From: an uncultured Syntrophomonadaceae bacterium
GTDB taxonomy: Bacteria > Bacillota > Dethiobacteria > DTU022
NCBI GenBank assembly: GCA_964389365.1
Contig: CAYMDO010000002.1
Span: forward strand, 19,268-83,267
Reading direction: 5' to 3'
Length of the DNA stretch: 64,000 nucleotides
This document shows, one piece after another, positions 1-64,000 of this stretch. Below the pieces are notes generated by a model. The model worked only from the letters and a program-made list of their open reading frames with translations. It searched no databases and had not been told where the DNA came from. How positions within the stretch are numbered: the first letter of the stretch is position 1; every line of letters begins with the position of its first letter. Made by a program: the position numbers and the translations under genes.

Positions 1-1244
1 TTAACCTCAACGCTATATTGAAGCGCCTGCTTGGCGAAAACATCAACCTGAAACTGTCTCTGTCGAAAGATATTCACCATGTGCTGGCCGACCCGGGGCA
101 GATCGAGCAGGTGATAATGAACATAGCATTCAATGCCCGCGACGCCATGCCCGAAGGCGGAACGCTGATCATTGAAACCGCCAATACAGAGCTTGATGAA
201 ACTTATGCACAGGAACACTCGGGCGTCACACCGGGGAAATATGTGATGCTAGCTGTAACGGATACCGGTTTTGGAATCGACCGGGAGGTTTTACCTCACA
301 TTTTTGAACCGTTTTATACAACCAAAGAGAAGGGCTACGGAACCGGCCTGGGGCTTTCCAGCGCATATGGCATCGTCAAGCAGTCAGGTGGGCATATCTG
401 GGTATATTCCGAGCCGGGATACGGTTCAACTTTTAAGATATACCTTCCGCAAACCGAAGTGGTACAGGAGCGGAAAACAGTTACGGCAGAAAAAGCAACA
501 GCAAAGGGCGGTGGCAGGAATATTTTGGTGGCTGAAGATGAAGGTAGCCTGATGAAACTGATCGGGACAACCCTTTCGAATCTGGGGTACGAGGTGAGCC
601 TTGCGGCAGGTGGCGAAGAAGCCCTGCAGTTGGTGAAAGAAAAGGGCCTCAAACCTGATCTGCTTATCACCGATGTAGTGATGCCTAAAATGCACGGCAG
701 TGAACTGGTGAGCCGCCTACAGAAGAATCAACCTGATCTGAAGGTGCTCTATATGTCCGGGTACACAGACAACAACATTATCCACCATGAGGCCCTGGAG
801 CCCGGAATACCTTTTATCCAGAAGCCTTTCCGCCTGTGCGACTTGGCCGAAAAAGTCGCTGATATTTTAAAAATACCTGAAGGCGGTTTAATCAGGAACA
901 TCCTGATGATCGATGACGACGCCATGTTTCTGGACCTGGTGCATCTTTTCTGCACGGAAGGGGGGCACAACTTCGAAGGCGTTGATTCCGCCGCTGCGGC
1001 TATCGAAGTCCTCGCTGACCGCCCTGTTGATGTGCTGCTGGTTGATATGAATATTCCGGGCACGGGTGGGAGACAGGTGCTGGAGGAGATCCGCGCCGCG
1101 GGGTATGCCACGCCAGCCATTATTTTAACCGGCGATGTGTATTCAGTCGATATGGAATCACTCAGCCTCCTGGGAGTTGTGAAGGCGGTCGAAAAATCGG
1201 GCTCCGCCCAGGCTTTTCTGCAGGCCATCGAAGAGATCGACTAA
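1..1244 (+). CDS. hybrid sensor histidine kinase, C-terminal HATPase_c part fused to two REC receiver domains; 5' end lies outside the window
   Basis: ORF 18..1244 is open to the window edge. HATPase N/G-box motifs (NIAFNARDAM, DTGFGI, GYGTGLGLS) are followed by two receiver domains with conserved Asp (LLITDVVMP and LLVDMNIPG). Confidence 0.85.
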   Translation, partial: NLNAILKRLLGENINLKLSLSKDIHHVLADPGQIEQVIMNIAFNARDAMPEGGTLIIETANTELDETYAQEHSGVTPGKYVMLAVTDTGFGIDREVLPHIFEPFYTTKEKGYGTGLGLSSAYGIVKQSGGHIWVYSEPGYGSTFKIYLPQTEVVQERKTVTAEKATAKGGGRNILVAEDEGSLMKLIGTTLSNLGYEVSLAAGGEEALQLVKEKGLKPDLLITDVVMPKMHGSELVSRLQKNQPDLKVLYMSGYTDNNIIHHEALEPGIPFIQKPFRLCDLAEKVADILKIPEGGLIRNILMIDDDAMFLDLVHLFCTEGGHNFEGVDSAAAAIEVLADRPVDVLLVDMNIPGTGGRQVLEEIRAAGYATPAIILTGDVYSVDMESLSLLGVVKAVEKSGSAQAFLQAIEEID

Positions 1245-1258
1245 CCGTCCGGGACTGG

Positions 1259-2173
1259 TTAATCATAGAACTGCGGTTGGGCCTGCAGGAACTCTTTCAG
1301 GCTAAGTTCAGACGCGTGCCACTGTATAGCCTTTTCCTTACCAATATAGCGGTAATGCCAGGGTTCAAAAATATAGCCGGTTACGCTTTCTGCGCCCTCC
1401 GGGTAGCTCATGGCAAAACCGAATTTATAAGCGTTTGCGGCCAGCCACATGCCCTGGGCGGTACCGGCGAAAGCAGGTTTCAGGTCGACATCTGTGCCGC
1501 CAAAATCTACTGTAGTTCCCAGCTGGTGTTCCGACTGGCCGGGCCGGGCGCTGAAGCGGTTTGCCGCTTCAGCGCCATAGCTGTTGGCATAATTCTGAAA
1601 GAGGGTTTGCTGATATTCATAGCTGCGATAAGCGGATATGATGGTTAGGGTTACGCCGTCAGCGGCGGCAGATTGCCACAGGGTTTCCAGCTGCCTCAGC
1701 GCCTCTTCCCGCAGCCACAGTTCGCGTGCCGGGTACATGTAACCGGGAACCGGCAGCAGGTCGGTTGGTTCGTAATCGCTTTTCAGTGCGGTTTCCTTGG
1801 TTACCAGTGCCAGCAGGTAATCTCCATCCGTAATAACCCGCTGTTCAGTACCAACCGCTTCGGGCTGTCCGGCGCTATTGGGGGCACCCTGATTTTGCCG
1901 CGGTTCCGTTTCCAGGCTTTCAGTTTCTTCGTCTTCCGCCGTTTCCGGCTGTTCCGGAATCCCTGTTGTTGTTTCTTCAGCCGCACCAGGCGGCAGATCG
2001 TGATCTTCGATGCCGGGGCCGGTAAAACAAGAAAAGGCGCCGAAAAGCAAAATCGCGCAACAAAGCGCTAGCATAAGAGCGCGCAGCAGTAACTTACGCC
2101 TTTTCCCTTTTCTGCTGTTTATACGGGCAGAATGGTATCGGGTTGTGCTGTGCTTGCTTTTCATATTTTTCAC
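1259..2173 (-). CDS. D-alanyl-D-alanine carboxypeptidase, peptidase M15B (VanY-like), membrane anchored
   Basis: 304 aa with an N-terminal TM segment. VanY-type motifs are present: SEHQLGTTVD and PWHYRY. Confidence 0.8.
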   Translation of the reverse strand: MKNMKSKHSTTRYHSARINSRKGKRRKLLLRALMLALCCAILLFGAFSCFTGPGIEDHDLPPGAAEETTTGIPEQPETAEDEETESLETEPRQNQGAPNSAGQPEAVGTEQRVITDGDYLLALVTKETALKSDYEPTDLLPVPGYMYPARELWLREEALRQLETLWQSAAADGVTLTIISAYRSYEYQQTLFQNYANSYGAEAANRFSARPGQSEHQLGTTVDFGGTDVDLKPAFAGTAQGMWLAANAYKFGFAMSYPEGAESVTGYIFEPWHYRYIGKEKAIQWHASELSLKEFLQAQPQFYD

Positions 2174-2186
2174 ATTCGATCAATTA

Positions 2187-2867
2187 TCAAACTATCTGCT
2201 TTTCCTTACGCCATTCGCAGCGGTCTCGTTTTGTGCAAAAATCACAGGGTGAGTTGGTGTCAGACAGGCCTTTTCCCCTGGGGACGGCAAACGATATCGA
2301 CTTGCGAGGGATCATCAGGCAGCTTTCAGTCAGGCGCACGCCGATCTCCCCGCCCGGCAGTATCCTGAAAACTTCCCGCTGCTGTTCGATCGGCCAGCCT
2401 TCCTGGCCCGGTTGGGCTCGCATGCCAAGCGAAAGGCCGAGCTCCTCGGTTTCCCGGCTGATCAGGCTTTCAACAGTTTTTGATACCTTGCGCAGCGCCG
2501 TAATTCCAGATCCGTCTAAGGCGACTGCCCTGACCGGATCTTCGGCCATCAGTTGGCCAACCCGGTTTTCCAGGGCTTCGCCGATTGTGCATACCGCTAG
2601 ATAAAGTTGTTCGGCGCCGGCCATTGATTTTTGTACAAGGGAGCCTTCAAACTCTCCGTTTGTGAAACGTACAGTCTTACATTCCAGTTCGGCAATATCA
2701 ACCACTGTATAGATGGCAGCCGGGCTGAGTAGCGCTTCAGCTTCACTGATTACTGAGTCGGCAGTTTCATGAAGCCTCCTGGAGGCGCGGTCCGGATCGA
2801 TGCCCTGCCCCTTCAAAACGTCAGCAACGGTCAGTTTTATGTCAAAATCAGAAACGATCTTATGCAC
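2187..2867 (-). CDS. vitamin B12-dependent methionine synthase activation-domain-like protein
   Basis: 226 aa stand-alone protein whose length and composition fit Met_synt_B12-like proteins of Clostridia. It has a C-terminal CDFCTKRDRC motif. Assigned by recall only. Confidence 0.45.
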   Translation of the reverse strand: MHKIVSDFDIKLTVADVLKGQGIDPDRASRRLHETADSVISEAEALLSPAAIYTVVDIAELECKTVRFTNGEFEGSLVQKSMAGAEQLYLAVCTIGEALENRVGQLMAEDPVRAVALDGSGITALRKVSKTVESLISRETEELGLSLGMRAQPGQEGWPIEQQREVFRILPGGEIGVRLTESCLMIPRKSISFAVPRGKGLSDTNSPCDFCTKRDRCEWRKEKQIV

Positions 2868-2978
2868 TTATGGTAGTGCCTCCTGTTATGTGAACTTAAG
2901 TTATATTTTAACCTTTTTCTCCGCCAAATGTCCACATGCAGAATCAGAAGGGGCAGTGAATGGCATTGATTAGAAACA

Positions 2979-2989
2979 TGGTATATAAT
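2979..2989 (+). promoter_or_regulatory. extended -10 element (TGgTATATAAT) upstream of the beta-CASP hydrolase gene
   Basis: tggtatataat lies about 30 nt upstream of the GGAGG RBS. No good -35 was found. Confidence 0.3.
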
Positions 2990-3020
2990 TAAGGCATTGT
3001 TAAAAGACGGAGGTATTTTG

Positions 3021-4415
3021 ATGAAAATACAATTCCTGGGCGGAGCGAAAACGGTTACCGGTTCTTTTTTTGTTGTCGTGACCGAAAAAACAACATTTGC
3101 TGTCGACTGCGGTATGTTTCAGGGTGCTGCGTCAATCGAGGAACGAAACAGGGCCGACTATGCAATTAACCCGGCAGCGATTGATTTTTTAGTCTTAACC
3201 CATGCCCACATCGATCATTCCGGATTGATACCCAAGCTTTGCAAAGCAGGGTTTAAAGGAAAGATTTACTGCAGTTCGGCGACAAAAGATCTGTGTGCGG
3301 TTATGCTGCCTGATTCCGGCCATATCCAGGAATATGAAGCAAAATCGTTCAGCAAAAGGACCGGTGATGCTGATCATCCGGCAGCAAAGCCGGTTTATAC
3401 GGTTGACGATGCTTATAGCGCGCTCGGGCAGTTTAGCGTGCTTGAGCTAGATCAGTTACTGCAGCCCCGGACGGGAGTCGAGTTTCGGTTGCGCGAAGCA
3501 GGCCATATTTTAGGTTCATGTCTGGTGGAGGTATGGATCGAAGAAAAGGGCAAAAAAACCAAGCTTGTTTTCAGCGGTGATTTAGGGCGCCCCGCGCAGC
3601 CTTTTGTTAAAGATCCTGTCAACCTGGAAGAAACAGATTACCTGGTGGTGGAGTCTACATATGGCGATGAACTGCACCCGGAAGTAGCCGACCGCCCTGC
3701 AGAATTAAAGAAAATAATTGAGCGGACCATGAAACAGGGGGGCAACCTGATTATTCCCTCATTTGCGGTGGAAAGAACCCAGGATTTACTGTTCGACTTG
3801 AGCATTCTGATCAGCCAGGGCCGCCTTGATCCCGGGATAAACATCTATATTGACAGCCCTCTGGCAATAGATGCTACAGAAATATTCAAGAAAAATGTTG
3901 CATATTACGATCAGGAAACCAGGCAGCTGATCAGGGAAGGTTATCATCCCCTGAAATTGCCGAATCTGATATACTCCAGCAGCAGGTTGGAATCAATGAA
4001 GCTCAATAAAATAAAAACCGGGGCAATAATAATTTCGGCCAGCGGCATGTGTGATGCCGGAAGAATACAGCACCACCTTAAACATAATCTGGGCCGCCCC
4101 GAATCAACAATCTTATTTGTGGGGTACCAGGCTGAAGGCACTTTGGGGCGGCAAATTACTGAAGGCGCCAAATCAGTGGAACTGCTTGGAGAGTTGGCAG
4201 AAATTAAGGCAACCGTTGAAACCGGGCTATCTTATTCGGCTCATGCCGATCAGCGGGAATTACTGAACTGGATCGGCAAATTCGTCACCAGGCCGAAAAT
4301 GGCAATGATAGTACACGGCGAAGAAGAAGCCCAGCAAAAAATCGCGGAACTGATCCGGGACGAGCTTAAAATACCGGTAAAAATACCAGGCTGGCTGGAA
4401 ACGGTTGAGCTATAA
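3021..4415 (+). CDS. MBL-fold metallo-hydrolase with beta-CASP/RNA-metabolising domain (RNase J / CPSF-like)
   Basis: HAHIDHSG motif. The N-terminus MKIQFLGGAKTVTGS follows a GGAGG RBS. The ~465 aa length is typical of this family. Confidence 0.7.
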   Translation: MKIQFLGGAKTVTGSFFVVVTEKTTFAVDCGMFQGAASIEERNRADYAINPAAIDFLVLTHAHIDHSGLIPKLCKAGFKGKIYCSSATKDLCAVMLPDSGHIQEYEAKSFSKRTGDADHPAAKPVYTVDDAYSALGQFSVLELDQLLQPRTGVEFRLREAGHILGSCLVEVWIEEKGKKTKLVFSGDLGRPAQPFVKDPVNLEETDYLVVESTYGDELHPEVADRPAELKKIIERTMKQGGNLIIPSFAVERTQDLLFDLSILISQGRLDPGINIYIDSPLAIDATEIFKKNVAYYDQETRQLIREGYHPLKLPNLIYSSSRLESMKLNKIKTGAIIISASGMCDAGRIQHHLKHNLGRPESTILFVGYQAEGTLGRQITEGAKSVELLGELAEIKATVETGLSYSAHADQRELLNWIGKFVTRPKMAMIVHGEEEAQQKIAELIRDELKIPVKIPGWLETVEL

Positions 4416-4444
4416 AAAGCATAAAAATAATGCGTTCCTTTACC

Positions 4445-4474
4445 TTGACAATAATCCGGGGGGTATGTTAAACT
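4445..4474 (+). promoter_or_regulatory. putative sigma-A promoter for the tRNA pair (-35 TTGACA, extended -10 TGTTAAACT)
   Basis: TTGACA at 4445-4450, a 17-18 nt spacer, then TGtTAAACT, about 45 nt upstream of tRNA-Met. Confidence 0.4.
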
Positions 4475-4521
4475 CATATAGCTTCAGGGGCAACAAGCTT
4501 TTTGGCTGTGACAGACGATAC

Positions 4522-4597
4522 GGGCCCATAGCTCAGCTGGTAGAGCTACCGGCTCATAACCGGTTGGTCCTAGGTTCGAGTCCTAGTGGGCCCACCA
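4522..4597 (+). tRNA. tRNA-Met (anticodon CAT; elongator or Ile-lysidine type), CCA encoded
   Basis: Cloverleaf GGGCCCAUAGCUCAGCUGGUAGAGC ... anticodon loop CUCAUAA ... GGUUCGAGUCC ... CCA. Confidence 0.85.
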
Positions 4598-4604
4598 TCT
4601 TCAT

Positions 4605-4680
4605 GGCCCCTTCGTCTAATCGGTTAGGACACCAGCCTTTCAAGCTGGCAGCAGGGGTTCGAATCCCCTAGGGGTCACCA
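4605..4680 (+). tRNA. tRNA-Glu (anticodon TTC), CCA encoded
   Basis: GGCCCCUUCGUCUAAUCGGUUAGGAC ... loop CUUUCAA ... GGGGUUCGAAUCCCC; closely resembles canonical bacterial tRNA-Glu. Confidence 0.85.
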
Positions 4681-4691
4681 AAATTTTTGAA

Positions 4692-4727
4692 AGAGCTACC
4701 ACTATCGATCAAGTGGTGGCTCTTTTC
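4692..4727 (+). terminator. rho-independent terminator after the tRNA pair
   Basis: GAGCTACCACT ... AGTGGTGGCTC hairpin followed by TTTT. Confidence 0.55.
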
Positions 4728-4744
4728 GCTGGGAGAGGCAACGG

Positions 4745-5542
4745 ATGCTGCTTGAAAAAAAGCACGATTCGGTAGCTCAGATTATGATGGGCCGGGAAGT
4801 TGAAGGCACAGTCTATTACTGGACTGCGGCTTACCTGGTTGATGGTCTCCTGGTTGATACTGGTTGCGTATACACCACCCCTGAATTACTCGAATACCTG
4901 CAGGAGAGGGAAATCAATCAGGTTATAAACACTCACCACCACGAAGATCACATCGGTGGGAACGCCCTGCTGCATAAAGAGCTGGGTCTTGAGATTTATG
5001 CCCATCCCCTTGCAGTCTCGCTGATCAATAAAAAGATGGAGCTTAACCCATACCAGGAGCTGGTCTGGGGTCACCCTGAACCGACTGCCGTGCTGCCGGT
5101 TCAGGAACAGATCACGACCGCAAACTATTCATTCCGGGTTATCGACACCCCCGGTCACAGCCCCGATCATCTTTCCCTCTACGAGCCGGCGCAGGGCTGG
5201 CTCTTCTCCGGCGATCTCTTCGTTTCGGAAGACCAGAAAGTGTTCAGGGCCGATGAAGATATTTACGGTATTATCGGTTCACTGCAGAGAGTTATTCAGC
5301 TTGATAGTCCTGAGCTGACCCTTTTTACTTCTATCGGCAAAATATTTATCGATGGGAAGCTCTCGATCAAAAAATTCCTCAGCCACCTTGAAGAAATTCG
5401 CAATAAGACGGTTAACCTTGCGGCTGAAGGCTTAAGTGCCGAAGAAATTAAAAACCGCATATTTGCCAGGGAAAGCAGTATGGCTCCCCTGACTGAAGGC
5501 CATTATTCAATCCAGAACCTGATTGACAAACTCATGCTTTAG
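4745..5542 (+). CDS. MBL-fold metallo-hydrolase
   Basis: HHHEDHIGG metal-binding motif; 265 aa. Confidence 0.75.
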   Translation: MLLEKKHDSVAQIMMGREVEGTVYYWTAAYLVDGLLVDTGCVYTTPELLEYLQEREINQVINTHHHEDHIGGNALLHKELGLEIYAHPLAVSLINKKMELNPYQELVWGHPEPTAVLPVQEQITTANYSFRVIDTPGHSPDHLSLYEPAQGWLFSGDLFVSEDQKVFRADEDIYGIIGSLQRVIQLDSPELTLFTSIGKIFIDGKLSIKKFLSHLEEIRNKTVNLAAEGLSAEEIKNRIFARESSMAPLTEGHYSIQNLIDKLML

Positions 5543-5769
5543 AACACTGTGCCGCAGAAACAGTAACCCCGCTGGCTGATTCAGACAACAGGCCCCTGTT
5601 TTTTGCCTGAAAGACAGGCCGGTTTGGGGCATCCAGCCGCATTGCGAGCCTGGGGTGGCCCAGGGCTTTGAGCTGATCGGCACTGCAATTGACCAGGGTG
5701 CCCCGGACCCTGGCTGTTATCATAAGTTGCTGTAAAAACTATTGTTTGCCGCAGGGAAACCGTCAAGCC

Positions 5770-7140
5770 CTAAAACTTACCGGGTCCGAGCATTTTAAAG
5801 GCTTTGAGCAGAACTAACGAAAGCAGCATTGCGCCGGCATAGATCAATGCTAGCAAACCGATGCTCCAGTTCCACCAAAACGGGGCATGCATCAAAATCA
5901 TATAGCCGAGGACAAAAGGCGATGCAAAAAGAGCCTGCATGCCAAGCTCCAGCGCTACCGGGGTGTCGAACTCCGGGTCGGCGATCCGTAAGAGCAGCAG
6001 GCCGGTGGAGACGTTCCCGGTGGTAATGCCGTAAATGCCCACTGTGCGCTCCAGGCTGTATGACCAGGCCCTCCTGCCGATATAAAAGACCACCAGGGTG
6101 GTGGCTATGCCGCTGGCCAGTGAGATCACTACGATCGGTATGATATACTCCCACACGATAACCAGCTGGATAGCCATGATGGTGGAGATAATCAGGAAGT
6201 CAATCGACCAGCCTGTGATCCTTCGCTGCACTCCCGGATCAAGCAGGTAGCCGAGGCCAATCCTGACGATAATGAATTTGATCAACAGCGCTACGACAAC
6301 CCCAAAGAAGAAGAAAAAGGCCCAGAGGCTGCTGGCGACGCTCTCCGATATAAACACCCCGATGCCCTTTATCAGCAGGTAGGTCAGAACGTAAACCAGG
6401 CCGACAAGAGCCGCGTGAAAAGCTAAGGTGTCGGTGCTGCCGGAATGGGTAGTCAGTGAGCCGGCGCTTTCTTTGGGGCTTTCCTGGTCGACGATACCGG
6501 TTAAAAGCTCTTTCGAAAGGGTTTTCGGGGCCAGGGCAGAGTAACCCTTGCGGATCCCCCAGTTGACCAGGGGCACGCCGACAAAAAATGAAAAGGCAAA
6601 ACCGAAAGCGGCAAAAGAGAGTCCCAGCGTAGCCGCATGGGCAAAGCCGAAACCTTCCCAAACCTTGCCTACCGACAGGGCCTGTCCGGGCCCCTGGGTA
6701 AAGCCCAGAGGTGAAAGAAAGCCAAACGTCGGGTGAAGGTCTGAACCAAAAGCGTTAAAAAGAAAAACAAAAAGGGTGCCGATAACGGCCTGCATGGCCA
6801 TTACCACCCCGCTGACAAAGGCCATCCAGAGTGATCCTTTGACCGGGTTTCGGTCGGAAAGAACGTCGTTGGCATTGTTTTTTCTTAAAGTCACAGTCAG
6901 GCCGAGAGAGATAAAGGAGATAATAAAGAGGTGATAAGCGAATGATTCCAGCAAATCGGTTGAAGCCTCGACGACCCCGGTGCTGATCAGGATCAGCCCG
7001 ATCGTGCCGCCCAGGAAACAGCTGGGTATTAGATATTTCTGGAAAAACTTAATCTTAGCCCGCAAAAACATCCCGGCCAGGAGCATAATGGCCATAAAGC
7101 CAAATACCAATAGCGGCTCAAATGGAAATGGTGTATCCAC
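5770..7140 (-). CDS. sodium/glutamate symporter (GltS family)-like membrane transporter
   Basis: 456 aa polytopic protein. N-terminal KYLIPSCFLGGTIGL resembles E. coli GltS KKYTIPEPVAGGLLVAL. Confidence 0.45.
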   Translation of the reverse strand: MDTPFPFEPLLVFGFMAIMLLAGMFLRAKIKFFQKYLIPSCFLGGTIGLILISTGVVEASTDLLESFAYHLFIISFISLGLTVTLRKNNANDVLSDRNPVKGSLWMAFVSGVVMAMQAVIGTLFVFLFNAFGSDLHPTFGFLSPLGFTQGPGQALSVGKVWEGFGFAHAATLGLSFAAFGFAFSFFVGVPLVNWGIRKGYSALAPKTLSKELLTGIVDQESPKESAGSLTTHSGSTDTLAFHAALVGLVYVLTYLLIKGIGVFISESVASSLWAFFFFFGVVVALLIKFIIVRIGLGYLLDPGVQRRITGWSIDFLIISTIMAIQLVIVWEYIIPIVVISLASGIATTLVVFYIGRRAWSYSLERTVGIYGITTGNVSTGLLLLRIADPEFDTPVALELGMQALFASPFVLGYMILMHAPFWWNWSIGLLALIYAGAMLLSLVLLKAFKMLGPGKF

Positions 7141-7174
7141 GCGATCATCTCCTGTCTATCAGATTATCAGATTA

Positions 7175-8287
7175 TTAAACCCCTGAGCAGAGCGGAAACC
7201 CGTTTTGGTCGTAGAAGCCGTAACGGTGAACTGCTTTAACCATGCTGATATAGTTTTCTGCTTTGACCCCTGGGTGGATGGTGTTTGAAGAGGCTAAAAT
7301 ATAGCCGCCTCCGGGTGCGGCTGCTTTAATTGCCTGCCGTACTTCTTCTTCCACCGCCGCCGGGTCTTTTTTGACCAGCGTTTCGAGACAGTCGATATTA
7401 CCCATTAAACAGATCTTGCTGCCGTATTGCTCCTTAACGGCAGCCAGATCCATGCACTGCGGCTGTATGGGGTGAATGCCGTCAAAGCCGATTTCCGTAA
7501 AATCATCAAATAACTTATGGTGATTGCCGTCGGTGTGCTTAAATATTTTCAGGCCCTTGTTGTGGACGTAATTAACTATTTCCCGGTAGTAAGGTTTTAA
7601 ATATTCGCGAAAATGACCGGGTGAAACCAACAGGTTTGTGTTGTGGGCTAAATCACCGTCCAGCGAGACAATGTCTGCTCCGAGGCGGATGCCCATTTCC
7701 AGCGCCTCGATTGTATAATCGGTGGCGATCCTGGCCAGTTGGTGGACCAGAATCGGGTTTTCATAGTAGGCGTAAAGCAGTTTATCCATGCCGCCAAGCA
7801 TATTCCAACTGCGGCGGAAGGGGCACTGCAGGCTGAGCACCAGGGCCCGCTCCCCTTTAAATCTTGCCGCACAATAGATCAGGGTCAGCAGATCTGTTTC
7901 TTTAATCGCCGGCGGCCTGAATTGTTTCAAATCGGCGGCCCCCTTAACCGGGCCATCGACCACAGTGGCTTCGCCCACCGGGCTGAGTTTAAAAGTAACG
8001 CCCCAGTCGTCGCGGAAAAGGTCATCGCCAATGAATTCGGAGGCAGGAAAAACCCTTAAAGTCAGCCCGTCAATATCAAGTTCTTCGATAAAAAGAAGCA
8101 GGGCATTGAACAGCTTTATCTTGTTTTCGTCGTCTAAGTTTTGGATGTAGCCGGCAGCGGGAAGATCATCTGTAAAATGACGGGCAATATTGACAACAGA
8201 AGATTCGTTATAGGCCAGTTCCCAGTGGGGTACACGGTCAGGTACCTGCAAAGATAGTGCGGCGATCATTCTTTCCCTGCCGTTCAA
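7175..8287 (-). CDS. uroporphyrinogen decarboxylase (URO-D) family protein, MtaA/CmuA-type corrinoid methyltransferase-like
   Basis: 370 aa; overall similarity to methylcobamide:CoM/THF methyltransferase family proteins of methylotrophic anaerobes. Confidence 0.7.
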   Translation of the reverse strand: MNGRERMIAALSLQVPDRVPHWELAYNESSVVNIARHFTDDLPAAGYIQNLDDENKIKLFNALLLFIEELDIDGLTLRVFPASEFIGDDLFRDDWGVTFKLSPVGEATVVDGPVKGAADLKQFRPPAIKETDLLTLIYCAARFKGERALVLSLQCPFRRSWNMLGGMDKLLYAYYENPILVHQLARIATDYTIEALEMGIRLGADIVSLDGDLAHNTNLLVSPGHFREYLKPYYREIVNYVHNKGLKIFKHTDGNHHKLFDDFTEIGFDGIHPIQPQCMDLAAVKEQYGSKICLMGNIDCLETLVKKDPAAVEEEVRQAIKAAAPGGGYILASSNTIHPGVKAENYISMVKAVHRYGFYDQNGFPLCSGV

Positions 8288-8444
8288 AAGGATGCCCCCC
8301 TGCCGGTGCGGGTATTTTGACTTAACTATTCGGCCTCACTTGTTTTGCGGGCGAGAAGTCTTGTTTTGTTATGGAGGAATAATAGCACAATTCTAAACAG
8401 ACAGTCAATAGGAAAACTTTATACAATACGCTTCAATGCGCTGG

Positions 8445-9245
8445 TTAGAGATAGAGGTTGCGCCTGCTGAATACTATTACGCCCAGGCTGTAGAGAACTA
8501 CTGCAACGGCGGCAAAGGGCAGGCAGATACCGAGTAATTCCTGCTTGCCGCTTACGATGGCGGTGGCATCGAAAAGTGAGTAAAGGGTTAGATACTTAAG
8601 CCAATCGTTGTTTCCGCCGATATTTTTTAACATATTGACGATAAAGAAGAAGACCGGGATTCCGCCCCCGAAAGCGAGGGAATACTTCGATTCATTAAAA
8701 ATACAGGAAAAGAAGAAGCAGATTGAACTGACGGCCAGGGTCAGCAAAACTGTTACCAGGTTTAGCTCAGTGAAAGCGGGGATATCCATTTCGCCCGGGA
8801 ACATCGCTTCACTGACAGCGATACCGATCGCCGCGGTTAATACCAGCAGCAGGGAGACGCTTAAAGCCAGGTAAAAGCCCTGGGTTGAAATAATCTTTGC
8901 CCGGCTGTTCGGCGTCGCCAGCAGAAAAGCCATTGACCCCCGGTCCACCAGGACCGCCACCAGGCGGTTGGCCGCAATAATACAGTAGATCAGCGGAAAC
9001 ATGGTCACCAGGAAGCCGTAAAAATAAACAGCCATAAAGGTTGTCAGGCTGGTTACCGGCATGTCATAACCGAAGGCCTCCATCATACCCTGCGGCAGGG
9101 CCTTCACATAAAGGTTCATGGCACCTATCGTTTCCGGGTCGTACATGCCAAGCATGATAACCATGTACATTAAGAGGACGGCAAAGAAGATCAGAAAAAC
9201 CACCCAGTTTGATTTTGCTGTGGCTTTGAAGAGTGAAAAGTTCAC
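8445..9245 (-). CDS. ABC-2 family transporter permease
   Basis: 266 aa with 6 predicted TM helices. Overlaps the upstream ATPase gene by 4 nt (operon). Confidence 0.65.
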   Translation of the reverse strand: MNFSLFKATAKSNWVVFLIFFAVLLMYMVIMLGMYDPETIGAMNLYVKALPQGMMEAFGYDMPVTSLTTFMAVYFYGFLVTMFPLIYCIIAANRLVAVLVDRGSMAFLLATPNSRAKIISTQGFYLALSVSLLLVLTAAIGIAVSEAMFPGEMDIPAFTELNLVTVLLTLAVSSICFFFSCIFNESKYSLAFGGGIPVFFFIVNMLKNIGGNNDWLKYLTLYSLFDATAIVSGKQELLGICLPFAAVAVVLYSLGVIVFSRRNLYL

Positions 9246-10489
9246 CAGGGCATAACCTCCTGTCCGTAATATTTAAGGAAAAGCTGTTCCAAACCCTGGG
9301 TCACAACATCCAGACCGGTTACGCTGCACCGGGCAAGCGCAGCGGCAAACTGGTTGTAATTGTCTTTAACAATCACCTCGACAGTATTTTTACTGGCTTT
9401 TCCGAGCTCGAGGCCGGCGCGGCGCAGGTGCTCAATGTCCTCCGGTACGGCAAGGGAAACCAGGTATGTTTTGCGCTGTGATGATTTCAGCGAGTGGACA
9501 TCTTCCAATGCAACCAGCCGCCCTTCGCGGATAATGCCGGCCCGGTCGCAGGTGCGGTAAGTTTCCTCGAAATTGTGCGAAGACATGAGAAATGTTTTTC
9601 CCCGTTCCTTTTCTTCCAACACCAGCTCGACAAATTCGTTTTGCATCAGCGGATCGAGGCCGCTGGTCGGCTCATCTAATATATAGACAGCAGGATCATG
9701 CATAAAAGCTGTGACAATGCCCAATTTCTGCTTCGTCCCCTTGGACATCTTGCGGATGCGGCCGGCTGGGTCCAGTTCCAGGCGGTCCAGCAGGCTGTCG
9801 CGGCGTTTTTTATTGTTATCGCCCCTTAAAGCAGAAACCAGGTTCAGAAACTGGGTGCCGGTCATCTCGTCAAAAAAGGTTATTTCGCCGGGCAGGTAAC
9901 CGAGGCTTCGCTGGATCAGGTCGGAATCGCGCCAGCAGTCAAGGCCGTTGATTAAGCAGCTTCCTCTGGTTGGCCTGGTAAAACCGAGCAGGTTGCGGAT
10001 AGTTGTTGTTTTGCCGGCCCCGTTAGGTCCGAGAAAACCGAAGGCTTCGCCCTGGCTGACGCTGAAGGTAAGGTCAAATATACCCTTGCCGCTTCGATAT
10101 ATAAATGTCAGCGATTCGATCCTGATCACTTGTTTTTGCCCTATCGGCCCGGCGTTAAGCTTACCCTGCTGTATTTCTGCCAGCGGTTTGATAAACCTGC
10201 CCTGTTCCCAGAGGCCGTCCGCAACCCTGCCGTCCGGGCTTAAATATTTTCCGCAGCCCTCCCGCTTGCCCTTATTTATTTCCCCCACGTAAACGCCGCC
10301 ACTTGGATAGATAACCATGCCCCGGCCGTGGGGTTTTCCTTCCTGCCAGTCTCCTTCATAGCGGGTTCCGTCAGGCAAAATAAGGCTGCCTTTTCCCTGC
10401 GGCATACCGGAAGCGGTTTCTCCGCAGTATTCGCCCCCCAGCCAGGCTATGCACTTTTGCCCTCCGGGCCGGTTTGTTCCAACCATCAA
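9242..10489 (-). CDS. ABC transporter ATP-binding protein with N-terminal MORN-repeat domain
   Basis: Residues ~20-110 carry repeated YEGDWQEGKPHGRG / YVGEINKGKREGCG MORN-type units. Then Walker A GPNGAGKTT, signature MSKGTKQKLG and Walker B ILDEPTSGLD. Confidence 0.8.
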   Translation of the reverse strand: MMVGTNRPGGQKCIAWLGGEYCGETASGMPQGKGSLILPDGTRYEGDWQEGKPHGRGMVIYPSGGVYVGEINKGKREGCGKYLSPDGRVADGLWEQGRFIKPLAEIQQGKLNAGPIGQKQVIRIESLTFIYRSGKGIFDLTFSVSQGEAFGFLGPNGAGKTTTIRNLLGFTRPTRGSCLINGLDCWRDSDLIQRSLGYLPGEITFFDEMTGTQFLNLVSALRGDNNKKRRDSLLDRLELDPAGRIRKMSKGTKQKLGIVTAFMHDPAVYILDEPTSGLDPLMQNEFVELVLEEKERGKTFLMSSHNFEETYRTCDRAGIIREGRLVALEDVHSLKSSQRKTYLVSLAVPEDIEHLRRAGLELGKASKNTVEVIVKDNYNQFAAALARCSVTGLDVVTQGLEQLFLKYYGQEVMPW

Positions 10490-10859
10490 AAGATCCCGCC
10501 TTTCAAGGCGCCCGCTTCTGCCAACCGAAAGCGCTTGTTATTACCAGGCCCGCAGATCAGCTTCTGCTCTGCTTTCAATAGTAATACCCTGTCAATAATA
10601 TCACTAGTTCTCATAATTTAACAGTATTCCGGCAGATGTCTGCTGCTGTTGCTGCCAAAAGTTACTTATTTCAAATCAAGCGAAGTATAGTGTAAAGTTA
10701 TTGCAGGGATTCAGCAGGTAAAGATATTTCTAAGATAGAAAGAGGAAACTCATATTCGCCAATGAACAAATCCCCCCACTTAAGGAGGCAGAGGTTCCTC
10801 ATGGAAATAGTTCGCGTAGTAGAAGAGATAGTCCTTTCAGTAGTTAGCAAAGTATTAAA

Positions 10860-11130
10860 AGTATTAGCAGGAGAGGTCAGTTACAGGAGCTCTGAAACAA
10901 TCCTGAAGGAAAAACTGGACGGACTGCCCTTTTCCAGGTTATATCTGATTGTTACGAACAAAGGAGCGTAATTATCACCACCAATCTGGAGTTTAGCAAG
11001 TGGGTTCAAATCTTCCATGAAGAGCAGGTAACCACTGCGATGAACAATCGCCTGGTCCATCATGGCTATCTCTTAATTTTTGATGGCCAAAGTTACAGAA
11101 TCAAGAATTCGTTGATGAAAGTTGAAGCGT
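10860..11130 (+). pseudogene. istB: IS21-family IstB helper ATPase remnant (frameshifted C-terminal fragment)
   Basis: Frame translation ...YEQRSVIITTNLEFSKWVQIFHEEQVTTAMNNRLVHHGYLLIFDGQSYRIKNSLMKVEA* matches the IstB C-terminus (ITSNLPFSEW...DRLVHH...GESYR). The upstream part is in other frames and no IstA is present. Confidence 0.55.
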
Positions 11131-11490
11131 AAAAATTTCCTAAAGGGTTGCTGTTTTGCTAAATTGCAAAAACAGGGAAAAAGTGATTGTAAAAAACACA
11201 GAAAGAGCCATAACCTCTTAGCAGACGAATAAGTTGATAGATTAGTGACCTATCGTGAAATTTCCTTCAAACAAAGATCATATGTGCGGAAAATTGAATC
11301 TGCCAGAATGCGACTGTTGATGCAACACAAAAGAACCGTCCCCTTGTGTTTTAGTTTTTTTATGGGATTTTGCTTAACGGCGCATTCAAGCTTGCAAGGC
11401 GTTTGCCGTTGGCATAGAATAAATTATGCATTGCCTGGTTCAATGCCGAAATGCTTACCCGGTTACTCTGTTGAAAGGATTTTTGGCGGT

Positions 11491-12453
11491 ATGAAAAAAA
11501 TTGCGGTTATCACCAGCGGCGGAGATGCGCCGGGCATGAACGCGGCAGTACGGGCGGTCACACGTACGGGAATCTATCTCGGTTACCGGGTATGCGGAAT
11601 CCAACGCGGTTTTGCCGGTCTGCTTAACGGCAATCCGGTAATTGATTTCGAACTGGGCTCGGTTGCTGATATTATCCAGCGCGGCGGAACATTTCTTCTT
11701 ACCGCCCGATCGCCGGAAATGTATCAGGCTGAATCACAGGCGAAGGCCGCTGAGCATTTGAAAAACGAAGGCGTTGACTGCCTGATTGTCATTGGGGGCG
11801 AGGGCTCATTTAAGGGGGCGATGACCCTTGAAAAACTGGGGGTACGGACGATTTGTATCCCCGGGACAATTGACAATGATATAAACGGCACCGATCTAAC
11901 AATCGGTTTTGATACGGCTGTCAACACCATTCTTGATGCAATCAACCGGCTGCGCGATACGGCCACCTCGCATGAAAGAGTTTTTCTGCTGGAGGTGATG
12001 GGGCGCCATACCGGTTACCTGGCCCTTTCTGCCGGCCTGGCGGGCGGCGCTGAGTCGATTGTGGTCCCCGAGATTGAGTACAACCTTGCTGAAATTTGCT
12101 GCAGGATCATGCGCGGCATAAAGAGGGACAAAACGCACAGTATTATTGTCGTTGCTGAAGGTGCTGCCAATGTATATGAAATGAACGAAGCAATCAAACA
12201 GCAGATCAATGTTGAAACCAGGGTTACCGTGCTGGGGCACATTCAGCGCGGCGGCAGCCCCAGCGCAGTTGACAGGCTGCTCGGCAGCCGGATGGGGGCT
12301 GCTGCAGTAGAATGGCTGGCTGAAGGCAGGAGCGGCTATTTTACAGCTCTAAAAGGGCAGGATATTGTCCCGGTTTCAATAGACAGCTGCTTTGCCGAAC
12401 GGAAGCCGTTTCCGGAAGATCTATATCGCCTGGCGCTAATCCTATCCCGCTAA
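11491..12453 (+). CDS. pfkA: ATP-dependent 6-phosphofructokinase
   Basis: MKKIAVITSGGDAPGMNAAVRAV N-terminus plus GGEGS and GTIDND motifs. The ORF's upstream extension (11245-11490) is judged non-coding. Confidence 0.9.
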   Translation: MKKIAVITSGGDAPGMNAAVRAVTRTGIYLGYRVCGIQRGFAGLLNGNPVIDFELGSVADIIQRGGTFLLTARSPEMYQAESQAKAAEHLKNEGVDCLIVIGGEGSFKGAMTLEKLGVRTICIPGTIDNDINGTDLTIGFDTAVNTILDAINRLRDTATSHERVFLLEVMGRHTGYLALSAGLAGGAESIVVPEIEYNLAEICCRIMRGIKRDKTHSIIVVAEGAANVYEMNEAIKQQINVETRVTVLGHIQRGGSPSAVDRLLGSRMGAAAVEWLAEGRSGYFTALKGQDIVPVSIDSCFAERKPFPEDLYRLALILSR

Positions 12454-12532
12454 ATGTCCAATATCTATAATGGTGCAGTAATATTCCGTCAAGTTATTCT
12501 TTTTAATAACATAGCTCAGGAAGGGGACTTAT

Positions 12533-14233
12533 ATGAATAAGCCTGAAATTTATTACGAGGTTAAGGCGCAGCGGGGTCCAAGCCTGCGCTGCAAGGGTTG
12601 GAAGCAGGAAACTATCTTAAGGATGCTGGAAAACAACATGGAGAACGCCGAAAAACCTGAAGAGCTGGTTATTTACGGCGGCATCGGTAAGTGCGCGCGC
12701 AACTAGGAATCCTATCATGCCATTGTCAAGGCTTTAAAAGAGCTGGAAAATGATGAAACGCTGGTCATGCAGTCGGGTATGCCGGTGGCTGTATTCAAAA
12801 CACACCGCCTGGCCCCGCGGGTGGTGATGGCCAACACAAATATCATGAAGGCCGACTGGCCCACCTTTTACGACCTGCAGGATAAAAACCTGACTATCTT
12901 TGCCCAGTATACTGCCGGCCCCTGGGAATATATCGGCACACAGGGGGTAATCCAGAGGACCTTTGAGACCCTTTCGGCGGTGGCCAGAAAATGCTACGGA
13001 GATTCGCTGGCCGGTAAAATATTGCTGACTGCCGGCGCCGGAGGGATGGGAGGCAACCAGACCCGGGCGATGACCATGCACGGCGGGGTAGCAATTTTAT
13101 GTGATGTAAACCGTGATATAATCGAGCGCCGGATCAGCAAGAAATTTATTGATGTTATGGCCGGTTCGCTGGAAGAAGCGATCAGTATGGCTCAGGACTA
13201 TGCTGCCAGGAATGAAGCGATCGGCATCGGCCTGGTCGGCAACGCAGCGGACATTTTTGAAGAAGCGCTTAAAAAAGGGTTTAAACCCGATATAGTTACC
13301 GAAATGTGCCCCTGTCATGATCCTTTCTCCTACATTCCTTCCGGGTACAGCCCCCGGGAGGCGGATGAATTGCGGGCCGCAGACCGGAACCTTTACCTGG
13401 AAAAGGCGCGCGAAACGATGATCAGGCAGCTTAAAGCTATGAACCGGTTTTACGGGCTGGGGGTGCCGACTTTTGAATACGGCACCAGCATTCGCAAGGA
13501 ATGCCGTGACGGCGGGATGCCGGAAAAGGAAGCTATGACGATTCCCGGTTTTGTAGCCGAGTACATCAGGCCTCTCTTCTGCGAAGGCCGCGGACCCTTC
13601 CGCTGGATCTGCGTTTCCGGGGAGGCCGAAGATTTGAGGAAGCTTGATGATCTCTGCCTGGAAATGTTTGCCGACGACCTGCTCGTTACCCGCTGGATCA
13701 AGCTGGCCCGCCGGGATATCCCGATTGAGGCGCTGCCGGCCCGGATCTGCTACCTCGGTTTCGGCCAGCGCAAAAGATTTGCCCTGGCGGTCAATGCCCT
13801 GATCCGGACCGGTGAGGTGAAGGGCCCGGTCGCATTCTCCCGGGATAACCTTGATTCCGGCTCCATCGTTAACCCCACCTTCGAATCGGAGAATATGCCG
13901 GACGGCAGCGACCTGATTTCAGACTGGCCCATGTTGAACGGCCTGCTTAATGCCGCGGGGATGTCGGACTTGATCGCCATCCAGGCAAATTATTCGATGG
14001 GGGAAGCGGTTCACACCGGGGTAACGATGATTGCCGACGGAACTGACGAGGCTGATTTACGGCTTTCTGTCTGCATGACAGTCGATTCCGGCATCGGCGT
14101 TGTACGCCATGCCCAGGCCGGTTACGAAACGGCGAAGGAAGTAGCCGATGGCCGGGGCAAGCTGACCGGCGAAAATATAAAAGTGCCGCTCTGGTGGATC
14201 CCGAAAGCCACCTTTGGGCCGCAGGATCTGTAA
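12533..14233 (+). pseudogene. hutU: urocanate hydratase interrupted by an in-frame TAG at 12704-12706, at the position of a conserved Trp
   Basis: Full-length similarity to HutU ([16 protein letters not shown] versus B. subtilis GGIGKAARNWECYHAIV; downstream FCEGRGPFRW etc.). There is an RBS AGGAAGGGG before the ATG at 12533. TAG is a genuine stop elsewhere in this window. Confidence 0.8.
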
Positions 14234-14259
14234 ACACCCGCCGCTCGCAAAATATTTGA

Positions 14260-14966
14260 AGCAGCAGCCGGGCGACCTGTAAAGAGGCAGCAGTAGCCGG
14301 GCTTAACCTTGCTGAATACTGTGACGCCTGGTGTGATGATGGTTACTACAGCGCCGCCGAGTGCGAAAAGATCTTAAATATTGCCCTGGATTATGGACTC
14401 AAACCCAAAATTCACACCGATGCCTATTCTTACATTGGCGGCTCCGACCTGGCGGCTGAAATGCAGATGGTTTCGGCCGATCACCTCAACTACACCCCCC
14501 GGCGGTGATGAAAAAACTGTCGTCTGCAGGAGTAGTCGGGGTACTGATGCCCGCGCTCGATTTCGCCGTCAGGCATCCGCGCCCCTTTGATTACCTGGCT
14601 ATGAAAGAGCAGGGTTTAATTGTGGCGCTCGCCACAAACCACTGTCCCGGCTGTTGGGCCGAGTCGATGCAGTTTGTAATGGCACTGGCCTGCCGTCTCT
14701 ATCGGATGAGCCCGGCAGAGGCGCTGCATGCAGCGACTGCCGGGGCGGCAAAAGCGCTTGGAATCGATAAGGATTACGGCAGCCTGGAAGCCGGTAAATT
14801 TGCGGATTTTCAAATCTGGGATGTTCCAAGTTACGAGCATGTTATCTGCCGCCTCGGCGCCAATGTTGTGGAAAAGGTAATTAAAAAGGGTAGATTGCTG
14901 GTTGACAACAGCATCAGCGAGATTGCCCTCGAGTCCGGTGATGACCGGAACCGCTTAACTGATTGA
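14260..14966 (+). pseudogene. hutI: imidazolonepropionase, C-terminal half only, with a frameshift near the C6 run at 14494-14499
   Basis: Two frames read LAEYCDAWCDDGYYSAAECEKILNIALDYGLKPKIHTD...SADHL and then GVVGVLMPALDF...LATNHCPG...SYEHV, matching HutI residues ~200-410. The N-terminal ~200 codons are absent. Confidence 0.75.
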
Positions 14967-14993
14967 AATCATGGCAGCAAGGAGTAAATAACG

Positions 14994-16519
14994 ATGACTG
15001 TAACCATCGATGGGAAAAGCCTTACCCTGGAACAGGTTGTCAGGGTGGCCAGGTATAACGAAGATGTTGAACTGGCAGAAACAGCTTATGACTGCATCAA
15101 TCGCTCGCGGGAGCTGGTTGAGCGGATCGTGGCGGAAAAGCGTTCGGTTTACGGTGTTAATACCGGTTTTGGCCTGCTCAGCAATGTTTCTATCACCGAC
15201 GAGGAGATCAATTAGCTCCAGTACAACCTGGTTGTCAGCTGCGTGGCTGGTGTTGGCGAACCGTTCCCGGAAGAAGTGGTACGGGCGATGCTTTTTTTGC
15301 GTTCCAACTCGCTGTCCTCCGGCTGCTCAGGGGTCAGGCCGATCATTGTTGAAACGATGCTGGCCATGCTCAGCAAGGGAGTCCACCCCGTGGTGCCGCA
15401 AAAAGGTTCAGTCGGCGCCAGCGGTGATTTAGCCCCCCTGGCGCACCTGGCGCTGGTGCTCATCGGACGCGGTGAAGCCCTGTATAAAGGGCGTTTGGTG
15501 CCGGGCGGAGAGGCTATGAAACAGGCCGGGATCGAACCCGTTGTGTTAAAGGCGAAGGAAGGCCTTTCCCTTTGCAACGGAACCCAGGCGATGACCGCAG
15601 CCGGCGCTCTCGCTGTTTACGATGCTTTAAAGATGGCACGCTACGCGGATCTCTTTGGCGCGCTTTCGGCAGAGGCACTGGAGGCAGTGTTGATGGCGTA
15701 CGATCCAAAAATCCATGCTGTCAGGCCTCACCCGGGCCAGATCGAAACCGCCGCCAACCTCAGGGAAATGTTAAGGGGCAGTGAGATCCTGGCCCACCCA
15801 TCGTCAAGCCGGGTTCAGGATGCCTACTCGCTGCGCTGCATGCCCCAGGTGCACGGGGCTTCCAAGGATGCCATCGACTATGTGAAGCAGGTAATCGAAA
15901 GAGAAATTAATTCGGTTACCGATAACCCGCTGGTCTTCGCCGATACCGGCGAGGTGCTTTCCGGGGGCAATTTTCACGGCCAGCCGGTAGCCCTGGCCCT
16001 CGATTTCTGGCTATTGCCCTCGCCGAGCTGGCCAATATTTCGCAGCTCAGGGTTGAAAGGCTGACCAACCCGGCGCTGAGCATGGGGCTGCCTGCTTTCC
16101 TGATCGAAAAAAGCGGGTTGAACGACGGCTTCATGGTTGCCCAGTATACCGCCGCCGCCTTAGTCAGCGAAAACAAGATTCTGGCCCATCCGGCAAGCGT
16201 GGATTCCATTCCCACATCGGCTGACCAGGAAGATCACGTCAGCATGGGTACCACGGCGGCCCGCAAATGCCGCGAAGTGCTGGAGAACCTGCGCTATGTC
16301 CTGGCTATCGAAGCTATCTGTGCCTGCCAGGGGATCGACCTCAGAAAGAAAAAGCCGTCACCCGTGCTGCAAAAAGCCTGCCGTATAATCAGGGAGAGGG
16401 TCAGCTTTATGGCGGCGGACCGGGAAATGAGCAAAGATTTTGAGGCGGTGGTAGCGTTGATTAAGGATGATGCCTTTAATATTGCAAATTTGCTGGGCGG
16501 GCTTGCGGGTAAGGTGTGA
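14994..16519 (+). pseudogene. hutH: histidine ammonia-lyase with an in-frame TAG at 15213-15215 (Gln position) and a 1-nt deletion frameshift near 16006
   Basis: Three ORF pieces cover full-length HutH, including the MIO motif [22 protein letters not shown] aligns to canonical EEQLEQLQLNLV. The frame switch is at [16 protein letters not shown]. Confidence 0.8.
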
Positions 16520-16640
16520 AATTTTAGCTATGCATGAAAATCTTTAATAACTGCTTAAAGTAGTATTAACATGGAAACATCTAGCTATTATAATAAAAAT
16601 GTAAAAGAAGGCAGGTCCATTAATCTGCAGGAAGGATCTG

Positions 16641-16979
16641 GTGGTTGTCGGAAAATATACGGACTTCACTCGTGCTGTAATCGGTCTTTTGATGTCTGCG
16701 GCTGGAGGGTTGGCGTTTGTGTTGGCTTTTCCGCCCTACGAAATTTGGCCCCTTGCATTTATCGGCTTTATTCCTGTCCTGCTGGCTCAATACAGGATTA
16801 TGCCGCCTAAGCTTTCATCCCTGGCTTCGGCGGCGGCCATCGGCATTTGGCTGCAGGGTTATCTGGGGCCGGTTTTTGCACCGATTGGAACTTTTATGGT
16901 TTGGCTGGCGCTGGCCGGGTTGGCATTTTTTACATGCGGGAGCTCCTGGCTGATCAAAAAAGGCAGGCAGCAAACATAG
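16641..16979 (+). pseudogene. apolipoprotein N-acyltransferase (Lnt) N-terminal fragment (~110 aa of ~500)
   Basis: GLAFVLAFPPYEIWPLAFIGFIPVLLAQYR resembles the Lnt N-terminus [20 protein letters not shown]. The ORF ends after 112 aa and no CN-hydrolase domain follows. Confidence 0.4.
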
Positions 16980-17045
16980 AAGAAGGAGTTGGTTGCCGGC
17001 CCCTTCATCACCTGTTAAGCTAAATACAAGTAAGGAGAGCCTCTG

Positions 17046-18149
17046 TTGCTTAACACCGTGCACAAGCTGTATTTCCGTGATGCGAGAAATTTGGATCAAA
17101 TCGAAGATCAGAGCATTGACCTGGTCGTCACATCACCGCCCTATCCGATGATCGAAATGTGGGACGAACAATTTTGCGGCATGAATCCTTTAATCGGTTA
17201 TAACCTCGAAACCGGTGACTATAACGGCGCGTTTGAAGCGATGCACCGGGTCCTTGATGGGGTCTGGCACGAGCTGTGGCGTGTTATGAAAGAAGGAGCT
17301 TTTGCCTGTATCAATATCGGTGATGCTACCAGGACTGTTAACAACAGATTTCAGCTCTTTGCGAATCATGCCAGGGTTCAGCGCAAGTTCCATGAGCTTG
17401 GGTTTGACACCCTGCCGCTTGTTATCTGGCGCAAGCAGACAAACGCCCCCAATAAGTTTATGGGGTCCGGAATGCTGCCTGCCGGCGCTTATATTACTTT
17501 AGAGCACGAATATATACTAATATTCAGGAAGGGCGGCAAAAGGCTATTTAAAAGTGCCGAAAGTAAATCGAGGCGGATGCAAAGCAGTATTTTCTGGGAA
17601 GAACGCAATGCCTGGTTCTCCGACCTTTGGGATTTCAAAGGGGTAAAACAGGGTACCAACAGCAGAGAACTGCGAAGCCGCACTGCTGCTTTTCCTTTAA
17701 CCCTGCCATTTCGCTTAGTCAACATGTTCTCGTTAGTCGGGGACAGGGTTCTTGATCCATTTATAGGTACCGGCACAACTGTGCTGTCGGCAATCGCCGC
17801 CGGGAGAAATAGCGTTGGTTACGAGTTGGATGAACGTTTTGCCCCGGTGCTGCAGGAGCTGATAATGAACAGTTTGCCTGCCCTGCAAAAAGTTAACATT
17901 GACAGGGTTCATGCCCATCTCGCTTTTATTCAAACCTGCAGGGCCGGAAGCAAAGAGCTGAAATACCGCAATTCTTATTTTGGTTTTCCCGTGATGACAG
18001 CCCAGGAAAAGGAACTGCAGCTGTGCTTTGCCAGCCAGGTTGAAATAGGTGGTGATCACCTTTTCCGAGCCTCATATTATGACGACCATTTTATCAAATC
18101 AATCTCTCCGAAAGACCTGATCCCGCGTGTCAGGGGGACGGGGGTTTGA
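17046..18149 (+). CDS. beta-class DNA methyltransferase (N4-cytosine or N6-adenine), orphan
   Basis: Motif IV VTSPPYP at the N-terminus, followed later by motif I DPFIGTGTT (beta permutation). No adjacent restriction endonuclease gene was found. Confidence 0.8.
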   Translation: MLNTVHKLYFRDARNLDQIEDQSIDLVVTSPPYPMIEMWDEQFCGMNPLIGYNLETGDYNGAFEAMHRVLDGVWHELWRVMKEGAFACINIGDATRTVNNRFQLFANHARVQRKFHELGFDTLPLVIWRKQTNAPNKFMGSGMLPAGAYITLEHEYILIFRKGGKRLFKSAESKSRRMQSSIFWEERNAWFSDLWDFKGVKQGTNSRELRSRTAAFPLTLPFRLVNMFSLVGDRVLDPFIGTGTTVLSAIAAGRNSVGYELDERFAPVLQELIMNSLPALQKVNIDRVHAHLAFIQTCRAGSKELKYRNSYFGFPVMTAQEKELQLCFASQVEIGGDHLFRASYYDDHFIKSISPKDLIPRVRGTGV

Positions 18150-18193
18150 CAACATTCTCCCGGGCCTTAAGTCGTCGTTTGCAGGTTTTTTAT

Positions 18194-18864
18194 TTACTTA
18201 AAAAGATCGAAAAACTCTTTTAACAGCAGTATCTTGTTGTCTTCTACTTTCAGGCGGCCGGTCGCCATCCTTGTAACCGGGCTGTTCAGGCCAAGGGCCA
18301 TATCTTTCAGCAGCGGTTCCGCAACGCTGATTAACAGGTCGGCTTCCCCGTGCAGCCCGGGCCCGATTGCGCTGCTGAGCAGGTAGTTTTCAGACAGGCA
18401 GGTTCCAAATAGGCGCATGCCCCGGACATATAGAATCTGCTGCAGCTGGCCAAACTGCTCGGAGAGGAAAGCTTCAGTTTTTGCATGCGCGTACATTTCT
18501 GCTTCATCATATCCGGAGATGAAAACCCGGGTGCCGAGAATGTGATCAAGGTGACCGTAAGTATAAATAACTGCCGCCAGGTGCTGGTCGGATATTTTAT
18601 CAAACTCAGCTTATATTTCCGCTGCGGCAGCGAGACTTTCTGTGGTATCGATAATAATGTTTCCACCGGATGTAACAATCAGTATGCTGTTGGCGGGAGC
18701 ACAACCGATTGCGACACAGATATTGCCTGTAACCTGCTCGACCCTTTTTCGAACCGCCCGGCCTGCTGTATTAAATCCAAAGGTGTAAGCGGAGCATACA
18801 TATCTGCAGCGGGCGGTTCATTTGCCGGCTGCTGCCCGTTTTTGCTTCCATAGAAAAAGTACAT
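18194..18864 (-). pseudogene. MBL-fold metallo-hydrolase pseudogene (frameshift near 18680 and in-frame TAA near 18618)
   Basis: Minus-strand translation gives MYFFYGSKNG...QAISVSQSVVLPPTAY. A shifted frame continues VTSGGNIIIDTTESLAAAAEI*AEFDKISDQHLAAVIYTYGHLDHILG (degenerate HxHxDH) and runs to the stop at 18194. Confidence 0.5.
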
Positions 18865-19191
18865 ACTTGCAGCTATGACCAGGAAGCCTGCCGCGAAAAA
18901 ATCATGTTCGGGAAGAGCTGAAACAGGTCCATTTTGTTCGCCCCTTGCTTTATTGCCACCTGCAACGCGATCTTCCCGCGATCAACGGCCGGTGCAACCT
19001 CGAATTTACCCCAGGCTGTACATGCGATTTTCAAACGGCGCCGGCGCTCATTTTACACAATTATATTATAATAAAATAAAGTATATTACTATTGCGATAA
19101 TTCGGAATGAGCTAAATAATTGCTTGACTTCATCGGTAAGATATATTACAATATAAATAAATTTACAACATAAAATAAGGGGGCCAAGGAT

Positions 19192-19554
19192 ATGCCCTGC
19201 CGGGAAGAAGGGCTGCCAGCGATGAACAATCTAAAATATATACACCAAAACCCGGAACTGGACCGGTTTATTCACGAACCGGCCCGGCTGCAAATTCTCA
19301 GCTACCTTACCACAAGCGGCTCTGAAGTTGTTTTTACCGAACTTGGCGGTAAGCTGGGTTTATCTGCCGGCAACTTGTCCGTCCAATTGAAGAGGCTGGA
19401 AAAAGTCGGGTATTTATCAATAAATAAAACATTTAAAGACAACAGGCCCTTAACCAGTATTATCCTGACTCATGCTGGCAAAAAGGCTCTTAAAAGCTAT
19501 ATCCGGGAACTTGAAAAGGTGATCGGCAGCCTGAAAAACGCTATGATTGACTGA
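19192..19554 (+). CDS. winged-helix transcriptional regulator
   Basis: 120 aa with HTH-like segment LGLSAGNLSVQLKRLEKVGYL. It immediately precedes the ABC operon. Confidence 0.5.
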   Translation: MPCREEGLPAMNNLKYIHQNPELDRFIHEPARLQILSYLTTSGSEVVFTELGGKLGLSAGNLSVQLKRLEKVGYLSINKTFKDNRPLTSIILTHAGKKALKSYIRELEKVIGSLKNAMID

Positions 19555-19670
19555 GCAGGCAACGGGAGGCGAAAGTTGTGCCCCGGAGTGAATGGGTATG
19601 CATTGTTGTTGCCGCCGACGGGTAGTTTAATGGAGGTTTAAACGCTTATATCCTCACAGAGAGCAGGTAA

Positions 19671-21014
19671 GTGAATATGGATGACTACGGAAATACGCCT
19701 AAAGGAGAAAAGCAGACTATACCGTGGATGAAAGGGACCTACAGCGGGCAGTTACGGCAGGGTATACCCTCGGGCATCGGCCGCCTGCAGCTGCCCGACG
19801 GAGCCGGTTATGCAGGAGAGTGGCTTAACGGAAAGCCTCACGGCGAAGGCACAATATACTATGCGAGCGGTGCCTCCTACCAGGGTGAATTTTGGAATGG
19901 CAGGCAGCATGGTTACGGCACCTATACCAACCCTGGCGGGTCGATGACCAGGGGTTTCTGGGAAGAAGGCCGGTTTGTCAGGGCCAAAGACCTTTACAAG
20001 CCAGCCCCACAGGTTACTAAATCTGCAGGGGTGCATGGCCGCTCGGCGTCCGCGGAGGCGGATCGCTTTATTGATACCGGCTTTCAAGGCCGGGACGCAG
20101 AAAGGAACAGACGGTTTTCCGAAGCCTTCGACCGGGCCGGAACAGGCATGACAAGAGGGCTGCCGGCGATTGCTGTCAGTGGTTTAAGCCACTGGTACGG
20201 GAAGTTGGAGGCTGTAAAGAATATCAGTTTCGAGGTTTTCCCGGGCACAATTCTTGGCTTTCTTGGGCCGAACGGTGCCGGTAAATCTACTACTATCAAA
20301 GTTCTTACCGGGCAGCTGCCCCTTATGGGCGGCGCGGCACAGATCCTCGGACGGCCAGTAGGGCGTGATGACCCTCATATCCAATCGCAGATTGGAGTTT
20401 CTTTTGAAGAGAAAAATCTCTACCTGGAGATGACGGCGCTTGAGAACCTGGATTTCTTTGCTTCCCTTTTCGGCATTAGAAATCCCGGATCCCTTCAGGC
20501 CCTGCAGCGGGTCGGACTGGCCGACCGGGCCAGGGACCGCGTTGCCAACTACTCCAAGGGTATGCGGCAGCGCCTGATGATTGCCCGGGCTTTTATAAAC
20601 AAGCCGACAGTGCTTTTCCTTGACGAACCGACCGACGGGCTTGACCCGGTTACCGCTACCGCGATCCGCAAAACAATTAAGGAAGAAGCCGATCGGGGGG
20701 CGGCTGTGCTGCTGACCACCCATAATATGTTTGAAGCCGATGAACTTTCCGACAGGGTTGCGTTTATCAATGAGGGTCAGATTGTGGCCCTCGATACGGC
20801 GGAAAATCTGAAGATAAAATACGGCAAGAGAGCGGTAAGGGTGAGGCTGCGCGACGGCAGCGGGGTTCGCGAAGAAGAGCTGCCCCTGGACGGGGAACAA
20901 TCATCCTCCCGCCTCAGCAAGCTGGCTGCCTCGCCTGACCTGTTGACCATTCACACTGAAGAAGCGACCCTGGAAGCGATCTTCATCCACCTGACCGGCA
21001 GGGGGCTGGTATGA
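19671..21014 (+). CDS. ABC transporter ATP-binding protein with N-terminal MORN-repeat domain (paralog of 9242..10489)
   Basis: N-terminal repeats YAGEWLNGKPHGEG / YQGEFWNGRQHGYG; then GPNGAGKST, signature YSKGMRQRL and Walker B LFLDEPTDGLD. Confidence 0.8.
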   Translation: MNMDDYGNTPKGEKQTIPWMKGTYSGQLRQGIPSGIGRLQLPDGAGYAGEWLNGKPHGEGTIYYASGASYQGEFWNGRQHGYGTYTNPGGSMTRGFWEEGRFVRAKDLYKPAPQVTKSAGVHGRSASAEADRFIDTGFQGRDAERNRRFSEAFDRAGTGMTRGLPAIAVSGLSHWYGKLEAVKNISFEVFPGTILGFLGPNGAGKSTTIKVLTGQLPLMGGAAQILGRPVGRDDPHIQSQIGVSFEEKNLYLEMTALENLDFFASLFGIRNPGSLQALQRVGLADRARDRVANYSKGMRQRLMIARAFINKPTVLFLDEPTDGLDPVTATAIRKTIKEEADRGAAVLLTTHNMFEADELSDRVAFINEGQIVALDTAENLKIKYGKRAVRVRLRDGSGVREEELPLDGEQSSSRLSKLAASPDLLTIHTEEATLEAIFIHLTGRGLV

Positions 21015-22258
21015 TGGATAAGACAGTTACTGCCGGCAATCTGCTGGGTGCGGTTCTTAAAAAAGATGCCCGTGTCTACAGCCGGAATGCTATTTATCTT
21101 TTTCTAACTATCTTGAGCATAGTTTTTTTCGTGATCATTTTTTGGATTGTGCCCGATACTGTTGATGAAGATTTGCCCTTTGCCATCACACCCCCGCTTT
21201 CCGTGATCTTCGGGGAAAGCAAAGATGCGTTGTTAGCCGCCGGTATTCCGCTTGAGAATGCTGACAGGTTGGCGGAGCTTGAATCCGGCTTTAAAGAGGA
21301 AGGCCTTCAGATTATCGAGTTTGCCAGCGAAGATGAGCTTAAAAAAGCAATTTCCGGTGAAATGCTTGTATATAAAACCGCAGAAGGCAGCTATATTAAC
21401 ATTGATCCTGAAGGCAATCAAAGGAGGCCGAAAGGGGCCGACAGAGTTAAAATAGGGGTGGGTATTTCATTTACACCGGCCTTTTTCAGCGAGGTAATAA
21501 TGCAGCGAAAGCCACGGGTAACCGTATTTGCAGATGCAGCGGTTACCGATGAATTACGGGGGGTCATGCAGGGTTTTGTGCGCGAAATGGCATTTATGAT
21601 GGCCGGAAAAGAGCTGCCGGTAGAGCTGCCCCCCGATGATACCATTATCCTGGGGCGCGACCGGGTGGGTGAACAGATTTCGGTGCGGGCCAGGATGCGG
21701 CCGCTGATCGCGTTCTTTATTATGATGATGGAAACTTTTGCCCTTGCCTCGCTGATTTCCAATGAAGTGCTGCAGCGCACTGTTACGGCTTTGCTGGTTA
21801 CTCCGCTCAGGGTAAGTCATTTCCTGCTGGCCAAAACTATTTTCGGCACGATCCTGGCCATGGGGCAGGCTTTGATAGTTTTAGCCCTGGTCGGCGCTTT
21901 CACAGTTTCCAACTGGTTGCTGCTGCTGCTGATTGTTTTTATGGGCGCGCTATTATTTACCGCGGTGGCTATGCTGGTCGGCTCTGCCGGAAAAGATTTT
22001 ATCGGGCAGTTAATGTTCAGCATGCTTTTCCTGATTCCAATGATGATACCAGCTTTTGCCGTTCTTTTCCCCGGCTCTGTTGCAACCTGGGTCAGGGTCC
22101 TGCCCAGTTACCCGATCGTTCAGCTGCTTCATGATGTAACGGTTTATGAAGCCCTCTGGGCCGATTCAGTCGCACTGCTGGGCTATGCCGCTCTCTGGGT
22201 GCTGGCAATATTTGCAGCGGGCTTGATCGTTTTAAAGAGGAAGGTGGCAACGTTATGA
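21011..22258 (+). CDS. ABC-2 family transporter permease
   Basis: 415 aa with an N-terminal TM helix, a large extracytoplasmic loop and C-terminal TM helices. 4-nt overlap with the ATPase gene. Confidence 0.65.
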   Translation: MMDKTVTAGNLLGAVLKKDARVYSRNAIYLFLTILSIVFFVIIFWIVPDTVDEDLPFAITPPLSVIFGESKDALLAAGIPLENADRLAELESGFKEEGLQIIEFASEDELKKAISGEMLVYKTAEGSYINIDPEGNQRRPKGADRVKIGVGISFTPAFFSEVIMQRKPRVTVFADAAVTDELRGVMQGFVREMAFMMAGKELPVELPPDDTIILGRDRVGEQISVRARMRPLIAFFIMMMETFALASLISNEVLQRTVTALLVTPLRVSHFLLAKTIFGTILAMGQALIVLALVGAFTVSNWLLLLLIVFMGALLFTAVAMLVGSAGKDFIGQLMFSMLFLIPMMIPAFAVLFPGSVATWVRVLPSYPIVQLLHDVTVYEALWADSVALLGYAALWVLAIFAAGLIVLKRKVATL

Positions 22259-23304
22259 ACCTGAAACGAATATTTCACATTTTGGGCAAAGATTTCTCTG
22301 TCGGGCCGCGTAAGCCATTTTTTATCTGGGCCCTGGTAATGCCTTTTGCATTGACACTGCTTTTTCAATTTGCATTCGGTTCGCTCTTTGAGCCGAAGCC
22401 GCGCTTAGGCCTGGTTGACCTGGGCAACTCGGTCTTGATCACGCAAGCCGAGGCGCTCGAAGGCTTTGAAGTTGTCATCTTTACCGATCCGGAAGAGCTT
22501 CTCGAGCAGGTCGAAAATCATGATTTTGATGCCGGCCTGATTCTTCCTGACGGTTTTGACGAGGCTGTAAAAAAAGGCGAAAAACCGCTGCTCCAATTTT
22601 ACATAAGCGGCGAAAGCCTTGCTTCGAACCGGATCATCATTGCCGTGACTGCCGTGGATATGGTGCGCGGGCTTGAAGGCGCTGAGCCGCCGGTTGAGGT
22701 GAACACAGTTTACCTGGGAGAACCGGGTCTGCCTATTTCCATCCGGCTAGTCCCTCTAATTGTCTTCTATGCCCTGGTGATGGCCGGCATCTGGGTGCCC
22801 AGCGCCAGCATGGTCGAAGAGAAGGAAAACGGCACTCTGACAGCAATGATTGTTACCGCAGCGAAAGCCAGCGAAATACTGGTTGCCAAGTGGCTGCTTG
22901 GGTTTCTTTTTGCCTTTTTCCTGGCAGTCGCCACACTGCTGCTGAACAGTGCCTTCGGTCAGCGGCCGCTTGAGGTTATAGCCGTGATTGCTCTTGCTGC
23001 CGCCCTCACTGCCGAGATCGGCCTGATTATCGGCATAGTCTCCAAAACGGCAACGATGCTGTTTACCCTGATCAAAAGCCTGGGGATCTTTCTATTTGTT
23101 CCGGTTATTTTTTATATTTTTCCTGACTGGCCGCAGTGGATCGCAAAATTTTTCCCGCTCTATTGGATTATAAAACCAATCTGGGAAGTATCGATTATGG
23201 GGCAGCAGCTAAGCACTGTCTGGTTTGAAATGCTGATTGCCCTGGCTATAACTATCAGCCTTGTTCCGGTAGTCGTGCTGCTGAAAAAGAAACTCTTTGC
23301 CTGA
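22255..23304 (+). CDS. ABC-2 family transporter permease (second subunit)
   Basis: 349 aa with the same topology. 4-nt overlap with the preceding gene. Confidence 0.65.
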   Translation: MNLKRIFHILGKDFSVGPRKPFFIWALVMPFALTLLFQFAFGSLFEPKPRLGLVDLGNSVLITQAEALEGFEVVIFTDPEELLEQVENHDFDAGLILPDGFDEAVKKGEKPLLQFYISGESLASNRIIIAVTAVDMVRGLEGAEPPVEVNTVYLGEPGLPISIRLVPLIVFYALVMAGIWVPSASMVEEKENGTLTAMIVTAAKASEILVAKWLLGFLFAFFLAVATLLLNSAFGQRPLEVIAVIALAAALTAEIGLIIGIVSKTATMLFTLIKSLGIFLFVPVIFYIFPDWPQWIAKFFPLYWIIKPIWEVSIMGQQLSTVWFEMLIALAITISLVPVVVLLKKKLFA

Positions 23305-23356
23305 GAAAAATATTGGTTGCTGTAAAATAATTAACGGCCCGGTGAAGATATTCGAA

Positions 23357-23391
23357 CCACCGCTAGTCCATCCGATCGGTGGTTTTTTCTG
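23357..23391 (+). terminator. rho-independent terminator after the ABC operon
   Basis: ACCACCGctagtccatccgatCGGTGGTTTTTTCTG. Confidence 0.6.
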
Positions 23392-23497
23392 TTGCGTGGT
23401 GTGAAATTGCTTTGCTGCATGCCTTTTGGAAATCTGTTCAAACTGCTTTGATTAATGTTATAATATGCACTGTTTCATTATATTTGCGAGGTGAATC

Positions 23498-24190
23498 ATG
23501 CTCGGTAACTATGTCAATGCTCTGGCGATCATCGTTGGGGGCTTGTTGGGTTTACTATTCCATAAAGGCTTGAAAGAAAAATATAAAACGATCGTGATGC
23601 AGGCTATCGGCCTCTCCGTGATCTTTATAGGCGCCGCCACCGCTCTTGGCGGGCTGCTGAACCCTGAAAGCGAGCCGATTCTTTTTATAATCAGCTTAGC
23701 TGTCGGAGGGATTATCGGTGAAGTAATCGGGGTGGAAAGAGGCCTTGAACATCTGGGGATGTTTTTGCAGAAAAGTTTTGCTGCCACCGAAAGCAACGTT
23801 GCCCGCGGTTTTGTTACGGCCAGCTTAATCTTTTGTGTCGGGACAATGGCGATAATCGGCTCGCTGGACAGCGGGCTGCGCGGTAATCACGATATGCTCT
23901 ATGCCAAGTCTGTCCTTGATGGTATCACTTCAATGATCCTCGCTTCATCGCTCGGGTTTGGTGTGATCTTTTCAGCTGTTGCCGTTTTTCTTTACCAGGG
24001 AGCGATAGTGCTCTTTGCCAATCTAGTAGAGCCGTACCTGACAACCGCTGTCATTCGTGAAATCTCAATCATTGGCGGTATCCTTATTTTTGGTATCGGC
24101 CTGAACCTGTTGGAAATAATTAAAGTGAGGACAGCCAATTTGCTGCCGTCTATCCTAATCCCGGTCCTGTATTACCTTATTACCGGTTAA
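23498..24190 (+). CDS. DUF554-family integral membrane protein
   Basis: 230 aa, glycine-rich polytopic. N-terminus MLGNYVNALAIIVGGLLG is typical of DUF554 (recall). Confidence 0.45.
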   Translation: MLGNYVNALAIIVGGLLGLLFHKGLKEKYKTIVMQAIGLSVIFIGAATALGGLLNPESEPILFIISLAVGGIIGEVIGVERGLEHLGMFLQKSFAATESNVARGFVTASLIFCVGTMAIIGSLDSGLRGNHDMLYAKSVLDGITSMILASSLGFGVIFSAVAVFLYQGAIVLFANLVEPYLTTAVIREISIIGGILIFGIGLNLLEIIKVRTANLLPSILIPVLYYLITG

Positions 24191-24385
24191 AAGCAAGATT
24201 ACTGTTTTTCCGGCAAACACCTGTAACAAATAAACCCGGTATTTCTCCGTCCTGATAGGAATATAAATCCAGCCTGCGCAGACAAAGGTCTCTTTTTATC
24301 ATTTTTTTCAGAAGAGGTAGGAAGATGCCACTAATATGCCGAAAATATGATCAATTCAATAAAGTGTTCAAGGAGGAATTATCTG

Positions 24386-25525
24386 ATGATTTCTTTTCAG
24401 CTGACAGAAGAGCAGGAACAGATGCAAAAATGTGCCAGGGATTTTACCGCGGCGGAGATCATACCGGTTGCCGCCGAATACGATGAAAAAGAAGAAATCC
24501 CCTGGCAGGTTGTAGAAAAAGCTTATGAAGCCGGGCTGATGAATATGGCCATACCGGCCGAACTTGGCGGGCAGGGTATTGACCCTTTGACCGCGGCGAT
24601 CATCACCGAAGAAATAGCATACGGGTGCCTCGGGGTTAACGGTACTTTCGGGGCCAACGAACTGGCGGTTCAGCCAATCCTGATCGCCGGGACAGAAGAG
24701 CAGAAACAGAAGTACCTGCCTGATTTTTGTGCCAAACCCCGGCTGGCAGCTTTCGGCCTGACCGAACCTGAAGCTGGCTCTGATGTGTCCAACGTGCAGA
24801 CAAAAGCTGTGCGCGATGGCGATTACTATATCTTAAACGGCAGCAAGTGCTTCATTACCAACGGCGGTTCGGCCGCCCTCTATACTATTTTTGCCACCAT
24901 CGATAAGGGCCTGGGGCACAAGGGCCTTTGCGCCTTTATCGTTCCGGGGGATACCCCGGGTATCAGGGGAGGTAAAAAAGAACTGAAGATGGGGGACCGC
25001 TGCTCCGAGGTGGCCGAAGTAATTATCGAAGATGTCAGGGTGCCTGCAGCCAACCTGCTTGGCAAAGAAGGCGACGGCTTTAAAATCGCCATGGAAACTT
25101 TGGACGTTACCCGACCGGGAATCGGGGCGGCAGCCGTCGGCGTTGCCCGCAGGGCATTTGACGAGGCCCGGAAGTATTCCCTGCAGCGAATCCAGTTTGG
25201 CAAGCCTATTGCTGCCAACCAGGCGATCCAGTTTATGTTTGCCGAGATGGCCACCAAGATCGATGCTGCCCGGCTGCTGGTCTGGCGGGCTGCCCAGTAC
25301 CTGGCAATTGATCGGCGCGCTTCCAAGGAAGGTTCGATGGCCAAGTTTTATGCCGCCGACATTGCCATGGAAGCCACTGTTGATGCCCTCCAGATCATGG
25401 GCGGTTCCGGCTACATGCGCGATTACCCGGTCGAAAAACTGATGCGTGATGCCAAAATCCTGCAGATTTATGAAGGCACAAACCAGGTTCAGCTGATGGT
25501 CATTGCCCGGGAAATACTGAAATAA
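24386..25525 (+). CDS. acyl-CoA dehydrogenase
   Basis: AGGAGG RBS then ATG at 24386. The ACAD fold is seen throughout, with a C-terminal catalytic region YEGTNQVQ. Confidence 0.85.
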   Translation: MISFQLTEEQEQMQKCARDFTAAEIIPVAAEYDEKEEIPWQVVEKAYEAGLMNMAIPAELGGQGIDPLTAAIITEEIAYGCLGVNGTFGANELAVQPILIAGTEEQKQKYLPDFCAKPRLAAFGLTEPEAGSDVSNVQTKAVRDGDYYILNGSKCFITNGGSAALYTIFATIDKGLGHKGLCAFIVPGDTPGIRGGKKELKMGDRCSEVAEVIIEDVRVPAANLLGKEGDGFKIAMETLDVTRPGIGAAAVGVARRAFDEARKYSLQRIQFGKPIAANQAIQFMFAEMATKIDAARLLVWRAAQYLAIDRRASKEGSMAKFYAADIAMEATVDALQIMGGSGYMRDYPVEKLMRDAKILQIYEGTNQVQLMVIAREILK

Positions 25526-25638
25526 AAGAAGCGGCAATAATGCTGTTAACGGTTTATTCATGCTGCCGCACTTGACCGGGCGGCTGAAAGATAATTTTTA
25601 GCACCGCTATCCTATGTTTTTTAAAAGGGGTTGGCAAT

Positions 25639-26721
25639 TTGGACATTTACGAAAACTTAAGGCAGGTGCTCGATGCACACCCGTCCACCGCGCCGCAGGC
25701 TGATTCAATTCATGAAATCCTGAAGATCCTTTTCACGCCGGAAGAGGCTGCCATTGCGGCAACCATGAGTTTTAAGGTAAAGCCGGTGCCCGCGATTGCC
25801 GTAAAAGCGGGCTTCGATGAGGAAACTGCCGTAAAGTACCTTGAAGCGATGGCCGATAAGGGTATTATTATGTCGCGCCAAAAAGATGGCGAAAAGCTCT
25901 ACGGCCTGTTACCCTTAATCCCTGGGGTTTTCGAGTTTCCATACATGAAAAGCAGCCTGGCCCCGCTGCATCAGAAGCTGGGCAAGCTCTGGGAAGATTA
26001 TCATCATGAGGCGCTTGGCGTTTCATTTGCCGGCAATCCGACCCCGCTGATGCGTGTTGTCGCGATAGACAAGGCGATTCCCTCCCGCGATCGGGTTCAC
26101 CCCTTTGAAGAGGTGGTGCGTTTTATCGAGGAAGCGTCTTTTGTGGCGCTGGCTGACTGTGCCTGCCGGGTTAGTGTGAATGTCTGCAGCAAGCCTAAAG
26201 ATGTCTGCCTCATCTTCGGTCACGCTGCAGAGTTTCTGGCAGAGCGCGGTTTTGCCCGCCAAATAAGCAGGGAGGAAGGGTTAGAGGTGCTCAACAGGGC
26301 TGAAGCAGCAGGCCTGGTACATACCAGCAATAACAGTGCCGACCGGGCAAACCTGATCTGCAACTGCTGCCCTTGCTGCTGCACTGTGCTGCGCGGCAAA
26401 ACGCAGCTCAACCATCAACATGCTTTTGAGCCAAGCCGCTATGAGGCTAAAGTGATTGCCGATGCTTGCAGCGGCTGTGCGGTTTGCGCCGAAGAACGCT
26501 GCCCGGTGGGAGCAATAACCATGGTCGGCGATCTTGCCCTGGTTGATGCCGGGGAGTGCATCGGTTGCGGCCTTTGTGTCAGCAGCTGCCCGACCGGGGC
26601 GATGGCCCTGGCTGACAGGGCAGCGGTTCCGGAAATCCCGGCCACCGTTTCGGAGATGGGCATGAGAGTATTGCAGGAAAAAGGAAGGCTTGAAGCGTTT
26701 TTAAAAAACATGAACGGGTAG
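25639..26721 (+). CDS. iron-sulfur protein with Cys-rich N-terminal domain and C-terminal 2x[4Fe-4S] ferredoxin domain
   Basis: CSGCAVCAEERCP and CIGCGLCVSSCP ferredoxin motifs. Additional CACRVSVNVC and CNCCPCCC clusters are also present. Confidence 0.6.
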   Translation: MDIYENLRQVLDAHPSTAPQADSIHEILKILFTPEEAAIAATMSFKVKPVPAIAVKAGFDEETAVKYLEAMADKGIIMSRQKDGEKLYGLLPLIPGVFEFPYMKSSLAPLHQKLGKLWEDYHHEALGVSFAGNPTPLMRVVAIDKAIPSRDRVHPFEEVVRFIEEASFVALADCACRVSVNVCSKPKDVCLIFGHAAEFLAERGFARQISREEGLEVLNRAEAAGLVHTSNNSADRANLICNCCPCCCTVLRGKTQLNHQHAFEPSRYEAKVIADACSGCAVCAEERCPVGAITMVGDLALVDAGECIGCGLCVSSCPTGAMALADRAAVPEIPATVSEMGMRVLQEKGRLEAFLKNMNG

Positions 26722-26728
26722 TAATCAA

Positions 26729-27823
26729 TTATCGCTTCGGCTGTTGCTGGGTAATACAGTGAATGTTACCCCCGCCGAGCAGGATCTCCCTGGCGTAGAT
26801 GCCGATCACTTCGCGATCGGGAAACAGTTCTTGCAGTTTGACAAGAGCCGGGCGGTCGGCGGGGTCTCCAAAAACAGGGGCGATAACTGCGCCGTTGGCA
26901 ATATAAAAGTTAACATAGGAGGCGGCCATCCGGTCGCCTTCTTTTCTGGGAATAGACCCGTCCACTATATCTACGCCACCGCTTTCTTCAGCGCTGATCA
27001 TAACCGGGGAGGGAAGCTGCAGCTTATGTATTTCGAGTTTACGCCCCTTGGCATCAGTAGAGCTGTTCAGGACCGCATAGGCTTCATGTGAAATCCCGTA
27101 TTGCGGGTCATTTATGTCATCTGTCCAGGCCAGCAGGACCATGCCCGGCCGGACGAAACAGCAGATATTATCAATGTGGCCGTTAGTCTCATCATTAAAG
27201 ATACCCCGGGGCAGCCAGACCACCTTTTGTACATTCAGGTAGCCGCCCAGGTAAGCTTCAATCTCGTGCCTGGTGAGCTGCGGGTTGCGGTTGGGGTTAA
27301 GAAGGCATTCTTCGGTTGTCAGCAAAGTGCCTTCTCCATCAACGTGAATGGAGCCGCCTTCCATCACCAGCGGAGCCTTGTAAAGATCAACCCCGGCAAT
27401 TTCAGCTACTTTACGGGCAACCAGATCATCCTGGTCCCAGGGGAAGTAGAGGCCGCCGTTCAGACCGCCCCAGGCGTTGAAGTCCCAGTCTATTGCCCTG
27501 AGACGGCCCCTGCCGTCAATTACAAAAGTCGGCCCTGTGTCCCGCATCCACGAATCGTTAGCGGACATTTCAATAACCCTGACCCGGCCAGGAAGCTTCT
27601 CCCGGGCATTGACGAACTGCCCGGCTGAAACGCACATAGTTACCGGTTCAAAGCGACTGATCGCTTCTGCCACGTTAACAAAGGCCTTTTCAGCAGGCTT
27701 TGCCCCCAAACGCCAATTGTCTGTGCGCTCGGGCCAGATCATCCAGCATCCTTCGTGGGGTTCGAATTCGCCTGGCATCTGAAAACCATCCGCTGCGGGG
27801 GTATGTTTTATTGTCCCGGTCAT
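26729..27823 (-). CDS. aguA: agmatine deiminase
   Basis: 364 aa; N-terminus [14 protein letters not shown] and C-terminal catalytic [12 protein letters not shown]. Confidence 0.8.
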
Positions 27824-27971
27824 CCTGTCCCTCCCTAAAGTTCCTATTTTCAGCCTGATCGTAATCTATAGCATACCCCGCGTCAATTACCGCAAATCCA
27901 TGATTTAATTGACCGCCCTTACTGCGCTGTGTTATCATTGCTCAAATAATTGTTCCAAACGGAGAAAACTG

Positions 27972-28820
27972 ATGCAAAACCTTAAATTGGCCAGTATTGG
28001 TAAAGATACTGTCAGGACAAAAATCAAGGTCGGCAAGGTCGTTATCGGCGAAGGTTTTGTAGTGGTCGGTGGCCCATGCAGCGTTGAAGGCGAAGAACAG
28101 ACCATCAGGACTGCTGAAGCGGTCAAAGCAGGCGGCGGCATGATGTTTCGGGGCGGCGCTTTTAAACCGCGCACCTCGCCTTATGATTTTCAGGGCCTCG
28201 GCCTGGAGGGCTTAAAGCTACTCGCCAGGGCGAGGGAGCTTACAGGCCTGCCGATCGTGACCGAGGTGATAGACCCCCGTGATGTATCATGGGTTGGTGA
28301 GTTCGCTGATATTCTGCAGATCGGCGCCCGCAACATGCAAAATTTTTCCCTGTTGAAAGAAGTCGGCCGATCCCCCAAACCGGTTTTATTAAAGAGGGGT
28401 ATGTATTCTACACTCAAAGAGTGGTTAAACTGCGCCGAATACATTTTAGCCGAAGGCAACCCAAATGTGGTGCTCTGTGAACGCGGCATCAGAACCTTTG
28501 AGACCTACACCCGCAACACCCTTGATTTAAGCATGATTCCGGCACTCAAGGAACTGACGCACCTGCCTGTGATGATTGACCCGTCGCACGGTACAGGCAA
28601 GCTGAGCCTGGTTGAAAAAATGAGCCTGGCAGCTGTAGCTGCCGGGGCTGACGGCCTGCTGGTTGAGGTGCATGTTAATCCCTGTGAAGCAAAAAGCGAT
28701 GCTGACCAGCAGCTAAACCCGGCACAGTTCAAAGAGCTGATGAAAAAAATACGCAAACTTGAACAATTTATGTCCGATCCGCTATTTAAAACTTCGATCG
28801 CAGGGGGCGACCAGCTATGA
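27972..28820 (+). CDS. aroF: 3-deoxy-7-phosphoheptulonate (DAHP) synthase, type I-beta
   Basis: GGAGA RBS then ATG at 27972. VVGGPCSVE and the KPRTSPY region identify the family. Confidence 0.85.
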
Positions 28821-29875
28821 AACTCGATGAAATCCGGCACAAAATAGATCTGATTGATACGAAGCTGCTAAAACTTTTAAACGATCGGATGGAGCATGGC
28901 CTTTTAGCGAAGCGTTTTAAAGAGAAGATCGAAGACCCCCGGCGTGAAGAAGAGATCATGGAGAAAGTCAGAAACAACCCGAATGCCCTGGTTGAAAAAG
29001 ATTTCAGCGAAGAGCTTTATAAGATAATCCTTGCCCAGAGTAAAAAATTACAGGGGCGGGACCTGACCATCACCGCCTTTCAGGGCGAACACGGGGCTTA
29101 CAGCGAAGAGGCGGTCAGGCTTTACAACCAGGATTATGTCACTCTGCCCTGCGCTACTTTCAATGAAGTTTTTGAAGGGGTCAACTCAGGGATGTATGAT
29201 TATGGCATTGTCCCCGTTGAAAACACCCTGGGCGGGATTGTGGGCCCGGTAAACGAACTTTTACTTAATACTGACCTGCAAATCACCGGCGCCATTGATA
29301 TGCCGGTTCACCACTGTCTGTTGATGGTGCCCGGGACCGATCACCGTGACATACGGGAGGTTTTTTCGCATTCCCAGGCCCTGGCCCAGTGCAGGCGTTT
29401 TTTATCCCGAAATAAATTAACCCCCGTGCCCTATTTTGATACGGCCGGAGCGGCGATGATGCTGGCTGAGAAACAGCCGCGCGGCGCGGCCTGCATTGCC
29501 GGCAAGCTGGCAGCCAAGCTTTACAACCTTGAAATCTTAAAAGAGAACATTGAAGACTTAAGCAAAAACCGCACCAGGTTTTTGCTGCTTTCGAAGGGTT
29601 CGCCGGCCGAAGGGGGTAGCAAATGCACGGTGACCTTTACGACAGAACATAAGGCGGGGACCCTTTTCGGGGTGCTCGAGCTTTTTGCCAGCGCCGGCAT
29701 TAACCTGACCAGGATTGAATCAATACCCAATGAGCCGGGTGATTATTCATTCCTTTTGGATTTTGACGGTTCGATCAAAGATTCCGGGGTGATTAAGACT
29801 CTCCGGCAGGCGGAAAAACAAACGGCAGGGTTTAAGCTTCTCGGCTGTTACAATGAAAAAGTTATAGAAGATTAG
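28817..29875 (+). CDS. pheA: bifunctional chorismate mutase / prephenate dehydratase
   Basis: N-terminal CM helix ([18 protein letters not shown]), PDT domain and C-terminal ACT domain. 4-nt overlap with aroF. Confidence 0.85.
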
Positions 29876-29960
29876 CTGTTTGTGAAATTATTATAATTAG
29901 CGGTAGGCAAAACAGTCAGTCAGGGGAATAATCCGGTTCAATAATCAGTTATTTATGCAT

Positions 29961-30953
29961 TTATGATAGGAAGGGGTAACGCTCGACGGCAATATCTATT
30001 AATCTGTTTATTAGGCGGCTGTACGAATATCCGGCTTTGCCAGCTGCGAGCACAAAAGAACTGTCAGGTTCGAGGCTGGCCATCGAATTTGCTTCCAGTA
30101 TGTATGGTTGGTTCTGATCATCCAGCCTGAAATCAATTCTGGCGCAGTCGTAACAACCCAATGCCACGAAAGTTTTTACTGCCAGTTCCTCGATCCGGTT
30201 TAACTGTTCCGGAAACAGGCGGGCCGGGCATCTTTTTTCAATATTACGCTTACTTGTTTTTGTTTTATCTTCGTGGGTGTATATCGCCAACCCTTCCCCA
30301 AATATAAGTTCTGCCGGCGGAAGCGTAATCACCGGTTTGTTTCCGAGCAAACCAACGTTTATTTCCCGGCCGTCTATATACTCTTCGGCTAAAACCTGGG
30401 TTTTAAAGCGGCCGGCTATTTCCTCTACGCCGGCCTTAAACTGGTCAATATTTTCAACAATCTTTAAGCCCAGGGAACGCGCTTCATCTTTTGGTTTGAG
30501 AATCATCGGGAAATTTAATTCTTCAACGGGCATTAAGCCCGGTTCATCGATCACCGTAAACCGGGGTGTCGGCAAACCTTTTTGCAGTAATAAAATTTTT
30601 GTCAACACTTTGTCCTGGGCAAGGGTGTGTGCATAAGGGCTCGACCCGACGTAGGGAATGCCCAGCATCTCGAGGATTGCCGGTACATGTGTATAGCGCG
30701 CTTTACCCTGTATGCCGTAGCTCAGGTTTAAAACCAGGCCGGGGTTATCATGAAAAGAATCCGGGGGTATAAAATTTTCGAGATTGCGGATTATATCTTT
30801 ATCGCCCTCGAAAGCTTTAACATCATGGCCTCCTGATTTAAGGGCGTTCTGGATCAGCTGTATAGTATGGATGCCATAACTTTCGCCACTTGGTGTTCCA
30901 AACAGGTTTATGACAGCCCGGCTTTGGTAATTGTAAACAATGGCAACTTTCAT
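29961..30953 (-). CDS. ddl: D-alanine--D-alanine ligase (ATP-grasp)
   Basis: 330 aa; MKVAIVYN N-terminus and ATP-grasp motifs. Confidence 0.75.
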   Translation of the reverse strand: MKVAIVYNYQSRAVINLFGTPSGESYGIHTIQLIQNALKSGGHDVKAFEGDKDIIRNLENFIPPDSFHDNPGLVLNLSYGIQGKARYTHVPAILEMLGIPYVGSSPYAHTLAQDKVLTKILLLQKGLPTPRFTVIDEPGLMPVEELNFPMILKPKDEARSLGLKIVENIDQFKAGVEEIAGRFKTQVLAEEYIDGREINVGLLGNKPVITLPPAELIFGEGLAIYTHEDKTKTSKRNIEKRCPARLFPEQLNRIEELAVKTFVALGCYDCARIDFRLDDQNQPYILEANSMASLEPDSSFVLAAGKAGYSYSRLINRLIDIAVERYPFLS

Positions 30954-31201
30954 GGTTTCACCACCGTATTTATCGGGGCCGTACCAGGGATTAAGTCTGC
31001 AATATCTATAACTTAATTTATTCGCGTTTAACTGCCGCTTTCCTCTTTAGATCGCTTCGGTAATAAACCGGGATAATTCTGCAGCCCTGCAGCCACTTTA
31101 TCTGCGTCCGGGGCAGACTCGGTTTACTTTGGGGGTGCAGTTATATAGAATTAAAAGTGAAATATAAACTATGATTTGATCAACTAATATATTCAAGGAA
31201 G

Positions 31202-31513
31202 GTGAAAAAAGTGAAAAAGTTTTTATTGTCAGAAGCTCTTGCTATAGCGAAGAAGCTGGGCGTTGACTTCAATCAGGCCGGATTTACTCCTGAGGAGTAT
31301 CTTGAGGGGCTTAATGTGGAATTGGAGCACGGGTCAGTCGACCCCGATACCAATGTAACCGATGACGATCCGCTGATAACCGGTAAAATTGCCTTAGCCC
31401 ATTTGAAAGAAGCAGCAACCTATTATCATAAAGACATCGGGATCGAAGCATGGGAGCATGCCATTGAAGCTTTTAAGGGAGATCCGAAGGGTAAAAAAAT
31501 CCAAATAGTATGA
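31202..31513 (+). CDS. small hypothetical protein (ELEHG motif; possibly DUF5661-like)
   Basis: 103 aa acidic protein with no confident family. Confidence 0.4.
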   Translation: MKKVKKFLLSEALAIAKKLGVDFNQAGFTPEEYLEGLNVELEHGSVDPDTNVTDDDPLITGKIALAHLKEAATYYHKDIGIEAWEHAIEAFKGDPKGKKIQIV

Positions 31514-31737
31514 GAACCTGTTCTCTGTTCAAAACAAAAACTGTCCCAATTATTGATAACCTGTAATGGGTAGGGTTATACCTTTCCAGGCACTATCAAC
31601 TGCAGCCGGTTATTTAACGTGGTGATAGGGGTTATTGAATGGTGATCAATTATTGGGCGCCAAGATACTCAGCCCTGCTTCGTATTGGGCCTGAGTGTTA
31701 TAAGCTTAAAATTAACATCAAAGGGGTTTGAGTAAAG

Positions 31738-32982
31738 ATGGTTGAGTGCAGCATAGAGAGACTGGAGAACAAAATATTAGCCTTTAGTAAATTTGGCGAT
31801 ACCGGGAGAGGCGGGATTACCAGGCTTTGCTTAACAGAGCCCAACCTGCAGGCGCGTGCCGAATTTTGTCGGCGCTGCGAAGCCCTGGGGATGACCGTTG
31901 TAACCGATGACATGGCTAATATCTATGCAACCAAACCGGGCCGGGAAAACCTGCCTGCCATCGCTGTCGGTTCGCACCTCGATTCGGTTGTCAGGGGCGG
32001 CAATTATGACGGTGTTTTGGGGGTCTTAACCGGCCTAGAAGCGGTGGAAACCCTGATTGCCGAAGGCATAGAAACCCGACACCCGCTGACAGTACTGGTC
32101 TGGACCAATGAGGAGGGCTCCCGGTTCCGGCCGGCTATGATGTCCTCCGGGGTCATTGCCGGTAAATTTGACCGGGATACGATGCTGGCCGTACGGGATG
32201 AAGAAGGGGTTACCTTTGGAGAAGCGCTCGCTGCCAGCGGTTACAGGGGCGACCCGGCGAACCGTTTTAGCGCAAAGGGCTACAGCGCTTTCCTGGAGCT
32301 GCATATTGAGCAGGGCCCGGTCCTGGAGGCTGAAAAAAAAGATATCGGCGTGGTGGAAGGGGTGCTGGGGATGGTTAATTACGAGATTAAGACCCGCGGC
32401 CAGGCCAACCATGCCGGCACTACCCCGATGCCGGTGCGTAAGGATGCTCTCTACGCGATGACAGCGGTAATCCAGCATCTGCATGATGAACTGGACAAAC
32501 TTGATCCTGCCCTCGTTTACACCACCGGTGAATTTAGCGGTGGTCCCAATGTTCACACAGTTATTCCCGATAATGTGCGTATTACTCTTGATGCGCGGCA
32601 CCGCGACCCGGAAGTGATCAGACAGGTGGTGCAAGTGATCGAATCTTTACCGGCGGAAATACGCGGCTGCTCAGTTGCTTACCGCAGGCAGTGGGCTCGT
32701 GACACCGTCGATTTTAAACCTGAAATGGTGGGGATAGTGGAAGAGAACGTCAACAAACTTGGTTATCCATACATGCGGATGTACAGCGGAGCCGGCCATG
32801 ATGCCCAGTATATTGCCGATTTAGTGCCGGCAACGATGATTTTTGTGCCCAGCGATACCGGCTTCAGCCACTGTGAAGAAGAACATACTTCTATTGAACA
32901 GTGCTGGAAGGGCGCCAACGTGATTTTGCGCAGCTTGCTGGCCCTTGATCAGAAATTACCCCGCTGGGCACCCGCCCGATGA
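31738..32982 (+). CDS. Zn-dependent M20-family amidohydrolase (allantoate amidohydrolase / N-carbamoyl-L-amino-acid hydrolase type)
   Basis: 414 aa; GSHLDSV and WTNEEGSRF motifs of hydantoinase/carbamoylase-family amidases. Confidence 0.75.
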   Translation: MVECSIERLENKILAFSKFGDTGRGGITRLCLTEPNLQARAEFCRRCEALGMTVVTDDMANIYATKPGRENLPAIAVGSHLDSVVRGGNYDGVLGVLTGLEAVETLIAEGIETRHPLTVLVWTNEEGSRFRPAMMSSGVIAGKFDRDTMLAVRDEEGVTFGEALAASGYRGDPANRFSAKGYSAFLELHIEQGPVLEAEKKDIGVVEGVLGMVNYEIKTRGQANHAGTTPMPVRKDALYAMTAVIQHLHDELDKLDPALVYTTGEFSGGPNVHTVIPDNVRITLDARHRDPEVIRQVVQVIESLPAEIRGCSVAYRRQWARDTVDFKPEMVGIVEENVNKLGYPYMRMYSGAGHDAQYIADLVPATMIFVPSDTGFSHCEEEHTSIEQCWKGANVILRSLLALDQKLPRWAPAR

Positions 32983-33028
32983 GGGTGGGGGAGGGGCTTG
33001 GTGCGGGAAAAAGGTAATCTAATCCCTG

Positions 33029-33592
33029 TTACTTCTTAAGAAAATCAAAGAAACCCTTTTTAGCTGACGGGTCTTCGCCTGCTGTTCCTGTTTCGGGTGC
33101 TTCCTTTGCCGCCCGCTGTTTTTTTAACTCCGCTTCGAGTTTCTGCTTTTCTGCTTCCAGCTCAGCCTGCTCTCTAGCCATGGCGCTCTCACGCTCTTTT
33201 TGCTGCCTGTTCAATTCGTCTTGAAGTTTCTGCTTTTCGTTTTCCAGTTCGCTACGGGCTTTTTCAGCGGCAACTTCACGTTCCCTTTGCAGTTTGCTGA
33301 TCTCGTCTGCCATTCTTTTGTTTTCGAACTCCAGCGTTTTCAACTGGCGCTGTAATTCTTTTTTCAGGTTGCGTTCGCTTTCCGACTTGATGTAGTTGTG
33401 GATGCCGCGGTATATTAAATAAAAGATCATGACAATGATGCCGCCGAGAGCAGAGCCTAAAATTACTGAGTAAAGGTTTAAATCAATCTGGCCAAACAGG
33501 TAATTAACCGTAACAATTTCACTGTTCAGGAAGGCAAGCGCTGTAATGGCCAAAGCTGCCGTAATCATTAAGATGATAAAAAAAGTTCTCAT
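33029..33592 (-). CDS. LapA-domain (DUF1049) membrane protein with long charged coiled-coil tail
   Basis: N-terminal TM helix plus LapA-like ITVNYLFGQIDLNLYSVILGSALGGIIV, then about 110 aa of E/K/Q/R-rich heptads. Confidence 0.5.
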   Translation of the reverse strand: MRTFFIILMITAALAITALAFLNSEIVTVNYLFGQIDLNLYSVILGSALGGIIVMIFYLIYRGIHNYIKSESERNLKKELQRQLKTLEFENKRMADEISKLQREREVAAEKARSELENEKQKLQDELNRQQKERESAMAREQAELEAEKQKLEAELKKQRAAKEAPETGTAGEDPSAKKGFFDFLKK

Positions 33593-33921
33593 TGTTTGTG
33601 CCCCTCTCCTATCAGAGTATGGTCGGCAGAAGATTGGAGAAGTAAGTCAGCTTTTTCCAGGAGGCAAATATGACCGCTGCTCTGTTTTTTTATTGACTCA
33701 AGTGTATTATAGAGAGCAGGGTTTGTCAATTTTGCCTGAAGGCATACAGCTGCATAATAAGCAATAAAGAGCGGCAATGCAGTTTGAGACCAGATAAATG
33801 ATTAACTATTCTGTATATATTTCGGGAGGGGATCTGCATAACCAGTACTGTAGATCTATGTTACCTGGCTGCGCATGAAATTGCTGACCTGGTCACGGCC
33901 GGAAAGGTTTCTCCGACTGAA

Positions 33922-35274
33922 GTGGTAAAAACCTTTCTAAAAAGGATTGAAGTGGTGAACCCGGGTATCAATGCATATTGTACCGTTGCAGAAGATGCAG
34001 CCCTAAAGGCGGCCGTGCTGTTGGAAAAGCAAATGAAAGCCGGGCTGACTCCCGGGCCGCTGGCTGGCGTACCGGTATCGATAAAAGATGTAACCCTGAC
34101 AAAAGGGATTAGAACCACTTTTGGCTCACTGCTTTATAAAGATTATATACCGGAAACCGACTCGCTGGTGGTGGAGCGCCTGAAGGCATCCGGGGCGATA
34201 GTTATGGGTAAAACCAATACTCCCGAGTTTGCGGCAGGCGGATCCACCTATAACGATCTATTCGGCCCTACCAGAACCCCCTGGAACAGCGCTTACAACA
34301 GCGGCGGTTCCAGCGGCGGCTCTGCGGCTGCAGTGGCGGCCGGACTCTGTGCGCTGGCCGAGGGCAATGATCTGGGCGGTTCACTGCGGATCCCGGCCAG
34401 TTTTTGCGGCGTGGTGGGCATGAGGCCGTCGCCGGGCCGGATTCCCGTCTATCCCAACGACCTCTACTGGGATACGATGTCACTCGAAGGCCCGATGGCC
34501 CGCAGCGTTGATGATTTAGCGCTAATGTTTGATGTGATGTCGGGGCCGGACATGCGCAGCCCGGTGGCTTTTATGCCGAACGAGGCAAGTTTTTTCGACA
34601 GCATCAGGAAGGGTGCCGGCAGCAGGCGCAATTTTAGGGTGGCCTGGAGCGATAACTTAAATTTAACGCCGGTTGATCATGAAGTTCTTGATGTTGCCAA
34701 AAGATCGGTCAAGGTGTTCGAACAGTTTGGGTGCACGGTAACCGAGGATTGCCCCGATTTCAGCGGTTTGCAGGAAACGGCGGCAGTTTTGCGCGGGGTC
34801 CGTTATGCTGCCCTCTACCAGGCCGAACTTGACAAACCGCAGTTTTTGGAACTGGTGAACCCCAACATTATCAGCAACGCCAGGCAGGGCCTTGCGCTTA
34901 CTGCAGCAGCTATTGCCAAAGCCGATCAGCACCGGTCGCAGCTCTGGCAGCAGATGCTGGGCTTCTTCACGCAGTACGACCTGATCGCCCTGCCCACCGT
35001 GCCGGTTAAACCTTTCCCGGCAGCTACAGCTTACCCCACCGAGATAAACGGCAGGGAAATGAAAAGCTATATCGACTGGATTATGCTGACCTACGCTTTT
35101 TCTGTGACCGGGCTGCCGGCAATCAGTATCCCCTGCGGTTTAACCAAAGACGGTTTCCCGGTAGGCCTGCAGATTGCCGGTAAGCCGGGAGGCGAGCGCG
35201 AGCTGTTGATAGCAGCTGCCTGTTTCGAAAAAAACAGCTCCTGGCAGGAGCGCAGGCCGCCAATAAATATTTAG
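33922..35274 (+). CDS. amidase (amidase-signature family; possible N-terminal frameshift)
   Basis: GGSSGGSAAAVA signature. Conserved N-terminal residues (LAAHEIADLVTAGKVSPTEV) continue upstream of GTG 33922 in frame, but the only ATG (33858) is in the +1 frame. Confidence 0.7.
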   Translation: MVKTFLKRIEVVNPGINAYCTVAEDAALKAAVLLEKQMKAGLTPGPLAGVPVSIKDVTLTKGIRTTFGSLLYKDYIPETDSLVVERLKASGAIVMGKTNTPEFAAGGSTYNDLFGPTRTPWNSAYNSGGSSGGSAAAVAAGLCALAEGNDLGGSLRIPASFCGVVGMRPSPGRIPVYPNDLYWDTMSLEGPMARSVDDLALMFDVMSGPDMRSPVAFMPNEASFFDSIRKGAGSRRNFRVAWSDNLNLTPVDHEVLDVAKRSVKVFEQFGCTVTEDCPDFSGLQETAAVLRGVRYAALYQAELDKPQFLELVNPNIISNARQGLALTAAAIAKADQHRSQLWQQMLGFFTQYDLIALPTVPVKPFPAATAYPTEINGREMKSYIDWIMLTYAFSVTGLPAISIPCGLTKDGFPVGLQIAGKPGGERELLIAAACFEKNSSWQERRPPINI

Positions 35275-35849
35275 GCGCTTCCCTCTAGGCCCAGAGCGGC
35301 TGCTTCGGCCCGCATGGCGTTGATTGTTTCCTGGATTACGTCATCAAGGCTCATCCCCAGCATGGCGGCGCCTTCTTCGATAATGCTGCGATCGACTCCG
35401 GCGGCAAAGTTTTTATTTTTATACTTTTTCTTTACCGAGCTTAATTCCAGGTCTAGGATGCTTTTACCGGGCCGCATCAGGATCGTGGCAACGATCAAAC
35501 CAGTCAGTTCATCTGTAGTGTACAGCACCTTTTCCATTGTTTCCTCCGGCTTAACTTTAGTGCAAATTTTCCAGCCATGGCTGATCACTGCCCGGATGTA
35601 ATCATCCGGCCAACCCTCTTCAGCCAAAATTGCTTCTGTTTTACGGCAGTGTTCTTCGGGGTACTGCTCGTAATCCAGGTCGTGAATTAAACCGATAACA
35701 CGCCATTTTTCCGGGTCTGCCTCGCCGAATTTGCGGGCAAAATAAGCCATAACCGCTTCCATGGCCAGGGCATGTTTGATCAGGGCGTCGCTCTGGTTAT
35801 ATTTTTTCAGTAAAGCCAGTGCTTCTTCGTGGGTTGGTTTCTTATCCAT
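35271..35849 (-). CDS. HD/HDIG-domain phosphohydrolase
   Basis: 192 aa; H..HD motif (GLIHDLDYEQ). Confidence 0.65.
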   Translation of the reverse strand: MDKKPTHEEALALLKKYNQSDALIKHALAMEAVMAYFARKFGEADPEKWRVIGLIHDLDYEQYPEEHCRKTEAILAEEGWPDDYIRAVISHGWKICTKVKPEETMEKVLYTTDELTGLIVATILMRPGKSILDLELSSVKKKYKNKNFAAGVDRSIIEEGAAMLGMSLDDVIQETINAMRAEAAALGLEGSA

Positions 35850-35957
35850 TTCACATTTTCCTCCTGTCTGTTGTCAGGTTCATTCTTCTCCCTGCCGGGT
35901 TTAAATCCTTCTAATAGGCCGTATTGGCCTTTACAAAAAACATATGTTCGCCTATAA

Positions 35958-36596
35958 TTGGTCTGGGAGGTGAAGCAGATAAAAACATTTGAAAACTGCA
36001 TCCAGTCAATCGTTGCTTTGGAGCCATGTTACGGAACGGAAGGGGGAAACGCTACCCGGATCTATACCCGCCGGGGCGAGGTGTTCGAGGACAGCCGCAG
36101 GTTAAAAACAATCCTGGTAAGATTTCTCAAGTTTTATGGTTATGACCTTGTTGAGCTGCGTAGGAGCTATAAAGACTATCTATGCTGTGGCCAGGGTGTT
36201 CCATTGCCGCTCAGCCAGCACTTGGCTTTAGTGCCCGTGAAAATGCGGCAGCCGCTGGTGGACAGCGACGGGGCGAGCGGTTATGTCAGTGTAACCGACG
36301 TAGTAAAAATAAGCGAGGAAGAAAACCTACAAAATACCAGGCAGGAAAAGTGCCGTATTCATTTTCAGGGCGGCTTGAGTGTGCCCTGCTGCTTCACCCG
36401 CCAGGCAGTTGAAAAAAGACTTAACCGGGGCCGCCTGGCCCTTGATCATTACCGTTACCTGCACAGCCGGACCGGCAACCCGGGACAACTGCCGCTGGTT
36501 TCAGCCGGGCAGGCTGGAAGCGGGGCAGATATATATGAGAAAATAAATGTTATCAGCAGCTTTTTAAGCCAGTTTCTGGCTGATGCCAGATCGTAA
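35958..36596 (+). CDS. ComK-family competence regulator-like protein
   Basis: Size and patchy similarity to B. subtilis ComK (VPLPLSQHLALVPVK versus PIMVDPSNQIFLFPT). Weak, recall-based. Confidence 0.35.
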   Translation: MVWEVKQIKTFENCIQSIVALEPCYGTEGGNATRIYTRRGEVFEDSRRLKTILVRFLKFYGYDLVELRRSYKDYLCCGQGVPLPLSQHLALVPVKMRQPLVDSDGASGYVSVTDVVKISEEENLQNTRQEKCRIHFQGGLSVPCCFTRQAVEKRLNRGRLALDHYRYLHSRTGNPGQLPLVSAGQAGSGADIYEKINVISSFLSQFLADARS

Positions 36597-36672
36597 TACT
36601 TGCAGCGCTTGATCAGGATATGTTTAAAAAAGCGGGGCTTCAAAATCTAACCTTGAAGCCCCGCTTTTAGTG

Positions 36673-37392
36673 CTATTGTTTCTGGTAGATGTAAGCTTCA
36701 CTGAACCCAGCAGCCTGCGCTTCGGCCAGCCGCTGGCGGGCATTTTCAAGCCGGGCAAAAGCGCCGACCTGCACCGTGTAATGGCTGGGTTGTGCCGGTT
36801 TCTTTTTTTCTGACGCAACTTGGATTACCAGGAGTTCCGGTGCACTTACGCTTAAGCCAAGAGCAAGTTTGATCCCGTCTGCAATGCCGCCTGCCAGTGT
36901 TTCGGCAAAAAGCGGCTCCCGCCAGATTTGCGCTTCCCGCGGATTATCAAGAAAAAGCGATTCAAGTAATACCGCCGGGCGGGGGTTGCTTTTCAGCACG
37001 TAAAAGGAAGCCCGTTTTAAGCCGCGGTTGGCTATCTCCCAGCGATCAAGCGCTTTCATAATTGCGCCGTGGATCGCTTGCTGCATAAGCACTGCCGGAT
37101 CTTTAGCACCCAGACTGCTGTAGATAAACGATTCAAAGCCTTTTCCTCCCCCGGCATTGGCGTGCAGCGATAGAAAAAGGTCGGCTTCTGCTCTTTTACT
37201 TAACGCTACCCGGTCGGCCAGCGAAACATAGGTATCACGCTCGCGGGTCAGCAGAGTTTTCACACCGCCCAGCCGGGCGGCAATTTTCATGGCGAGCGCC
37301 AGGTTTAAATCTTTTTCCTTCAGGCCAAGATAACTGGCTCCCGAATCGTAACCTCCATGGCCGGGATCCAGGACAACCACCGGTTTTTGCAT
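36673..37392 (-). CDS. N-acetylmuramoyl-L-alanine amidase (Amidase_3) with C-terminal SPOR domain
   Basis: VVLDPGHGGYDSGA N-terminus and C-terminal HYTVQVGAFARLENARQ SPOR motif. Confidence 0.8.
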   Translation of the reverse strand: MQKPVVVLDPGHGGYDSGASYLGLKEKDLNLALAMKIAARLGGVKTLLTRERDTYVSLADRVALSKRAEADLFLSLHANAGGGKGFESFIYSSLGAKDPAVLMQQAIHGAIMKALDRWEIANRGLKRASFYVLKSNPRPAVLLESLFLDNPREAQIWREPLFAETLAGGIADGIKLALGLSVSAPELLVIQVASEKKKPAQPSHYTVQVGAFARLENARQRLAEAQAAGFSEAYIYQKQ

Positions 37393-37472
37393 TTATTTGT
37401 CCCTTTCTTTTCCTGGTATTTTGGGCCCTCTCCTTTGCCGGGAGAGAGCCTGTTGGGCATTATCCTGCCGGC

Positions 37473-37616
37473 TTAATGTTTGACGATCGCGTCTGAAAGA
37501 GAATGGATGCTTTCAGTCAGGGTTTCAAGCTTGCCTTCCAACCGCACCAGCAGGTAAATGCTGACGGCAACCGGGAAACCAAAATTACCGATTAAAACAA
37601 CCATTTCTTCCATCAT
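37473..37616 (-). CDS. YvrJ-family small membrane protein (47 aa)
   Basis: Not in the ORF track (<60 aa). GGAGGTG RBS. MMEEMVVLIGNFGFPVAVSIYLLVRLEGKLETLTESIHSLSDAIVKH resembles B. subtilis YvrJ. Confidence 0.6.
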   Translation of the reverse strand: MMEEMVVLIGNFGFPVAVSIYLLVRLEGKLETLTESIHSLSDAIVKH

Positions 37617-37668
37617 TCAGCTCACCTCCTTCAAACCAGGGGGCGGGCCTGGCCCGCCCCAGCCTGAT

Positions 37669-37887
37669 TTAGTATTCACCAAGTATATCTACTGTCCTGG
37701 AAACTACTTGGGCCCTGACCTTGCTTTCAATATCACCGCCGGAAGTAGTGAAAACATTACGGCTGATTATTGAATCCATAACCGCTTCTACATCTACTGC
37801 TGTTATTTCAGGGTCGGGATCGGCCACTGAAACAGTGGAGTTTGTGCTGGCTGCGTTGCGGAAGATCATCTGTAAAGTTGCGCTCAT
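37669..37887 (-). CDS. DUF2922-family small protein
   Basis: 72 aa; EAVMDSIISRNVFT pattern typical of DUF2922 (recall). Confidence 0.5.
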   Translation of the reverse strand: MSATLQMIFRNAASTNSTVSVADPDPEITAVDVEAVMDSIISRNVFTTSGGDIESKVRAQVVSRTVDILGEY

Positions 37888-37938
37888 TTTTTATCACCTC
37901 CTTATGACGTTAAAGTTGCAGCGCAAAAAAATTTGGGT

Positions 37939-38172
37939 TTACTCTTCTTCAAGTTCGTACTCGACTACCCGGCGTACAGCTTCAAGCGTGTGCAGCTGCA
38001 GGCTGCCAATCTCCTCAGCCAGCTCGAACAGGTCTTCGTTGTCCGCGCTGGCTTTAATGTTGGCGTAAGTGCGGGTGCGGTAGATCGGGTTAAAATTATC
38101 ATCCAACCCGGTGTTCAGCCGCAGCTGCAGGCGAGCAGTTAAAGGTATAGCGGTAACTGCCATTTGATTCAC
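37939..38172 (-). CDS. DUF1659-family small protein
   Basis: 77 aa; RLQLRLNTGLDDNFNPIYRTRTYANIK pattern typical of DUF1659 (recall). Sits directly upstream of DUF2922 and YvrJ. Confidence 0.5.
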   Translation of the reverse strand: MNQMAVTAIPLTARLQLRLNTGLDDNFNPIYRTRTYANIKASADNEDLFELAEEIGSLQLHTLEAVRRVVEYELEEE

Positions 38173-38585
38173 CTCCTTGTTTTTGTTTTTTGAAGCATCG
38201 TCATTTTAGCCCGCCCGCCGGGAATGCGGCAAAACCCGGGTTAAATTGTTAAGCTGCAGGCACGGCGTTACTTGGCCGGTTCGGTTACGCGTATCTGCCG
38301 CTAAAAAGGGGCAGTATCTGCCGGACGCCGGTGCGGGTTGCTTTAAAACCCACAGTATAATTTCGCAAAAGGTTGACCGCCGCGGCTGCAATAGCTTATG
38401 TGATAACTTTAACCCTGACCGTACGGATAGTTGACTTCCTGATCTATGCACACTACGATATGTATCAGGAGGTCTTTGCCTTGCGGGCCGATACTCTATT
38501 CGATTACTTACCGGTATCGTCCGCCTGTCGCCTGAAACGAAAGTACTTGGGCAATGCCGGGAAAATATGTCGGGAGTGGGGAAAG

Positions 38586-39413
38586 ATGCTTAAGGAATAT
38601 TACAGGCTGGGCCGGCCAATAAACGCCCTGGCCGGGGTGTTGGCAGTATTTGTCAGTGCCTATGCAGCCGGGCCGTTGTCCTGGTGGCCGGTGATCGCAG
38701 CGTCGCTGACGGTATTGCTGATTACAGTTTCCACCAACGCATGGAACGATTACGTAGATATTGAAATTGACCGCATCAACAAACCCGGGCGGCCGCTGCC
38801 GTCCGGAAAGATCAGCCCGAAAGGGGCCCTGGCATTTTCATTAATTGGGACTGCTATTTCCCTGCTGATTGCCACTTTTATTAACCTGCCGGCTTTTTTA
38901 ATTGCAATCGGGGCCAACATTTTGCTTTACCTTTATTCATGGAAGCTAAAGTGCACAGTTTTATGGGGCAATATTACTGTTGCTTTGATCATCGGCCTCT
39001 GTTTCATATTTGGCGGAGTGGCAGCCGGTAACATTAAACCGACACTGATGCTGGCCGTTACCGTTTTTTTGGCGATGATGGGCCGTGAAATATTAAAGAC
39101 AATGGCTGATTACCGGGGAGATCTTGAGCAGCAGTGCAGAACCATATCTACCGGATGGGGCAAAGCGTCGGCCCGTCGTTACACAATCGTGTTTTTAACC
39201 CTGGCAAAGGTCATGATGCTGGTCACCTATTTTGTAGAAGATTATAAGCCCGCTTATCTGTACCTGGTTATTTTCGGCCTCTACCCGATCCTGACCTATA
39301 TTGCTATAAAGGCTAAAAGCGATGCTGACGGTCATGCCCTGGAGAACAACAGCACTCTTATGAAGTACAGCTTTTTTATCTGGTTTTTGGCAGTTGTGCT
39401 GGGAGCGGCTTAA
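38586..39413 (+). CDS. UbiA-family aromatic/isoprenoid prenyltransferase
   Basis: NDYVDIEIDRINKPGRPLPSG (NDxxDxxxD) motif; 8-9 TM helices. Strong RBS, ATG at 38586. The ORF's longer upstream extension is judged non-coding. Confidence 0.75.
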   Translation: MLKEYYRLGRPINALAGVLAVFVSAYAAGPLSWWPVIAASLTVLLITVSTNAWNDYVDIEIDRINKPGRPLPSGKISPKGALAFSLIGTAISLLIATFINLPAFLIAIGANILLYLYSWKLKCTVLWGNITVALIIGLCFIFGGVAAGNIKPTLMLAVTVFLAMMGREILKTMADYRGDLEQQCRTISTGWGKASARRYTIVFLTLAKVMMLVTYFVEDYKPAYLYLVIFGLYPILTYIAIKAKSDADGHALENNSTLMKYSFFIWFLAVVLGAA

Positions 39414-40192
39414 CCGAGAAGCGAGAGCAGGTAAATAACCATTGTGGTTCCGATCGGCACAGTGAGGTCGTCAATTGTTGAAGGTGACAGCAGTTCGGTT
39501 ACCGTACCGACGCCGGCGGTAATAAAAGAATAGGCCACGACAGCCTGAAAAGTCAGCTTGTGCTGGTTGATTGGATTGAGCAGGCCAAAAAAATAGAATG
39601 CCGCAAAACAGAGGATGAATGCTGATATAAAAAAGGTCAGGGAACCTTCCAAAGTACGGCCTGTGCCGGTGTGGGCGATCCTGATTTTAAACCTGCCGTA
39701 TTTCTTGCCGACCACCGAGGCAAAAGTATCGCTGATGATCATGATCAGGATGCCGCATATCGGGAAGTAGAGCCGGTCGGGGGCAAAAAGGACAAAAACG
39801 GCGATCAATAAAGTGATCGAGACGCTGTAAAAAAAGGGGCCTTCCAGGCGGCCGGTCCGTTCCTCGGCTTCTTCACCGATCGATTCATACAGCTCCTGCA
39901 GCTGTTTAACCGAGCTGTCGCGGGAACAAAAAAAGACCACGATAGCCAGGCTCAGGGAAATAAATACTGCAAAAAGAGGCAAGATAAAGAAAGGAACAAC
40001 CAGAACGATCAACCCGGTGAAGAGGTGCACTATTTTACGGGCGTGAAATTTAGAAATAATATTTTTCTTTTTCAGGAATACAGGGATGGCAATAGTCAGA
40101 ATTACATAGCCGTAAGCGATGCCGATTAAAACCAGGTCGTACAAAAAATCCGATAGCGTGTAGCCGGCAATGATCATCAGCAGTTTCTGCAT
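39410..40192 (-). CDS. polyprenol/phytol/dolichol-kinase-like membrane protein (CTP-transferase superfamily)
   Basis: 260 aa polytopic. C-terminal ISDTFASVVGKKYGRFKIRIAHTGTGRTLEGSLTFF resembles the kinase motif of VTE5/SEC59-type polyprenol kinases. Confidence 0.5.
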   Translation of the reverse strand: MQKLLMIIAGYTLSDFLYDLVLIGIAYGYVILTIAIPVFLKKKNIISKFHARKIVHLFTGLIVLVVPFFILPLFAVFISLSLAIVVFFCSRDSSVKQLQELYESIGEEAEERTGRLEGPFFYSVSITLLIAVFVLFAPDRLYFPICGILIMIISDTFASVVGKKYGRFKIRIAHTGTGRTLEGSLTFFISAFILCFAAFYFFGLLNPINQHKLTFQAVVAYSFITAGVGTVTELLSPSTIDDLTVPIGTTMVIYLLSLLG

Positions 40193-40356
40193 TAGCTAGG
40201 CATCACTCTTTCGCTTTACCTTGGGTCACACTAACAAACAGCTAAAGTATAGTTAAGAAAATGGGGCCTGTCAAGGCATGAAGCTTCAGTATCAGGTCCT
40301 GATCGTCCCGCAAGAAAGTTGCAGGCGGGCCTGTCCCGCCATTGTTTTACCCAGGT

Positions 40357-41571
40357 TTAAAGCTTGCCGGTAAAAGTTCTGGCCAGGGGATTTTTATCAT
40401 TTAAATGATGGACAAAAAGATCTACCAGGCCGGGAAAGCGTAATAGAGTATTGGTTAAATAAAATGTCCTTCTTAAATTTTTTAGCAGCTTTTCCCGGCA
40501 TAACAGCTCGTAACGGCCGAGGGTATTTAATGAAAAATCATTGCTGTTCAAGGCCTGGTGAGCAATTTCTGCCGCAATCTGCCCCGAGAGCAGGCTGCGG
40601 TTGATCCCGCCTCCCGTCAGCGGGCTTATAAAACCGCCGGCATCGCCTACCAGCAGCGCTCCGGGAAAGGCATATTGCAGGCCCTTTTGGGAACCAAAAT
40701 TTAACGGCCAGCTGGCGATGTTTTCAAGCTTGAAGCCCGTTTTTAACCGGGGCTTGATTAACGGCATATTTAAAAAGAGGTTGAGCATCTGCTGTAAATT
40801 GTGTGACCCGCTGTGATAATGATCGAGGCGCATCCCGAGGCCGATATTGGCCCTGCTGCCGGAAAGCGGAAAAATCCAGGCGTAACCGGGCAGGATACTG
40901 CCATAGATGTAGAATTCCACTTCATGCGGGTAAAGCTCAATATTTTCAGCATAAGCCCGTATGGCGACAGCACGGTGGTTCCTGGCATGTCGTTCTCCGT
41001 TTCTCAGGGCGCGGGCCAGGGTGGAGGCAACACCGTCCGCACCGATAACAACTTTTGCTCTTATTTCGTTATTCTTTTGCCCATTGCTCACTTGCACCCC
41101 GGTTACCCGGCCGTTTTCAATGATCGGCTTTTCAGCAGTTGCCCGGTGAAACTTGGCTCCTGCCCGGATTGCTTCTTCGCGGATCAGGTTGTCAAAGTGA
41201 AAGCGTGGCGCTACGGCGGCGCTGAAACCACCGGGGCTTTTGGCCAGCGGGTAACTTCTCTCGCAGCCTTTAGGAGAAATCAGCCGCATGCGTTTCAGGG
41301 AATACATTTTGTCGCTTTTACCGGCAGCATCAAGTGCTTCCCCCATCCCGGCGCCGTAAAGCAATTCAATCGCTTTAGCCGGCAGGGCATCGCCGCAGGT
41401 TTTGTCACGTGGAAAGTCGTCTTTATCCAGCAGGATTACATCGTGGTTTTTTTCTGCTAAAAGCGCTGCCGTAAAAGCCCCGGCCGGTCCCGAGCCGACA
41501 ACCACTACTTCAGCATGCAGTTCTTTCACCATTGCATCAAACCTCACCATTACCTGATTTTTGGTCGCCAA
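40357..41571 (-). CDS. geranylgeranyl reductase family FAD-dependent oxidoreductase
   Basis: VVVVGSGPAGAFTA dinucleotide motif and PRDKTCGDALP, as in ChlP/GGR enzymes. The true start is probably M14 (41532). Confidence 0.75.
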   Translation of the reverse strand: MATKNQVMVRFDAMVKELHAEVVVVGSGPAGAFTAALLAEKNHDVILLDKDDFPRDKTCGDALPAKAIELLYGAGMGEALDAAGKSDKMYSLKRMRLISPKGCERSYPLAKSPGGFSAAVAPRFHFDNLIREEAIRAGAKFHRATAEKPIIENGRVTGVQVSNGQKNNEIRAKVVIGADGVASTLARALRNGERHARNHRAVAIRAYAENIELYPHEVEFYIYGSILPGYAWIFPLSGSRANIGLGMRLDHYHSGSHNLQQMLNLFLNMPLIKPRLKTGFKLENIASWPLNFGSQKGLQYAFPGALLVGDAGGFISPLTGGGINRSLLSGQIAAEIAHQALNSNDFSLNTLGRYELLCREKLLKNLRRTFYLTNTLLRFPGLVDLFVHHLNDKNPLARTFTGKL

Positions 41572-41583
41572 ACAGGTTAGCTG

Positions 41584-42993
41584 TTAATTGTTATCAAAAC
41601 GCTGCCGGCTTAAAGTGCCCCAGCCACCTCGTTTAAAAGTAAAATCAATCAGTCCCAGAAAACGCCACCAGCAGTGAATTTGCCGGTAAAAGAAATTCTC
41701 GGCAATCGCAAATGCAAATAGAACCAGAACATCTTTCAGCTGCGGATAACTGCGGTAATAAATCTCTTCCACCAGCAGGGCCGCTGTGGAAAGCAGGACA
41801 CCCAAAAGAACAGCCACACTGAAGAAGAGCAATACAAAGGGTAGATTAAGCAGTCCGCTGGCCAGTGCATAGATTAAAATAAGGTAACCGCCAATCTCAA
41901 TCACCGGACCCAGAAATTCGAAGAAAAGAAAGAAAGGATAGCTGATCATCCCTGCCGTTCCATACTGGGGATTTAAAAACATCTCAAAGTTATTAAATAA
42001 ACTTTCTGCAAGCCCGCGCTGCCAGCGGCGACGTTGGGTTTTCAGGCCACCATAGGTTTCGGGCACCTGGGTCCAGCATACCGGATCGGGCACAAACTGA
42101 ACCCGGTAGGGCCGTTTAATTTTTTTCATGGTCCGCTGCAGGCGGAGCACCAGTTCCATATCTTCACCGATTGTGTTGGTCAGGTAACCACCGGCAGTAA
42201 TTACCGCTTTCCTTCTAAACACGCTAAAAGCCCCTGACAAAATTAACAAACCGCCAATTAAAGACCAGCCTGCTCTGCCGAAGAGGAAAGCCCTCAAGTA
42301 CTCCACGATCTGGAACCGCACCCAGAATCGCCCGGAAAGTCTTACTGCCTTAACCATGCCTCCCTCGACAGAAGCTCCATTGGCGGCCCTGATTGTGCCG
42401 CCGGCAGCAATTACCCTCCAATCTTTTGCAAACAGGTCGGTTATTTTTAGCAGGGCTTCGCTGTCAACCAGCGAATCTGAGTCAATATTACAAAAAAGTG
42501 GGTACTGCGCTATATTAATGCCGGCATTTAGCGCATCAGATTTGCCCCCGTTTTCCTTATCGATAACCACCAGGTTTGGGTAATAGGCAGAGCGATAGAT
42601 CTTGTTAATCTTTTTTGTTTTTAGTTCTGCCCGGTAATTATCAAAACCGGGTTCAAGTGAAAATGATTCTTTTAAAACTTCTATTGTCTGATCTGTTGAT
42701 CCATCGCTGGCCACGATTACTTCAAAATCAGGATAGCGCAGAGAGAGTGTTGAACGAACCGTTTCAACGATGGTCGCTTCTTCATTATAGGCCGGGATGA
42801 TAATCGATATCGGTTTAAAGAAACTGGATTTAAAAGATAAATCACGACTGGCAATTTTTTCAGCCAGGCTGATATTTTTTATACCAAAAAAAGATATTAC
42901 CACCAGCACCAGGTAGCCCAGATTAATAGCCAGAAAATAAAGGATGATAAAGACGCTGTAGAAGATAATAAATATCTGACCACAACTCATCAG
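41584..42993 (-). CDS. processive family-2 glycosyltransferase (PgaC/cellulose-synthase-like exopolysaccharide synthase)
   Basis: DGSTDQT (DxD region) and the QRRRWQRG (QxxRW) motif, with N- and C-terminal TM helices. The start at 42993 overlaps the upstream gene's stop (ATGA). Confidence 0.8.
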   Translation of the reverse strand: MMSCGQIFIIFYSVFIILYFLAINLGYLVLVVISFFGIKNISLAEKIASRDLSFKSSFFKPISIIIPAYNEEATIVETVRSTLSLRYPDFEVIVASDGSTDQTIEVLKESFSLEPGFDNYRAELKTKKINKIYRSAYYPNLVVIDKENGGKSDALNAGINIAQYPLFCNIDSDSLVDSEALLKITDLFAKDWRVIAAGGTIRAANGASVEGGMVKAVRLSGRFWVRFQIVEYLRAFLFGRAGWSLIGGLLILSGAFSVFRRKAVITAGGYLTNTIGEDMELVLRLQRTMKKIKRPYRVQFVPDPVCWTQVPETYGGLKTQRRRWQRGLAESLFNNFEMFLNPQYGTAGMISYPFFLFFEFLGPVIEIGGYLILIYALASGLLNLPFVLLFFSVAVLLGVLLSTAALLVEEIYYRSYPQLKDVLVLFAFAIAENFFYRQIHCWWRFLGLIDFTFKRGGWGTLSRQRFDNN

Positions 42994-44135
42994 CTTACCT
43001 CTTTTGAGGCCAGCACGTAAGCGGCGATTGTGGCGGCCTTGGTTTTTGAGCCATCGGCTTTCTGAGTAAGTAAAGAAGATCCGGTACTGCCGGCAGCTAT
43101 CAGGGCCTTGGCTGCGTGGTAGCGAACCCACCAATTCTCGTCATTTAATAACTGGTCAAGCATCGGCATCATATTGTCTGCCGGGGCCAATTTAGTAGTC
43201 TGGATCGCAAAACTTCTGATCACCCAATCCTCGTTTTCCAGGTAAAGTCCGGGATTATATGAGGCCGGCAGTTTGCCTATGCGCAAAAATGCCTTCATGA
43301 TGTGAATAATAGTCTCGTTTTCCGCCCCTGCCAAAAGACAGTTCAACACCGAAAGAGCTTCAGTATAGCGGTAGTGGCCAAGCAGATCGATCAAAATCAT
43401 GATCATTAAACTCAGATCAATTTCGGCAGCTTTAGGCTTCGCTATCAGGTATCTAAAAGCGCCCTTTTTCTTGCGGGAAGCTATAAATTTCACCGGGAGT
43501 TCCCCCCGGCTGTACTTATCAAGCAGAGCCGTAATAGGCCGGCAGACTTCAATACTGAAGCGGGAGAGAATTTCTGTAATCCCTTCGTAGGTAAAATAAG
43601 AGTTACTGACCAGGGCTTTTAAAACAGGGCTGAAGACACGGGGATTATTTGAAACTGCCAACCCCTGGGCGGCGGCTAAGACAAGCAGGTGGTTTTTACT
43701 TTTCAGCATTCTAATCCGGGTTGAGATCGATTGATAGCAGCGAAAGTCACCCAGCATTTTTGCTGCTGTTGCCCGATCATAAATATTCCTTTTTAGAAGC
43801 CTTTCCCGGTAGTAGCCGATCATGCTGATCTCCCGGCAGAGGGCTTTGGTTGCTTCAAAATCCCGGCCATCGAGCATCTCTAAGTACGGGGTAAAAAATT
43901 TCCTGAAAAAATGGTAATTTTTATTCTTCAGAAACGGTTTTATTATATTGTTAAGCTCAGACTTGCCGAGGATATAATCGATAAAAAGCTTTTCCCATTT
44001 TTTTTCACAGAGGCGATACTGTTTTTCCTCGCGTGCATTTTTTATGCGTAAGATCACTATAATTGTCAGAAATGAAATAATTACAGCGCTGACCAAGTAT
44101 ATAATATAGAGCAGGATAGTTAAATAAGGATCCAT
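42990..44135 (-). CDS. single-pass membrane protein with cytoplasmic HEAT/PBS-lyase-type repeats
   Basis: N-terminal TM helix and a C-terminal NDENWWVRYHAAKALIAAG HEAT-like repeat. Confidence 0.5.
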   Translation of the reverse strand: MDPYLTILLYIIYLVSAVIISFLTIIVILRIKNAREEKQYRLCEKKWEKLFIDYILGKSELNNIIKPFLKNKNYHFFRKFFTPYLEMLDGRDFEATKALCREISMIGYYRERLLKRNIYDRATAAKMLGDFRCYQSISTRIRMLKSKNHLLVLAAAQGLAVSNNPRVFSPVLKALVSNSYFTYEGITEILSRFSIEVCRPITALLDKYSRGELPVKFIASRKKKGAFRYLIAKPKAAEIDLSLMIMILIDLLGHYRYTEALSVLNCLLAGAENETIIHIMKAFLRIGKLPASYNPGLYLENEDWVIRSFAIQTTKLAPADNMMPMLDQLLNDENWWVRYHAAKALIAAGSTGSSLLTQKADGSKTKAATIAAYVLASKEVS

Positions 44136-44141
44136 TGATAT

Positions 44142-44510
44142 TTACTCCCCGATTATTTTGTTGATCCGCGAAACCATATCATCGAGCTCAAAAGGCTTTA
44201 CTATATAATCGCTGGCTCCGGAAAGCAAAGAGTTACGCAAATCACTTTCCTTGTTTTTAACCGAAAAGATGATGATTGGTATAACCCGGCCGGCATTCCT
44301 GAGACGTCTTAGGATCTGGTTCCCGTCAAGATGCGGCATCATCATGTTTAGCAGCCCAAGATCAGCTTTTCTCGCTAAAAGCTCTTGAAGGGCCGCCTCT
44401 CCGTCGAAAGTTTGTATGACCCGGTAACCTTCCTGCTTCAGGCGGGCAGAAATCAGGTTGTTGATTCTTTTTTCGTCTTCAGCGATCAAAACAGTTTTAG
44501 ATTCTGACAT
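44142..44510 (-). CDS. stand-alone response-regulator receiver (REC) protein
   Basis: VLIAEDE ... conserved Asp in LLNMMMPHLDG ... K in IIFSVK. No output domain. Confidence 0.75.
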   Translation of the reverse strand: MSESKTVLIAEDEKRINNLISARLKQEGYRVIQTFDGEAALQELLARKADLGLLNMMMPHLDGNQILRRLRNAGRVIPIIIFSVKNKESDLRNSLLSGASDYIVKPFELDDMVSRINKIIGE

Positions 44511-44517
44511 CATTAGC

Positions 44518-45657
44518 TTAATCACCTGCCGTATCATGCAGGATGTTGGACAGCGCCGGTTCATACCACTGTAAGTAAAAACGGAATTCGATGGGCAATC
44601 CCGGCAGGTAAGACATAAACCGCTGGATCTTTGCGCTTCCTGTCAACCGCGGTGTAAGCAGGGCAGGCAATTGATCGGTAAAATCTCCGGCGAAGTAAAA
44701 GCGTTTTGCTTCACCGGGAGGGGTATAGCTGATCATGGCCGGGAAACGCTCGGGAAGGCTGCGCCTATCCAGATCTGCGCGGGCCTGATCCGGCAAAGGT
44801 ATTTCATAGTAGGCCAAAACTTCCGCTCCAGGAAGAGGTTCCAACACCTCTACCCAATAGAGATAGGGAATGTTTTGGGAAGTTCTACCTTTAAAGGGGT
44901 GGGCTGTGTAGTTGATTACCGGCCATGGTCCGGTTAGCTCTTCACCGGAAACAACAACAAGGTCGCTGCGCCAGCTGAAAGAGGGCACTTCCTCGCGCAC
45001 GAAAACCATGCCCGGACCGCGAAGGTCCCACTCGAGTCCGTAGATCTTTTCATATAACTGCTTTAGCCAGAAAGCCGCGTCATTTAGGTCGCTGTAATAA
45101 CGCCCCAGCCATCCGGTGTAGCTGACAGCAAATACAGCCTGCAGCCTTAATGAAGCATCCGGATCAAGATAGGTAGGGTAGCCGAAGATGTTATGTTCAC
45201 CGATGATCCGTTTATTTTCCTTTGTTGAAAAATATTCTATTGCTTCTACCTCGTTTAGGTCAAAGCCGCCGTAGAGCAGCTTGATATTTTGTATTTCAAA
45301 AGGCAGCTGCGCCTCGTAAAGATCAAAGCCCCCGGGATAGTCATAGATCCCGTAACTGTCTGCCAGGTAGAGCAGGTCGGCATCTGCCAGCTCTGAAAGA
45401 GTCAGGGTTTGCTTCTCACCGGTTGCCGGATGGAAGCCTAAATAATCATGGTGGAAATTGTAGAAATCACCGCCGGGTTTACTAAAACGCCTGTGTTCGG
45501 CGACCCAGAATATGGCACGGTGCTCGCGAAAGGTGGTATCGGGAACCGTTTTGTTAACAACAAGCAACTTAATTTCCTGCCTGGGGCTAAGTGGCCAATG
45601 CACCAGCCAGCTTCCGGACAGCAATATAATGATTAGCACCAGGTGCCAGCGTTTCAT
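44518..45657 (-). CDS. membrane-anchored hypothetical protein (379 aa)
   Basis: N-terminal signal-anchor MKRWHLVLIIILLSGSWLV. No recognised domain. Confidence 0.5.
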   Translation of the reverse strand: MKRWHLVLIIILLSGSWLVHWPLSPRQEIKLLVVNKTVPDTTFREHRAIFWVAEHRRFSKPGGDFYNFHHDYLGFHPATGEKQTLTLSELADADLLYLADSYGIYDYPGGFDLYEAQLPFEIQNIKLLYGGFDLNEVEAIEYFSTKENKRIIGEHNIFGYPTYLDPDASLRLQAVFAVSYTGWLGRYYSDLNDAAFWLKQLYEKIYGLEWDLRGPGMVFVREEVPSFSWRSDLVVVSGEELTGPWPVINYTAHPFKGRTSQNIPYLYWVEVLEPLPGAEVLAYYEIPLPDQARADLDRRSLPERFPAMISYTPPGEAKRFYFAGDFTDQLPALLTPRLTGSAKIQRFMSYLPGLPIEFRFYLQWYEPALSNILHDTAGD

Positions 45658-45679
45658 TAGAGGTTTCCTTTCGTTCGGC

Positions 45680-47947
45680 TCACGGAATTGTCAGTAAGTA
45701 ATCGGCTATCAGGTCATAGCTTCTTTTCAGGCGGAACTGAAAGAGCGGCTCTTCCCATCGATTCCAGTTAAAAGCTGTAATCCCGGTTTTAAATTGGTCA
45801 CCGCGTCGCGGGAAAAAGTCAAGCACGGCAGGCCATGAAAGATCATTGCTGTTTGCTGATTGTTCGCCCTGATAGTAAGTAAGGACGTAAAAATTAAAGC
45901 CGCTACCAGTTTCAATACTTAATTGATCCCTGGCCGGCAGATCATTATAATTACGGAGGTCTCTAATAACTGAACCCCCTGAAGGATCGGCAATATTCAG
46001 GAGCATCCAGGGCAGGCGGATTAAAATCCGACCATCAGGCAAGGATTCCCAGTGAGCAAGTGAGTTGTAATCTTCAGCCTCAGGATTAAAGTTACCGTAA
46101 GTGAGCGCACTCTCGTTAGCGAAAAGGGCAGGGAAATAAAGGCCTTCCAAAGTAGTTCGTTCACGGTTTACAAGGGTATTAATCGTTTCGAAATCAGCTA
46201 ATGATGAAGATTGGGGATTAAAGTTGAGTAGCCCCCTGTTATAGGAGGGAATGGCAACGAGAAGCGCTTCCCCGGGAGTTTTTAGATCAATTAGAAACTG
46301 GACCGGGCCTGGAAGTTCAGGCAGCCCGGAGAAGGGAAGCTTAAATTCACCGGCATCAGGTATTCCGCTGTTGATCCCTATAGCCAGCCCAACGATTTCC
46401 CAGGGGAACGTACCGCTCTGCCTGAATGTCGCCTGGTCTAAGGTGATTGCCAGGTAAAGAAAAGCTTCGTCGGCACCTGCTTCAAGCTTTTTAATCATCC
46501 CGAAAGTGCTTTCATGATCATCAGGAGGTGCAAATGCTTTATTATCAAAAGCTAACTGCCAGTCGCTTAATAGTTCTTCCAGGGGGCGGGCCAGGGGTTC
46601 AACGGCCAGTATCCCGTAATTTTGTTCGGGGCACATCGTGTTTTGCCAGAGAACCTGTCTTTCCCAGGGAACCATAAAAGGTTCAGTGTTCCAGGTTTTC
46701 TTAGCCCATTCATCGCTCCACTCAAAGATCAGCCCGCCGGCGTAGCCTTCATCAATGATGGAGCGCATCATCCGAACAACCATCGTGCCCTGATCGACTT
46801 CGCTCAAACCACCATGATTTAACCCTTCAGGGTTGAAATGAGCGGTGTTAAGAGAAGTGGATATGCCAAACTCGGCTATGAGCGCCGGGTAAGGGGGGTG
46901 GATAGCCATAAACTGATTAAGGTAACCCTTGTAACGAAAAACACCCTCATCGTCCCTAAAAGAGACAAAAGCCGGTTCATTGTTCATTAAATCAGGATAA
47001 TTTGGATAGACATGATAGGCGCCGAAAAACCCTGCATAATTGGATGGTCCGGAGATAAAAATATTTGGATCAACAACCTCCCGGTCATTATAGCCTGGCG
47101 TTCCGTCTGCTTCCCATTCGGTCAGGTGTGTAAGAGGATCCAGGGTAGGCCAACTGACAAAACCTACCGGGTATTGACGTTCATACTGAGAATCACAGTA
47201 AGCGGCAGCATAATTAGTCATGTCTGCCAGCCAGACTTCGGTTGCCGAAGCACCATTTCTGGTTTGCACGAAGTCGCCCTGAAAAAGAGTAAGGTCAGGA
47301 TTAGCCTTATTGGTTGCTGCAACTTCTTCCGGTTCCAGTTCGCGACCGATCAGCAGTCCCAGCAGGAAAGGAGAAACATCAACAGAGTATTTACCATAAG
47401 CCCGGTATGGTCTGGCTGGAATATCGGCATTGCCGTGGAGGGCATCAATAACCAGTTTTATCTCCTGCCGGTATTCTTCCGCATAATCCTGGTTATAAAA
47501 ATTCAGGTCAGGCACTTCATCATCAGGCCAAATCTCCTGGAAAAGCCAAAGAGTTTCATTTTCGGGATTTCTGTTATATTCTGCCAGGACGGCGTAAAAA
47601 GCGGGGTCAAGCAGGGTGTAAATTCTGATCGTATTGGCATTCATAGCGGCTATTTCTTCGATCCAGCGGGCGTATAATTCACGATCTGCCGGAAAATCAG
47701 TATACCAGCGACCGGGCAACGAGGTGCCGATGTTGACGCCTTTAACGATTAATTCCTGCCACTGATGCCCGTTGTAAATTTCAAAATATCTTTCGGCGGT
47801 TCGGGCAGAAATACAGCGGTTTCCAACAGTGGCGCATGAATTTGAAGCCTGGTTTTCCCCGTTGGTGCAGCCGGTCGGCAGGCTTAACGCCAATAATAGA
47901 GAACTTATTAAGATTACAGGGAGTAAAACAGCTCTATTAATGAGCAA
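45680..47947 (-). CDS. large lipoprotein (755 aa) with N-terminal TIM-barrel glycoside-hydrolase-like region
   Basis: Lipobox-like LSLPTGC. GVNIGTSLPGRWYTDF...NANTIRIYT is reminiscent of GH-A clan glycosidases. The C-terminal ~350 aa are unassigned. Confidence 0.5.
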   Translation of the reverse strand: MLINRAVLLPVILISSLLLALSLPTGCTNGENQASNSCATVGNRCISARTAERYFEIYNGHQWQELIVKGVNIGTSLPGRWYTDFPADRELYARWIEEIAAMNANTIRIYTLLDPAFYAVLAEYNRNPENETLWLFQEIWPDDEVPDLNFYNQDYAEEYRQEIKLVIDALHGNADIPARPYRAYGKYSVDVSPFLLGLLIGRELEPEEVAATNKANPDLTLFQGDFVQTRNGASATEVWLADMTNYAAAYCDSQYERQYPVGFVSWPTLDPLTHLTEWEADGTPGYNDREVVDPNIFISGPSNYAGFFGAYHVYPNYPDLMNNEPAFVSFRDDEGVFRYKGYLNQFMAIHPPYPALIAEFGISTSLNTAHFNPEGLNHGGLSEVDQGTMVVRMMRSIIDEGYAGGLIFEWSDEWAKKTWNTEPFMVPWERQVLWQNTMCPEQNYGILAVEPLARPLEELLSDWQLAFDNKAFAPPDDHESTFGMIKKLEAGADEAFLYLAITLDQATFRQSGTFPWEIVGLAIGINSGIPDAGEFKLPFSGLPELPGPVQFLIDLKTPGEALLVAIPSYNRGLLNFNPQSSSLADFETINTLVNRERTTLEGLYFPALFANESALTYGNFNPEAEDYNSLAHWESLPDGRILIRLPWMLLNIADPSGGSVIRDLRNYNDLPARDQLSIETGSGFNFYVLTYYQGEQSANSNDLSWPAVLDFFPRRGDQFKTGITAFNWNRWEEPLFQFRLKRSYDLIADYLLTIP

Positions 47948-48102
47948 AACCGGGTATTCACCTCGTTAAGAGCCTGTTTTTTCGATTATAGCATGACTTA
48001 GCTTCTGTTGTGCATTTTTTGCGAAATAATTGGCTAATGCAATAATAGTAATAGCCATTAACAGTTTTTGCTAATACCCGTTGCTGCAGGAAGGAGTCTG
48101 GA

Positions 48103-49197
48103 GTGAGTAGTCGCAGGCAGTTAAAGCTTACGTTGATGATCCTAATTGTCGTTGCCGGACTGCTGCTTTTTCTATCTGTTTCCGGTTGGTTATTTAATCC
48201 CGGGGCAGTGGAAAAATGCCTTCCGGCAGGGGATCCGCTGGTTATCGTCTGGGAGCTGGCTAATCCAGGCACGGACTATAACCTGATTGGAAACCTTGGT
48301 CCGGTTCAGGTGGTTGCGCCGACCTGGTTTCATCTGGCGGATGGCACGGGGACGGTACGCAGTGATTTTGACCTGAATTACTTGCTGTGGGCCCGTGAGC
48401 GGGGGTACCAGGTTTGGGCGTTGGTTACCAATTCATTTGACCCGGATCTGACAGCAGAACTGCTAACCGATGCCCAAAACCGGCAGCATTTTGCCGGGGA
48501 GATAGTATCACTGGCGGTAAAGCACAATCTAGGAGGGTTAAATATAGATTTTGAAAACTTTCATTACAGTTACCGTGACCACTTTACCGCTTTTATCACC
48601 GGGCTGGCAGAGCTGTGCCGCGCCGAAAACCTGGTTCTATCGGTAGATGTGACTATGCCATCCGGCTCGGAATACTGGAGCATGGGCTATGACCGGGCTG
48701 CGCTGGCTGCGGAAGCCGATTATATTATTTTGATGGCCTACGATGAGCACTGGGCCTCTTCACCTGTTGCCGGCCCGGTTGCCTCGCTGCCCTGGGTTGA
48801 AAATGGGCTACAACAGCTGTTAAATGAGGTCCCTCCCAGCAAGCTGGTTTTAGGAGTTCCCTTCTATACCAGGCTTTGGGCCATTGATGAAACCGGCACT
48901 GCGCCAGAGGTGGTAAATAGCTGGTCATATTCGATGATGCGGGCTGCTGAACTGATAGCTGAAAACGAGGCGACAACAACCTTTGATCAGCAGGCCGGTC
49001 AGCATGTGGCAGTTTATGAGAAGGAAGGGCTGACTTACAAAATGTGGCTTGAGGATCAGGCTTCTATGTTAAGCCGCCTCGAACTGGTGAAAAAATATAA
49101 CCTGGCGGGTTTGGCCGGTTGGCGTCGCGGCCTGGAGACGCCTGATATCTGGGATCTGATGGAGAGCTTCTTCGGTTATTCCGAATCCGGTGAATAA
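48103..49197 (+). CDS. glycoside hydrolase family 18-like protein, membrane anchored
   Basis: N-terminal TM segment and GH18 catalytic-type motif GGLNIDFENF (DxxDxDxE-like). Confidence 0.65.
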   Translation: MSSRRQLKLTLMILIVVAGLLLFLSVSGWLFNPGAVEKCLPAGDPLVIVWELANPGTDYNLIGNLGPVQVVAPTWFHLADGTGTVRSDFDLNYLLWARERGYQVWALVTNSFDPDLTAELLTDAQNRQHFAGEIVSLAVKHNLGGLNIDFENFHYSYRDHFTAFITGLAELCRAENLVLSVDVTMPSGSEYWSMGYDRAALAAEADYIILMAYDEHWASSPVAGPVASLPWVENGLQQLLNEVPPSKLVLGVPFYTRLWAIDETGTAPEVVNSWSYSMMRAAELIAENEATTTFDQQAGQHVAVYEKEGLTYKMWLEDQASMLSRLELVKKYNLAGLAGWRRGLETPDIWDLMESFFGYSESGE

Positions 49198-49284
49198 TTT
49201 ATGACAGCAGGGGAATGGTTGCAAAAATCCCGGAGAATAGTAAACAAGCCGGGATCAAATTGCGGTGGTCCCCATGGCAGCAGT

Positions 49285-49785
49285 TCAGGTGCCGAGCATG
49301 CCCCGCACGATCGAGCCGCTTATTTGCAGGCTCATCAGCAGGAAAAAAGTGTTCTTAACTGCCGGGGTGAAGATAAACAGAATATGTTTCAACAGCTTAA
49401 ATAAACCAAGTACGATGTAAATTATGCCTGCTACCAGTAAGGCTGATATTATACTTCCGCGGATCTCGGCCAGTGGTTTTCCAATCTGGGGGGCAACTGA
49501 GCCGATAATGATCAGCACGTTATACCACATGGCCCCGATGCCTTCAAAGACCGGCAGGCGGTGGCCGAAGTACAACTGGATGATCGAGAAGAGGCCGCAA
49601 AAGAAGAAGGTGCGCTGGATAAAACAGCTGATCTCAAGCTGATCCAGCCCGAGCCCGGTGCCGACCACGCTTGGAATTACGGCAAGGACAGTCAGTGAAA
49701 AAATAACCCACTGCAGGCTGTAAACTGCTGTTTTACTGTGCGGCGGTATATCTTCAGCTTGATATAGTAGTATTTCCTTGCTCAA
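49285..49785 (-). pseudogene. NCS2 (xanthine/uracil permease) family N-terminal fragment, 166 aa
   Basis: TM-rich segment with NCS2-like N-terminal helices. The ORF stops after ~166 aa, whereas the family is ~430 aa. Confidence 0.4.
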
Positions 49786-50182
49786 TTGATCTCCCCTGAT
49801 AAGCCGTGCTTTTTACTTATTAAAATCCGGCGTTGATCATGCCATCAATAACAGGCGCAGGCAATAAAACCGGAACGATGAGCCGCCGAAACCCTATCAC
49901 CCGCAACCCTTGGAAAAGGCAGGGCCGGGTAAAAAGCAGCATTCTGCCGGTGACAGATGCAGGAAACAAGCACCTGTGTTGCGTATTTAATAGAGCAGGT
50001 AAAGTGCCCGGTGGATCTTAAAATCGCCGCCCGCAGGGTTGCCGCGACTTCTAACCCTGACCGGCCGCCGTTGCAGTATGCGGTACATGATATAAAAGGT
50101 GCTATTGCTTTTTCAGGCGGCGGAGGGTAGGTTAAACTTTCGGCGACTGCCGCTAAAACGGGCAGAGAGGAGAAGTAACAAA

Positions 50183-51073
50183 ATGAAGGTTTTAATGTGT
50201 GTACCGAATATCAGCGAAGGCAAAAACCTGGCGCTAATCGAAAACATAGCCTTGGCAATAAAAGAGACCGGTCAGGTCAAACTGCTTGAGGTTGCTTCAG
50301 ACAAAGATCATAACCGCTCAGTATTCGGTTACTTAGGCGGTCCGGCGGCTGTGCTGGAGGCGACAAAAAAGCTAACCGAACTGGCGCTGGAAGGTATTGA
50401 CATGAGAGCGCACCATGGCGATCACCCCCGGATGGGCGCGGTGGACGTGGTGCCGTTTATCCCGATAAAAGATATCAGCAGCGAAGAAGCCCTGCTGGCA
50501 GCTGCCGAATTCGGAGATTATCTGGGCGGGAAAGGGGTACCGGTCTATTTTTACGAGGATGCGGCTTCGAAAGCCGAACGTAAAAGCCTGGCTGATATCC
50601 GCAAAGGCCAGTACGAAGCGCTGGAAGAAAAGCTGAAAGATGAAAGGTGGAAGCCTGACCGCGGGCCGGCCCTGTTTCACCCAAAAGCGGGGGCAACTGC
50701 CGTCGGGGTAAGGTTTCCCCTGATTGCCTTTAACGTTAACCTTAACACTGCCAATATGGAGGTAGCCGATAAGATTGCCAGGAGCGTCCGCCACTTAAGC
50801 GGCGGCTACCGTTACGTGAGGGCTATCGGGGTTAACCTGGCCGAGCTGGGCCAGGTCCAGGTGTCAATGAACCTGACCAATTATTCAAAGACCCCGATCC
50901 ACCGTGTGTTGGAAACAATACGCTCGGAGGCGGCAAGATACGGGGTAACTGTAGCGGCAACGGAGTTTGTCGGGCCGGTACCTTTTAATGCCCTGGAAGA
51001 ACTGGTTCGTTTTTACCTGCAGGCCCATAGTTTTACCGCGGGCCAGGTTATTGAAATGAACCTGCTTGACTGA
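50183..51073 (+). CDS. ftcD: glutamate formimidoyltransferase (formiminotransferase domain)
   Basis: MKVLMCVPNISEGKN N-terminus typical of FtcD; about 296 aa. Confidence 0.75.
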   Translation: MKVLMCVPNISEGKNLALIENIALAIKETGQVKLLEVASDKDHNRSVFGYLGGPAAVLEATKKLTELALEGIDMRAHHGDHPRMGAVDVVPFIPIKDISSEEALLAAAEFGDYLGGKGVPVYFYEDAASKAERKSLADIRKGQYEALEEKLKDERWKPDRGPALFHPKAGATAVGVRFPLIAFNVNLNTANMEVADKIARSVRHLSGGYRYVRAIGVNLAELGQVQVSMNLTNYSKTPIHRVLETIRSEAARYGVTVAATEFVGPVPFNALEELVRFYLQAHSFTAGQVIEMNLLD

Positions 51074-51193
51074 CTTATATGCCGCCAGGTTATTTTTTGG
51101 TGGGAAGAAGTTCGAAGCGCCAAATCTTCATTGATCGCGCGGTTCTTTACATCTGCAGAAAAAGACGTTATAATGATGAGGCGAAAAAGAACA

Positions 51194-51269
51194 GGGGCGA
51201 ATAGCTCAGCGGGGGAGCACCTGCCTTACAAGCAGGGGGCCGTAGGTTCAAATCCTACTTCGCCCACCA
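51194..51269 (+). tRNA. tRNA-Val (anticodon TAC), CCA encoded
   Basis: GGGGCGAAUAGCUCAGCGGGGGAGCA ... anticodon loop CUUACAA ... GGUUCAAAUCC ... CCA. Confidence 0.85.
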
Positions 51270-51285
51270 TTGAAACACGATAAAT

Positions 51286-51320
51286 AAAGGGCTTTAGGGC
51301 CCTTTATTTATTTTTTATTT
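51286..51320 (+). terminator. rho-independent terminator after tRNA-Val
   Basis: AAAGGGC-tttagg-GCCCTTT hairpin then a T-rich run. Confidence 0.6.
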
Positions 51321-51321
51321 G

Positions 51322-51560
51322 GTGCGCCCGGCATGGGCGTTAGCTTGGCGGTGAAAGTCCGCTGTGGGCTTGGCAGTGGGAACCACTAGCTGACGGCAAG
51401 GGTGTCCGCCGTGAGGCGGAATCTGAAGGAAGCCTAAGGCAAAATCCCGGCCCGATGAACAAGAACCGCATACAAGGCTGAACAGGGGTGGACGAGTTTG
51501 CCAAACAAAACGAAGTCCGACACTGCCCGGCGGGTTGCTTGATTATGCTATAAAAGTCAA
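51322..51560 (+). mobile_element. group II intron 5' fragment (domain I start), apparently truncated
   Basis: Begins GTGCGCCCGGCATGGGCGTTAGC immediately after the terminator T-run. This is near-identical in pattern to the Ll.LtrB 5' end GTGCGCCCAGATAGGGTGTTAAG. No domain V or intact RT ORF was found downstream. Confidence 0.5.
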
Positions 51561-51919
51561 AGCTACTGTCAGAAAAAAAGTGTTGTTTGAAATTGACCTC
51601 TTAATGGAAGGCGCTTTTAAAAGCGAAACCCTGGGTAAAGAGGATTTTAAAAATATGGTTGAAATAAATGGTTTAATTACTTTATCCCATATTTCTCGCG
51701 CTTATATTATTAGTGTAACAGCGCAATCAGGAATCAATCCGCCGGTCAGAGTGCCAATGCTAAATATCAATAAGCTGATTGGGCAGAAGAAAACGAATTA
51801 CAAGAGCTAAGATAAGTTTTTACATGGGCCGGCGATTGCTGATTGCATGCAAAGTTAAGCATAAAGAAACCGGGCACGACCAGACTCTTAAGTATTCGGC
51901 ATCGGTGAACATCTCCTCT

Positions 51920-52050
51920 TAAAATACTACCAAAGGCATAAAGGTGTCCACCAAACTGGGTCATGTCCGCAACGAGGTTGAAAGCGCCTTCGGCGCAACA
52001 AAAAGATGTTACGGGTTAAACCTGATTAGGCTTTCGTTCAGAAAGCCCTA
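51920..52050 (+). pseudogene. DDE transposase C-terminal remnant
   Basis: Frame translation ...TKLGHVRNEVESAFGATKRCYGLNLIRLSFRKP* matches the C-terminal R..VE..F...K...GL...R motif of IS4/IS5/IS1182-type transposases. The surrounding ~1 kb lacks intact ORFs. Confidence 0.35.
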
Positions 52051-52496
52051 ATTATTTAAGTTCTTTCTTAAAATGCTCGGCCACCTCTTACAGCATGCGT
52101 AAAGATTTTGCAACCGTTTCTTCCCCGTCGAAATTAACCAGGCAACAGCGGGCCAGGACATCCAGAGAGAGCACATCCAGTTCTAATTAATGGCTTCTTC
52201 CACATCGGTGTGGGGCATTATGCCCATGGCCGTTGTTTGGCAGTTCTCTTCCAGCTTCAAGTAAGATCACCCCGGTTCATTTAATTGGCAAACAGTTCTC
52301 GATCGGCGGTAAAAGAACCTGCCTCAAAATAATCGTTCTGATTGCCTTAATGAAACGGATATGATACTTTTGGGTTGTTAATACAACAATCTTGCGTTAA
52401 AAAAACGGTATAAAACCGGTTAAGCCCTGCTATTTCCATCACATGCCGTTTTTTGGCAGCCAGGTGTAAAAAATAACTGAAGTTCAGAGGGTTGAA

Positions 52497-53417
52497 ATGA
52501 AAACCAGTTTTGCGCTGCTGTTGCTGCTTATCTTGCTGCCGGTTGTTATGGCAGGCTGCAATAGTGCAGAAAAACCGGATATTTATGCTGACGAACCGAT
52601 CAGAATCGTAACCACAATCTTCCCCCTGGCCGATTTGATCGGAAAGTTGGGCGGCGACCAGGTTGAAGTCAGCTACCTGCTTCCAAGCGGGGCCAGCCCT
52701 CATACTTTCGAACCAACAACCGAGCAGGCTCGCCTGGTTGCCAAAGCGAGGCTGTTTGTTTATATCGGGGCCGGCCTCGATAATTGGGCGGTAGAATTGA
52801 CGAAAACCGGAAACAAAGATCTGGCAGTCATGGAACTGGCCGGTCTTGTAACCCTAGCTGAAGGTTATGGCTGTAACAATCAGGATCATGACCACGAAGC
52901 GGGAGCCGATCCCCATTTTTGGCTTGACCCCATCCTGGTCAGCAGTCAGCTGCTGCCGGGTATTTATGACCAGCTGTGCCTGATTGCGCCTGAGAAACGG
53001 CCTTTATTCCGTGAAAACCTGATCAACATGCAAGCGGAGCTGACCGTTTTGAACCGGGAAATTGAAGTTCAGCTTGGAGCCTCTGGCAGGAAGGATTTTA
53101 TTGCATTCCATTCTGCCTGGCACTATTTTGCTGCCCGATACGGATTAAATGAGCTGGCGGTGATAGCCTCTTTTCCGGGGCAGGAGCCCTCGGCCGGCTG
53201 GATTGCTGAACTGATCAATATCGTCAGGGAAAATGATGTGGGGGCAATCCTGGTTGAACCGCAGTTTTCTCAACAACTGGCCACCGCTGTTGCTGCTGAA
53301 ACGGGGATCAAGGTGCTAACAGTGGATCCGCTCGGTGGGGAGGACCTGCCCGGCCGGGATTCATATCTAAACCTGATGCGCTATAACATGAAAATATTCA
53401 GTGAAGCCCTGCAGTAA
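52497..53417 (+). CDS. metal (Zn/Mn) ABC transporter substrate-binding lipoprotein, ZnuA/TroA family
   Basis: Lipobox LPVVMAGC and a His/Asp-rich loop QDHDHEAGADPHFWLDP. Confidence 0.75.
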   Translation: MKTSFALLLLLILLPVVMAGCNSAEKPDIYADEPIRIVTTIFPLADLIGKLGGDQVEVSYLLPSGASPHTFEPTTEQARLVAKARLFVYIGAGLDNWAVELTKTGNKDLAVMELAGLVTLAEGYGCNNQDHDHEAGADPHFWLDPILVSSQLLPGIYDQLCLIAPEKRPLFRENLINMQAELTVLNREIEVQLGASGRKDFIAFHSAWHYFAARYGLNELAVIASFPGQEPSAGWIAELINIVRENDVGAILVEPQFSQQLATAVAAETGIKVLTVDPLGGEDLPGRDSYLNLMRYNMKIFSEALQ

Positions 53418-53436
53418 AAAAAGAGAGGTTTTATTT

Positions 53437-54204
53437 GTGGAGCCGGTGATCAGCAGTCAAAACCTGGCGGTCAGGCTGGGGGGCAAAAAGGTCCTTGAGG
53501 ATATATCATTTGTTGTTAATCCGGGGCAGTTGGCAGGAATCATCGGCCCGAACGGGGCCGGGAAAACAACCCTGCTCAGGGCGATCCTGGGCCTGGTTCC
53601 GATCAGCGCCGGAGAGCTGGCAGTGCTGGGGTATCCGGCAGGCCGGATCAACAGCCAGCGGGGCAGGATTGGTTATATGCCTCAGCGCCTGTTGTTTGAA
53701 AGGCATTTCCCCCTTTCGGTTGGCGATGCGGTGGCCGCCGGGTTATTAACCCGTTCAACAATTATGAAACGGATCGGGGACATTGATCAAAAGGTAATGG
53801 CAGCCCTGACTTTTGTTGGCATGGAACAGTACCGCCTGTGCCCGTTCCAGGAACTTTCAGGCGGCCAGCAGCAGCGGGTTTTATTGGCCCGCTCTTTGGC
53901 ACGGAAACCGGAGCTGCTGCTACTGGATGAACCCAATGCCGGCCTTGATTTTCCATCCCAGAAGAAGTTTATTGACCTGCTGCAGCAGCTGCGTCAACGG
54001 CATAACCTGACAGTAATAATGGTTTCGCATGACCTGGTATCGGTTGCTGCGATTGCTGACTCACTGATTTGCATAGATCGCCGGATGCACCTTCACGGCA
54101 AACCCGGCGAGGTGCTGCACAGCCATGAACTGCTTGATGCTTATCGTTGTGAATTTGACTACTTAAGCATTGCTTTTCGGCAGGGGGAGGGAAAAAATGA
54201 GTGA
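53437..54204 (+). CDS. metal ABC transporter ATP-binding protein (ZnuC-like)
   Basis: GPNGAGKTT, LSGGQQQRV and LLLDEPNAGLD motifs. GTG start after an AGAGAGG RBS. Confidence 0.8.
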   Translation: MEPVISSQNLAVRLGGKKVLEDISFVVNPGQLAGIIGPNGAGKTTLLRAILGLVPISAGELAVLGYPAGRINSQRGRIGYMPQRLLFERHFPLSVGDAVAAGLLTRSTIMKRIGDIDQKVMAALTFVGMEQYRLCPFQELSGGQQQRVLLARSLARKPELLLLDEPNAGLDFPSQKKFIDLLQQLRQRHNLTVIMVSHDLVSVAAIADSLICIDRRMHLHGKPGEVLHSHELLDAYRCEFDYLSIAFRQGEGKNE

Positions 54205-55036
54205 GCTTTTCTCCTACGGTTTCATGCTTCGCGCCCTGGCCGCCGCTGTTTTAGTCGGTTTGATCTGTTCGTTTCTCTCTTTTTTCGTGGTTTTAAAAAG
54301 GCTTTCCTTTTTGGGAGCCGGAATATCCCATATTGCTCTGGGCGGGATGGCTATCGGCCTGGTTACAGGTATAAACCCCGTTATAACCGGTTCTGCCTTT
54401 GCAGTTGGTGCAGCGGTTTCAACGGGTTACATCAGTAAAATTGTTAAAGCAAGCGAAGATACGATTATCGGGATCTTATATGCCTTTGGCATGGCTTTGG
54501 GGATAGCCCTGATCAGCACCTTTAAAGGTTACTATCCCGAGCTGTTTTCGCTGCTTTTCGGCAATATCCTGTCTGTGTCAAATCAGGATCTATTATTGAT
54601 CGCTTCAGCCGGTGCCGTAATTATCCTTTTTTTGCTGTTGTTTTTTAAGGAGCTGCTGGCGATCTGCTTTGATGAGGAGATGTCTTTTTCCGGCGGCCTG
54701 CCAGTCAACCTGCTTTACATGGGCCTGCTGGCAGCAATCGGCTTAGCGGTGATGATTTCAGTTCAACTGGCAGGTGTTGTCCTTGTTGCTGCGCTGGTTG
54801 TAATTCCCGGTGCCGCCGGTTTCCGCCTTTGCACCAATTACCGGGGCATGCTTGCCTTATCGCTGGCCACAGGGTTATCCGGCAGCCTGGGCGGGCTGCT
54901 AATATCCTACTATTATCCAATCCCGCCGGGAGCAGCGATTGTCCTGCTGATGACCGCGCTGTATATCCTGGCTCTGGTTATAAGGCCGTTTCTTTATAAG
55001 ATGCGCAGCGAAGGCGAGGTAAACGAGGATTATTAA
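54197..55036 (+). CDS. metal ABC transporter permease (ZnuB-like)
   Basis: About 280 aa polytopic, in an operon with the preceding two genes. Confidence 0.75.
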   Translation: MSELFSYGFMLRALAAAVLVGLICSFLSFFVVLKRLSFLGAGISHIALGGMAIGLVTGINPVITGSAFAVGAAVSTGYISKIVKASEDTIIGILYAFGMALGIALISTFKGYYPELFSLLFGNILSVSNQDLLLIASAGAVIILFLLLFFKELLAICFDEEMSFSGGLPVNLLYMGLLAAIGLAVMISVQLAGVVLVAALVVIPGAAGFRLCTNYRGMLALSLATGLSGSLGGLLISYYYPIPPGAAIVLLMTALYILALVIRPFLYKMRSEGEVNEDY

Positions 55037-55095
55037 GGAAACGGGCAGCCATAGCCATCTTCATTTTTTCTGCAGCAGATGCGGTAAAATGGAGG

Positions 55096-57591
55096 CTAGG
55101 CCAGCAGGCTAAGCAATATCTGGACCAGTTCCGGATCAAATTGTTTGCCCGAACAAGCTTTGAATTCGGCGATGATTTCTTCACGGGTCAGCGCTTTTTT
55201 GTAAGGGCGGCCGTTACCCATTACTTCGAAGGCATCGGCCACCGCTGTTATCCTGGCCAGCAGTGGAATATTTTTGCCGCTTAATCCGCGTGGGTAGCCG
55301 AGGCCGTCGTAACGTTCGTGATGGCTGAAGATATCTTCGGCAACATGGGCAAATTCCTCGGTGGACATGGCTATCCGGTATCCAGTCTCGGGATGCCTTT
55401 TAATAATTTCCCATTCTTCACCGGTTAAAGGGCCCTCCTTCGTTAGAATCTCCTCCGGCAGGTTAATTTTACCGATATCGTGCAATGTGATCAGCATTAT
55501 CAGGCGGTTGATTTCTGAATCGGGCAGGCCGAACTTACTGCCGATTTTAGCCGCTATCTCCTGCATGTTGCGGGTATGGGTTTCTGTTTCGAAACTTTTT
55601 GCCGCCAGGGTTTTAAGCAGCGCCCCCAGCACCGCACTCTTGGTGCTCCTGCTTTCGGTAAGTTTTTGTTTGTACATCTTATCTTCGGCTGCTTTCAACA
55701 ATCCGATAACAGTTTTTGACAGATCATTTCTGGTCGCTGAGCCAAGTGCCAACGATAACGGAAAATCATTAATATATACTTTTTCACAGCCTTTGCCGAT
55801 CCGCATTTTAATCATTTCCGCTTCTGCTTTGCTGGTTTGCGGCAGTAAAATCACAAATTCATCTCCGCCCCAGCGGGCAACGATATCTTCACTGCGACAA
55901 TATTCCCTGATTATATCTGCGGCTTTGCGCAGCAACTGATCGCCTACCAGGTGGCCGTAAGTATCATTGATCAGTTTAAGCCCGTTCACATCGGCCAGTA
56001 TAATACTCAGCGGAAGCTGTCTTTCAGTATCAAGCCTGCTTAGTTCTTCTTCGAAAGAGTACCGGTTGTATAGGCCGGTCAGCTGATCGTGGAAGCTCAT
56101 GTAGCGGACTTTTTCCTCCGCTATTTTACGCTGGGTGATATCTTCAACCATACCGATCCCGCCTTCTGCGCTGCTGCTGTTTGTTCCGGTCGGTTTCAGC
56201 GGGGCGAATACTGCGCGAACCGGGGTTACTTTATCTACAATTATCGAGTGGTAATTGTCTTCGTAGATTGCAATTTTGCCTTGCAACGACATCTTAACGG
56301 CACTGACTACGTTTTGGTCCGGCAGTGTGAGCATATCAACGCCGATCAGGTCCTGGCGCGATGAACCGATGATCTGCACAAACTGATCGTTGCAGTCAGT
56401 AATTACCCCGTTGCTGTTATAGTGGAGGATACCGATTGGCGATCGCTCAAAAATCAGGCGGTATTTTTCTTCGCTTTCGCGGATTGCCTTTTCCGCCCGG
56501 GCGATATTACTGATATCGGCTATTACAGCCAGGCTGCCGCTGTGCTTTCCGGTCAGTTTATCGTAATGGGGGCTGGCGCTGATTTGGACCGGAACTGCGG
56601 ACCCGTCTTTGTGCATCAGCCTTAAACTGTGGCGCCCGAATATCCCTGCGGACTGATTCGCGCCAGTTTCTTTTGCAGCGGCCCGTTCAGCATCAAAAAT
56701 AAATTCAAGCCAGCTGCGGCCGATCATTTCTCCTTCGCCGCAGCCCAGCATTTTTTCCATGGCCGGGTTTGCGTATTCGATGATACCTGATTGATCATAG
56801 ACGATGATCCCTTCATCAGCATTCCTTACTATGCTTTCATTAAAATCTTTGAGCGCTTGCAGTTCCAGGCGGTTCTGCTGGATGATCTGCCTGTTTTTAT
56901 AAAGAATAATCATTGAGGCGAGCAGCAGGAAAGCGATTATTGTCATCCCAATCTGCGGGACGGAACGTGCTGCTACTTCGCTGCCCCAGTCACCGGCATC
57001 GATATCCATACCGATTATGGCCAAAACCTCATTGTTTTCGGGATCAACAATTGGCGCCAACGGGGAAACCCAAACCCCCCACTCATCGGTCACCGGTCCT
57101 TCTACTGATGGTTTGCCGCTGGCAAATACCTGCAGCAGCTCTTCCGAGGCTTCATAGAAGGTATCGCCGGGGGCCGAGTAATCTTCCGAATCGGGAGGTT
57201 CGTTGTCAGCTAAAAAAATAACCCTGCCGTCGGGTTCCAGCCGCATCAGGTATGCGAAACGAATTCTTTCGTCAACTCCTCTTATGTCGGAGAGCAGCTG
57301 TTTTAACTCCAGGTAATTTATGTTTTGCAAATCTTTTTCACAGCCGCTGAGCGACTTTATGTAATCAATATTGATAATAGGCACTACCATCTCAAGCTGC
57401 TTGAGAACATCTTTCCTCATTCTGAGGTTGACGTGGTAAACGGTAAGCCAGGAGGCGGTAAAACCGGCTAAAATCAACAAAACAATTAGCAATAGAACAC
57501 GCCAGGTGATCTGGTTTTTTTGCAGCAACGCATGCATTGCCTGCAACCTGCTTTTGTGGTGCATTCTGCGCTTGAGGCCGACCGCAATCAC
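55096..57591 (-). CDS. membrane sensor protein PAS-PAS-GGDEF-HD-GYP (c-di-GMP synthesis/hydrolysis)
   Basis: N-terminal TM and extracytoplasmic region, then two PAS domains. GGDEF domain carries RWGGDEF and HD-GYP domain carries HHERYDGLGYP. Confidence 0.8.
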   Translation of the reverse strand: MIAVGLKRRMHHKSRLQAMHALLQKNQITWRVLLLIVLLILAGFTASWLTVYHVNLRMRKDVLKQLEMVVPIINIDYIKSLSGCEKDLQNINYLELKQLLSDIRGVDERIRFAYLMRLEPDGRVIFLADNEPPDSEDYSAPGDTFYEASEELLQVFASGKPSVEGPVTDEWGVWVSPLAPIVDPENNEVLAIIGMDIDAGDWGSEVAARSVPQIGMTIIAFLLLASMIILYKNRQIIQQNRLELQALKDFNESIVRNADEGIIVYDQSGIIEYANPAMEKMLGCGEGEMIGRSWLEFIFDAERAAAKETGANQSAGIFGRHSLRLMHKDGSAVPVQISASPHYDKLTGKHSGSLAVIADISNIARAEKAIRESEEKYRLIFERSPIGILHYNSNGVITDCNDQFVQIIGSSRQDLIGVDMLTLPDQNVVSAVKMSLQGKIAIYEDNYHSIIVDKVTPVRAVFAPLKPTGTNSSSAEGGIGMVEDITQRKIAEEKVRYMSFHDQLTGLYNRYSFEEELSRLDTERQLPLSIILADVNGLKLINDTYGHLVGDQLLRKAADIIREYCRSEDIVARWGGDEFVILLPQTSKAEAEMIKMRIGKGCEKVYINDFPLSLALGSATRNDLSKTVIGLLKAAEDKMYKQKLTESRSTKSAVLGALLKTLAAKSFETETHTRNMQEIAAKIGSKFGLPDSEINRLIMLITLHDIGKINLPEEILTKEGPLTGEEWEIIKRHPETGYRIAMSTEEFAHVAEDIFSHHERYDGLGYPRGLSGKNIPLLARITAVADAFEVMGNGRPYKKALTREEIIAEFKACSGKQFDPELVQILLSLLA

Positions 57592-57887
57592 CTCTTTTCC
57601 CGGAAACCAGGCTGGAAAACCAGGGCTGCTTTTTTACTATTTAGAATATTCGCGGCGTATCTGATTATTCCTTCACACGAAAAATATGTTATAGCCGGTA
57701 CCGTAAGTTTATAGCGGCTATATTCCTCAGGCCGTGATAAGAGGCCGGGGCAGTATTGCCTTAACCCCCGTATCCGGATATAATGGCCCTGTAACCAGTT
57801 GACTGGCATCTGCCGCAGATGCCACAGTGGCCTTGACTAAATTGCTTATATATAGTATTTATCAACCGGATAAGTGGAGGCGGTAAG

Positions 57888-58829
57888 ATGGCAATAGCAA
57901 AGATAGTGGTAGCCCTGGGCGGCAACGCCCTGCAGAGCAAGGGAGCGCCGGCAACAGCCGATGCTCAGCTTGAGGTGGTTAAAAAAACAGTGGAGTACAT
58001 TGCCGAAATGAGCAAACTGGATTACGAGCTGGCGATAGTACACGGCAACGGGCCCCAGGTCGGCAACATCGTGCTGGCCAGCGAAGCTGCAGCGGATATT
58101 GTACCGGCCATGCCTTTTGATGTATGCGGGGCTATGAGCCAGGGCTATATCGGTTACCACATACAACAGGCTTTGCGGCATGCCCTGCAGAAAAAAAACC
58201 GGAACGTGCCGGTCGTGACAATTGTAACCCAGGTTGTTGTGGATGAAAACGATCCCGCCTTTAATAACCCAACCAAGCCGATTGGCCCGTTTTACAGTGA
58301 AGAGGAAGCGAAACAGATAGAGGATGAAAAAGGCTATATTATGAAAGAAGATTCCGGCCGCGGCTGGCGCAGGGTGGTAGCCTCGCCGATGCCCAAGCGG
58401 ATTGTTGAGTTTTCCTGCCTGAAAGAGCTTTGGGATACCACGATTGTCATAACTGCCGGGGGTGGGGGAATCCCGGTTGTTGAGAATAAAGACGGTTCCC
58501 TGCGCGGCGTGGCCGCGGTGATCGACAAAGATCTGGCTGCAGCCCGCCTGGCTGATGATATCGAGGCCGATATCCTGATGATCCTGACAGAAGTGGAGAA
58601 GGTATCGCTTAATTTCAACAAGCCTGACCAAAAAGATCTGGGCCAAATCAGCGTGGATGAAGCAAAGCAGTACATCGCCGAAGGCCATTTTGCCCCGGGC
58701 AGCATGCTGCCTAAGGTGCAGGCAGCTGTGAACTTTGTCAAGGATAACCCGGGCAAAAAAGCTATTATTACTTCGCTCTATAAAGCGCTGGAAGCGCTGG
58801 AAGGTAAAACCGGGACGGTTATCAGCTAA
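57888..58829 (+). CDS. arcC: carbamate kinase
   Basis: IVVALGGNAL N-terminus and 313 aa length are typical. Confidence 0.8.
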   Translation: MAIAKIVVALGGNALQSKGAPATADAQLEVVKKTVEYIAEMSKLDYELAIVHGNGPQVGNIVLASEAAADIVPAMPFDVCGAMSQGYIGYHIQQALRHALQKKNRNVPVVTIVTQVVVDENDPAFNNPTKPIGPFYSEEEAKQIEDEKGYIMKEDSGRGWRRVVASPMPKRIVEFSCLKELWDTTIVITAGGGGIPVVENKDGSLRGVAAVIDKDLAAARLADDIEADILMILTEVEKVSLNFNKPDQKDLGQISVDEAKQYIAEGHFAPGSMLPKVQAAVNFVKDNPGKKAIITSLYKALEALEGKTGTVIS

Positions 58830-59011
58830 GAAAAAAGGGGGGAAGGTGATACCGGGCGCTACCTGAAGCAGGGTCGTTTTGTCTGCCCCCGGTATTGGCT
58901 GGCATCTTTGTTATTTTTATAGTAGAATGGATTGGAAGCCAAAAAAAGGACAGTGCAGATAAGCTTGCCGCTTAACAGCAGATCGGTTTTTCAGCGAGTT
59001 ATGAGGAGGTT

Positions 59012-59677
59012 ATGATTTTGAAGAAAGCCAGTAAACCGGTAACGATTCTGTTTGTTATATTGATCGTTTTTGCGGTTCTTTTTCAGGGGTCGGCTGTTTT
59101 TGCCGCCACCCGTTTCCAGGAGGTTATGACCCGTTTTACCAATATCTTTACCCATACCGGAAGGGTGGAGCATGAACACAGCTATACCTTCGACGGCGGT
59201 TTGGCAGCCTTTTTCGCCGCCGGGATGGGTTCGGCAAGCGGGGTGCACGATGGTTGGTCTATAGCTGCCAAAGTTACACCTGCCGATGCAGTTTACAACA
59301 ATTACCGATATGTAAGCAGTTATGGTTATTTCCACGGCGCAACCGCCCGCGATGCTTTGCCGGGTCAGTATTTACGGATCATCAGCGGCACTTCAATCCA
59401 AAACTGGCATAGCAACCAGATCGGTGTAATGCCCAAGCCGGGCGAAAAGGGCTACGTCAGCGAAACGGTCTCTTCAAGTTATGAAAAGCGAGATCAGGAA
59501 AACTATTTCTACCTGCGCCACAGCAGCGACGCCGGGACCAGTGACGGTATAACCAGGATTTCCAAGGAAACCAACGGGTCCAAAACAACTGTTAATGTTG
59601 ACGGTTATTCCCAAGTCATGGAAACCTATATCGAAGATAGCGGCGGCAGCAAAGTTGGCTGGTGGAGCCTGCCTTAA
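59012..59677 (+). CDS. secreted hypothetical protein
   Basis: Signal peptide ending in AVFAA. No recognised domain. Confidence 0.45.
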   Translation: MILKKASKPVTILFVILIVFAVLFQGSAVFAATRFQEVMTRFTNIFTHTGRVEHEHSYTFDGGLAAFFAAGMGSASGVHDGWSIAAKVTPADAVYNNYRYVSSYGYFHGATARDALPGQYLRIISGTSIQNWHSNQIGVMPKPGEKGYVSETVSSSYEKRDQENYFYLRHSSDAGTSDGITRISKETNGSKTTVNVDGYSQVMETYIEDSGGSKVGWWSLP

Positions 59678-59774
59678 GCTGATCATATAAGCTAAATTAA
59701 ATGATTTAAGGCTTTCCGGGCACCCGCTGAATTTGGTTCAGGGGTGCCTTACCTTATACGGAGTGGTTGCTGTA

Positions 59775-60878
59775 ATGCTGGAGGGCGGGGTTAGAAAAGT
59801 ACTGGTTGCCATGAGCGGTGGGGTTGACAGTTCAGTAGCTGCCCTTTTACTGCAGCGCGGCGGTTATGAACCGGTCGGTGTTACAATGCGCCTGTGGGTG
59901 GATCCGCTTGCAGAAGCTTCGGCAGGTGACCGGCACCAGGGCTGCTGCTCGCTGGAAGCTGTAACAGATGCCCGCCGCGTTGCAGATCGCCTGGGTATTG
60001 CCCACTACACATTTAACATGATCGATCTTTTTTACAATACTGTCGTGAACGATTTTACTAAAAACTACCTGCAGGGCAAGACCCCGAACCCCTGCGTGGA
60101 GTGCAACCGCCAGTTGAAATTTTCTGCGCTTCTCAGCAGGGCTGCAGCGTTGGGTATAGATTACATCGCCACAGGGCATTATGCCTGTAACCGGTTTGAT
60201 GCGGCATCCGGTCGGTACCGTCTTTACTGCGGCCGGGATAAGAAGAAAGATCAAAGCTACATGCTTCACATGCTCGGCCAGTATGAGCTGTCAAAAACGC
60301 TTTTTCCGCTTGGCGATTTTACTAAAGGGCAGGTCCGCGATCTGGCTGCAGCCGAAAAACTGCCGGTAGCCGGGAAGGCTGAAAGCCAGGAGATCTGTTT
60401 TATTCCAGACAACGATTATCACCGGTTTTTGGAGCGCGAATGCCCTGCAGCGGTCCAGCCGGGCGAGATCTTTTCGGTAGCGGGCGAGCTTTTGGGGCGG
60501 CATCGCGGTATTGCCTTTTACACGGTTGGGCAGCGTAAAGGTTTGGGGCTTACTGCTGATAAGCCGCTTTATGTGGTGAGGATTGATGCCGAAAAGAACC
60601 GGGTCATAGTCGGCCGGGAAGAAGAGCTCAACAGCGACGGCCTGGTAGTTAACGCCCTCAGTTTCGTCAGTGGAGAGATCCCCAGGGAGCCGCAGCCGGT
60701 AACCGTCAAAATACGTTACCGCGCACCTGCGGTGCCGGCGCTGCTCTGCCCGCCTGATGCGGGAACAGCGCGCGTGCTCTTCAGGGAGCCGCAAAAAGCA
60801 GTTGCACCGGGCCAATCGGCAGTATTTTATATCGGAAACGAGGTTATGGGAGGCGGCATTATTAAAAATGCCTGCTGA
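59775..60878 (+). CDS. mnmA: tRNA-specific 2-thiouridylase
   Basis: VLVAMSGGVDSSVAA PP-loop and CNR...C motifs. Start set at ATG 59775. Confidence 0.85.
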   Translation: MLEGGVRKVLVAMSGGVDSSVAALLLQRGGYEPVGVTMRLWVDPLAEASAGDRHQGCCSLEAVTDARRVADRLGIAHYTFNMIDLFYNTVVNDFTKNYLQGKTPNPCVECNRQLKFSALLSRAAALGIDYIATGHYACNRFDAASGRYRLYCGRDKKKDQSYMLHMLGQYELSKTLFPLGDFTKGQVRDLAAAEKLPVAGKAESQEICFIPDNDYHRFLERECPAAVQPGEIFSVAGELLGRHRGIAFYTVGQRKGLGLTADKPLYVVRIDAEKNRVIVGREEELNSDGLVVNALSFVSGEIPREPQPVTVKIRYRAPAVPALLCPPDAGTARVLFREPQKAVAPGQSAVFYIGNEVMGGGIIKNAC

Positions 60879-61037
60879 TCGGTTCCTTCAATCTTTTTAA
60901 ACTCCTGTCGCGAATTCAATTTACTACTTGACAGATTCGGCGGGAACCTTTAATCTAAGTTCGTAATACTATATTATAAAAACGTGCTACCCGGGCACTT
61001 CTTAACCGGGTCGGCATAGAGTGGGGGGCGTAGTGCT

Positions 61038-61889
61038 GTGAAAAGCAGCCGGGGACTAAGGTTATTCTTTTTTGCAGTTTTACTGGCTTTGTTTATGATG
61101 GCAGGTTGTGCGGCGGAACAATTAGACGGGGAAGGGCAGCATGCAGGGGAAGCAGCTGAGGAAATTGGCACCCTGATATTTACAGCGAACGGGGAGGAAT
61201 TTATCCGTGAGGGCTTTATTTGTAAAGACGGCTGGGCGCTCAGCTTCGATCATGCCTATGTGACTTTAACCTCAATTTCTGCTTTTCAGACTGATCCTCC
61301 CTTTGATACTGATATGGGCTGGGAGGTTGATGACGTGACCCGGGCCAGGGCTGATTTACCCGGGGTGTATACCGTTGATTTGGCTGAACCGGGCGCCGAT
61401 CCCGCCCTGGTTGGTGAAGCTGAAGCTGTTCCGGCAGGCCGTTATAACGCTATTTACTGGGAAATGGTCAGAGCGCCGGACGGCCCGTCTGAAGGCTGCG
61501 TGGTACTGCTGATCGGCACAGCGGAAAAAGATGGCGAAACCATCGGATTTAGCCTGGGCCTGGATCGGGAGGTTGCCTACCTGGGCGGAGAGTACGTAGG
61601 AGAAGAACGAAAAGGCATTTTACCGGCCGGCGGCAGCGCTGTGATGGAGATGACTTTTCATTTTGATCACCTTTTCGGCGATTTTAACGAAGACCCTGAT
61701 GCTGAAATCAATACAGGCGCGCTCGGTTTCGGGCCGCTCGCCGCCCTGGCGGTTGACGGTGCACTTGAGGTTAGCTTGAGCGAACTGGAAACCTTTTTAA
61801 CAGAAGGCGACTATGCTTTGCTGCTGGCGGTGATGACCCACCTTGCCCATGTCGGCGAAGGGCATGCCCTTGCGGCTTTTCCTGATTAA
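61038..61889 (+). CDS. acidic lipoprotein, hypothetical
   Basis: Lipobox LFMMAGC and a His-containing tail THLAHVGEGH. Lies upstream of the Ni/Co ECF transporter genes. Confidence 0.45.
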   Translation: MKSSRGLRLFFFAVLLALFMMAGCAAEQLDGEGQHAGEAAEEIGTLIFTANGEEFIREGFICKDGWALSFDHAYVTLTSISAFQTDPPFDTDMGWEVDDVTRARADLPGVYTVDLAEPGADPALVGEAEAVPAGRYNAIYWEMVRAPDGPSEGCVVLLIGTAEKDGETIGFSLGLDREVAYLGGEYVGEERKGILPAGGSAVMEMTFHFDHLFGDFNEDPDAEINTGALGFGPLAALAVDGALEVSLSELETFLTEGDYALLLAVMTHLAHVGEGHALAAFPD

Positions 61890-61931
61890 TGGATGTTAAT
61901 GTTAATGACCGTTTAAGGCAGGTAAAAAAAT

Positions 61932-62399
61932 ATGAAGAAAATTAAAGCTGGCGTTGCCAGGCTCGGCAGGATCATCATGCCGGCAGGCCTGATCCTGCTG
62001 CTGCTCCCATGCGGGGTTTATGCACACGGGGTGGATTTAAACGCGGTGCCGGTCAATGCTGTAGAAGTAACAGCGCTTTACGATTCCGGCATGCCGATGG
62101 CCGGAGGCCAGGTAGCGGTCTACGCGCCTGACGAACCGCTGGAGCCCTGGTTGACCGGAACCTGCGATGATGAAGGCCGCTTTATTTTTAAACCCGATTA
62201 CAGCCGTCCCGGCATATGGGAGATCCAGGCTCGCCTGGCCGGGCATGGCGAGCTGTTCCGCTTTGAAGTAACCGCGGCTGGAGAGGCTGTGTTGAGCGGC
62301 CCTGGTGGACTGAGCCAGCTGCAAAAAATTGTAATGGCCCTGGCCATCAGCTGGGGTGCTGTCGGTACAGCTTTATATTTCAGCAGGAGGCGCGGCTGA
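61932..62399 (+). CDS. putative accessory component of Ni/Co ECF transporter (signal peptide, His right after cleavage site, C-terminal TM anchor)
   Basis: 155 aa; mature N-terminus HGVDLN. The stop overlaps the cbiM start. Confidence 0.35.
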   Translation: MKKIKAGVARLGRIIMPAGLILLLLPCGVYAHGVDLNAVPVNAVEVTALYDSGMPMAGGQVAVYAPDEPLEPWLTGTCDDEGRFIFKPDYSRPGIWEIQARLAGHGELFRFEVTAAGEAVLSGPGGLSQLQKIVMALAISWGAVGTALYFSRRRG

Positions 62400-63049
62400 T
62401 GCATATACCTGATGGCATTTTGCCGGCATCGGTTGCCCTTGGCGGTTATGCAGCCGCTGGGGGCATGACCTGGCTTTCCCTGAACAGGATAAACAGTATC
62501 TTAATAAACCCGCGGGAGCTGATCCCGCGGGCATCTCTATTGACCGCTGCCTTTTTTGCCGCCTCGCTGATCCATATACCGGTGCCCCCAACCAGTGTGC
62601 ACCTGATTTTAACAGGCCTGATGGGCATGATTCTCGGCTGGTTTGCTTTTCCTGCTATTTTGGTGGGGCTATTTTTTCAGGCGGTAATGTTTCAGCACGG
62701 CGGCCTTACGACTATAGGCATCAATGCCTGCCTGTTGGGGATGCCGGCGCTGCTTGCCGGAGCCCTTTTTAGAACCCGTAATTATTTCGGCGCGGATCAT
62801 AAAGTGGTTAACGTCCTGCTGGCTTTTACAGGCAGTTTTATGGCCATGATGCTGGGGGCCGTGGCTGCCGCGCTCCTTTTAGTCAGTACCGTTCCCGCCC
62901 GGCTGGATGTTGGTGCTGAAAAAGCCGCAATTATCACCATGGCCGGCGCACATCTGCCGGCAGCCATGATTGAAGGGGTTTTTACAGCAATGGTAGTTCT
63001 TTTTCTGATGCAGGTTAAGCCCGAACTGCTGGAGGCGGGAAAAAAATGA
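62399..63049 (+). CDS. cbiM: cobalt/nickel ECF transporter substrate-capture subunit CbiM/NikM
   Basis: Hallmark N-terminus MHIPDGILP; 216 aa polytopic. Confidence 0.8.
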   Translation: MHIPDGILPASVALGGYAAAGGMTWLSLNRINSILINPRELIPRASLLTAAFFAASLIHIPVPPTSVHLILTGLMGMILGWFAFPAILVGLFFQAVMFQHGGLTTIGINACLLGMPALLAGALFRTRNYFGADHKVVNVLLAFTGSFMAMMLGAVAAALLLVSTVPARLDVGAEKAAIITMAGAHLPAAMIEGVFTAMVVLFLMQVKPELLEAGKK

Positions 63050-63813
63050 TCGCCCCCAATTATACTGCAGTTCCGGAGACTAATTTACTGCTGCGCTGGG
63101 AAATACGCCACAAGCTGGTTGGTTTACTGGCGATAATCTTCAGCTTTTCAATGATACGCGAGCCCCGGCTGTTGCCCCTGGCAGTTGTTGTGTCGGTATT
63201 TATTTACAGCCTGTCTCAGCTTGGTTTTACTTATTACTTGACACGTCTCCGCCTGCCGGGCCTTTTTTTGCTGATGCTGGCATTAATACTGCCTTTCAGT
63301 GCAGGCAGCACTGTACTGGCCAGGATTGGCCCCCTGGCCCTAACTCAGGAAGGCCTGCACAGCGTGGCGCTGATCGTGGTGAAATTCCTTGCTATATTTG
63401 CCCTCGTTCTCGCCCTCTTTGCCGGGATATCGTTACAAAAATTGGTTGGTGCCCTGCGCAGCCTGGGTTTACCGCCGCTGCTGACCGAGATGTTGATTTT
63501 TACTAACCGCTATATCTACCAGTTCACGGCTGATTTGCGTCAGACCCATGTTGCTGCAGGGCTGCGGGGTTTTAAAGGCCGGTCTGTCAGGGTGTTGAAG
63601 CCGCTGGCCTATATTGTCGGCACCCTCCTGGTGCGCAGCCATAACCAGTCAGAGCGGGTTTTTCAGGCGATGACCCTGCGCGGCTACGGCGAGGAAAGCC
63701 TGGTTTTACATGCTGAACAGGTTCGCCTTTTTGACCGCTTTGCTCTGGCAGCATCCTTACTGCTGGCTGCCGGTTTTGTTTTTCTGCAGCTTTTCTTTTT
63801 TCCGGCGTCCTGA
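63046..63813 (+). CDS. cbiQ: ECF transporter transmembrane (T) component CbiQ
   Basis: 255 aa polytopic, 4-nt overlap with cbiM, R-rich C-terminal coupling region. Confidence 0.65.
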   Translation: MIAPNYTAVPETNLLLRWEIRHKLVGLLAIIFSFSMIREPRLLPLAVVVSVFIYSLSQLGFTYYLTRLRLPGLFLLMLALILPFSAGSTVLARIGPLALTQEGLHSVALIVVKFLAIFALVLALFAGISLQKLVGALRSLGLPPLLTEMLIFTNRYIYQFTADLRQTHVAAGLRGFKGRSVRVLKPLAYIVGTLLVRSHNQSERVFQAMTLRGYGEESLVLHAEQVRLFDRFALAASLLLAAGFVFLQLFFFPAS

Positions 63814-63890
63814 CCGGCATCTTTCCGGTGCGGCCGGGGAAAGGTTCTTGTGATATAATCGAATGTAAGCCAGGCAAAGGAGAACGGTTA

Positions 63891-64000
63891 TTGTCTTCAG
63901 TTCTGTCTGTAAAGGATCTAAGATTTGGTTATCCGGGACAGGCCGCGGTATTAAACGCGATCAGTTTCAGGGTATATAAGGGAGAACGGGTTGGTTTAAT
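63891..64000 (+). CDS. cbiO: ECF transporter ATPase CbiO, 5' part (continues beyond the window)
   Basis: TTG start after an AGGAGA RBS. LSVKDLRFGYPGQAAVLNAISFRVYKGERVGL is the ABC N-terminus leading into Walker A. Confidence 0.6.
   Translation, partial: MSSVLSVKDLRFGYPGQAAVLNAISFRVYKGERVGL

Follow-up and report, generated by a model that had tools for sequence, protein, structure and literature searches.

The DNA examined here is a 64,000-nucleotide stretch (the window) from an uncultured lineage of the Bacillota, the sister group of a clade of metagenome-assembled genomes (MAGs) labelled Syntrophomonadaceae. It includes a cluster of three histidine-utilisation genes in the order hutU-hutI-hutH, all on the forward strand. 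Immediately upstream is an intact 6-phosphofructokinase gene (pfk, 11491-12453, forward strand), the product of which is 90.6% identical over 320 aa to the PFK of the related locus L001; the order pfk-hutU-hutI-hutH, with pfk directly preceding hutU, is common to both. The enzyme of the last pathway step, glutamate formimidoyltransferase, is encoded 34 kb from the cluster by an intact ftcD gene (50099-51073, forward strand), a full-length member of its family that scores 412.5 bits against the TIGR02024 equivalog model (cut-off 221) and covers positions 2-297 of 298.

The hutU (urocanate hydratase) pseudogene occupies 12533-14233 on the forward strand. It has its full length of 566 codons, and the interval is a single open frame apart from one internal stop, a TAG at 12704-12706. 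The translation is 93% identical over 566 aa to intact 566-aa orthologues, and the two parts on either side of the stop jointly provide complete coverage, in order, of the Urocanase_N, Urocanase and Urocanase_C models (PF17391, PF01175 and PF17392), with E values from 1e-13 to 7e-71. The TAG falls at codon 58 (Trp58) and represents a change from TGG by a G-to-A transition. In a codon alignment, this site is TGG in 12 of 12 close relatives, and at the protein level all 145 homologues have W in the corresponding column. The urocanase domains are thus all present in a frame that is interrupted, and hutU, as it reads in this assembly, is a pseudogene of the urocanate hydratase family and not a functional member of it.

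The hutI (imidazolonepropionase) gene survives only as a remnant of its C-terminal half, at about 14290-14966 on the forward strand. Against the TIGR01224 equivalog model (377 positions) it matches positions 176-242 and 248-376 only, its counterpart in the solved structure of the B. subtilis enzyme (2bb0, chain 2bb0_A) is residues 213-415, and it is approximately 75% identical to intact orthologues. In the window, 72 nt separate the hutU stop from the first hutI base that can be aligned, as compared to approximately 690 nt in the relatives; with L001 as the reference, approximately 616 nt are absent (a deletion of ~620 nt), and roughly 205-215 N-terminal codons are missing. In the amidohydrolase superfamily, the HxH metal ligands are located in the N-terminal half of the protein, and in the HutI sequences of the relatives they appear as DCHTH. 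This motif has no counterpart in the hutI of the window, and what is left does not amount to a full-length TIM-barrel amidohydrolase with an N-terminal HxH. The deletion junction was also sought at the nucleotide level, for which the available relatives are too divergent; codons 14-21 of the L002 hutI, one of six targets, gave a match of 23 nt (4 of 200 shuffles), which is not significant once multiple testing is allowed for. The remnant also contains a -1 frameshift at 14495-14501 (forward strand), at or just after a run of six C residues. The frame changes between 14499 and 14502, where the window has 2 nt and the relatives have one full codon.

The hutH (histidine ammonia-lyase) pseudogene, at 14994-16519 on the forward strand, spans 508 codons in three pieces and is 82-87% identical to intact orthologues. 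These pieces match positions 1-63, 66-332 and 334-466 of the Lyase_aromatic model (PF00221, 466 positions), and the GASGDL motif, the Ala-Ser-Gly portion of which forms the methylidene-imidazolone (MIO) cofactor, is retained in the translation. The gene therefore has the domain and the motif of its family in a frame that is not uninterrupted. The first break is an in-frame TAG at codon 74 (15213-15215, forward strand), where the closest clade has Gln (CAG or CAA) and the outgroups have CTG; family-wide this column is variable (K/L/Q). The second is a 1-nt deletion within 16005-16009 on the forward strand, which codon alignment with the relatives places between 16007 and 16008; GAT TTC -TG GCT in the window corresponds to GAT TTY CTG GCY in the relatives.

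Four of these lesions had been described in an earlier note on this DNA, and they withstand closer comparison, at positions correct to one or two nucleotides: the full-length hutU with TAG at 12704 in place of a conserved Trp, the hutH TAG at 15213 in place of a Gln, the single-nucleotide loss near 16006 and the absence of the first ~200 codons of hutI. The note had also placed a frameshift at the C6 run in hutI. That frameshift is present, but the run itself lies at 14495-14500, one base to the right of the 14494-14499 first given, and the frame changes at its 3' edge. Every hut gene in the window thus carries at least one disabling lesion, and none would encode a full-length protein from this sequence. 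The steps affected are the conversion of histidine to urocanate (HutH), of urocanate to imidazolone-propionate (HutU) and of imidazolone-propionate to formiminoglutamate (HutI).

Relatives were obtained from a scan of one genome per GTDB species, which returned 74 loci. The closest of these, in which HutU is 93% identical to that of the window, come from MAGs with the label Syntrophomonadaceae or Bacillota. A scan of JGI metagenomes and two large protein searches returned nothing closer (best HutU 93%, best HutH 87%, the latter from a search of 5.8 billion proteins). Exact-match queries with the hutU fragment, with PFK and with P0121, an entry identical at 100%, gave no hits, and the one identical PFK is encoded on a single NCBI contig of 104 kb, most likely the source itself. 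The earlier note had proposed a comparison with orthologous hut loci; in all close relatives examined, the order hutU-hutI-hutH is conserved and the three genes are intact, at 566 aa (hutU), 423-438 aa (hutI) and 499-508 aa (hutH).

Given that the hut lesions are known from one assembly of this organism, and that the source appears to be a single draft contig, probably from a MAG, the possibility that they are assembly or consensus artefacts, and that the living organism has an intact hut operon, has to be weighed. This alternative, already raised in the earlier note, draws on two further observations, namely that one frameshift adjoins the C6 run and that the remaining hut codons look fully constrained. 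However, random error does not account for five lesions (four small ones and the ~620-nt deletion) within 4 kb when approximately 50 other genes in the window, totalling 50.5 kb in a Pfam survey, include none that is split by a stop or a frameshift. Those of the ~50 that match a family cover its domain models essentially end to end, and none of the 95 homopolymer runs of six or more that they contain is frameshifted. If the four small lesions were placed uniformly, the chance of all of them falling in the hut cluster would be about (4/54.5)^4 = 3e-5. Both TAG codons are clean transitions, the hutH frameshift is outside any homopolymer, the loss of half of hutI is not a base-calling error, and the pseudogenes nearby (described below) represent real decay in the region. 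A motif common to the two TAG sites, such as might accompany methylation-linked systematic error, was sought by eye; only the change of CTG to CTA is common to both, and no such errors occur elsewhere in the window. Scans for repeats at the lesions and for promoters and terminators gave nothing informative. General sequencing error is therefore an unlikely cause, judging from the clean state of the other genes, and an artefact confined to this locus retains a small probability. Because the lesions are clustered in 4 kb, the ~50 other genes are clean and all of the relatives are intact, genuine pseudogenisation is the best explanation, and hutU-hutI-hutH is very probably a genuine, recently inactivated histidine-utilisation operon.

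A different way to retain function would be recoding, in which the genes are still expressed through read-through of TAG or insertion of pyrrolysine, combined with programmed frameshifting. TAG is the codon at both internal stops, pyrrolysine is inserted at TAG in some Bacillota, and a gene for an MtaA/CmuA-family methyltransferase is present in the window at 7178-8287. Against this, TAG is the ordinary terminator of 7 of 50 intact genes in the window, and a six-frame scan of the window found no real gene with an internal TAG besides hutU and hutH. The only tRNAs in the window are those for Met, Glu and Val, with no tRNA-Pyl, suppressor or CUA-anticodon tRNA among them. In its TAG use, its internal TAGs and its tRNAs, the window accordingly lacks the marks of pyrrolysine use or TAG recoding. 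One of the two stops replaces the invariant Trp of hutU, and the two frameshift sites have no slippery motif in common. The N-terminal half of HutI is lost, and therefore the third step would be dead, and the pathway incomplete, however the stops and frameshifts are read. Continued expression by recoding is thus extremely improbable.

With real inactivation as the preferred reading, the neighborhood of the cluster is informative. The hut genes are located within a stretch of ~9 kb (10.5-19.2 kb) that contains other gene remnants. Upstream of pfk, the last ~70 residues of an IS21-family IstB protein are encoded at 10896-11129 on the forward strand (PF01695, positions 170-236 of 238, E 1.7e-19). 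The sequence that follows hutH (16605-16976, forward strand) may be the N-terminal part of an Lnt-like gene, a weak assignment with a PF20154 match at E 1e-4 and 22.9 bits, short of the gathering score. This fragment is followed by an intact N4/N6 DNA methyltransferase gene (17046-18149), and beyond that gene is a truncated metallo-beta-lactamase-fold pseudogene on the reverse strand (18197-18817), with an in-frame TAA at 18611-18613 and a PF00753 match (E 2.6e-9) that extends across the stop. Elsewhere in the window, an NCS2 permease is truncated, with 149 of 419 profile positions remaining, and a fragment of a group II intron is present without its reverse transcriptase. Altogether, of the approximately 60 genes in the window, some 7 are remnants. 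Decay extends beyond the hut pathway, and non-hut remnants are found on both sides of the cluster.

The surviving codons provide some indication of how long ago the genes were lost. Pairwise dN/dS values between the window and its relatives are 0.03-0.04 for hutU, 0.06-0.07 for hutH and 0.12-0.18 for the hutI remnant, although this test is blunt, with synonymous sites saturated even against the nearest relatives (dS above 1). Between intact relatives, the values for hutU are much like those of the window (0.02-0.05), and those for hutI (0.06-0.11) are somewhat below. Among columns conserved to 97% or more, the window deviates once per gene (G142R in HutU, Y to C in HutI and N to S in HutH); this is within the range of intact homologues, while the closest relatives have no such deviations. 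When Tajima relative-rate tests are run with true outgroups and the counts for hutU, hutI and hutH are added up, 50-68 changes are private to the window and 34-51 to the relative, with p values from 0.004 to 1.0. In the relative-rate controls, L077, a relative with intact genes, has an excess of similar size, and the excess in the window, which is at most modest, is therefore no larger than normal variation between lineages. Tests of the comparison with L155 in which L001, L002 or L077 served as the outgroup were discarded as invalid, since the window lineage branches outside that clade.

A rough expectation can also be set for the number of missense changes. Approximately 3% of random substitutions in the hut genes would be nonsense and 71% missense. 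Under neutrality, ~50 missense changes, or at any rate some tens, would be expected to accompany the two nonsense changes; the excess actually observed, 0-30, agrees with this figure only near the lower bound of a wide Poisson interval. As the surviving codons are still constrained and the rate tests show no clear acceleration, inactivation of the hut genes was probably recent, with little neutral time having elapsed. The earlier note had taken the different lesions in three adjacent genes as a sign of relaxed selection and loss of the pathway. Real pseudogenisation is indeed supported; relaxation, however, would follow from the multi-hit pattern and not from any measurable shift in rate, given that neither dN/dS nor the relative-rate tests show clear acceleration, and the decay is not specific to the pathway, with non-hut remnants on both sides and ftcD intact.

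How the operon came to be lost can be outlined with some caution. One lesion may have abolished the pathway, and the hutI deletion is a plausible first hit. After the loss of one step, the remaining hut genes would have been useless and neutral, or possibly harmful through the build-up of intermediates, and further hits could then have followed. The setting may have been an IS-associated erosion of the region, perhaps of the whole genome. Because the hut cluster sits among other gene remnants, including the IS21 piece, its loss appears to belong to an erosion that is local or extends genome-wide, and the pathway need not have been a specific target. Selection for the shutdown of histidine catabolism, either to spare histidine or to avoid the build-up of imidazolone-propionate and urocanate after the hutI deletion, would be the adaptive counterpart to such passive decay. 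It would be in keeping with multiple independent hits to one pathway in a short time with few other changes, and with the retention of ftcD. However, the decay of adjacent non-hut genes fits non-specific erosion, and in sequence from one genome alone, adaptive and neutral loss look alike. Adaptive shutdown is thus considered very unlikely, and passive erosion remains the favored account of this locus.

For metabolic reconstruction, the organism should be treated as lacking the ability to degrade histidine via the Hut pathway. Caution is needed in annotation, as homology searches still detect hutU, hutH and hutI in addition to the intact ftcD. The loss of the hut genes beside an IS remnant and other pseudogenes is also a hint that this uncultured lineage carries an increased load of pseudogenes. 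The locus offers a clean case of an operon lost very recently through several hits, and it raises no new biological question.

The canonical Hut genes of the Bacillota comprise hutH, hutU and hutI together with ftcD or hutG. The window has members of the same families, in the hutU-hutI-hutH order also found in L001, but unlike in the canonical systems, all three frames are broken. The position of ftcD also differs: it is unlinked in the clade of the window, whereas in the outgroup relatives L003, L006 and L012 it is located between hutI and hutH. What is observed here is ordinary pseudogenisation of three thoroughly characterised enzyme families, and erosion of the hut pathway already has precedents (PMC3231929). 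In Streptococcus thermophilus strains, hutH and hutU are kept while hutI and hutG are absent (PMC3231929). The likeness is that of an incomplete histidine catabolism in a pseudogene-bearing genome; however, the S. thermophilus strains lack whole genes, whereas the window retains three genes that are still recognisable and were disabled only recently.

The decayed stretch of the window (10.5-19.2 kb) includes a second pseudogene, unrelated to the hut genes, which lies 2 kb from the histidine ammonia-lyase pseudogene hutH. This truncated gene of the metallo-beta-lactamase fold (18197-18981, minus strand) is interrupted in frame by a TAA stop codon at 18611-18613, and upstream of that codon there is probably an additional frameshift. 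A hydrophobic ORF of 124 amino acids (16605-16976, plus strand) may also be a gene fragment; its match to the apolipoprotein N-acyltransferase N-terminal domain (PF20154, E 1e-4) is weak and falls below the gathering score. At 10896-11129 (plus strand), only a C-terminal remnant of the IS21-family helper ATPase IstB is preserved (PF01695 positions 170-236 of 238, E 1.7e-19), with IstA and the remainder of the element absent, and the intact 6-phosphofructokinase gene starts approximately 360 nt downstream.

The stretch is bracketed by two paralogous ABC ATPase genes, each with N-terminal MORN repeats and with ABC-2 permease partners of its own, found in inverted orientation relative to each other (9242-10489, minus strand, and 19671-21014, plus strand). 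The G+C content is 0.54-0.56 in the hut cluster (12001-16000), higher than the 0.47-0.50 of its flanks.

Elsewhere in the window, a truncated NCS2 purine/pyrimidine permease gene (49288-49785, minus strand), in which only positions 1-149 of the 419-position profile remain, is flanked directly by a GH18 gene and, on the other side, by the intact glutamate formimidoyltransferase gene ftcD. A group II intron D1-D4 segment is detected at 51195-51588 (plus strand; RF02001, 89 bits), with a tRNA-Val 135 nt before it. Because no reverse-transcriptase ORF follows this segment, it represents a degenerate or ORF-less copy of a group II intron.

Follow-up and report, generated by a model that had tools for sequence, protein, structure and literature searches.

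Fusions of a MORN module to an ABC ATPase have been reported in MAGs of haloalkaliphilic Dethiobacteria/'Syntrophomonadaceae', a group that also carries MORN-heliorhodopsin and MORN-kinase fusions and for which contacts between MORN modules have been proposed (Bulzu et al., 2021; 10.1101/2021.02.01.429150). The closest relatives of the gene described here are labelled as members of the same group, and many come from soda-lake sediments. The MORN-ABC fusion is therefore already known, and the operon that we found in a 64-kb stretch of DNA (hereafter the window) adds another member. Bulzu et al. noted the architecture and proposed MORN-MORN contacts with MORN-heliorhodopsin, and went no further: the two ATPase lineages were not separated, and the two-permease operon, the regulator cassette and the operator were not described.

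For the ATPase, the best solved match that includes the C-terminal domain is Thermotoga maritima TM_1403 (4yer; 37% identity, TM-score on target 0.81), with TM0544 (1vpl) also among the closest known, and the best PDB sequence matches are ABCA3/1/7 (E 1e-55 to 1e-63). TM_1403, TM0544 and the ABC-2 ectodomain 3cni, to which permease B shows a marginal similarity, are structural-genomics entries of unassigned function and without a MORN module. Insect ABCH-9C and human ABCG1/G5G8 and ABCA1/3/4/7 share the TM1-ectodomain-TM2-6 layout of the permeases described here. In these eukaryotic type V exporters, however, the parts are fused into half- or full-length transporters, identity over the membrane part is 10-16%, and their cargo (ceramide, sterols, phospholipids) is not transferable by homology. 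Among bacterial systems, NosDFY, Rv1217c-Rv1218c, KpsMT, Wzm-Wzt, TarGH and PmtCD belong to the same fold class and ATPase subfamily neighbourhood, but with fold E-values of only 0.05-0.3; they are unlike it in the architecture of their permeases and in their accessory proteins, and all of them lack both a MORN module and an HTH_34 regulator. LanFEG resembles the operon in that two ABC-2 permease genes follow a single ATPase gene, and DrrAB has a single permease; compared with both, the permeases here are larger and carry ectodomains. Bacillus subtilis LnrLMN also combines one ATPase with two ABC-2 permeases. Finally, MORN1 of Trypanosoma, Toxoplasma and Plasmodium (6t6q, 6t69 and others) matches the repeats in sequence (E about 5e-25). 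It consists solely of about 15 repeats and dimerises through the C-terminal ones (Sajko et al., 2020), and no membrane binding was seen (PMC7725318), whereas the window ATPase has 3.5 repeats at the N-terminus of an enzyme, where dimerisation is putative.

The four genes of the locus form a genuine operon for a membrane exporter of the ABC-2 type, with an ATPase that bears an N-terminal MORN module (Table 1). Its four ORFs occupy 19192-23304 of the forward strand at the coordinates given by the sequence-only reading, whose gene order (regulator, MORN-NBD, permease A, permease B) and domain calls were borne out by the ORFs and by Pfam. As a whole, we consider it reasonably probable that this is a self-regulated type V (ABC-2) exporter operon in which the MORN module was a later addition to an older cassette.

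Table 1. Features of the operon and of the other MORN-ABC system in the window (copy 1)
Feature	Position	Strand	Remarks
Sigma-70-type promoter	19124..19152	+	TTGACT-17 nt-TACAAT; 10/12 matches, best promoter-like site in 18400-24400
Weaker second palindrome	about 19136-19149		GTAAGATATATTAC; in promoter spacer
Candidate operator palindrome	19152..19167	+	TATAAATAAATTTACA; core ATAAA-N4-TTTAC; overlaps -10 box and likely transcription start
Regulator ORF	19192-19554	+	Pfam HTH_34, E 1e-20, 74 bits (cut-off 27)
Remnant of small single-pass membrane peptide gene	19578..19625	+	alignment A6 with L003, L004, L005, L031
MORN-ATPase ORF	19671-21014	+	Pfam MORN, E 2e-15, 56 bits (cut-off 22.5); ABC_tran, E 1e-30
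MORN-ABC ATPase	19677..21014	+	445 aa; Pfam
MORN module	19704-19991	+	residues 10-105; ATPase N-terminus; 3.5 repeats
Disordered linker	19992-20147	+	residues 106-157; 52 residues
ABC ATPase with C-terminal beta domain	20148-21011	+	residues 158-445
Permease A	21011-22258	+	Pfam ABC2_membrane_3, E 7e-18; 415 aa
Permease B	22255-23304	+	Pfam ABC2_membrane_3, E 7e-30; 349 aa
Terminator-like hairpin and T run	23368..23390	+	64 nt past permease B stop; consensus match only
Copy 1 single permease	8445-9245	-	Pfam ABC2_membrane_2
Copy 1 MORN-ATPase	9242-10489	-	Pfam MORN and ABC_tran

The possibility that the MORN-ATPase was a mis-joined ORF had been raised. The reading frame is continuous and the same fusion recurs in 78 database clusters (64-77% identity) and 29 genome loci, which shows that the fusion is genuine. 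Its start is likely the ATG at 19677, two codons inside the GTG start of the ORF, in agreement with the identical database protein P0001 and with the relatives. The ATPase motif set is intact (Walker A GPNGAGKS, signature YSKGMRQ, Walker B VLFLDEP, H-loop TH), and the best solved relatives are TM_1403, NosF and ABCA3/4/7. In the AlphaFold2 model two confident domains are joined by a low-confidence linker (the MORN beta-hairpins reach a pLDDT of 90-97 and the ATPase one of about 90, while the linker stays below 50), and the predicted fold is that of a well-folded MORN beta-array, a disordered tether and a DrrA/ABCA-like ATPase. The length of the linker varies from 7 to 98 aa across the family, and its sequences cannot be aligned. 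The module would lie in the cytoplasm, where its beta-hairpin array of about 100 aa would fold independently at the end of a tether of some 50 residues. A part in catalysis is unlikely; the module would most likely serve as a handle for protein-protein docking or dimerisation and could bring the two ATPases together, gather several pumps, or link the pump to a further protein with MORN repeats. The window encodes neither a heliorhodopsin nor a third MORN protein.

Permease A consists of TM1, an extracytoplasmic domain of about 190 aa and five further TM segments; permease B has TM1, an alpha/beta extracytoplasmic domain of about 100 aa, five TM segments and short re-entrant helices. The two are paralogous (hhalign probability 99.6%, 23% identity). 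No solved relative of the permeases is detectable by sequence, bar the marginal match of the permease B ectodomain to 3cni (E 0.06). The AlphaFold2 model of permease B (mean pLDDT 80.7) finds its best PDB fold match in ABCH-9C (E 8e-7, TM-score on query 0.58), followed by ABCG1, KpsM, NosY, Rv1217c and ABCA7/1, with TM-scores that are modest throughout (0.3-0.58). These matches point to a type V fold whose nearest relatives are the lipid exporters ABCH, ABCG and ABCA. Two copies of the ATPase would sit beneath a heterodimer of permeases A and B, and the ABCA/ABCH/ABCG-type layout predicted for each permease, with an extracytoplasmic domain between the first membrane helix and the other five, suggests that an amphipathic or lipid-like cargo is most likely extruded from the membrane.

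The ATPase, permease A and permease B genes form a triad in about 40 loci, that is, in all relatives whose contigs are long enough, and permease A adjoins the ATPase in every relative. Both junctions within the triad are 4-nt overlaps, which makes translational coupling probable. A single transcript would run from the promoter through the regulator, the ATPase and both permeases to the terminator-like hairpin. The promoter aligns with the one ahead of the first operon gene in L031, L004 and L001 (alignment A5) and in further relatives. The candidate operator has a single match in the window, and in nine loci (L001, L004, L006, L008, L012, L019, L024, L031 and L036) the first operon gene is preceded, at a distance of 25-42 nt, by the exact core ATAAA-N4-TTTAT. 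The position of promoter and palindrome is kept even between loci with protein identities of only 40-90%. From this position and conservation we infer that the HTH_34 regulator binds the palindrome, where a dimer of this small winged-helix protein would most likely repress the operon from a site that overlaps the -10 box and transcription start. The gap at 19555-19670, where a search for a promoter or operator had been proposed, instead holds the decayed small-peptide gene, and the conserved promoter and putative operator lie upstream of the regulator.

The regulator is ArsR/MarR-like, and its nearest solved structure is PH1061 (1ub9, E 1e-4). Orthologues with 49-74% identity are found upstream of the transporter in 15 related loci. 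The regulator belongs to a cassette whose other members are a membrane protein of 223 aa and a membrane peptide of 39 aa. This cassette also occurs in MORN-less relatives, including the outgroup loci L036 and L039, and is therefore older than the MORN fusion. In the window the gene for the membrane protein has been deleted. The native start of the regulator is probably the ATG at 19222, and the 10 codons at the head of the ORF seem to be left over from the deleted upstream gene: read by eye, 19195-19224 resembles the 3' end of the membrane-protein gene and the regulator ribosome-binding site of L003. The small peptide, 39-40 aa (MPWWGW...) and intact in 8 relatives, is reduced to a GTG start and a stop after 15 codons, with about 95 nt missing. 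What remains of the cassette in this genome is the regulator alone, the sensor-like membrane protein and the small peptide both having been lost. The sequence-only reading took the regulator to suggest substrate-responsive control, as in antimicrobial-peptide or drug-efflux modules. Control by the regulator is plausible; its cassette is partly deleted here, and the regulator predates the fusion. Regulation by the HTH_34 protein is not essential to the pump, since 18 of the 29 MORN-bearing loci have no regulator beside the operon.

Other roles for the module and the pump deserve consideration. The MORN array might be a membrane or lipid sensor: by binding anionic phospholipids in the inner leaflet, it would adjust the ATPase of a lipid-moving pump to the state of the membrane, which, if true, could be an adaptation to haloalkaline conditions. 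ABCA and ABCH, to which the ATPase and permease come nearest, are indeed lipid exporters, soda-lake sediments are the main source of the MAGs in the MORN-bearing clade, and the net charge of the modules is slightly positive (median +3), so weak binding to anionic lipids is possible. This charge is small, however, and negative in some members, and MORN1, for which a protein-protein role was argued, bound neither membranes nor vesicles (PMC7725318); we regard a lipid sensor as possible but rather unlikely. It is somewhat less likely that the operon serves resistance or immunity by exporting a membrane-active antibiotic or peptide, with an inducible repressor in control. Known analogues of such a pump are LanFEG, a lantibiotic immunity system, DrrAB and LnrLMN. 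One ATPase and two ABC-2 permeases behind a small repressor would fit such a function, as would the best NCBIfam match of the ATPase (DrrA subfamily, 236 bits; galliderm_ABC, 151 bits) and weak FLQE3/SagH-type matches of the permeases. Yet the ATPase does not reach the cut-offs of the curated NCBIfam DrrA and lantibiotic-immunity models (312 and 310), nor do the SagH-type matches reach theirs (450), no biosynthetic, two-component or peptide genes adjoin the operon, and LanE/G and DrrB lack large ectodomains of the kind seen here. A NatAB-like efflux system for sodium or another ion, suited to life in soda lakes, would agree with the haloalkaline habitat of the relatives, with NosF of the copper-related NosDFY being among the better structural matches, and with the 'drug resistance or Cu2+/Na+ ion efflux' suggested for MORN-ABC pumps by Bulzu et al. 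(10.1101/2021.02.01.429150), which echoes a COG-style annotation. We consider it improbable, given that family searches returned no NatA/NatB, NosY or NosD assignment, that MORN-less orthologous operons are found in MAGs of apparently non-saline origin (mines and digesters, from record titles), and that lipids, glycolipids and hydrophobic molecules are the cargo for which this fold class is best known.

Competing accounts of the history of the locus fare less well. Copy 1 lies 9.2 kb away in divergent orientation (8445..10489), and the same divergent pairing, 6.6 kb apart, is seen in L056/L057, so that both systems co-occur 6-9 kb apart in two genomes. The MORN domains of the two copies are homologous, as had been claimed: pairwise BLASTP spans the whole module, and a profile built from one family's module scores those of the other at 111-156 bits, whereas generic MORN proteins (the top 150 from a library of 1.84 billion proteins) reach at most 79 bits in their best single domain. 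By these comparisons, both ATPase families carry the same specific module of about 105 aa. An ancestral MORN-ATPase fusion duplicated together with its permease, after which copy 2, the operon described here, gained a second permease and the regulator, would account for the shared N-terminal position and repeat number and for the proximity of the two systems. The ATPase domains of the two copies are, however, only 32-38% identical, against 78-88% between copy 2 and MORN-less ATPases and up to 79% for copy 1. In both families the MORN-bearing proteins branch as a clade within MORN-less relatives, and the ATPases that surround either copy share 65-88% identity with it but carry no MORN module. 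The permease families also differ (one ABC2_membrane_2 against two ABC2_membrane_3), so this operon does not mirror copy 1; the regulator cassette at the MORN-less L036 and L039 predates the module; and if the fusion had been duplicated, MORN would have to have been lost many times independently in relatives that carry the labels of several different phyla. That the fusion predates a duplication is thus very improbable: the operons are not duplicates, and one module sits on two ABC-2 lineages. We propose that it joined the older cassette (membrane protein, regulator, small peptide, ATPase, permease A and permease B) and was also put onto a second, unrelated ABC-2 ATPase, that of copy 1. The deletions around the operon might point to decay of the locus in this genome, or to faulty assembly, with the loss of its function as a regulated unit: three lie within 1.5 kb of its 5' end, in an alkylsulfatase-like gene, the membrane-protein gene and the small-peptide gene, and the hut genes at 12.7-16.5 kb are fragmented. 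This is quite improbable for a locus in which all four ORFs are intact, no stop interrupts them over 3.7 kb, their closest orthologues share 74-91% identity with them, and the promoter and candidate operator are preserved. Loss of the membrane-protein gene seems tolerated, as L005 carries an independent, in-frame internal deletion in it.

The operon that we call copy 2 had been proposed, from the sequence alone, to comprise four co-oriented ORFs with defined domain content, and both ORF calls and Pfam matches bear this out. An HTH_34 regulator (PF13601; 74 bits, cut-off 27; the match spans positions 2-80 of the 80 in the profile) is followed by an ATPase carrying MORN repeats, and by two ABC2_membrane_3 permeases, PermA and PermB (PF12698; cut-off 31.6, scores of 65 and 105 bits, respectively). 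The ATPase, PermA and PermB genes are joined by successive 4-nt overlaps, and this triad is kept in every related locus whose contig is long enough. Coordinates are collected in the table below, together with those of copy 1, the other MORN-ABC system of the window, and of genes of the related loci (designated L).

Features of the two MORN-ABC systems and of the regulatory cassette (window positions unless a related locus is named)
Feature	Position	Strand	Remarks
Regulator ORF, HTH_34 winged helix	19192-19554	+	120 aa; Pfam E 1e-20
ATPase ORF, MORN repeats and ABC_tran	19671-21014	+	447 aa; Pfam E 2e-15 and 1e-30 (ABC_tran 1.3e-30)
Permease A, ABC2_membrane_3	21011-22258	+	415 aa; Pfam E 7e-18
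Permease B, ABC2_membrane_3	22255-23304	+	349 aa; Pfam E 7e-30
Sigma-70-like promoter, strong	19124-19152		upstream of the regulator
Decayed peptide gene remnant	19578-19625		
Hairpin with T run	23368-23390		3' of permease B
Copy-1 MORN-ATPase	9242-10489	-	Pfam
Copy-1 single permease, ABC2_membrane_2	8445-9245	-	Pfam
223-aa membrane protein gene	L001 4674-5354; L031 5771-6442; L004 1264-1935; L006 72-743		ten more loci
Peptide gene	L031 6811-6930; L003 1101-1217; L001 5770-5889		five more loci

The fusion of MORN repeats to the copy-2 ATPase is real, as the sequence-only reading had held, and does not stem from a mis-joined ORF. Its reading frame is unbroken across the MORN and ABC parts, the same start (ATG 19677) is used in an identical database protein and in relatives, the architecture recurs in other genomes, and the MORN part forms a separately folded domain in the structural model. 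The MORN match (PF02493) reaches 56 bits against a cut-off of 22.5 and covers three full repeats, as defined by a regular expression, and a half repeat. The ABC part (PF00005) holds the complete set of catalytic motifs: Walker A (GPNGAGKS), the ABC signature (YSKGMRQ), Walker B including the catalytic Glu (VLFLDEP), the D-loop (GLD) and the H-loop (TH). An AlphaFold2 model built on 91 aligned sequences is confident and superposes on solved ATPases; residues 10-105 form a nine-stranded beta-hairpin array (pLDDT 90-97), residues 106-157 a linker (pLDDT <50), and the ATPase and its C-terminal beta domain are predicted at pLDDT ~90. The linker varies from 7 to 98 aa among relatives and cannot be aligned. 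A confidently predicted array joined by a variable, low-confidence linker argues for a genuine, independently folded ATPase domain on a flexible tether. In the window protein and its closest relatives the linker (19992-20147) contains a conserved short motif, DRF(I/F)xTxFD / RRFSEAFDR, which the model shows with low confidence as a helix (residues 142-153) and which is absent from relatives with shorter linkers.

Among 5.8 billion proteins searched, 78 clusters share the MORN-ATPase architecture at 64-77% identity; the matches also include MORN-less ATPases with 71-88% identity over the ATPase part. Scanning one genome per species, we found the fusion at 29 loci, almost all in MAGs labelled 'Syntrophomonadaceae' or Bacillota in their record titles, many of which bear soda-lake sediment isolate names. 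A six-frame motif scan revealed no third MORN protein in the window.

The resemblance of the two MORN-ABC systems had been taken as a sign that copy 2 is a paralogous duplicate of the copy-1 operon. This does not hold: the two ATPases, 32-38% identical between the copies, are far closer to MORN-less relatives than to each other, and the permeases belong to different Pfam families. Among 241 aligned sequences, the copy-2 ATPase domain is 30-39% identical to the copy-1 family and 78-88% identical to MORN-less members of its own; copy 1 likewise reaches up to 79% identity with MORN-less members of its family. In neighbour-joining trees computed from BLOSUM distances, the two ATPase families split deeply, and in each the MORN-bearing clade is nested within MORN-less proteins. 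A tree of concatenated ATPase, PermA and PermB sequences from 34 loci agrees, with a single MORN-bearing clade and MORN-less outgroups. Two MORN-less lineages, L030 and L001/L002, fall inside that clade and are best read, from their placement, as having secondarily lost the MORN region; we looked for a MORN remnant upstream of the L001 ATPase and saw none.

The ~105-aa N-terminal MORN modules, for their part, are nearly as similar between the two families (median identity 46%) as within them (48-50%). A module profile built from either family scores the modules of the other at 111-156 bits, whereas the 150 top-ranked generic MORN proteins in a library of 1.84 billion proteins reach at most 79 bits with any one domain; these whole-library matches are long multi-repeat proteins ranked by summed score and served as a control set only. 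Concerted evolution or gene conversion between modules of the same genome can be rejected, as same-genome pairs (41-43% identity) are no more alike than pairs taken between genomes (median 44-46%). These comparisons are most simply read as a single specific module having been placed on two unrelated ABC-2 ATPases within this lineage.

Copies 1 and 2 are divergently oriented and lie 9.2 kb apart, and their counterparts in the loci L056/L057 lie 6.6 kb apart. Divergent pairing at short distance in two genomes hints at a functional link between the two MORN-ABC systems. No copy-1-type system was found within 7 kb of the ~40 other related operons. The pair in L056/L057 occupies 1-3353 (-) and 10001-12042 (+), and the genes between the two systems differ from those in the window.

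Its MORN module aside, copy 2 is a conventional ABC-2 exporter operon, and it adds an uncharacterised example to a known class. hhalign pairs PermA with PermB at 99.6% probability and 23% identity, which marks them as distant paralogues, and both show a TM1-ectodomain-5 TM topology with ectodomains of ~190 and ~100 aa. The model of permease B (mean pLDDT 80.7) displays this topology and best matches the fold of ABCH-9C, a ceramide/lipid exporter of insects (E 8e-7, TM-score 0.58), followed by ABCG1, ABCG5/G8, KpsM, NosY, Rv1217c and ABCA7/1, all of them type V exporters. Fold and topology thus assign copy 2 to the type V exporters, which for the most part extrude lipids, glycolipids or hydrophobic molecules from the membrane. 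Searching the PDB with the sequences and profiles of both permeases gave nothing past a marginal ectodomain match. The closest solved relatives of the ATPase are ABCA3, ABCA1 and ABCA7, then T. maritima TM_1403 and NosF, by sequence, and TM_1403 (TM-score on target 0.81) and NosF by structure.

The DrrA model (TIGR01188) scores the ATPase highest, yet at 236.5 bits it stays below the curated cut-off of 312.45. The LanF-type model TIGR03740 gives 150.9 bits against a cut-off of 309.75, and where a LanFEG system would adjoin genes for lantibiotic biosynthesis or regulation, copy 2 is flanked by hut genes, a methylase, DUF554 and an acyl-CoA dehydrogenase. BceAB-type modules, which detoxify peptide antibiotics, combine an FtsX-type 10-TM permease that has a large loop with a neighbouring BceRS-like two-component system; the permeases here are ABC2_membrane_3, and no histidine kinase or response regulator of any kind occurs among the flanking genes scanned. 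No model of the NatA/NatB sodium efflux pump is among the NCBIfam matches listed, which for the ATPase are the best 25.

The regulator belongs to a larger cassette that the window retains in reduced form. It scores 25.6 bits with the ArsR/SmtB metalloregulator model NF033788 (cut-off 55), and a literature search on PF13601 found nothing. An HTH_34 gene lies directly upstream of the transporter in 15 loci, 11 of them MORN-bearing and four MORN-less. In 14 of the 15 it is preceded by the gene of a 223-aa multi-pass membrane protein without Pfam match, whose stop usually overlaps the regulator start; the 15th locus begins at a contig edge. Eight loci also have, between regulator and ATPase, a gene for a 39-40-aa single-pass peptide (MPWWGW...IPLKIKVWK...), as a rule too short for annotation. 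Since cassette genes occur in MORN-bearing and MORN-less loci alike, the cassette is older than the MORN fusion. The membrane protein is a possible sensor or anti-repressor partner of this uncharacterised regulator family.

The window lacks the membrane-protein gene, and tblastn found no remnant of it elsewhere in the stretch. The segment 19085-19190 aligns with the promoter ahead of this gene in L031, L004 and L001, and by eye 19183-19224 retains a few codons of its 5' end, its 3' end and the ribosome-binding site of the regulator; the regulator probably starts at ATG 19222. In the related locus L005, the membrane protein has an independent in-frame internal deletion, so that its loss is recurrent. 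The window deletions could also be assembly artefacts.

A promoter or operator had been suspected in the 116-nt gap between regulator and ATPase (19555-19670). We detected no promoter-like site there, and in alignment the gap corresponds to the 5' half of the peptide gene, with a GTG start, an early stop and ~95 nt gone. An Rfam scan of 17000-25000 (E <= 1) gave a chance snoRNA-like match only, and hence no riboswitch or leader RNA was detected in the gap; the leader likewise has no Rfam match. A candidate operator is found instead at the promoter upstream of the regulator: the palindrome TATAAATAAATTTACA at 19152-19167 directly follows the -10 box and is the sole match within 64 kb. Its exact core, ATAAA-N4-TTTAT, recurs 25-42 nt upstream of the first operon gene in nine relatives, whose proteins are 40-91% identical to those of the query locus L031, and is present in L005 too; by our estimate, ~0.5 chance matches are expected over the ~570 kb that the loci comprise. 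Another palindrome, less perfect than this one, overlaps the spacer of the promoter. The position and conservation of the main palindrome are consistent with a repressor site, and we infer that the HTH_34 protein binds it. The MORN-bearing locus L013, in which no regulator was detected, has an exact ATAAA-N4-TTTAT palindrome at 4664-4677, 39 nt ahead of the point where its MORN-ATPase begins; it may be an operator kept for a regulator whose gene lies at another place, or a chance occurrence. The conserved cassette and its palindromic candidate operator offer a handle on an uncharacterised regulator family.

MORN-ABC fusions are already known. Bulzu et al. described the MORN-ABC ATPase fusion in the text and a supplementary figure legend of their preprint (10.1101/2021.02.01.429150), and the main text of the published mSphere article does not mention ABC. 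In their fusions, ABC efflux ATPases of anaerobic, haloalkaliphilic Bacillota carry cytoplasmic MORN repeats at the N-terminus, an architecture that copy 2 shares, and the nearest relatives of copy 2, 'Syntrophomonadaceae'/Bacillota MAGs, include UBA993, which they named and which is among our fusion loci. The fusion was thus documented in print and left unexplained. What is new here is that two independent ATPase lineages have one common module, and that an older regulator cassette with a candidate operator, reduced in the window, accompanies the transporter.

Taken together, these elements suggest how such a system might work. An HTH_34 dimer would repress its own operon at the candidate palindrome. 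A membrane signal would reach the regulator, in relatives, through the co-translated membrane protein and possibly also through the small peptide, an input that the window genome would have lost. Two MORN-ATPases would drive a PermA-PermB heterodimer exporting an amphipathic compound, with the MORN module acting as a docking or dimerisation handle. It is uncommon for an ABC ATPase to bear an additional protein-interaction module, flexibly tethered, at its N-terminus; such a module could be a simple means to couple or cluster exporters, and its presence on two unrelated pumps in one lineage makes this idea testable.

Three lines of evidence favour docking or dimerisation: MORN1 proteins dimerise via their repeats and were not seen to bind membranes or vesicles (PMC7725318), the same module is retained on two different pumps, and Bulzu et al. 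reported heliorhodopsin and Ser/Thr kinases that bear MORN modules in the same MAG group and proposed MORN-MORN contacts. That the module is a lipid sensor is a live rival; MORN1 proteins did interact with individual phospholipids (PMC7725318). A bolder extension of the docking role, which we think improbable, is that the module is a lineage-specific portable tag whose MORN-MORN pairing would bring exporters together with membrane sensors in a single complex for signalling and efflux. If so, it would have spread by copying to two or more unrelated ABC-2 ATPases and, following Bulzu et al., to heliorhodopsin and the kinases, and a sensor such as heliorhodopsin, rather than the substrate alone, could gate the pump.

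Several features of the flanks deserve mention. The next gene after the operon encodes a DUF554 membrane protein (23498-24190) and has its own promoter-like site (23437-23464); it is directly downstream of the operon in the closest relatives L005, L006 and L031, and farther downstream in L008. On the other side, two adjoining segments at 18194-18821 (-) correspond, at 80-82% nucleotide identity, to both ends of a gene at 3206-4981 of L031, which encodes a 591-aa alkylsulfatase-like protein of metallo-beta-lactamase fold. The window version, which lacks ~1 kb of the middle and lies shortly before the operon promoter, appears to be what is left of a pseudogene. The histidine-utilisation genes at 12767-16519 also appear fragmented: the urocanase N-terminal domain is short by ~70 residues, only the C-terminal third of a HutI-like amidohydrolase is left (14505-14966), and histidine ammonia-lyase is broken into 15243-16064 and 16082-16519. 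These are either pseudogenes or the product of assembly frameshifts. Finally, a 112-aa ORF at 16641-16979, with a weak match to the N-terminus of apolipoprotein N-acyltransferase, shows 76% protein identity to DNA just downstream of permease B in L019 (10896-11147) and L024 (6501-6743). A neighbour of the relatives' operon therefore lies on the opposite side of the window operon, where it adjoins an N6/N4 DNA methylase gene (17046-18149).

What the first reader, a model, noticed from the sequence alone, without database searches (positions are those of the whole stretch)
38586..42993. Isoprenoid-lipid gene cluster: UbiA prenyltransferase, polyprenol-kinase-like CTP-transferase, geranylgeranyl reductase and a processive GT2
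A GGR-family reductase, a VTE5/SEC59-like polyprenol kinase and a QxxRW glycosyltransferase are co-transcribed on the minus strand, convergent with a UbiA prenyltransferase. This combination is what is needed to make an alpha- or fully saturated polyprenyl phosphate (dolichol-like) glycosyl carrier, phytylated quinone/tocopherol-like compounds, or archaeal-type saturated isoprenoid lipids. All of these are unusual for a non-phototrophic Firmicute.
Basis: inference. Interest (0 to 1): 0.75.

Follow-up and report, generated by a model that had tools for sequence, protein, structure and literature searches.

The report
Archaeal-type isoprenoid lipid genes in a Firmicute
A soil or sediment Firmicute carries a small gene module for isoprenoid (archaeal-style) lipids whose kinase-like gene was apparently borrowed from Asgard archaea, where the same gene leads the core membrane-lipid operon; the sugar-polymer gene next to it is an unrelated neighbour.

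Summary
All four genes exist as described. UbiA (38586-39413, +) is closest to archaeal DGGGP synthase, not to MenA, UbiA, ChlG or HPT. The reductase (40357-41532, -) is a true GGR-family member. The 260-aa protein ("K260", 39410-40192, -) is a divergent relative of the Sec59/VTE5 CTP-dependent polyprenol kinases, not of CdsA.

The proposed unit is wrong in one respect. The QxxRW GT2 belongs to a separate five-gene synthase-type exopolysaccharide operon, which is absent from a close relative that keeps GGR-K260-UbiA. K260 also has its own conserved promoter.

- **Bacterial neighbour:** the conserved neighbour of K260 is the convergent UbiA, adjacent in 24 of 29 loci whose flanks are otherwise unrelated.
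- **Asgard context:** K260 is 51-63% identical to a gene that heads a K260-GGR-GGGPS-DGGGPS cluster in 51 of 53 Asgard-archaeal loci.
- **Phylogeny:** the bacterial copies form one clade inside or beside the Asgard diversity.

Best reading: an isoprenoid ether-lipid-type module consisting of a prenyltransferase, an Asgard-derived lipid or prenol kinase and a saturase. The substrates are unproven, and no GGGPS was found nearby. Novelty: a new variant of known kinds, of moderate to high interest.

The parts
38586..39413 (+). UbiA-superfamily prenyltransferase, DGGGPS-like (275 aa)
   Evidence: Pfam UbiA 3e-40. The best NCBIfam hits are PRK12884 (206.7 bits), PRK12882 (177) and PRK12883 (148), all DGGGPS-type and all below their cut-offs. 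The best solved relative is M. jannaschii DGGGPS 6M31 at 3.7e-30, against chlorophyll synthase at 5e-10. The equivalents of Mj N62, D66, D70, Y125, K130, D183 and D187 are invariant. Homologues of 275-278 aa fix the start at 38586.
39410..40192 (-). K260: divergent Sec59/VTE5-family CTP-dependent polyprenol or lipid-alcohol kinase homologue, of likely Asgard-archaeal origin (260 aa, about 8 TM helices)
40246..40274 (-). Sigma-70-type promoter of K260 (TTGACA-17-TATACT)
   Evidence: 11 of 12 consensus matches. The -35 and -10 boxes are invariant in the window, L005, L001 and L008, while the surrounding spacer diverges in sequence and length.
40324..40340 (.). GC-rich hairpin just downstream of the GGR stop codon, a possible terminator of the upstream operon
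   Evidence: GGCGGG-CCTGT-CCCGCC, with 6 GC pairs. It is not conserved in L001, so its function is uncertain.
40357..41532 (-). Geranylgeranyl reductase family flavoprotein (391 aa; the ORF extends to a TTG at 41571)
   Evidence: TIGR02032 scores 195.6 bits, above the 158.8 cut-off, and Pfam GGR_cat also hits. The best solved relative is the T. acidophilum digeranylgeranylglycerophospholipid reductase 3OZ2 at 2.3e-36. The motifs GSGPAG, Cys46, YAWIFP, LVGD and RFHFD can be read in the sequence (motif list from PMC10821996). The NCBI cluster representative is 391 aa.
41584..42993 (-). Processive GT2 synthase (469 aa, QRRRW). It is the last gene of the neighbouring EPS operon and not part of the lipid module.
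   Evidence: Glycos_transf_2, Glyco_tranf_2_3 and Chitin_synth_2 all hit. PgaC_IcaA scores 144.7 bits, below the 422 cut-off. The C-terminal region matches BcsA. The gene is absent from L005 and from the other 25 bacterial loci.
42990..47947 (-). Rest of the EPS operon: HEAT-repeat membrane protein (42990-44135), receiver-only response regulator (44142-44513), 379-aa unknown (44518-45657) and 755-aa lipoprotein-like unknown (45680-47947). A promoter-like site lies at 48014-47985.
   Evidence: The same five-gene order is seen in L001, L006 and L008.

Best explanation
The real functional unit is a small isoprenoid-lipid module, not the four-gene set proposed. It consists of a DGGGPS-like UbiA prenyltransferase and, convergent to it, K260. 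K260 is a divergent member of the CTP-dependent polyprenol-kinase family (Sec59, VTE5, FOLK, PolK). In this lineage a GGR-family reductase sits just upstream.

**Inferred mechanism**
- K260 uses CTP to phosphorylate an isoprenoid alcohol. The substrate could be free geranylgeraniol or phytol on a salvage route towards the prenyl donor, or a dephosphorylated isoprenoid glyceryl ether.
- The UbiA enzyme transfers a prenyl chain from a prenyl diphosphate to the hydroxyl of a glycerol-phosphate-type lipid acceptor, as DGGGPS does.
- GGR then saturates the chains.
- The product would be an archaeal-type, partly or fully saturated, isoprenoid ether lipid or a close analogue.

**Origin of K260**
K260 most likely entered bacteria once from Asgard archaea, where its orthologue is the first gene of the K260-GGR-GGGPS-DGGGPS cluster. 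It then spread among anaerobic-sediment and soda-lake bacteria as a two-gene cassette with UbiA.

**Status of the GT2**
The adjacent QxxRW GT2 is the last gene of an independent synthase-type exopolysaccharide operon that lies between a GH18 gene and GGR in this lineage only.

**Shown versus inferred**
- Shown: family assignments, conserved gene pairing, the Asgard relationship, and the separability of the GT2 operon.
- Inferred: substrates, the order of reactions, the product, and the direction of transfer.
For: **UbiA is DGGGPS-like**
- NCBIfam DGGGPS-type models are the best hits, at 3.9e-61 to 4e-43, against ChlG 5e-23, HPT 1e-13 and MenA 8e-7.
- PDB 6M31 (DGGGPS) scores 3.7e-30, against ChlG 5e-10.
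- The DIEIDRINKPxRPLPSGKI block is nearly identical to MjDGGGPS, and all catalytic motif residues are conserved.

**K260 is a kinase-family protein**
- Sec59 is hit at E 6e-12, 1e-14 and 1e-10 by three methods.
- The aligned motifs are ARKIVH and DTFASVVGKKYG...RTLEGS.
- The RKxxH clamp is invariant (PMC10849223).
- 14 of the 150 best family representatives are fusions with a DUF92/VTE6 (prenyl-phosphate kinase family) domain.
- No CdsA or CarS sequence match appears at E up to 10.

**GGR is a true family member**
- It scores above the TIGR02032 cut-off and its closest solved relative is an archaeal lipid reductase.

**Functional linkage**
- Convergent UbiA is adjacent to K260 in 24 of 29 bacterial loci, in otherwise unrelated contexts.
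- GGR lies within 10 kb in 5-6 loci, including distant ones.

**Link to ether lipids**
- Among 53 Asgard-type loci, GGR follows K260 in 51, PcrB/GGGPS follows in 50, and UbiA follows in 41 of 46 with room.
- More distant K260-like genes lie in a PcrB-UbiA-K arrangement (L089) and a K-PcrB arrangement (L090).

**Horizontal transfer**
- The window protein is 51-63% identical to Asgard proteins, the same range as Asgard proteins show among themselves.
- In 200 NJ bootstraps, bacteria are monophyletic in 189 and Asgard are monophyletic to their exclusion in only 36.
- UbiA and GGR are only 29% and 27.5% identical to the Asgard cluster genes, so K260 alone was exchanged.

**The GT2 is separable**
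- L005 (K260 88% identical) has GH18 divergent from GGR-K260-UbiA with no EPS operon.
- K260 has its own conserved promoter.
Against: - No GGGPS/PcrB, G1P dehydrogenase, GGPP synthase or second (DUF92/VTE6-type) kinase was found in the 64-kb window or in the 10-kb flanks of 29 bacterial loci. Neither the acceptor for a DGGGPS-like enzyme nor the route from prenyl phosphate to prenyl diphosphate is accounted for.
- UbiA is below every NCBIfam equivalog cut-off.
- K260 has no Pfam hit, and its substrate cannot be read from the sequence.
- It shares a fold with the cytidylyltransferases CdsA and CarS.
- GGR is adjacent only in a minority of bacterial loci.
- The phylogeny is neighbour-joining only, and nesting inside Asgard has moderate support (123 of 200 bootstraps).
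- Taxon labels come from MAG record titles and may include binning errors.
- No lipid data exist for these organisms.
Confidence: 0.55

Rival explanations
1. K260 is not a kinase but a non-canonical CDP-archaeol synthase (a CarS analogue). It would use CTP to activate the DGGGP-type product of the neighbouring UbiA enzyme. This would explain why it travels with DGGGPS and GGGPS genes in pathway order.
Against: The sequence signal points to the kinase branch. Sec59 is hit at E 1e-14, whereas the K260 profile finds no CdsA or CarS chain even at E up to 10. The RKxxH clamp of prenol kinases is invariant. No HGG...DR.D CdsA signature is present in the sequence (the signature is from my own knowledge of PROSITE). 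Family relatives are fused to VTE6-type kinases. Bacteria already have CdsA, which can make CDP-archaeol (statement in PMC7852524), so a bacterial cassette would not need this function.
Confidence: 0.15
2. GGR plus a polyprenol or dolichol kinase make a saturated polyprenyl-phosphate glycosyl carrier that serves the co-transcribed GT2 exopolysaccharide synthase. K260 would act as an undecaprenol or dolichol kinase.
For: K260 is homologous to dolichol kinase Sec59. GGR lies about 50 bp downstream of the GT2 with no predicted terminator between them. Archaeal GGR paralogues saturate dolichol (PMC5088576).
Against: The EPS operon lies within 10 kb of K260 in only 3 of 29 bacterial loci and is absent in L005, which keeps GGR-K260-UbiA. 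K260 has its own conserved promoter. The GT2 is a QxxRW membrane synthase with BcsA, PgaC and chitin-synthase affinities. By established knowledge, that class does not use lipid-linked intermediates. The conserved partners of K260 are UbiA, GGGPS and GGR, not glycosyltransferases.
Confidence: 0.08
3. This is a phytol-salvage or phytylation toolkit like VTE5 with HPT or ChlG and ChlP in plants and cyanobacteria. K260 would phosphorylate phytol from degraded chlorophyll, GGR would supply phytyl chains, and UbiA would prenylate an aromatic head group (a quinone or tocopherol-like compound).
For: JGI names homologues 'phytol kinase'. The wider family includes Chlorobium fusions with DUF92/VTE6. 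The trio of kinase, UbiA enzyme and GGR mirrors the plant logic (PMC10849223 for the roles of VTE5 and VTE6).
Against: UbiA scores 51 bits against HPT and about 29 bits against MenA, versus 207 bits for the DGGGPS-type model. The closest structure is DGGGPS. No aromatic head-group, methyltransferase or cyclase genes lie in the window flanks that were annotated. The orthologue context in Asgard is GGGPS and DGGGPS, not quinone genes.
Confidence: 0.07
4. The genes are merely adjacent: ordinary, unrelated housekeeping isoprenoid genes with no shared function.
For: No GGGPS or other pathway gene lies nearby. GGR adjacency is lineage-restricted.
Against: The K260-UbiA pair is retained in 24 of 29 species-level loci whose flanking genes are completely different. 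The identities of the two proteins fall in parallel across loci. The K260 family sits beside GGGPS or DGGGPS in at least three independent arrangements.
Confidence: 0.03

Closest known systems
Archaeal core ether-lipid enzymes: DGGGPS (UbiA superfamily, e.g. M. jannaschii 6M31) and digeranylgeranylglycerophospholipid reductase (GGR, e.g. T. acidophilum 3OZ2)
   Same: UbiA and GGR each have these enzymes as their best solved relative. The catalytic motifs of both are intact. GGR passes the TIGR02032 cut-off.
   Different: The host is bacterial. UbiA is below all DGGGPS equivalog cut-offs and only 29% identical to Asgard DGGGPS. No GGGPS or G1PDH was found nearby. The acceptor substrate is unknown.
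CTP-dependent polyprenol kinases: yeast Sec59 / human DOLK, plant VTE5 and FOLK, Plasmodium PolK
   Same: There is significant homology to Sec59 with shared motifs. The RKxxH clamp and about 8 TM helices match the PfPolK model (PMC10849223).
   Different: Pfam CTP_transf_1 does not detect K260. Similarity covers only about 160 residues at 29-33% identity. There is a clade-specific acidic loop (SSRDSSVKQLxELYESIGEEAEE). The genomic partners are ether-lipid genes, not glycosylation or tocopherol genes.
Asgard-archaeal K260-GGR-GGGPS-DGGGPS gene cluster (seen here in Promethearchaeota, Thor-, Hermod-, Hod- and Odinarchaeota MAGs)
   Same: K260 is an orthologue, at 51-63% identity, of the first gene of this cluster.
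   Different: In bacteria only K260 is of this origin. GGGPS is missing from the neighbourhood. UbiA is convergent rather than co-directional, and both UbiA and GGR come from different lineages.
Bacterial archaeal-type lipid genes (GGGPS plus DGGGPS of Cloacimonetes and the FCB group; PcrB in Bacillus; Halanaerobium)
   Same: These are bacterial possession of DGGGPS-like and GGR-like genes, with earlier evidence for archaea-to-Firmicutes transfer of lipid genes (PMC6431249, PMC7852524).
   Different: Those cases pair GGGPS with DGGGPS. Here the conserved partner is a Sec59-family kinase homologue. The papers found by the ten full-text searches run here do not describe it, and no paper holds both 'Asgard' and 'dolichol kinase'.
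CdsA / CarS membrane cytidylyltransferases
   Different: No sequence-profile match appears at E up to 10. The CdsA signature is absent.
Synthase-dependent exopolysaccharide systems (PgaC/IcaA, BcsA, chitin synthase / NodC), for the GT2 only
   Same: The GT2 fold, QxxRW motif and C-terminal TM region match BcsA.
   Different: The GT2 is far below the PgaC_IcaA cut-off (144.7 against 422.3 bits). Its accessory genes (HEAT-repeat protein, receiver domain, and 379-aa and 755-aa unknowns) match no described system.

Membership tests
DGGGPS (digeranylgeranylglyceryl phosphate synthase, UbiA superfamily) | UbiA-superfamily membrane prenyltransferase domain | tested here: met
   PF01040 at 3.1e-40, covering residues 20-248.
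DGGGPS (digeranylgeranylglyceryl phosphate synthase, UbiA superfamily) | Catalytic motifs N62, D66-x3-D70, Y125...K130 and D183-x3-D187 (Mj numbering; PMC9385802) | tested here: met
   N54, D58, D62, Y117, K122, D175 and D179 are invariant in 30 bacterial and 42 Asgard sequences. Mj D180 is Thr in bacteria and Gly in Asgard, so that position is not diagnostic.
DGGGPS (digeranylgeranylglyceryl phosphate synthase, UbiA superfamily) | Score above a curated DGGGPS equivalog cut-off | tested here: not met
   PRK12882 scores 177.4 against a cut-off of 296, PRK12883 148 against 353, and PRK12884 ('prenyltransferase') 206.7 against 269.
DGGGPS (digeranylgeranylglyceryl phosphate synthase, UbiA superfamily) | Closer to DGGGPS than to the quinone, chlorophyll, tocopherol or haem branches | tested here: met
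   DGGGPS-type models score 4e-61 to 4e-43, against ChlG 5e-23, HPT 1e-13, CtaB 7e-11 and MenA 8e-7. PDB 6M31 scores 3.7e-30 against ChlG 5e-10.
DGGGPS (digeranylgeranylglyceryl phosphate synthase, UbiA superfamily) | A GGGPS (PcrB family) in the genome to supply the GGGP acceptor | tested here: inconclusive
   None was found in the 64-kb window or in the flanks of the 29 bacterial loci. The rest of the genome could not be searched.
DGGGPS (digeranylgeranylglyceryl phosphate synthase, UbiA superfamily) | Transfers geranylgeranyl from GGPP to GGGP | not testable with these tools
   An enzyme assay is needed.
CTP-dependent polyprenol kinase (Sec59/DOLK, VTE5, FOLK, PolK) | Significant sequence homology to an experimentally characterised member | tested here: met
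   The profile hits S. cerevisiae Sec59 at E 6.3e-12. hhalign gives probability 98.3% and E 1.1e-14 over 158 columns. tblastn of Sec59 against the window gives 1.1e-10.
CTP-dependent polyprenol kinase (Sec59/DOLK, VTE5, FOLK, PolK) | Arg-Lys-x-x-His clamp, and the D-x-x-A-S-x-x-G-K-x-x-G ... (K/R)-T-x-E-G-(S/T) block | tested here: met
   R52, K53, H56, D155, G166, R179 and G183 are invariant in 22 sequences, while E182 is conserved in at least 90%. They align to SRKLWH and GDSLASIIGKRYG...KTLEGT of Sec59. The clamp is described for PfPolK in PMC10849223.
CTP-dependent polyprenol kinase (Sec59/DOLK, VTE5, FOLK, PolK) | Polytopic membrane protein with about 8 TM helices | tested here: met
   The AF2 model has pLDDT 85.3 and pTM 0.79, with eight long helices.
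CTP-dependent polyprenol kinase (Sec59/DOLK, VTE5, FOLK, PolK) | Detected by Pfam CTP_transf_1 (PF01148), which covers the superfamily | tested here: not met
   There is no hit even at E up to 10. More distant relatives give only sub-threshold hits of 17-20 bits.
CTP-dependent polyprenol kinase (Sec59/DOLK, VTE5, FOLK, PolK) | CTP-dependent phosphorylation of a prenol or polyprenol | not testable with these tools
   This needs an assay comparing [gamma-32P]CTP with [alpha-32P]CTP.
CdsA / CarS cytidylyltransferases | Sequence-profile similarity to CdsA or CarS, and the CdsA signature (…KD…HGG..DR.D) | tested here: not met
   hmmsearch of the A1 profile against all PDB chains gives 0 hits at E up to 10. 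No HGG or DRxD block is present in the sequence.
CdsA / CarS cytidylyltransferases | Shared fold | tested here: met
Geranylgeranyl reductase family (TIGR02032) | Score above the family cut-off, and the GGR catalytic domain | tested here: met
   195.6 bits against a cut-off of 158.8, and PF22578 GGR_cat at 5e-8.
Geranylgeranyl reductase family (TIGR02032) | Motifs GxGxxG, catalytic Cys (about position 47), YxWxFP, LxGD and RxxFD (PMC10821996) | tested here: met
   GSGPAG, C46 (391-aa numbering), YAWIFP, LVGD and RFHFD can be read in the translation.
Geranylgeranyl reductase family (TIGR02032) | Specific substrate class (DGGGPL reductase, MenJ or ChlP equivalogs) | tested here: not met
   MenJ scores 136 against a cut-off of 700, the DGGGPL reductases 122-124 against 580-780, and BchP/ChlP 119 against 343. 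The substrate is unresolved.
Processive membrane GT2 synthases (PgaC/IcaA, BcsA, chitin synthase class) | GT2 domain with QxxRW and a C-terminal TM bundle | tested here: met
   QRRRW is present, several GT2 Pfams and Chitin_synth_2 hit, and there is a BcsA match at residues 247-406.
Processive membrane GT2 synthases (PgaC/IcaA, BcsA, chitin synthase class) | Equivalog-level match to a synthase of known polymer | tested here: not met
   PgaC_IcaA scores 144.7 against a cut-off of 422.3, CelA 49.9 against 699, and NodC 43.5 against 550.

The most novel reading that the evidence does not exclude
K260 may define an unrecognised, dedicated enzyme of isoprenoid glyceryl-ether lipid metabolism. Three candidate roles fit: the archaeal geranylgeraniol kinase whose gene a 2022 review still treats as uncharacterised, an archaeol or DGGG kinase that recycles core lipids, or a non-canonical CDP-archaeol synthase.

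It is conserved as the lead gene of the Asgard-archaeal GGR-GGGPS-DGGGPS operon. It appears to have been exported once to bacteria, where it travels as a cassette with a DGGGPS-like prenyltransferase.

If so, anaerobic Firmicutes and other sediment bacteria could make or salvage archaeal-type ether lipids. That would give a natural mixed-membrane system built partly from an Asgard gene.
Probability: 0.4. Interest if true: 0.85.

Novelty: new variant of a known kind. Interest (0 to 1): 0.66.

Why it matters
How strict the 'lipid divide' between archaea and bacteria is, and how eukaryotes came to have bacterial-type lipids on an Asgard-related host, are open questions.

This locus points to a highly conserved fourth gene in the Asgard ether-lipid cluster that none of the literature searches run here turned up. 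The same gene was taken up by bacteria and kept next to a DGGGPS-like enzyme.

This gives two directly testable proposals:
- A candidate gene exists for an unassigned step of archaeal lipid metabolism (prenol or core-lipid phosphorylation, or lipid activation).
- A set of uncultured Firmicutes and other sediment bacteria may carry isoprenoid ether lipids.

The work also removes a misleading link: the neighbouring exopolysaccharide synthase is not part of the lipid module.

Tried and rejected
**Searches that gave nothing**
- Pfam and NCBIfam on K260 gave nothing, even at E up to 10.
- The PDB sequence-profile search with the K260 alignment gave nothing.
- PADLOC on the three module proteins gave nothing, so there is no defence-system link.
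- tblastn of K260 against PLSDB plasmids found no match, so there is no evidence that the cassette is plasmid-borne.
- tblastn for PcrB/GGGPS and for a DUF92/VTE6 domain in the window and in all loci found none near the bacterial genes.
- Pfam annotation of 20 flanking window genes found no further isoprenoid genes.
- A look for canonical CarS among small hydrophobic ORFs within 10 kb of the Asgard clusters found none, which is uninformative.

**Tools or records that were unavailable**
- The AFDB Foldseek library was unavailable.
- Exact look-ups of the window's K260 and GGR products were not on record, and the UbiA look-up returned only a 3-kb Logan contig, so the source organism could not be named.

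**Literature**
- No paper holds both 'Asgard' and 'dolichol kinase', and a search on polyprenol or prenol kinase with archaeal ether lipids found nothing relevant.
- Villanueva et al. 2017 is not held, so whether Asgard genomes have canonical CarS remains unchecked.

**Ideas considered and dropped**
- The Thr at the position of MjDGGGPS D180 was considered as a marker of altered specificity. It was rejected because Asgard DGGGPS has Gly at that position.
- Co-transfer of the whole Asgard cluster into bacteria was rejected, because UbiA and GGR are only 27-29% identical to the Asgard genes.

Full report
**1. What is in the sequence**

ORF listing and family scans confirm the four genes of the finding.

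- **UbiA-family protein.** It is encoded at 38586-39413 (+). The ORF runs upstream to 38373, but homologues of 275-278 aa fix the start at 38586.
- **K260.** This 260-aa polytopic membrane protein lies convergent to UbiA at 39410-40192 (-), and the two stop codons overlap by 4 bp.
- **GGR-family flavoprotein.** It lies upstream of K260 on the minus strand. The ORF is 40357-41571, and the likely ATG start at 41532 gives the 391 aa of the NCBI representative.
- **GT2.** This 469-aa protein with QRRRW is encoded at 41584-42993.
- **Further minus-strand genes.** The strand continues with a HEAT-repeat membrane protein (42990-44135), a receiver-only response regulator, a 379-aa unknown and a 755-aa lipoprotein-like unknown, up to 47947. 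A GH18 gene (48103-49197) is divergent from them.

**2. Family assignments**

*UbiA*
- The best NCBIfam models are the archaeal DGGGPS-type families: PRK12884 (206.7 bits), PRK12882 (177) and PRK12883 (148).
- These are far ahead of ChlG (82), HPT (51), MqnP (42), CtaB (42) and MenA (29), but all are under their equivalog cut-offs.
- The closest solved structure is M. jannaschii DGGGPS (6M31, 3.7e-30), against chlorophyll synthase at 5e-10.
- The DIEIDRINKPxRPLPSGKI block is almost identical to that of MjDGGGPS.
- The residues listed as catalytic for MjDGGGPS (PMC9385802) are invariant in 30 bacterial and 42 Asgard sequences.

*GGR*
- It passes the TIGR02032 cut-off (195.6 against 158.8 bits).
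- Its best solved relative is the Thermoplasma lipid reductase 3OZ2 (2.3e-36).
- It shows the motifs GxGxxG, Cys46, YxWxFP, LxGD and RxxFD (motif list from PMC10821996).
- It is below every substrate-specific equivalog: MenJ, DGGGPL reductase and ChlP.

*K260*
- It has no Pfam or NCBIfam hit.
- An exhaustive profile search of 1.84 billion representatives found 2296 relatives. One of them is S. cerevisiae Sec59 dolichol kinase (E 6.3e-12; identity established).
- hhalign gives 98.3% probability and E 1e-14. It aligns ARKIVH with SRKLWH, and DTFASVVGKKYG...RTLEGS with GDSLASIIGKRYG...KTLEGT.
- A plain tblastn of Sec59 against the window also hits the gene (1e-10).
- The invariant R52-K53-x-x-H56 corresponds to the Arg-Lys-His clamp described for the Plasmodium prenol kinase (PMC10849223).
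- 14 of the 150 best representatives are fusions of a K260-like domain with DUF92, the VTE6 phytyl-phosphate-kinase family.
- K260 is therefore a divergent member of the kinase branch of the CTP-transferase superfamily.

**3. What travels with what**

A scan of one genome per GTDB species returned 80 loci, and look-ups of individual homologues added others. They fall into two groups.

*Bacterial loci*
- There are 29 of these. The MAGs are labelled Syntrophomonadaceae or Bacillota, many from soda-lake sediments, with a few labelled Atribacterota, Ignavibacteriales or Lentimicrobiaceae.
- The only conserved neighbour of K260 is the convergent UbiA gene, adjacent in 24 loci. It lies 8 kb away in one more (L022) and is missing in two loci with enough sequence to show it (L009 and L023).
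- The flanking genes are otherwise unrelated.
- GGR lies within 10 kb in 5-6 loci. The GT2 operon is present in only 3, all close relatives of the window.
- L005, whose K260 is 88% identical, has GH18 divergent from GGR-K260-UbiA with no EPS operon at all. The EPS operon is therefore an insertion or deletion between GH18 and GGR and is not part of the lipid module.
- Between GGR and K260 there is a GC hairpin and a TTGACA-17-TATACT promoter. The -35 and -10 boxes are invariant in four relatives, while the rest of the spacer varies in sequence and length.

*Asgard-type loci*
- There are 53 of these, with record titles naming Promethearchaeota, Thor-, Hermod-, Hod- and Odinarchaeota. One contig (L004) carries several Arf/Ras-family GTPase genes.
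- K260 is the first gene of a co-directional cluster. GGR follows in 51 loci, PcrB/GGGPS follows in 50, and DGGGPS-type UbiA follows in 41 of 46 with room.
- More distant K260-like genes (41-43% identity) also sit beside ether-lipid genes. L089 has the order PcrB-UbiA-K. L090, an apparently bacterial contig, has K-PcrB.

The K260 family is thus repeatedly tied to GGGPS and DGGGPS genes, not to glycosyltransferases or quinone genes.

**4. Origin**

- The window protein is 51-63% identical to Asgard proteins. That equals the spread among the Asgard proteins themselves, whose minimum is 50%.
- In neighbour-joining trees the bacterial sequences form one clade (189 of 200 bootstraps).
- Asgard sequences are monophyletic to the exclusion of bacteria in only 36 of 200 bootstraps. 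The bacterial clade is nested in a subset of Asgard in 123 of 200.
- The window UbiA and GGR are only 29% and 27.5% identical to the genes of the Asgard cluster.
- The simplest reading is a single transfer of K260 alone from an Asgard archaeon into bacteria, followed by spread together with a bacterial DGGGPS-like gene.
- The direction has moderate support only, because no maximum-likelihood analysis was possible.
- Coleman et al. (PMC6431249) already report bacterial homologues of archaeal lipid genes and a Thorarchaeota-to-Firmicutes transfer of G1PDH, so there is precedent.

**5. Most likely mechanism**

Shown: the family memberships, the conserved pairing, the Asgard link and the separability of the GT2.

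Inferred:
- K260 phosphorylates an isoprenoid alcohol with CTP.
- UbiA attaches a prenyl chain to a glycerol-phosphate-type lipid acceptor.
- GGR saturates the chains.
- The product is an archaeal-type isoprenoid ether lipid or an analogue.

The alcohol could be free geranylgeraniol or phytol, as salvage towards the prenyl donor. Such activities were measured in Sulfolobus, but the 2022 review PMC9385802 still treats the enzymes as uncharacterised. Alternatively it could be a dephosphorylated core lipid.

Weak points:
- No GGGPS, G1PDH, GGPP synthase or second kinase was found in the window or in any bacterial flank.
- UbiA is below the equivalog cut-offs.
- A cytidylyltransferase (CarS-like) activity for K260 cannot be excluded from sequence, since the fold is shared.

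I put the ether-lipid-module-with-kinase reading at about 0.55. The rivals are the CarS-analogue variant at 0.15, the glycosyl-carrier reading at 0.08, the phytyl-quinone reading at 0.07 and chance adjacency at 0.03.

**6. The GT2 operon**

- It is a synthase-type EPS locus of unknown polymer.
- The GT2 has PgaC/IcaA, chitin-synthase and BcsA affinities but no equivalog match.
- The 379-aa and 755-aa proteins match nothing in Pfam, NCBIfam or the PDB.
- The divergent GH18 gene, and a nearby PAS-GGDEF-HD-GYP protein (55096-57591), hint at a GlcNAc-containing, c-di-GMP-regulated polymer. This was not followed up.
- By established knowledge, such synthases need no polyprenyl-phosphate carrier. 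This removes the rationale for linking the GT2 to the kinase and the reductase.

**7. Novelty and verdict**

Each protein belongs to a known superfamily, and bacterial DGGGPS-like genes have been reported. Three things appear undescribed in the searchable literature:
- the K260 clade itself;
- its position at the head of the Asgard ether-lipid cluster;
- its transfer to bacteria as a cassette with a DGGGPS-like gene.

I rate this as a new variant of a known kind, with interest 0.66.

Noticed in passing
window 41584-47947 (-), with GH18 at 48103-49197 (+): This is a five-gene synthase-type exopolysaccharide operon: a 755-aa lipoprotein-like unknown, a 379-aa unknown, a receiver-only response regulator, a HEAT-repeat membrane protein and a QxxRW GT2. 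It is divergent from a GH18 gene. It is present in L001, L006 and L008 but precisely absent between GH18 and GGR in L005. The two large proteins match nothing in Pfam, NCBIfam or the PDB.
   Followed up: partly
L004, L032-L076, L078-L084 (Asgard-type loci), K260 match at about 10001-10750 in most: Asgard archaeal MAGs carry a strongly conserved co-directional cluster: K260-like gene, GGR, GGGPS (PcrB), DGGGPS (UbiA). GGR follows K260 in 51 of 53 loci. The first gene has no Pfam family and was not mentioned in any paper the searches returned.
   Followed up: partly
L089 51-6774: A PcrB-UbiA-K260-like cluster (43% identical to the window K260) lies directly downstream of Tn7-like transposition genes (TnsA-like N-terminal domain, TniB). 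This suggests that ether-lipid gene sets can be mobile.
   Followed up: no
L056 (DATKTW010000062.1): This contig is labelled Candidatus Nanopelagicaceae bacterium, yet it carries the complete Asgard-type K260-GGR-PcrB-UbiA cluster, with its K260 branching next to that of L055. It is probably a mis-binned archaeal contig.
   Followed up: no
window 51405-51588 (+), next to tRNA at 51195-51266: Rfam finds a group II intron D1-D4 segment (89 bits) just downstream of a tRNA gene. No ORF of 150 aa or more, and hence no reverse transcriptase, lies between 51.1 and 52.5 kb. It may be an ORF-less or degraded intron.
   Followed up: no
window 55096-57591 (-): An 831-aa PAS-GGDEF-HD-GYP (HD_5) protein, a c-di-GMP turnover enzyme, lies about 7 kb from the EPS operon. 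It may regulate that operon.
   Followed up: no
window 49285-49785 (-): This ORF covers only the N-terminal ~145 positions of the Xan_ur_permease profile (166 aa). The syntenic gene in L001 encodes 450 aa. It may be a frameshift or pseudogene, or a sequencing error.
   Followed up: no
window 39410-39413: The convergent UbiA and K260 genes overlap by 4 bp at their stop codons, leaving no room for a terminator between them. In more distant relatives the gap is typically about 40-100 bp, with a maximum of 314.
   Followed up: partly
L001 11626-12248: A VapBC (PIN plus VapB antitoxin) pair is inserted next to UbiA in L001 and L003. It was not seen at the equivalent position in the window.
   Followed up: no
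window 35271-35849 (-) and 23498-24190 (+): A 192-aa HD-domain protein recurs within 10 kb of the K260-UbiA pair in 7 bacterial loci. A DUF554 membrane protein lies near the pair in L086 and 15 kb away in the window. This is probably residual synteny, but a functional link was not excluded.
   Followed up: no

Follow-up and report, generated by a model that had tools for sequence, protein, structure and literature searches.

Introduction

Among the characterised systems of polysaccharide secretion, PgaABCD and IcaADBC contain the closest relative of the synthase reported here, a small membrane GT2 with a QxxRW motif, and share with our locus an extracytoplasmic processing enzyme. The Bcs cellulose system is synthase-dependent as well and has a dedicated glycanase, BcsZ. 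In Bacillus subtilis (YdaJKLMN) and Listeria (PssA-E) a Gram-positive synthase-type EPS operon combines a GT2 and a glycosyl hydrolase with large accessory proteins at the membrane, much like the locus described below (PMC13274460).

Here we analysed 64,000 nucleotides from an uncultured Syntrophomonadaceae bacterium (contig CAYMDO010000002.1, called the window in the following), for which a polysaccharide synthesis and export locus of an undescribed type had been predicted. The synthase type and the conserved gene set agree with such a locus, and no published description of this locus type was found in the searchable literature. We consider it likely that the five genes specify a conserved type of machine for synthase-dependent glycan synthesis and secretion, with a HEAT/REC control module. 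An assignment to Pga, Ica, Bcs or Yda/Pss was rejected, as PgaD/IcaD, PilZ, BcsB, BcsQ, BcsR and a GGDEF receptor are all missing. Compared with Pga and Ica the locus also has no deacetylase, its hydrolase is a GH-A barrel without similarity to PgaB, its GT2 scores far under the PgaC_IcaA equivalog cutoff, and control would run via HEAT and REC proteins instead of c-di-GMP held between PgaC and PgaD. In other lineages fusions of the 755-aa protein with a CE4 deacetylase echo PgaB, and diderm relatives add TPR proteins like PgaA. The GT2 is only distant kin of BcsA, and to our knowledge a HEAT subunit has not been reported for Bcs. Yda and Pss use a GGDEF-type c-di-GMP receptor (YdaK/PssE) and a separate hydrolase (YdaJ), whereas Pfam finds no GGDEF protein in the window operon; the separation from Yda is based on this receptor and the hydrolase.

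Results and Discussion

Five closely packed genes run on the minus strand from 47947 to 41584, all of them open reading frames at the coordinates in Table 1. The predicted tight or overlapping spacing is seen at every junction: 22 nt separate the genes for the 755-aa and 379-aa proteins, the latter overlaps the REC gene by 20 nt when REC starts at ATG 44537 (47 nt with the longest ORF), a gap of 6 nt follows between REC and HEAT, and the HEAT stop and the GT2 start share 1 nt in the sequence TGATG at 42990. The gene order, too, is the predicted one, with the HEAT protein and a lone REC encoded between the synthase and two large extracytoplasmic proteins. The REC protein is probably 131 aa long (from ATG 44537), as called in an independent assembly. 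A 516-aa ORF with a TTG start was rejected as the GT2, which has 468 aa and begins at ATG 42990 with MSCGQIF. The promoter-like site 5' of gene 1 (TGCACA-18-TATAAT with a TG extension) is a possible, weak candidate for the operon promoter, the number of promoter-like sites in the region being equal to that in shuffled sequence.

Table 1: Features of the operon and its surroundings (positions in the window).
Feature	Position	Strand	Basis or remark
Gene 1, 755-aa lipoprotein	45680..47947	-	TTG start, GAGGTG RBS
Gene 2, 379-aa TM-anchored protein	44518..45657	-	AF2 model; no Pfam match
Gene 3, lone REC, ~131 aa	44142..44537 (longest ORF to 44564)	-	Pfam Response_reg, E 8e-25
Gene 4, 381-aa HEAT protein	42990..44135	-	Pfam HEAT_2, E 6e-14
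Gene 5, 468-aa processive GT2	41584..42990	-	Pfam GT2 families, Chitin_synth_2
Promoter-like site	47985..48014	-	Consensus scan and sequence
Divergent GH18 gene, 364 aa, N-terminal TM	48103..49197	+	Pfam Glyco_hydro_18
PAS-GGDEF-HD-GYP gene, 831 aa	55096..57591	-	Pfam and motif check

The five-gene neighbourhood, which the original prediction had suggested looking for in other genomes, is found widely and also in fused form. The family of the 755-aa protein occurs in 192 species-level genomes from several phyla, with hosts among Syntrophomonadaceae, other Clostridia, Actinomycetota, Spirochaetes, Caldisericota and Desulfovibrionaceae, and dozens of genomes across phyla have this gene set. A GT2 of the window type lies within 6 kb of the 755-aa gene in 58 of 83 loci, and these 58 loci also encode the HEAT protein (55), the 379-aa domain (44) and REC (39). 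As no GT2 lies within 6 kb in 9 of 50 fully flanked loci, the gene for the 755-aa enzyme can also stand apart from that for the synthase. The 379-aa domain is fused to the N-terminus of the 755-aa protein in 38 of 83 loci, HEAT-GT2 fusions are present in 27 loci and GT2-755 fusions in 4, and fusions of the 755-aa protein with HEAT (4 clusters), with a CE4 deacetylase (at least 10 clusters) and with TPR domains also occur. In a diderm-type locus the order is REC-HEAT-GT2-(TPR-755)-(TPR protein). The clustering of the five genes is far above chance, and conserved synteny together with the pairwise fusions supports the view that they form one functional set. That they are unrelated housekeeping neighbours which sit together by chance is so improbable as to be negligible, given that the synteny holds in different phyla and that the components occur in four kinds of pairwise fusion; no evidence in favour of this reading was found.

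For the GT2 the predicted combination of a cellulose/PNAG-type QRRRW motif with no PilZ or PgaD partner could be confirmed: Pfam identifies no PilZ in the operon, there is no room for a small PgaD/IcaD-like ORF, and the protein matches Glycos_transf_2, Glyco_tranf_2_3 and Chitin_synth_2, with DSD, GED and QRRRW motifs and TM segments at its N- and C-terminal ends. Its top NCBIfam model is PgaC_IcaA (E 4e-42), reached with 144.7 bits where the cutoff is 422, and it is 28% identical to E. coli PgaC over 349 aa, compared with an E-value of 1e-3 to NfrB. It thus appears to be a membrane-embedded processive synthase, distantly related to PgaC/IcaA. The HEAT protein has, as predicted, a single TM helix, located at the N-terminus (residues 1-35) and followed by a cytoplasmic all-helical HEAT-repeat domain. 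It is a full-length homologue of the N-terminal ~380 aa of the fused GT2 proteins of ~1,010 aa, and the three GT2 loci in which it was not seen are cut by contig ends. From this near-universal co-occurrence and the natural fusion, the HEAT protein is predicted to be an obligate partner of the synthase.

The receiver, in which Pfam recognises Response_reg alone, carries Asn at the position of CheY D57 (acceptor region DLGLLNMMMPHLDG), with E, D, S and K at CheY positions 12, 13, 87 and 109. Since this Asn recurs where the sequence was assembled independently (L004) and in the receivers of four related MAGs (L006, L007, L008 and L018), it is not a sequencing error. No kinase is present in the clusters of these four relatives, and Pfam detects no histidine kinase in or beside the window operon. 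Wherever an orthologous PAS-HisKA-HATPase gene is present (12 loci), on the other hand, the acceptor is Asp; kinase and Asp are thus lost together. In the ODP-GGDEF-REC fusions of related loci the acceptor is Glu, and both the A-site and the I-site of the GGDEF domain are degenerate. Judged by its residues, gene 3 is an aspartate-less pseudo-receiver, and the description of the machine as phosphorylation-regulated finds no support in the window. The original prediction amounts to a two-component machine in which an orphan kinase encoded elsewhere phosphorylates the lone REC. The PAS kinase genes directly beside Asp-containing receivers in relatives suggest that the ancestral module was very probably under phospho-control, and in the window receiver the other acidic-pocket residues, as well as the conserved Ser and Lys, are still present; with the acceptor replaced and the kinase gone from operon and flanks, we nevertheless regard an orphan kinase as very improbable. 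Control in the window would instead be independent of phosphorylation, as suggested by the Asn and the missing cognate kinase gene, with the receiver as a constitutive subunit or controlled by expression or some ligand. Because 19 of the 58 GT2 loci have no nearby REC, the receiver is accessory. Its place just upstream of HEAT and GT2 would suit a control subunit that docks there, and for a REC-HEAT contact it is the gene order that speaks. RitR, FrzS and HP1043 are receiver domains of the same aspartate-less kind. Like the response regulator named next, they act by protein-protein contact, as proposed here, and some receivers lacking the acceptor Asp function without phosphorylation. A Myxococcus single-domain response regulator is reported to activate the priming transferase for EPS (PMC12802240). 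BcsE, a degenerate REC-GGDEF tandem, likewise is a receiver-fold subunit that acts directly on polysaccharide machinery, and its degenerate folds serve as non-catalytic regulatory subunits of a synthase complex (PMC7439463). The ODP-GGDEF-REC fusions of related loci resemble BcsE; the window receiver differs in being a separate 131-aa protein. The pairing of a receiver with a HEAT-scaffolded GT2 synthase was not found in the literature searched.

The 755-aa protein had been predicted to be a lipoprotein with a glycosidase-like TIM barrel in its N-terminal region, with which signal peptide, AF2 model and fold searches agree. The signal peptide ends in LPTG-C, G-C being the majority pair there across the family, and the N-terminal region is a clan GH-A (beta/alpha)8 barrel (pLDDT 91.8). 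In the model the barrel is nearest in fold to GH157, represented by the endo-beta-1,3-glucanase from Labilibaculum antarcticum (PDB 9fz9/9g4n), and is followed by C-terminal beta-sandwich domains; the beta-1,3-glucan enzymes of GH72, GH158 and GH17 are also among the fold matches, and GH5 mannanases and GH2 enzymes come close to the top folds in score. No match was obtained in Pfam, NCBIfam or PDB sequences apart from a GH72 match below the Pfam threshold, and the family profile (990+ homologues; 1,978 clusters at 50% identity) has no sequence-level match to solved chains and no similarity to PgaB. Both candidate catalytic glutamates, E203 and E359, are invariant in 85 of 85 relatives, and R108, H312, Y314 and W414 are invariant or nearly so. 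With strand positions taken from the model, an Arg in beta2, a Glu after beta4, His-x-Tyr in beta6, a Glu in beta7 and a Trp in beta8 fit the clan GH-A pattern. The protein differs from GH157 in its additional beta-sandwich domains and lipid anchor, in an acid/base Glu preceded by Arg and not by the Asn usual in the clan, and in the genetic tie to a synthase instead of a degradation locus. It is a putative extracytoplasmic glycanase or transglycosylase of the system, and the 379-aa protein is its putative scaffold or partner. The latter had been listed as an unknown membrane protein; the membrane anchor stands, as one N-terminal TM, while a GATase1/ThuA-like fold can now be assigned to its extracytoplasmic alpha/beta domain (AF2 model, pLDDT 92.4), and NCBIfam and PDB sequences gave no match. 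A polytopic topology was rejected in favour of a single pass. A GATase1-like fold is also contained in the EPS-modifying enzymes PelA and Agd3, but here it is separate and membrane-anchored or fused N-terminally to the GH-A enzyme; moreover, the Pel system has a GT4 in place of the GT2 of our locus, and the GAG system belongs to fungi.

The clues to the polymer conflict, since the PgaC-like synthase and the CE4 fusions point to HexNAc and the GH157-like fold and GH16 neighbours to beta-glucan; a HexNAc polymer and a glucan with beta-1,3 linkages are the leading candidates. Neither a GH16 nor a CE4 gene is present in the window. A curdlan-like or mixed-linkage glucan, with the 755-aa protein as beta-1,3-glucanase or glucanosyltransferase, is a tentative option. 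It is favoured by the GH72, GH158 and GH17 fold matches, the weak GH72 hit and lichenase-type GH16 genes, which neighbour 13 loci of two architecture variants, are the commonest immediate neighbours (13 of 125 flanking ORFs) and most resemble bacterial 1,3-1,4-beta-glucanases. Likeness in fold within clan GH-A, however, does not settle specificity, cellulose-type synthases are more distant from the GT2 (CelA model, 49.9 bits) than PgaC is, GH16 genes are missing from the window clade, and with a plain glucan one would not expect fusions to CE4. Slightly less probable, to our estimate, is a divergent Pga/Ica-type PNAG or chitin-like system, in which the GT2 makes poly-N-acetylhexosamine and the 755-aa protein replaces the non-homologous hydrolase domain of PgaB. 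The PgaC similarity, the Chitin_synth_2 match with QRRRW, the CE4 fusions, which mirror PgaB and PelA, CE4 genes adjoining 5 loci and the GH18 gene that borders the operon in the window clade agree with it; the low equivalog score, the missing PgaD/IcaD, the absence of a deacetylase from the window and the dissimilarity to PgaB do not. It also counts against this reading that CE4 enzymes take off O-acetyl groups as well and that the GH18 is closer to spore peptidoglycan glycosylases than to chitinases. Both readings concern only the identity of the polymer, and the PNAG/chitin one is compatible with the machine proposed here.

The GH18 protein has YdhD and YaaH/SleL as nearest solved relatives and looks like a spore glycosylase of the YdhD/YaaH type; its link to the operon is uncertain, and it may serve the system as an accessory enzyme or act in sporulation without any relation to it. 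If the product were a cell-wall- or spore-associated glycan grafted by the GH-A enzyme as by fungal GH72, and not a biofilm exopolysaccharide, this divergent neighbour, the membrane anchors of both extracytoplasmic proteins, the GH72 transglycosylases among the fold matches and the Cu_amine_oxidN1 domain in accessory proteins of relatives, a domain typical of clostridial surface proteins, would fit. We regard it as improbable, because the GH18 gene keeps this position in none but the closest relatives (L006, L008 and L018), which may be inherited synteny, and because non-sporulating phyla have the system too, namely Actinomycetota, Spirochaetes and putative diderms that possess a TPR export protein. 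The PAS-GGDEF-HD-GYP sensor, predicted at 8 kb, lies 7.1 kb from the operon start and has an intact GGDEF motif and RxxD I-site; similar GGDEF/HD-GYP genes directly flank the cluster in one relative (L001), and a regulatory link to the operon is possible.

Conclusion

In the proposed glycan synthesis and secretion machine the PgaC-like GT2, judged by family and motifs, would polymerise a sugar nucleotide at the inner membrane face and thread the chain through its own TM channel, with the TM-anchored HEAT protein as a fixed cytoplasmic subunit and the receiver as a control subunit. Outside, the GH157-like lipoprotein would work with the anchored GATase1-like protein, to which it is linked by fusion, and by analogy with BcsZ, PgaB, PelA, PslG and fungal GH72 both might trim, release or transglycosylate the growing chain. 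Only for those related loci that keep the orthologous PAS histidine kinase and the Asp is phospho-control plausible. The machine is widespread yet apparently unstudied.

Results and Discussion

The five genes of the cluster follow each other head-to-tail (see table), and the first of them, encoding the 755-aa protein, starts with TTG and has GAGGTG in front. In a scan we also detected an extended -10-like TGcTATAAT about 40 nt upstream of this start, which we mention only as a suggestion for a possible promoter of the first gene. As promoter and terminator scans gave the same site counts as shuffled sequence, the operon boundaries are taken from the gene spacing only. Using Pfam and NCBIfam, genes three to five were identified to encode a receiver-only protein (REC), a HEAT-repeat protein with one N-terminal transmembrane (TM) helix and a membrane GT2 glycosyltransferase. 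The latter has its true start at 42990, comprises 468 aa and shows the motifs DSD, GED and QRRRW, TM segments on both flanks and matches to GT2 Pfam families. No PilZ, GGDEF, GIL or MshEN domain was found among the five proteins with both databases, and inspection of the junctions revealed no small ORF between the operon genes and thus no PgaD/IcaD partner. Pfam found Polysacc_deac_1 neither in the operon nor in its immediate neighbours, and no glycosyl-hydrolase family above threshold within the five-gene operon. The sequence had been described correctly in all essentials in the original prediction.

Features of the cluster, of homologous loci (L numbers) and of neighbouring genes; positions without a locus number refer to the window
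Feature	Position or occurrence	Strand	Description
Five-gene operon	47947 to 41584	-	755, 379, REC, HEAT, GT2
Junction 755/379		-	22-nt gap
Junction 379/REC	REC start ATG 44537	-	20-nt overlap, given the REC start as called in the independent assembly
Junction REC/HEAT		-	6-nt gap
Junction HEAT/GT2	42990	-	stop/start overlap of 1 nt, TGATG
Fusion 379-755	38 loci
Fusion HEAT-GT2	27 loci		the complete HEAT protein makes up the first ~380 aa of synthases of ~1,010 aa
Fusion GT2-755	Actinomycetota
Fusion 755-HEAT	4 clusters
Gene order A	window type		755-379-(PAS kinase)-REC-HEAT-GT2
Gene order B			(coiled-coil)REC-HEAT-GT2-755-379
Gene order C			ODP-GGDEF-REC / HEAT-GT2 / 379-755
Gene order D			kinase-REC-HEAT-GT2-755
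REC with Asp beside kinase	L001, L009, L011, L012, L014, L015, L026, L079; L044 (Desulfovibrionaceae); L024, L025, L027 (Actinomycetota)
ODP-GGDEF-REC of variant C	L073:1784-3805; L036:2856-4949; ~20 other loci		ODP: oxygen-binding di-iron domain of metallo-beta-lactamase fold
Apparent permease remnant	49285-49785	-	166-aa ORF matching a xanthine/uracil permease model only at positions 1–145 of 389
Downstream trio	38373-41571	+, -, -	UbiA prenyltransferase (+), 260-aa multi-TM protein (-), geranylgeranyl-reductase-like FAD protein (-)
PAS-GGDEF-HD-GYP protein	55096-57591	-	intact GGDEF motif and RxxD I-site (RSED...GGDEF)

The 755-aa protein belongs to a family with more than 990 close relatives. 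Among 1.84 billion representatives searched, 1,978 clusters at 50% identity belong to it, 726 of them at E ≤ 1e-30, and a scan with one genome per species found the family in 192 genomes. The nearest homologues (60–71% identity) come from uncultured Syntrophomonadaceae MAGs, to whose lineage the window probably belongs, and further members are present in Desulforamulus, Thermosyntropha, Syntrophomonas, Acetobacterium, Caloramator, Carboxydothermus and Ammoniphilus as well as in Actinomycetota, Caldisericota, Spirochaetes and Desulfovibrionaceae. For a synteny survey all ORFs of 83 loci were translated and searched with profiles and phmmer queries built from the window proteins. In 58 of the 83 loci the 755 gene has a GT2 of the window type at a distance of no more than 6 kb, and 55 of these 58 also encode the HEAT protein, the three exceptions being cut by contig ends, while the 379 domain and REC were found in 44 and 39 of them, respectively. 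The gene set therefore recurs across phyla as the conserved neighbourhood that the original prediction had put up for examination, and its members are in addition fused in several combinations. By binding the parts to each other these fusions indicate that the five genes form one system. A diderm-type locus (L089:1-9086, Logan SRR11723144) encodes, in this order, a REC with Asp, HEAT, GT2, an 868-aa TPR+755 protein and a 722-aa protein with N-terminal TPRs and a C-terminal half without assignment, which is possibly an outer-membrane exporter.

Some loci depart from this arrangement. Six of them (L035, L042, L051, L053, L061 and L021, from Thermovenabulum, Caloramator, Carboxydothermus, Syntrophomonas wolfei and Desulforamulus putei) carry a 755 gene with no GT2, HEAT or REC within 6–8 kb, in four of the six as a 379-755 fusion; either their synthase gene lies in another part of the genome or the enzyme acts independently of a synthase. 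In a Desulfovibrionaceae locus (L044:5299-7132) the place between the HEAT and 379 genes where GT2 is expected holds no long ORF, which may reflect a disrupted synthase or an assembly problem. Two loci, L030 and L066, possess a second, more divergent 755-family copy inside the same 18-kb stretch, accompanied in L066 by a second GT2 and HEAT, which suggests paralogous systems.

The two extracytoplasmic proteins matched no Pfam or NCBIfam model, and neither their single sequences nor their family profiles matched the sequence of any solved chain. The predicted structure of the 755-aa protein (pLDDT 91.8, pTM 0.90) shows a (beta/alpha)8 barrel at residues ~60–450 followed by a beta-sandwich, and model and fold search thus bear out the glycosidase-like TIM barrel proposed for its N-terminal region. 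In the model E203 directly follows strand 4 and E359 sits on strand 7, the acid/base and nucleophile positions of clan GH-A, and the barrel together with these two glutamic acids agrees with this clan. Both residues are invariant in 85 of 85 relatives, and R108 (82/85), H312 (83/85), Y314 (84/85) and W414 (85/85) are conserved as well. The Asn-Glu usual at the acid/base position in clan GH-A is absent from the protein, and 83 of the 85 sequences show Arg-Glu. The sole link to GH157 is a structural alignment with 18% identity, as no PDB chain, GH157 entries included, matches the protein or its profile at E ≤ 1. We conclude that the protein is likely to be a retaining glycanase or transglycosylase with activity, whose family is missing from the solved structures, and a candidate for a new glycoside hydrolase family. 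Its signal peptide ends in LPTG-C and the majority of the family has Gly-Cys at this place, which fits a lipoprotein. In the model of the 379-aa protein (pLDDT 92.4) a TM helix at the N-terminus precedes a class-I glutamine-amidotransferase (GATase1)/ThuA-like domain. GH42 enzymes, Agd3, OST48/WBP1 and PelA have an accessory domain of this fold, according to the fold search. We infer that the protein might be a non-catalytic scaffold for the 755 enzyme.

The RECs encoded beside the clusters were aligned with CheY, and two acidic residues following beta1, a Thr/Ser at beta4 and a Lys at beta5 were taken as the marks of the receiver fold. At these places of the alignment the window REC carries E, D, S and K, and it matches Pfam Response_reg with E 8e-25. 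The acceptor Asp at the end of beta3 (D57 of CheY) is missing: the acceptor region reads DLGLLNMMMPHLDG with Asn at this position. L004, where the same sequence was assembled independently, has this Asn too, and so do the related MAGs L006, L007, L008 and L018. None of these clusters contains a kinase gene, and the Asp is kept in all 12 loci with an orthologous PAS-HisKA-HATPase gene beside REC. Kinase and acceptor Asp were lost together in the window lineage, probably in a single evolutionary event, so that their joint loss counts as one observation. According to the alignment the window REC is an aspartate-less pseudo-receiver, and control of this locus by phosphorylation, as suggested in the original prediction, has to be given up.

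A different input is found in variant C (~20 loci), where REC is the C-terminal domain of an ODP-GGDEF-REC protein and has Glu at the acceptor position. Its GGDEF domain is degenerate at both the A-site and the I-site, which argues against c-di-GMP reception, and the protein may be a redox or oxygen sensor signalling purely by conformation. Across the loci the receiver fold is thus a frequent subunit immediately upstream of HEAT whose input has been exchanged repeatedly, and from the gene order REC would be in direct contact with HEAT/GT2. Precedents for such a subunit are BcsE, which is a degenerate REC-GGDEF tandem (PMC7439463), and a Myxococcus single-domain response regulator that is reported to activate EPS priming (PMC12802240).

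The best-studied synthases, namely those for cellulose, PNAG, Pel and alginate, are under the control of a c-di-GMP receptor. As a yardstick for the window locus we used the four components of synthase-dependent exopolysaccharide secretion systems, which are an inner-membrane synthase, a c-di-GMP-binding regulatory domain or co-polymerase, an extracytoplasmic modifying enzyme and a TPR coupled to an outer-membrane pore (PMC7112194). GT2 is recognizable as the processive synthase by its families, motifs, TM segments and distant PgaC homology, and the putative 755 enzyme with its GH-A barrel and invariant candidate catalytic glutamic acids would be the modifying enzyme. Pfam and NCBIfam revealed no c-di-GMP-binding regulatory domain or co-polymerase, and the HEAT protein and REC take the regulatory position. 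TPR and outer-membrane pore are not present in the window, as expected for a probably monoderm, Syntrophomonadaceae-like organism, and the TPR parts appear in diderm relatives as TPR-755 and the 722-aa TPR protein.

The best characterised relative of GT2 is PgaC/IcaA. With the equivalog model TIGR03937 it scores 144.7 bits, far below the cutoff of 422.3, and it shares 28% identity over 349 aa with E. coli PgaC. PgaD/IcaD and the CE4 deacetylase PgaB/IcaB have no counterpart in the operon or its immediate neighbours, and the 755 profile shows no similarity to PgaB (probability 0.2%). NfrB and the cellulose synthases are much further away; an NfrB-type synthase was discarded (E 1e-3), the CelA models reach 49.9 bits (cutoff 699) and 24.7 bits (cutoff 992), and PilZ and BcsB have no Pfam match in the operon. 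In the Yda/Pss systems the operon encodes a c-di-GMP receptor of GGDEF type in the membrane (YdaK/PssE) and a hydrolase of its own, YdaJ/PssZ (PMC13274460), whereas both a GGDEF receptor and a Pfam-recognised hydrolase are missing here. The Romboutsia mixed-linkage glucan synthase and the clostridial Ccs cellulose operon are, like Yda and Bcs, systems other than the window locus. The gene set is not described in the full-text literature searched, outside which most subscription journals lie, so that this absence is no proof. The locus appears to work like a synthase-dependent system and to be a member of no named one. What stands of the original interpretation is hence a genuine, conserved and apparently undescribed synthase-type glycan machine, and what falls, with the aspartate-less receiver, is its phosphorylation control.

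Two types of polymer have to be considered. A HexNAc polymer would agree with the PgaC-like synthase and its Chitin_synth_2 match, with the fusions of 755 and a CE4 deacetylase, seen in at least 10 clusters, and with CE4 genes adjoining in 5 loci, an enzyme pairing also known from PgaB and PelA, but the window itself has no CE4. A glucan with beta-1,3 linkages is suggested instead by the fold of 755, which is GH157-like by a clear margin, and by lichenase-like GH16, the commonest neighbour with 13 of the 125 ORFs on the flanks (found in variants A and C), although the window also lacks GH16. The GH18 encoded divergently in the window is similar to the spore glycosylases YdhD and YaaH and is adjacent to the cluster only in close relatives, and therefore says little about the polymer; its reading as a chitinase hinting at a chitin-like product was set aside as weak evidence, since among solved structures those of spore glycosylases come nearest.

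The 3' end of the GH18 gene is abutted by an ORF that looks like a truncated permease remnant, its ortholog in L006 having ~450 aa. On the other side the geranylgeranyl-reductase-like gene begins 12 nt after the GT2 stop and belongs to a trio in which the multi-TM protein has no Pfam match. All three genes are found in L006, the membrane protein and UbiA in L018 and UbiA in L007. As no relatives but the closest have them, we excluded them from the system; they may be an isoprenoid-lipid module and may be co-transcribed with the operon. The PAS-GGDEF-HD-GYP protein of the window has counterparts in L001, whose cluster is flanked on both sides by GGDEF/HD-GYP proteins similar to it in this region, and together with its intact GGDEF motif and I-site this makes a c-di-GMP input to the window system possible.

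Conclusion

To our knowledge very few of the synthase-dependent systems for polysaccharides are understood. We tentatively propose, as a reading that falls somewhat short of being probable, a further, unnamed class of systems for synthase-dependent glycan secretion, whose members come from several phyla and at least 192 species-level genomes and in which HEAT and receiver-fold subunits replace the c-di-GMP receptor, the receiver is kinase-driven, aspartate-less or part of a sensor with degenerate GGDEF and REC domains behind ODP, and a new GH-A family and its GATase1-like partner process a polymer that is perhaps itself new. If true, the list of such systems would grow by a widespread one from anaerobic Clostridia, acetogens, syntrophs, Actinomycetota, Spirochaetes and putative diderms, together with two new protein families, 755 and 379, covered by no domain database. 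Its control logic would differ in that a HEAT scaffold and a receiver-fold subunit are used and the input has been swapped several times (kinase, di-iron sensor or none), giving a concrete case in which direct gating of a glycan synthase by a receiver domain can be studied; for annotation it follows that a "response regulator" beside a synthase need not mean phosphorylation. Spread widely among poorly studied anaerobes, the system would offer a way of controlling a glycan synthase through a new module, besides a candidate for a new family of glycoside hydrolases. Its polymer may likewise be new and may matter for the formation of granules and biofilms in anaerobic digesters and in the sediments of soda lakes.
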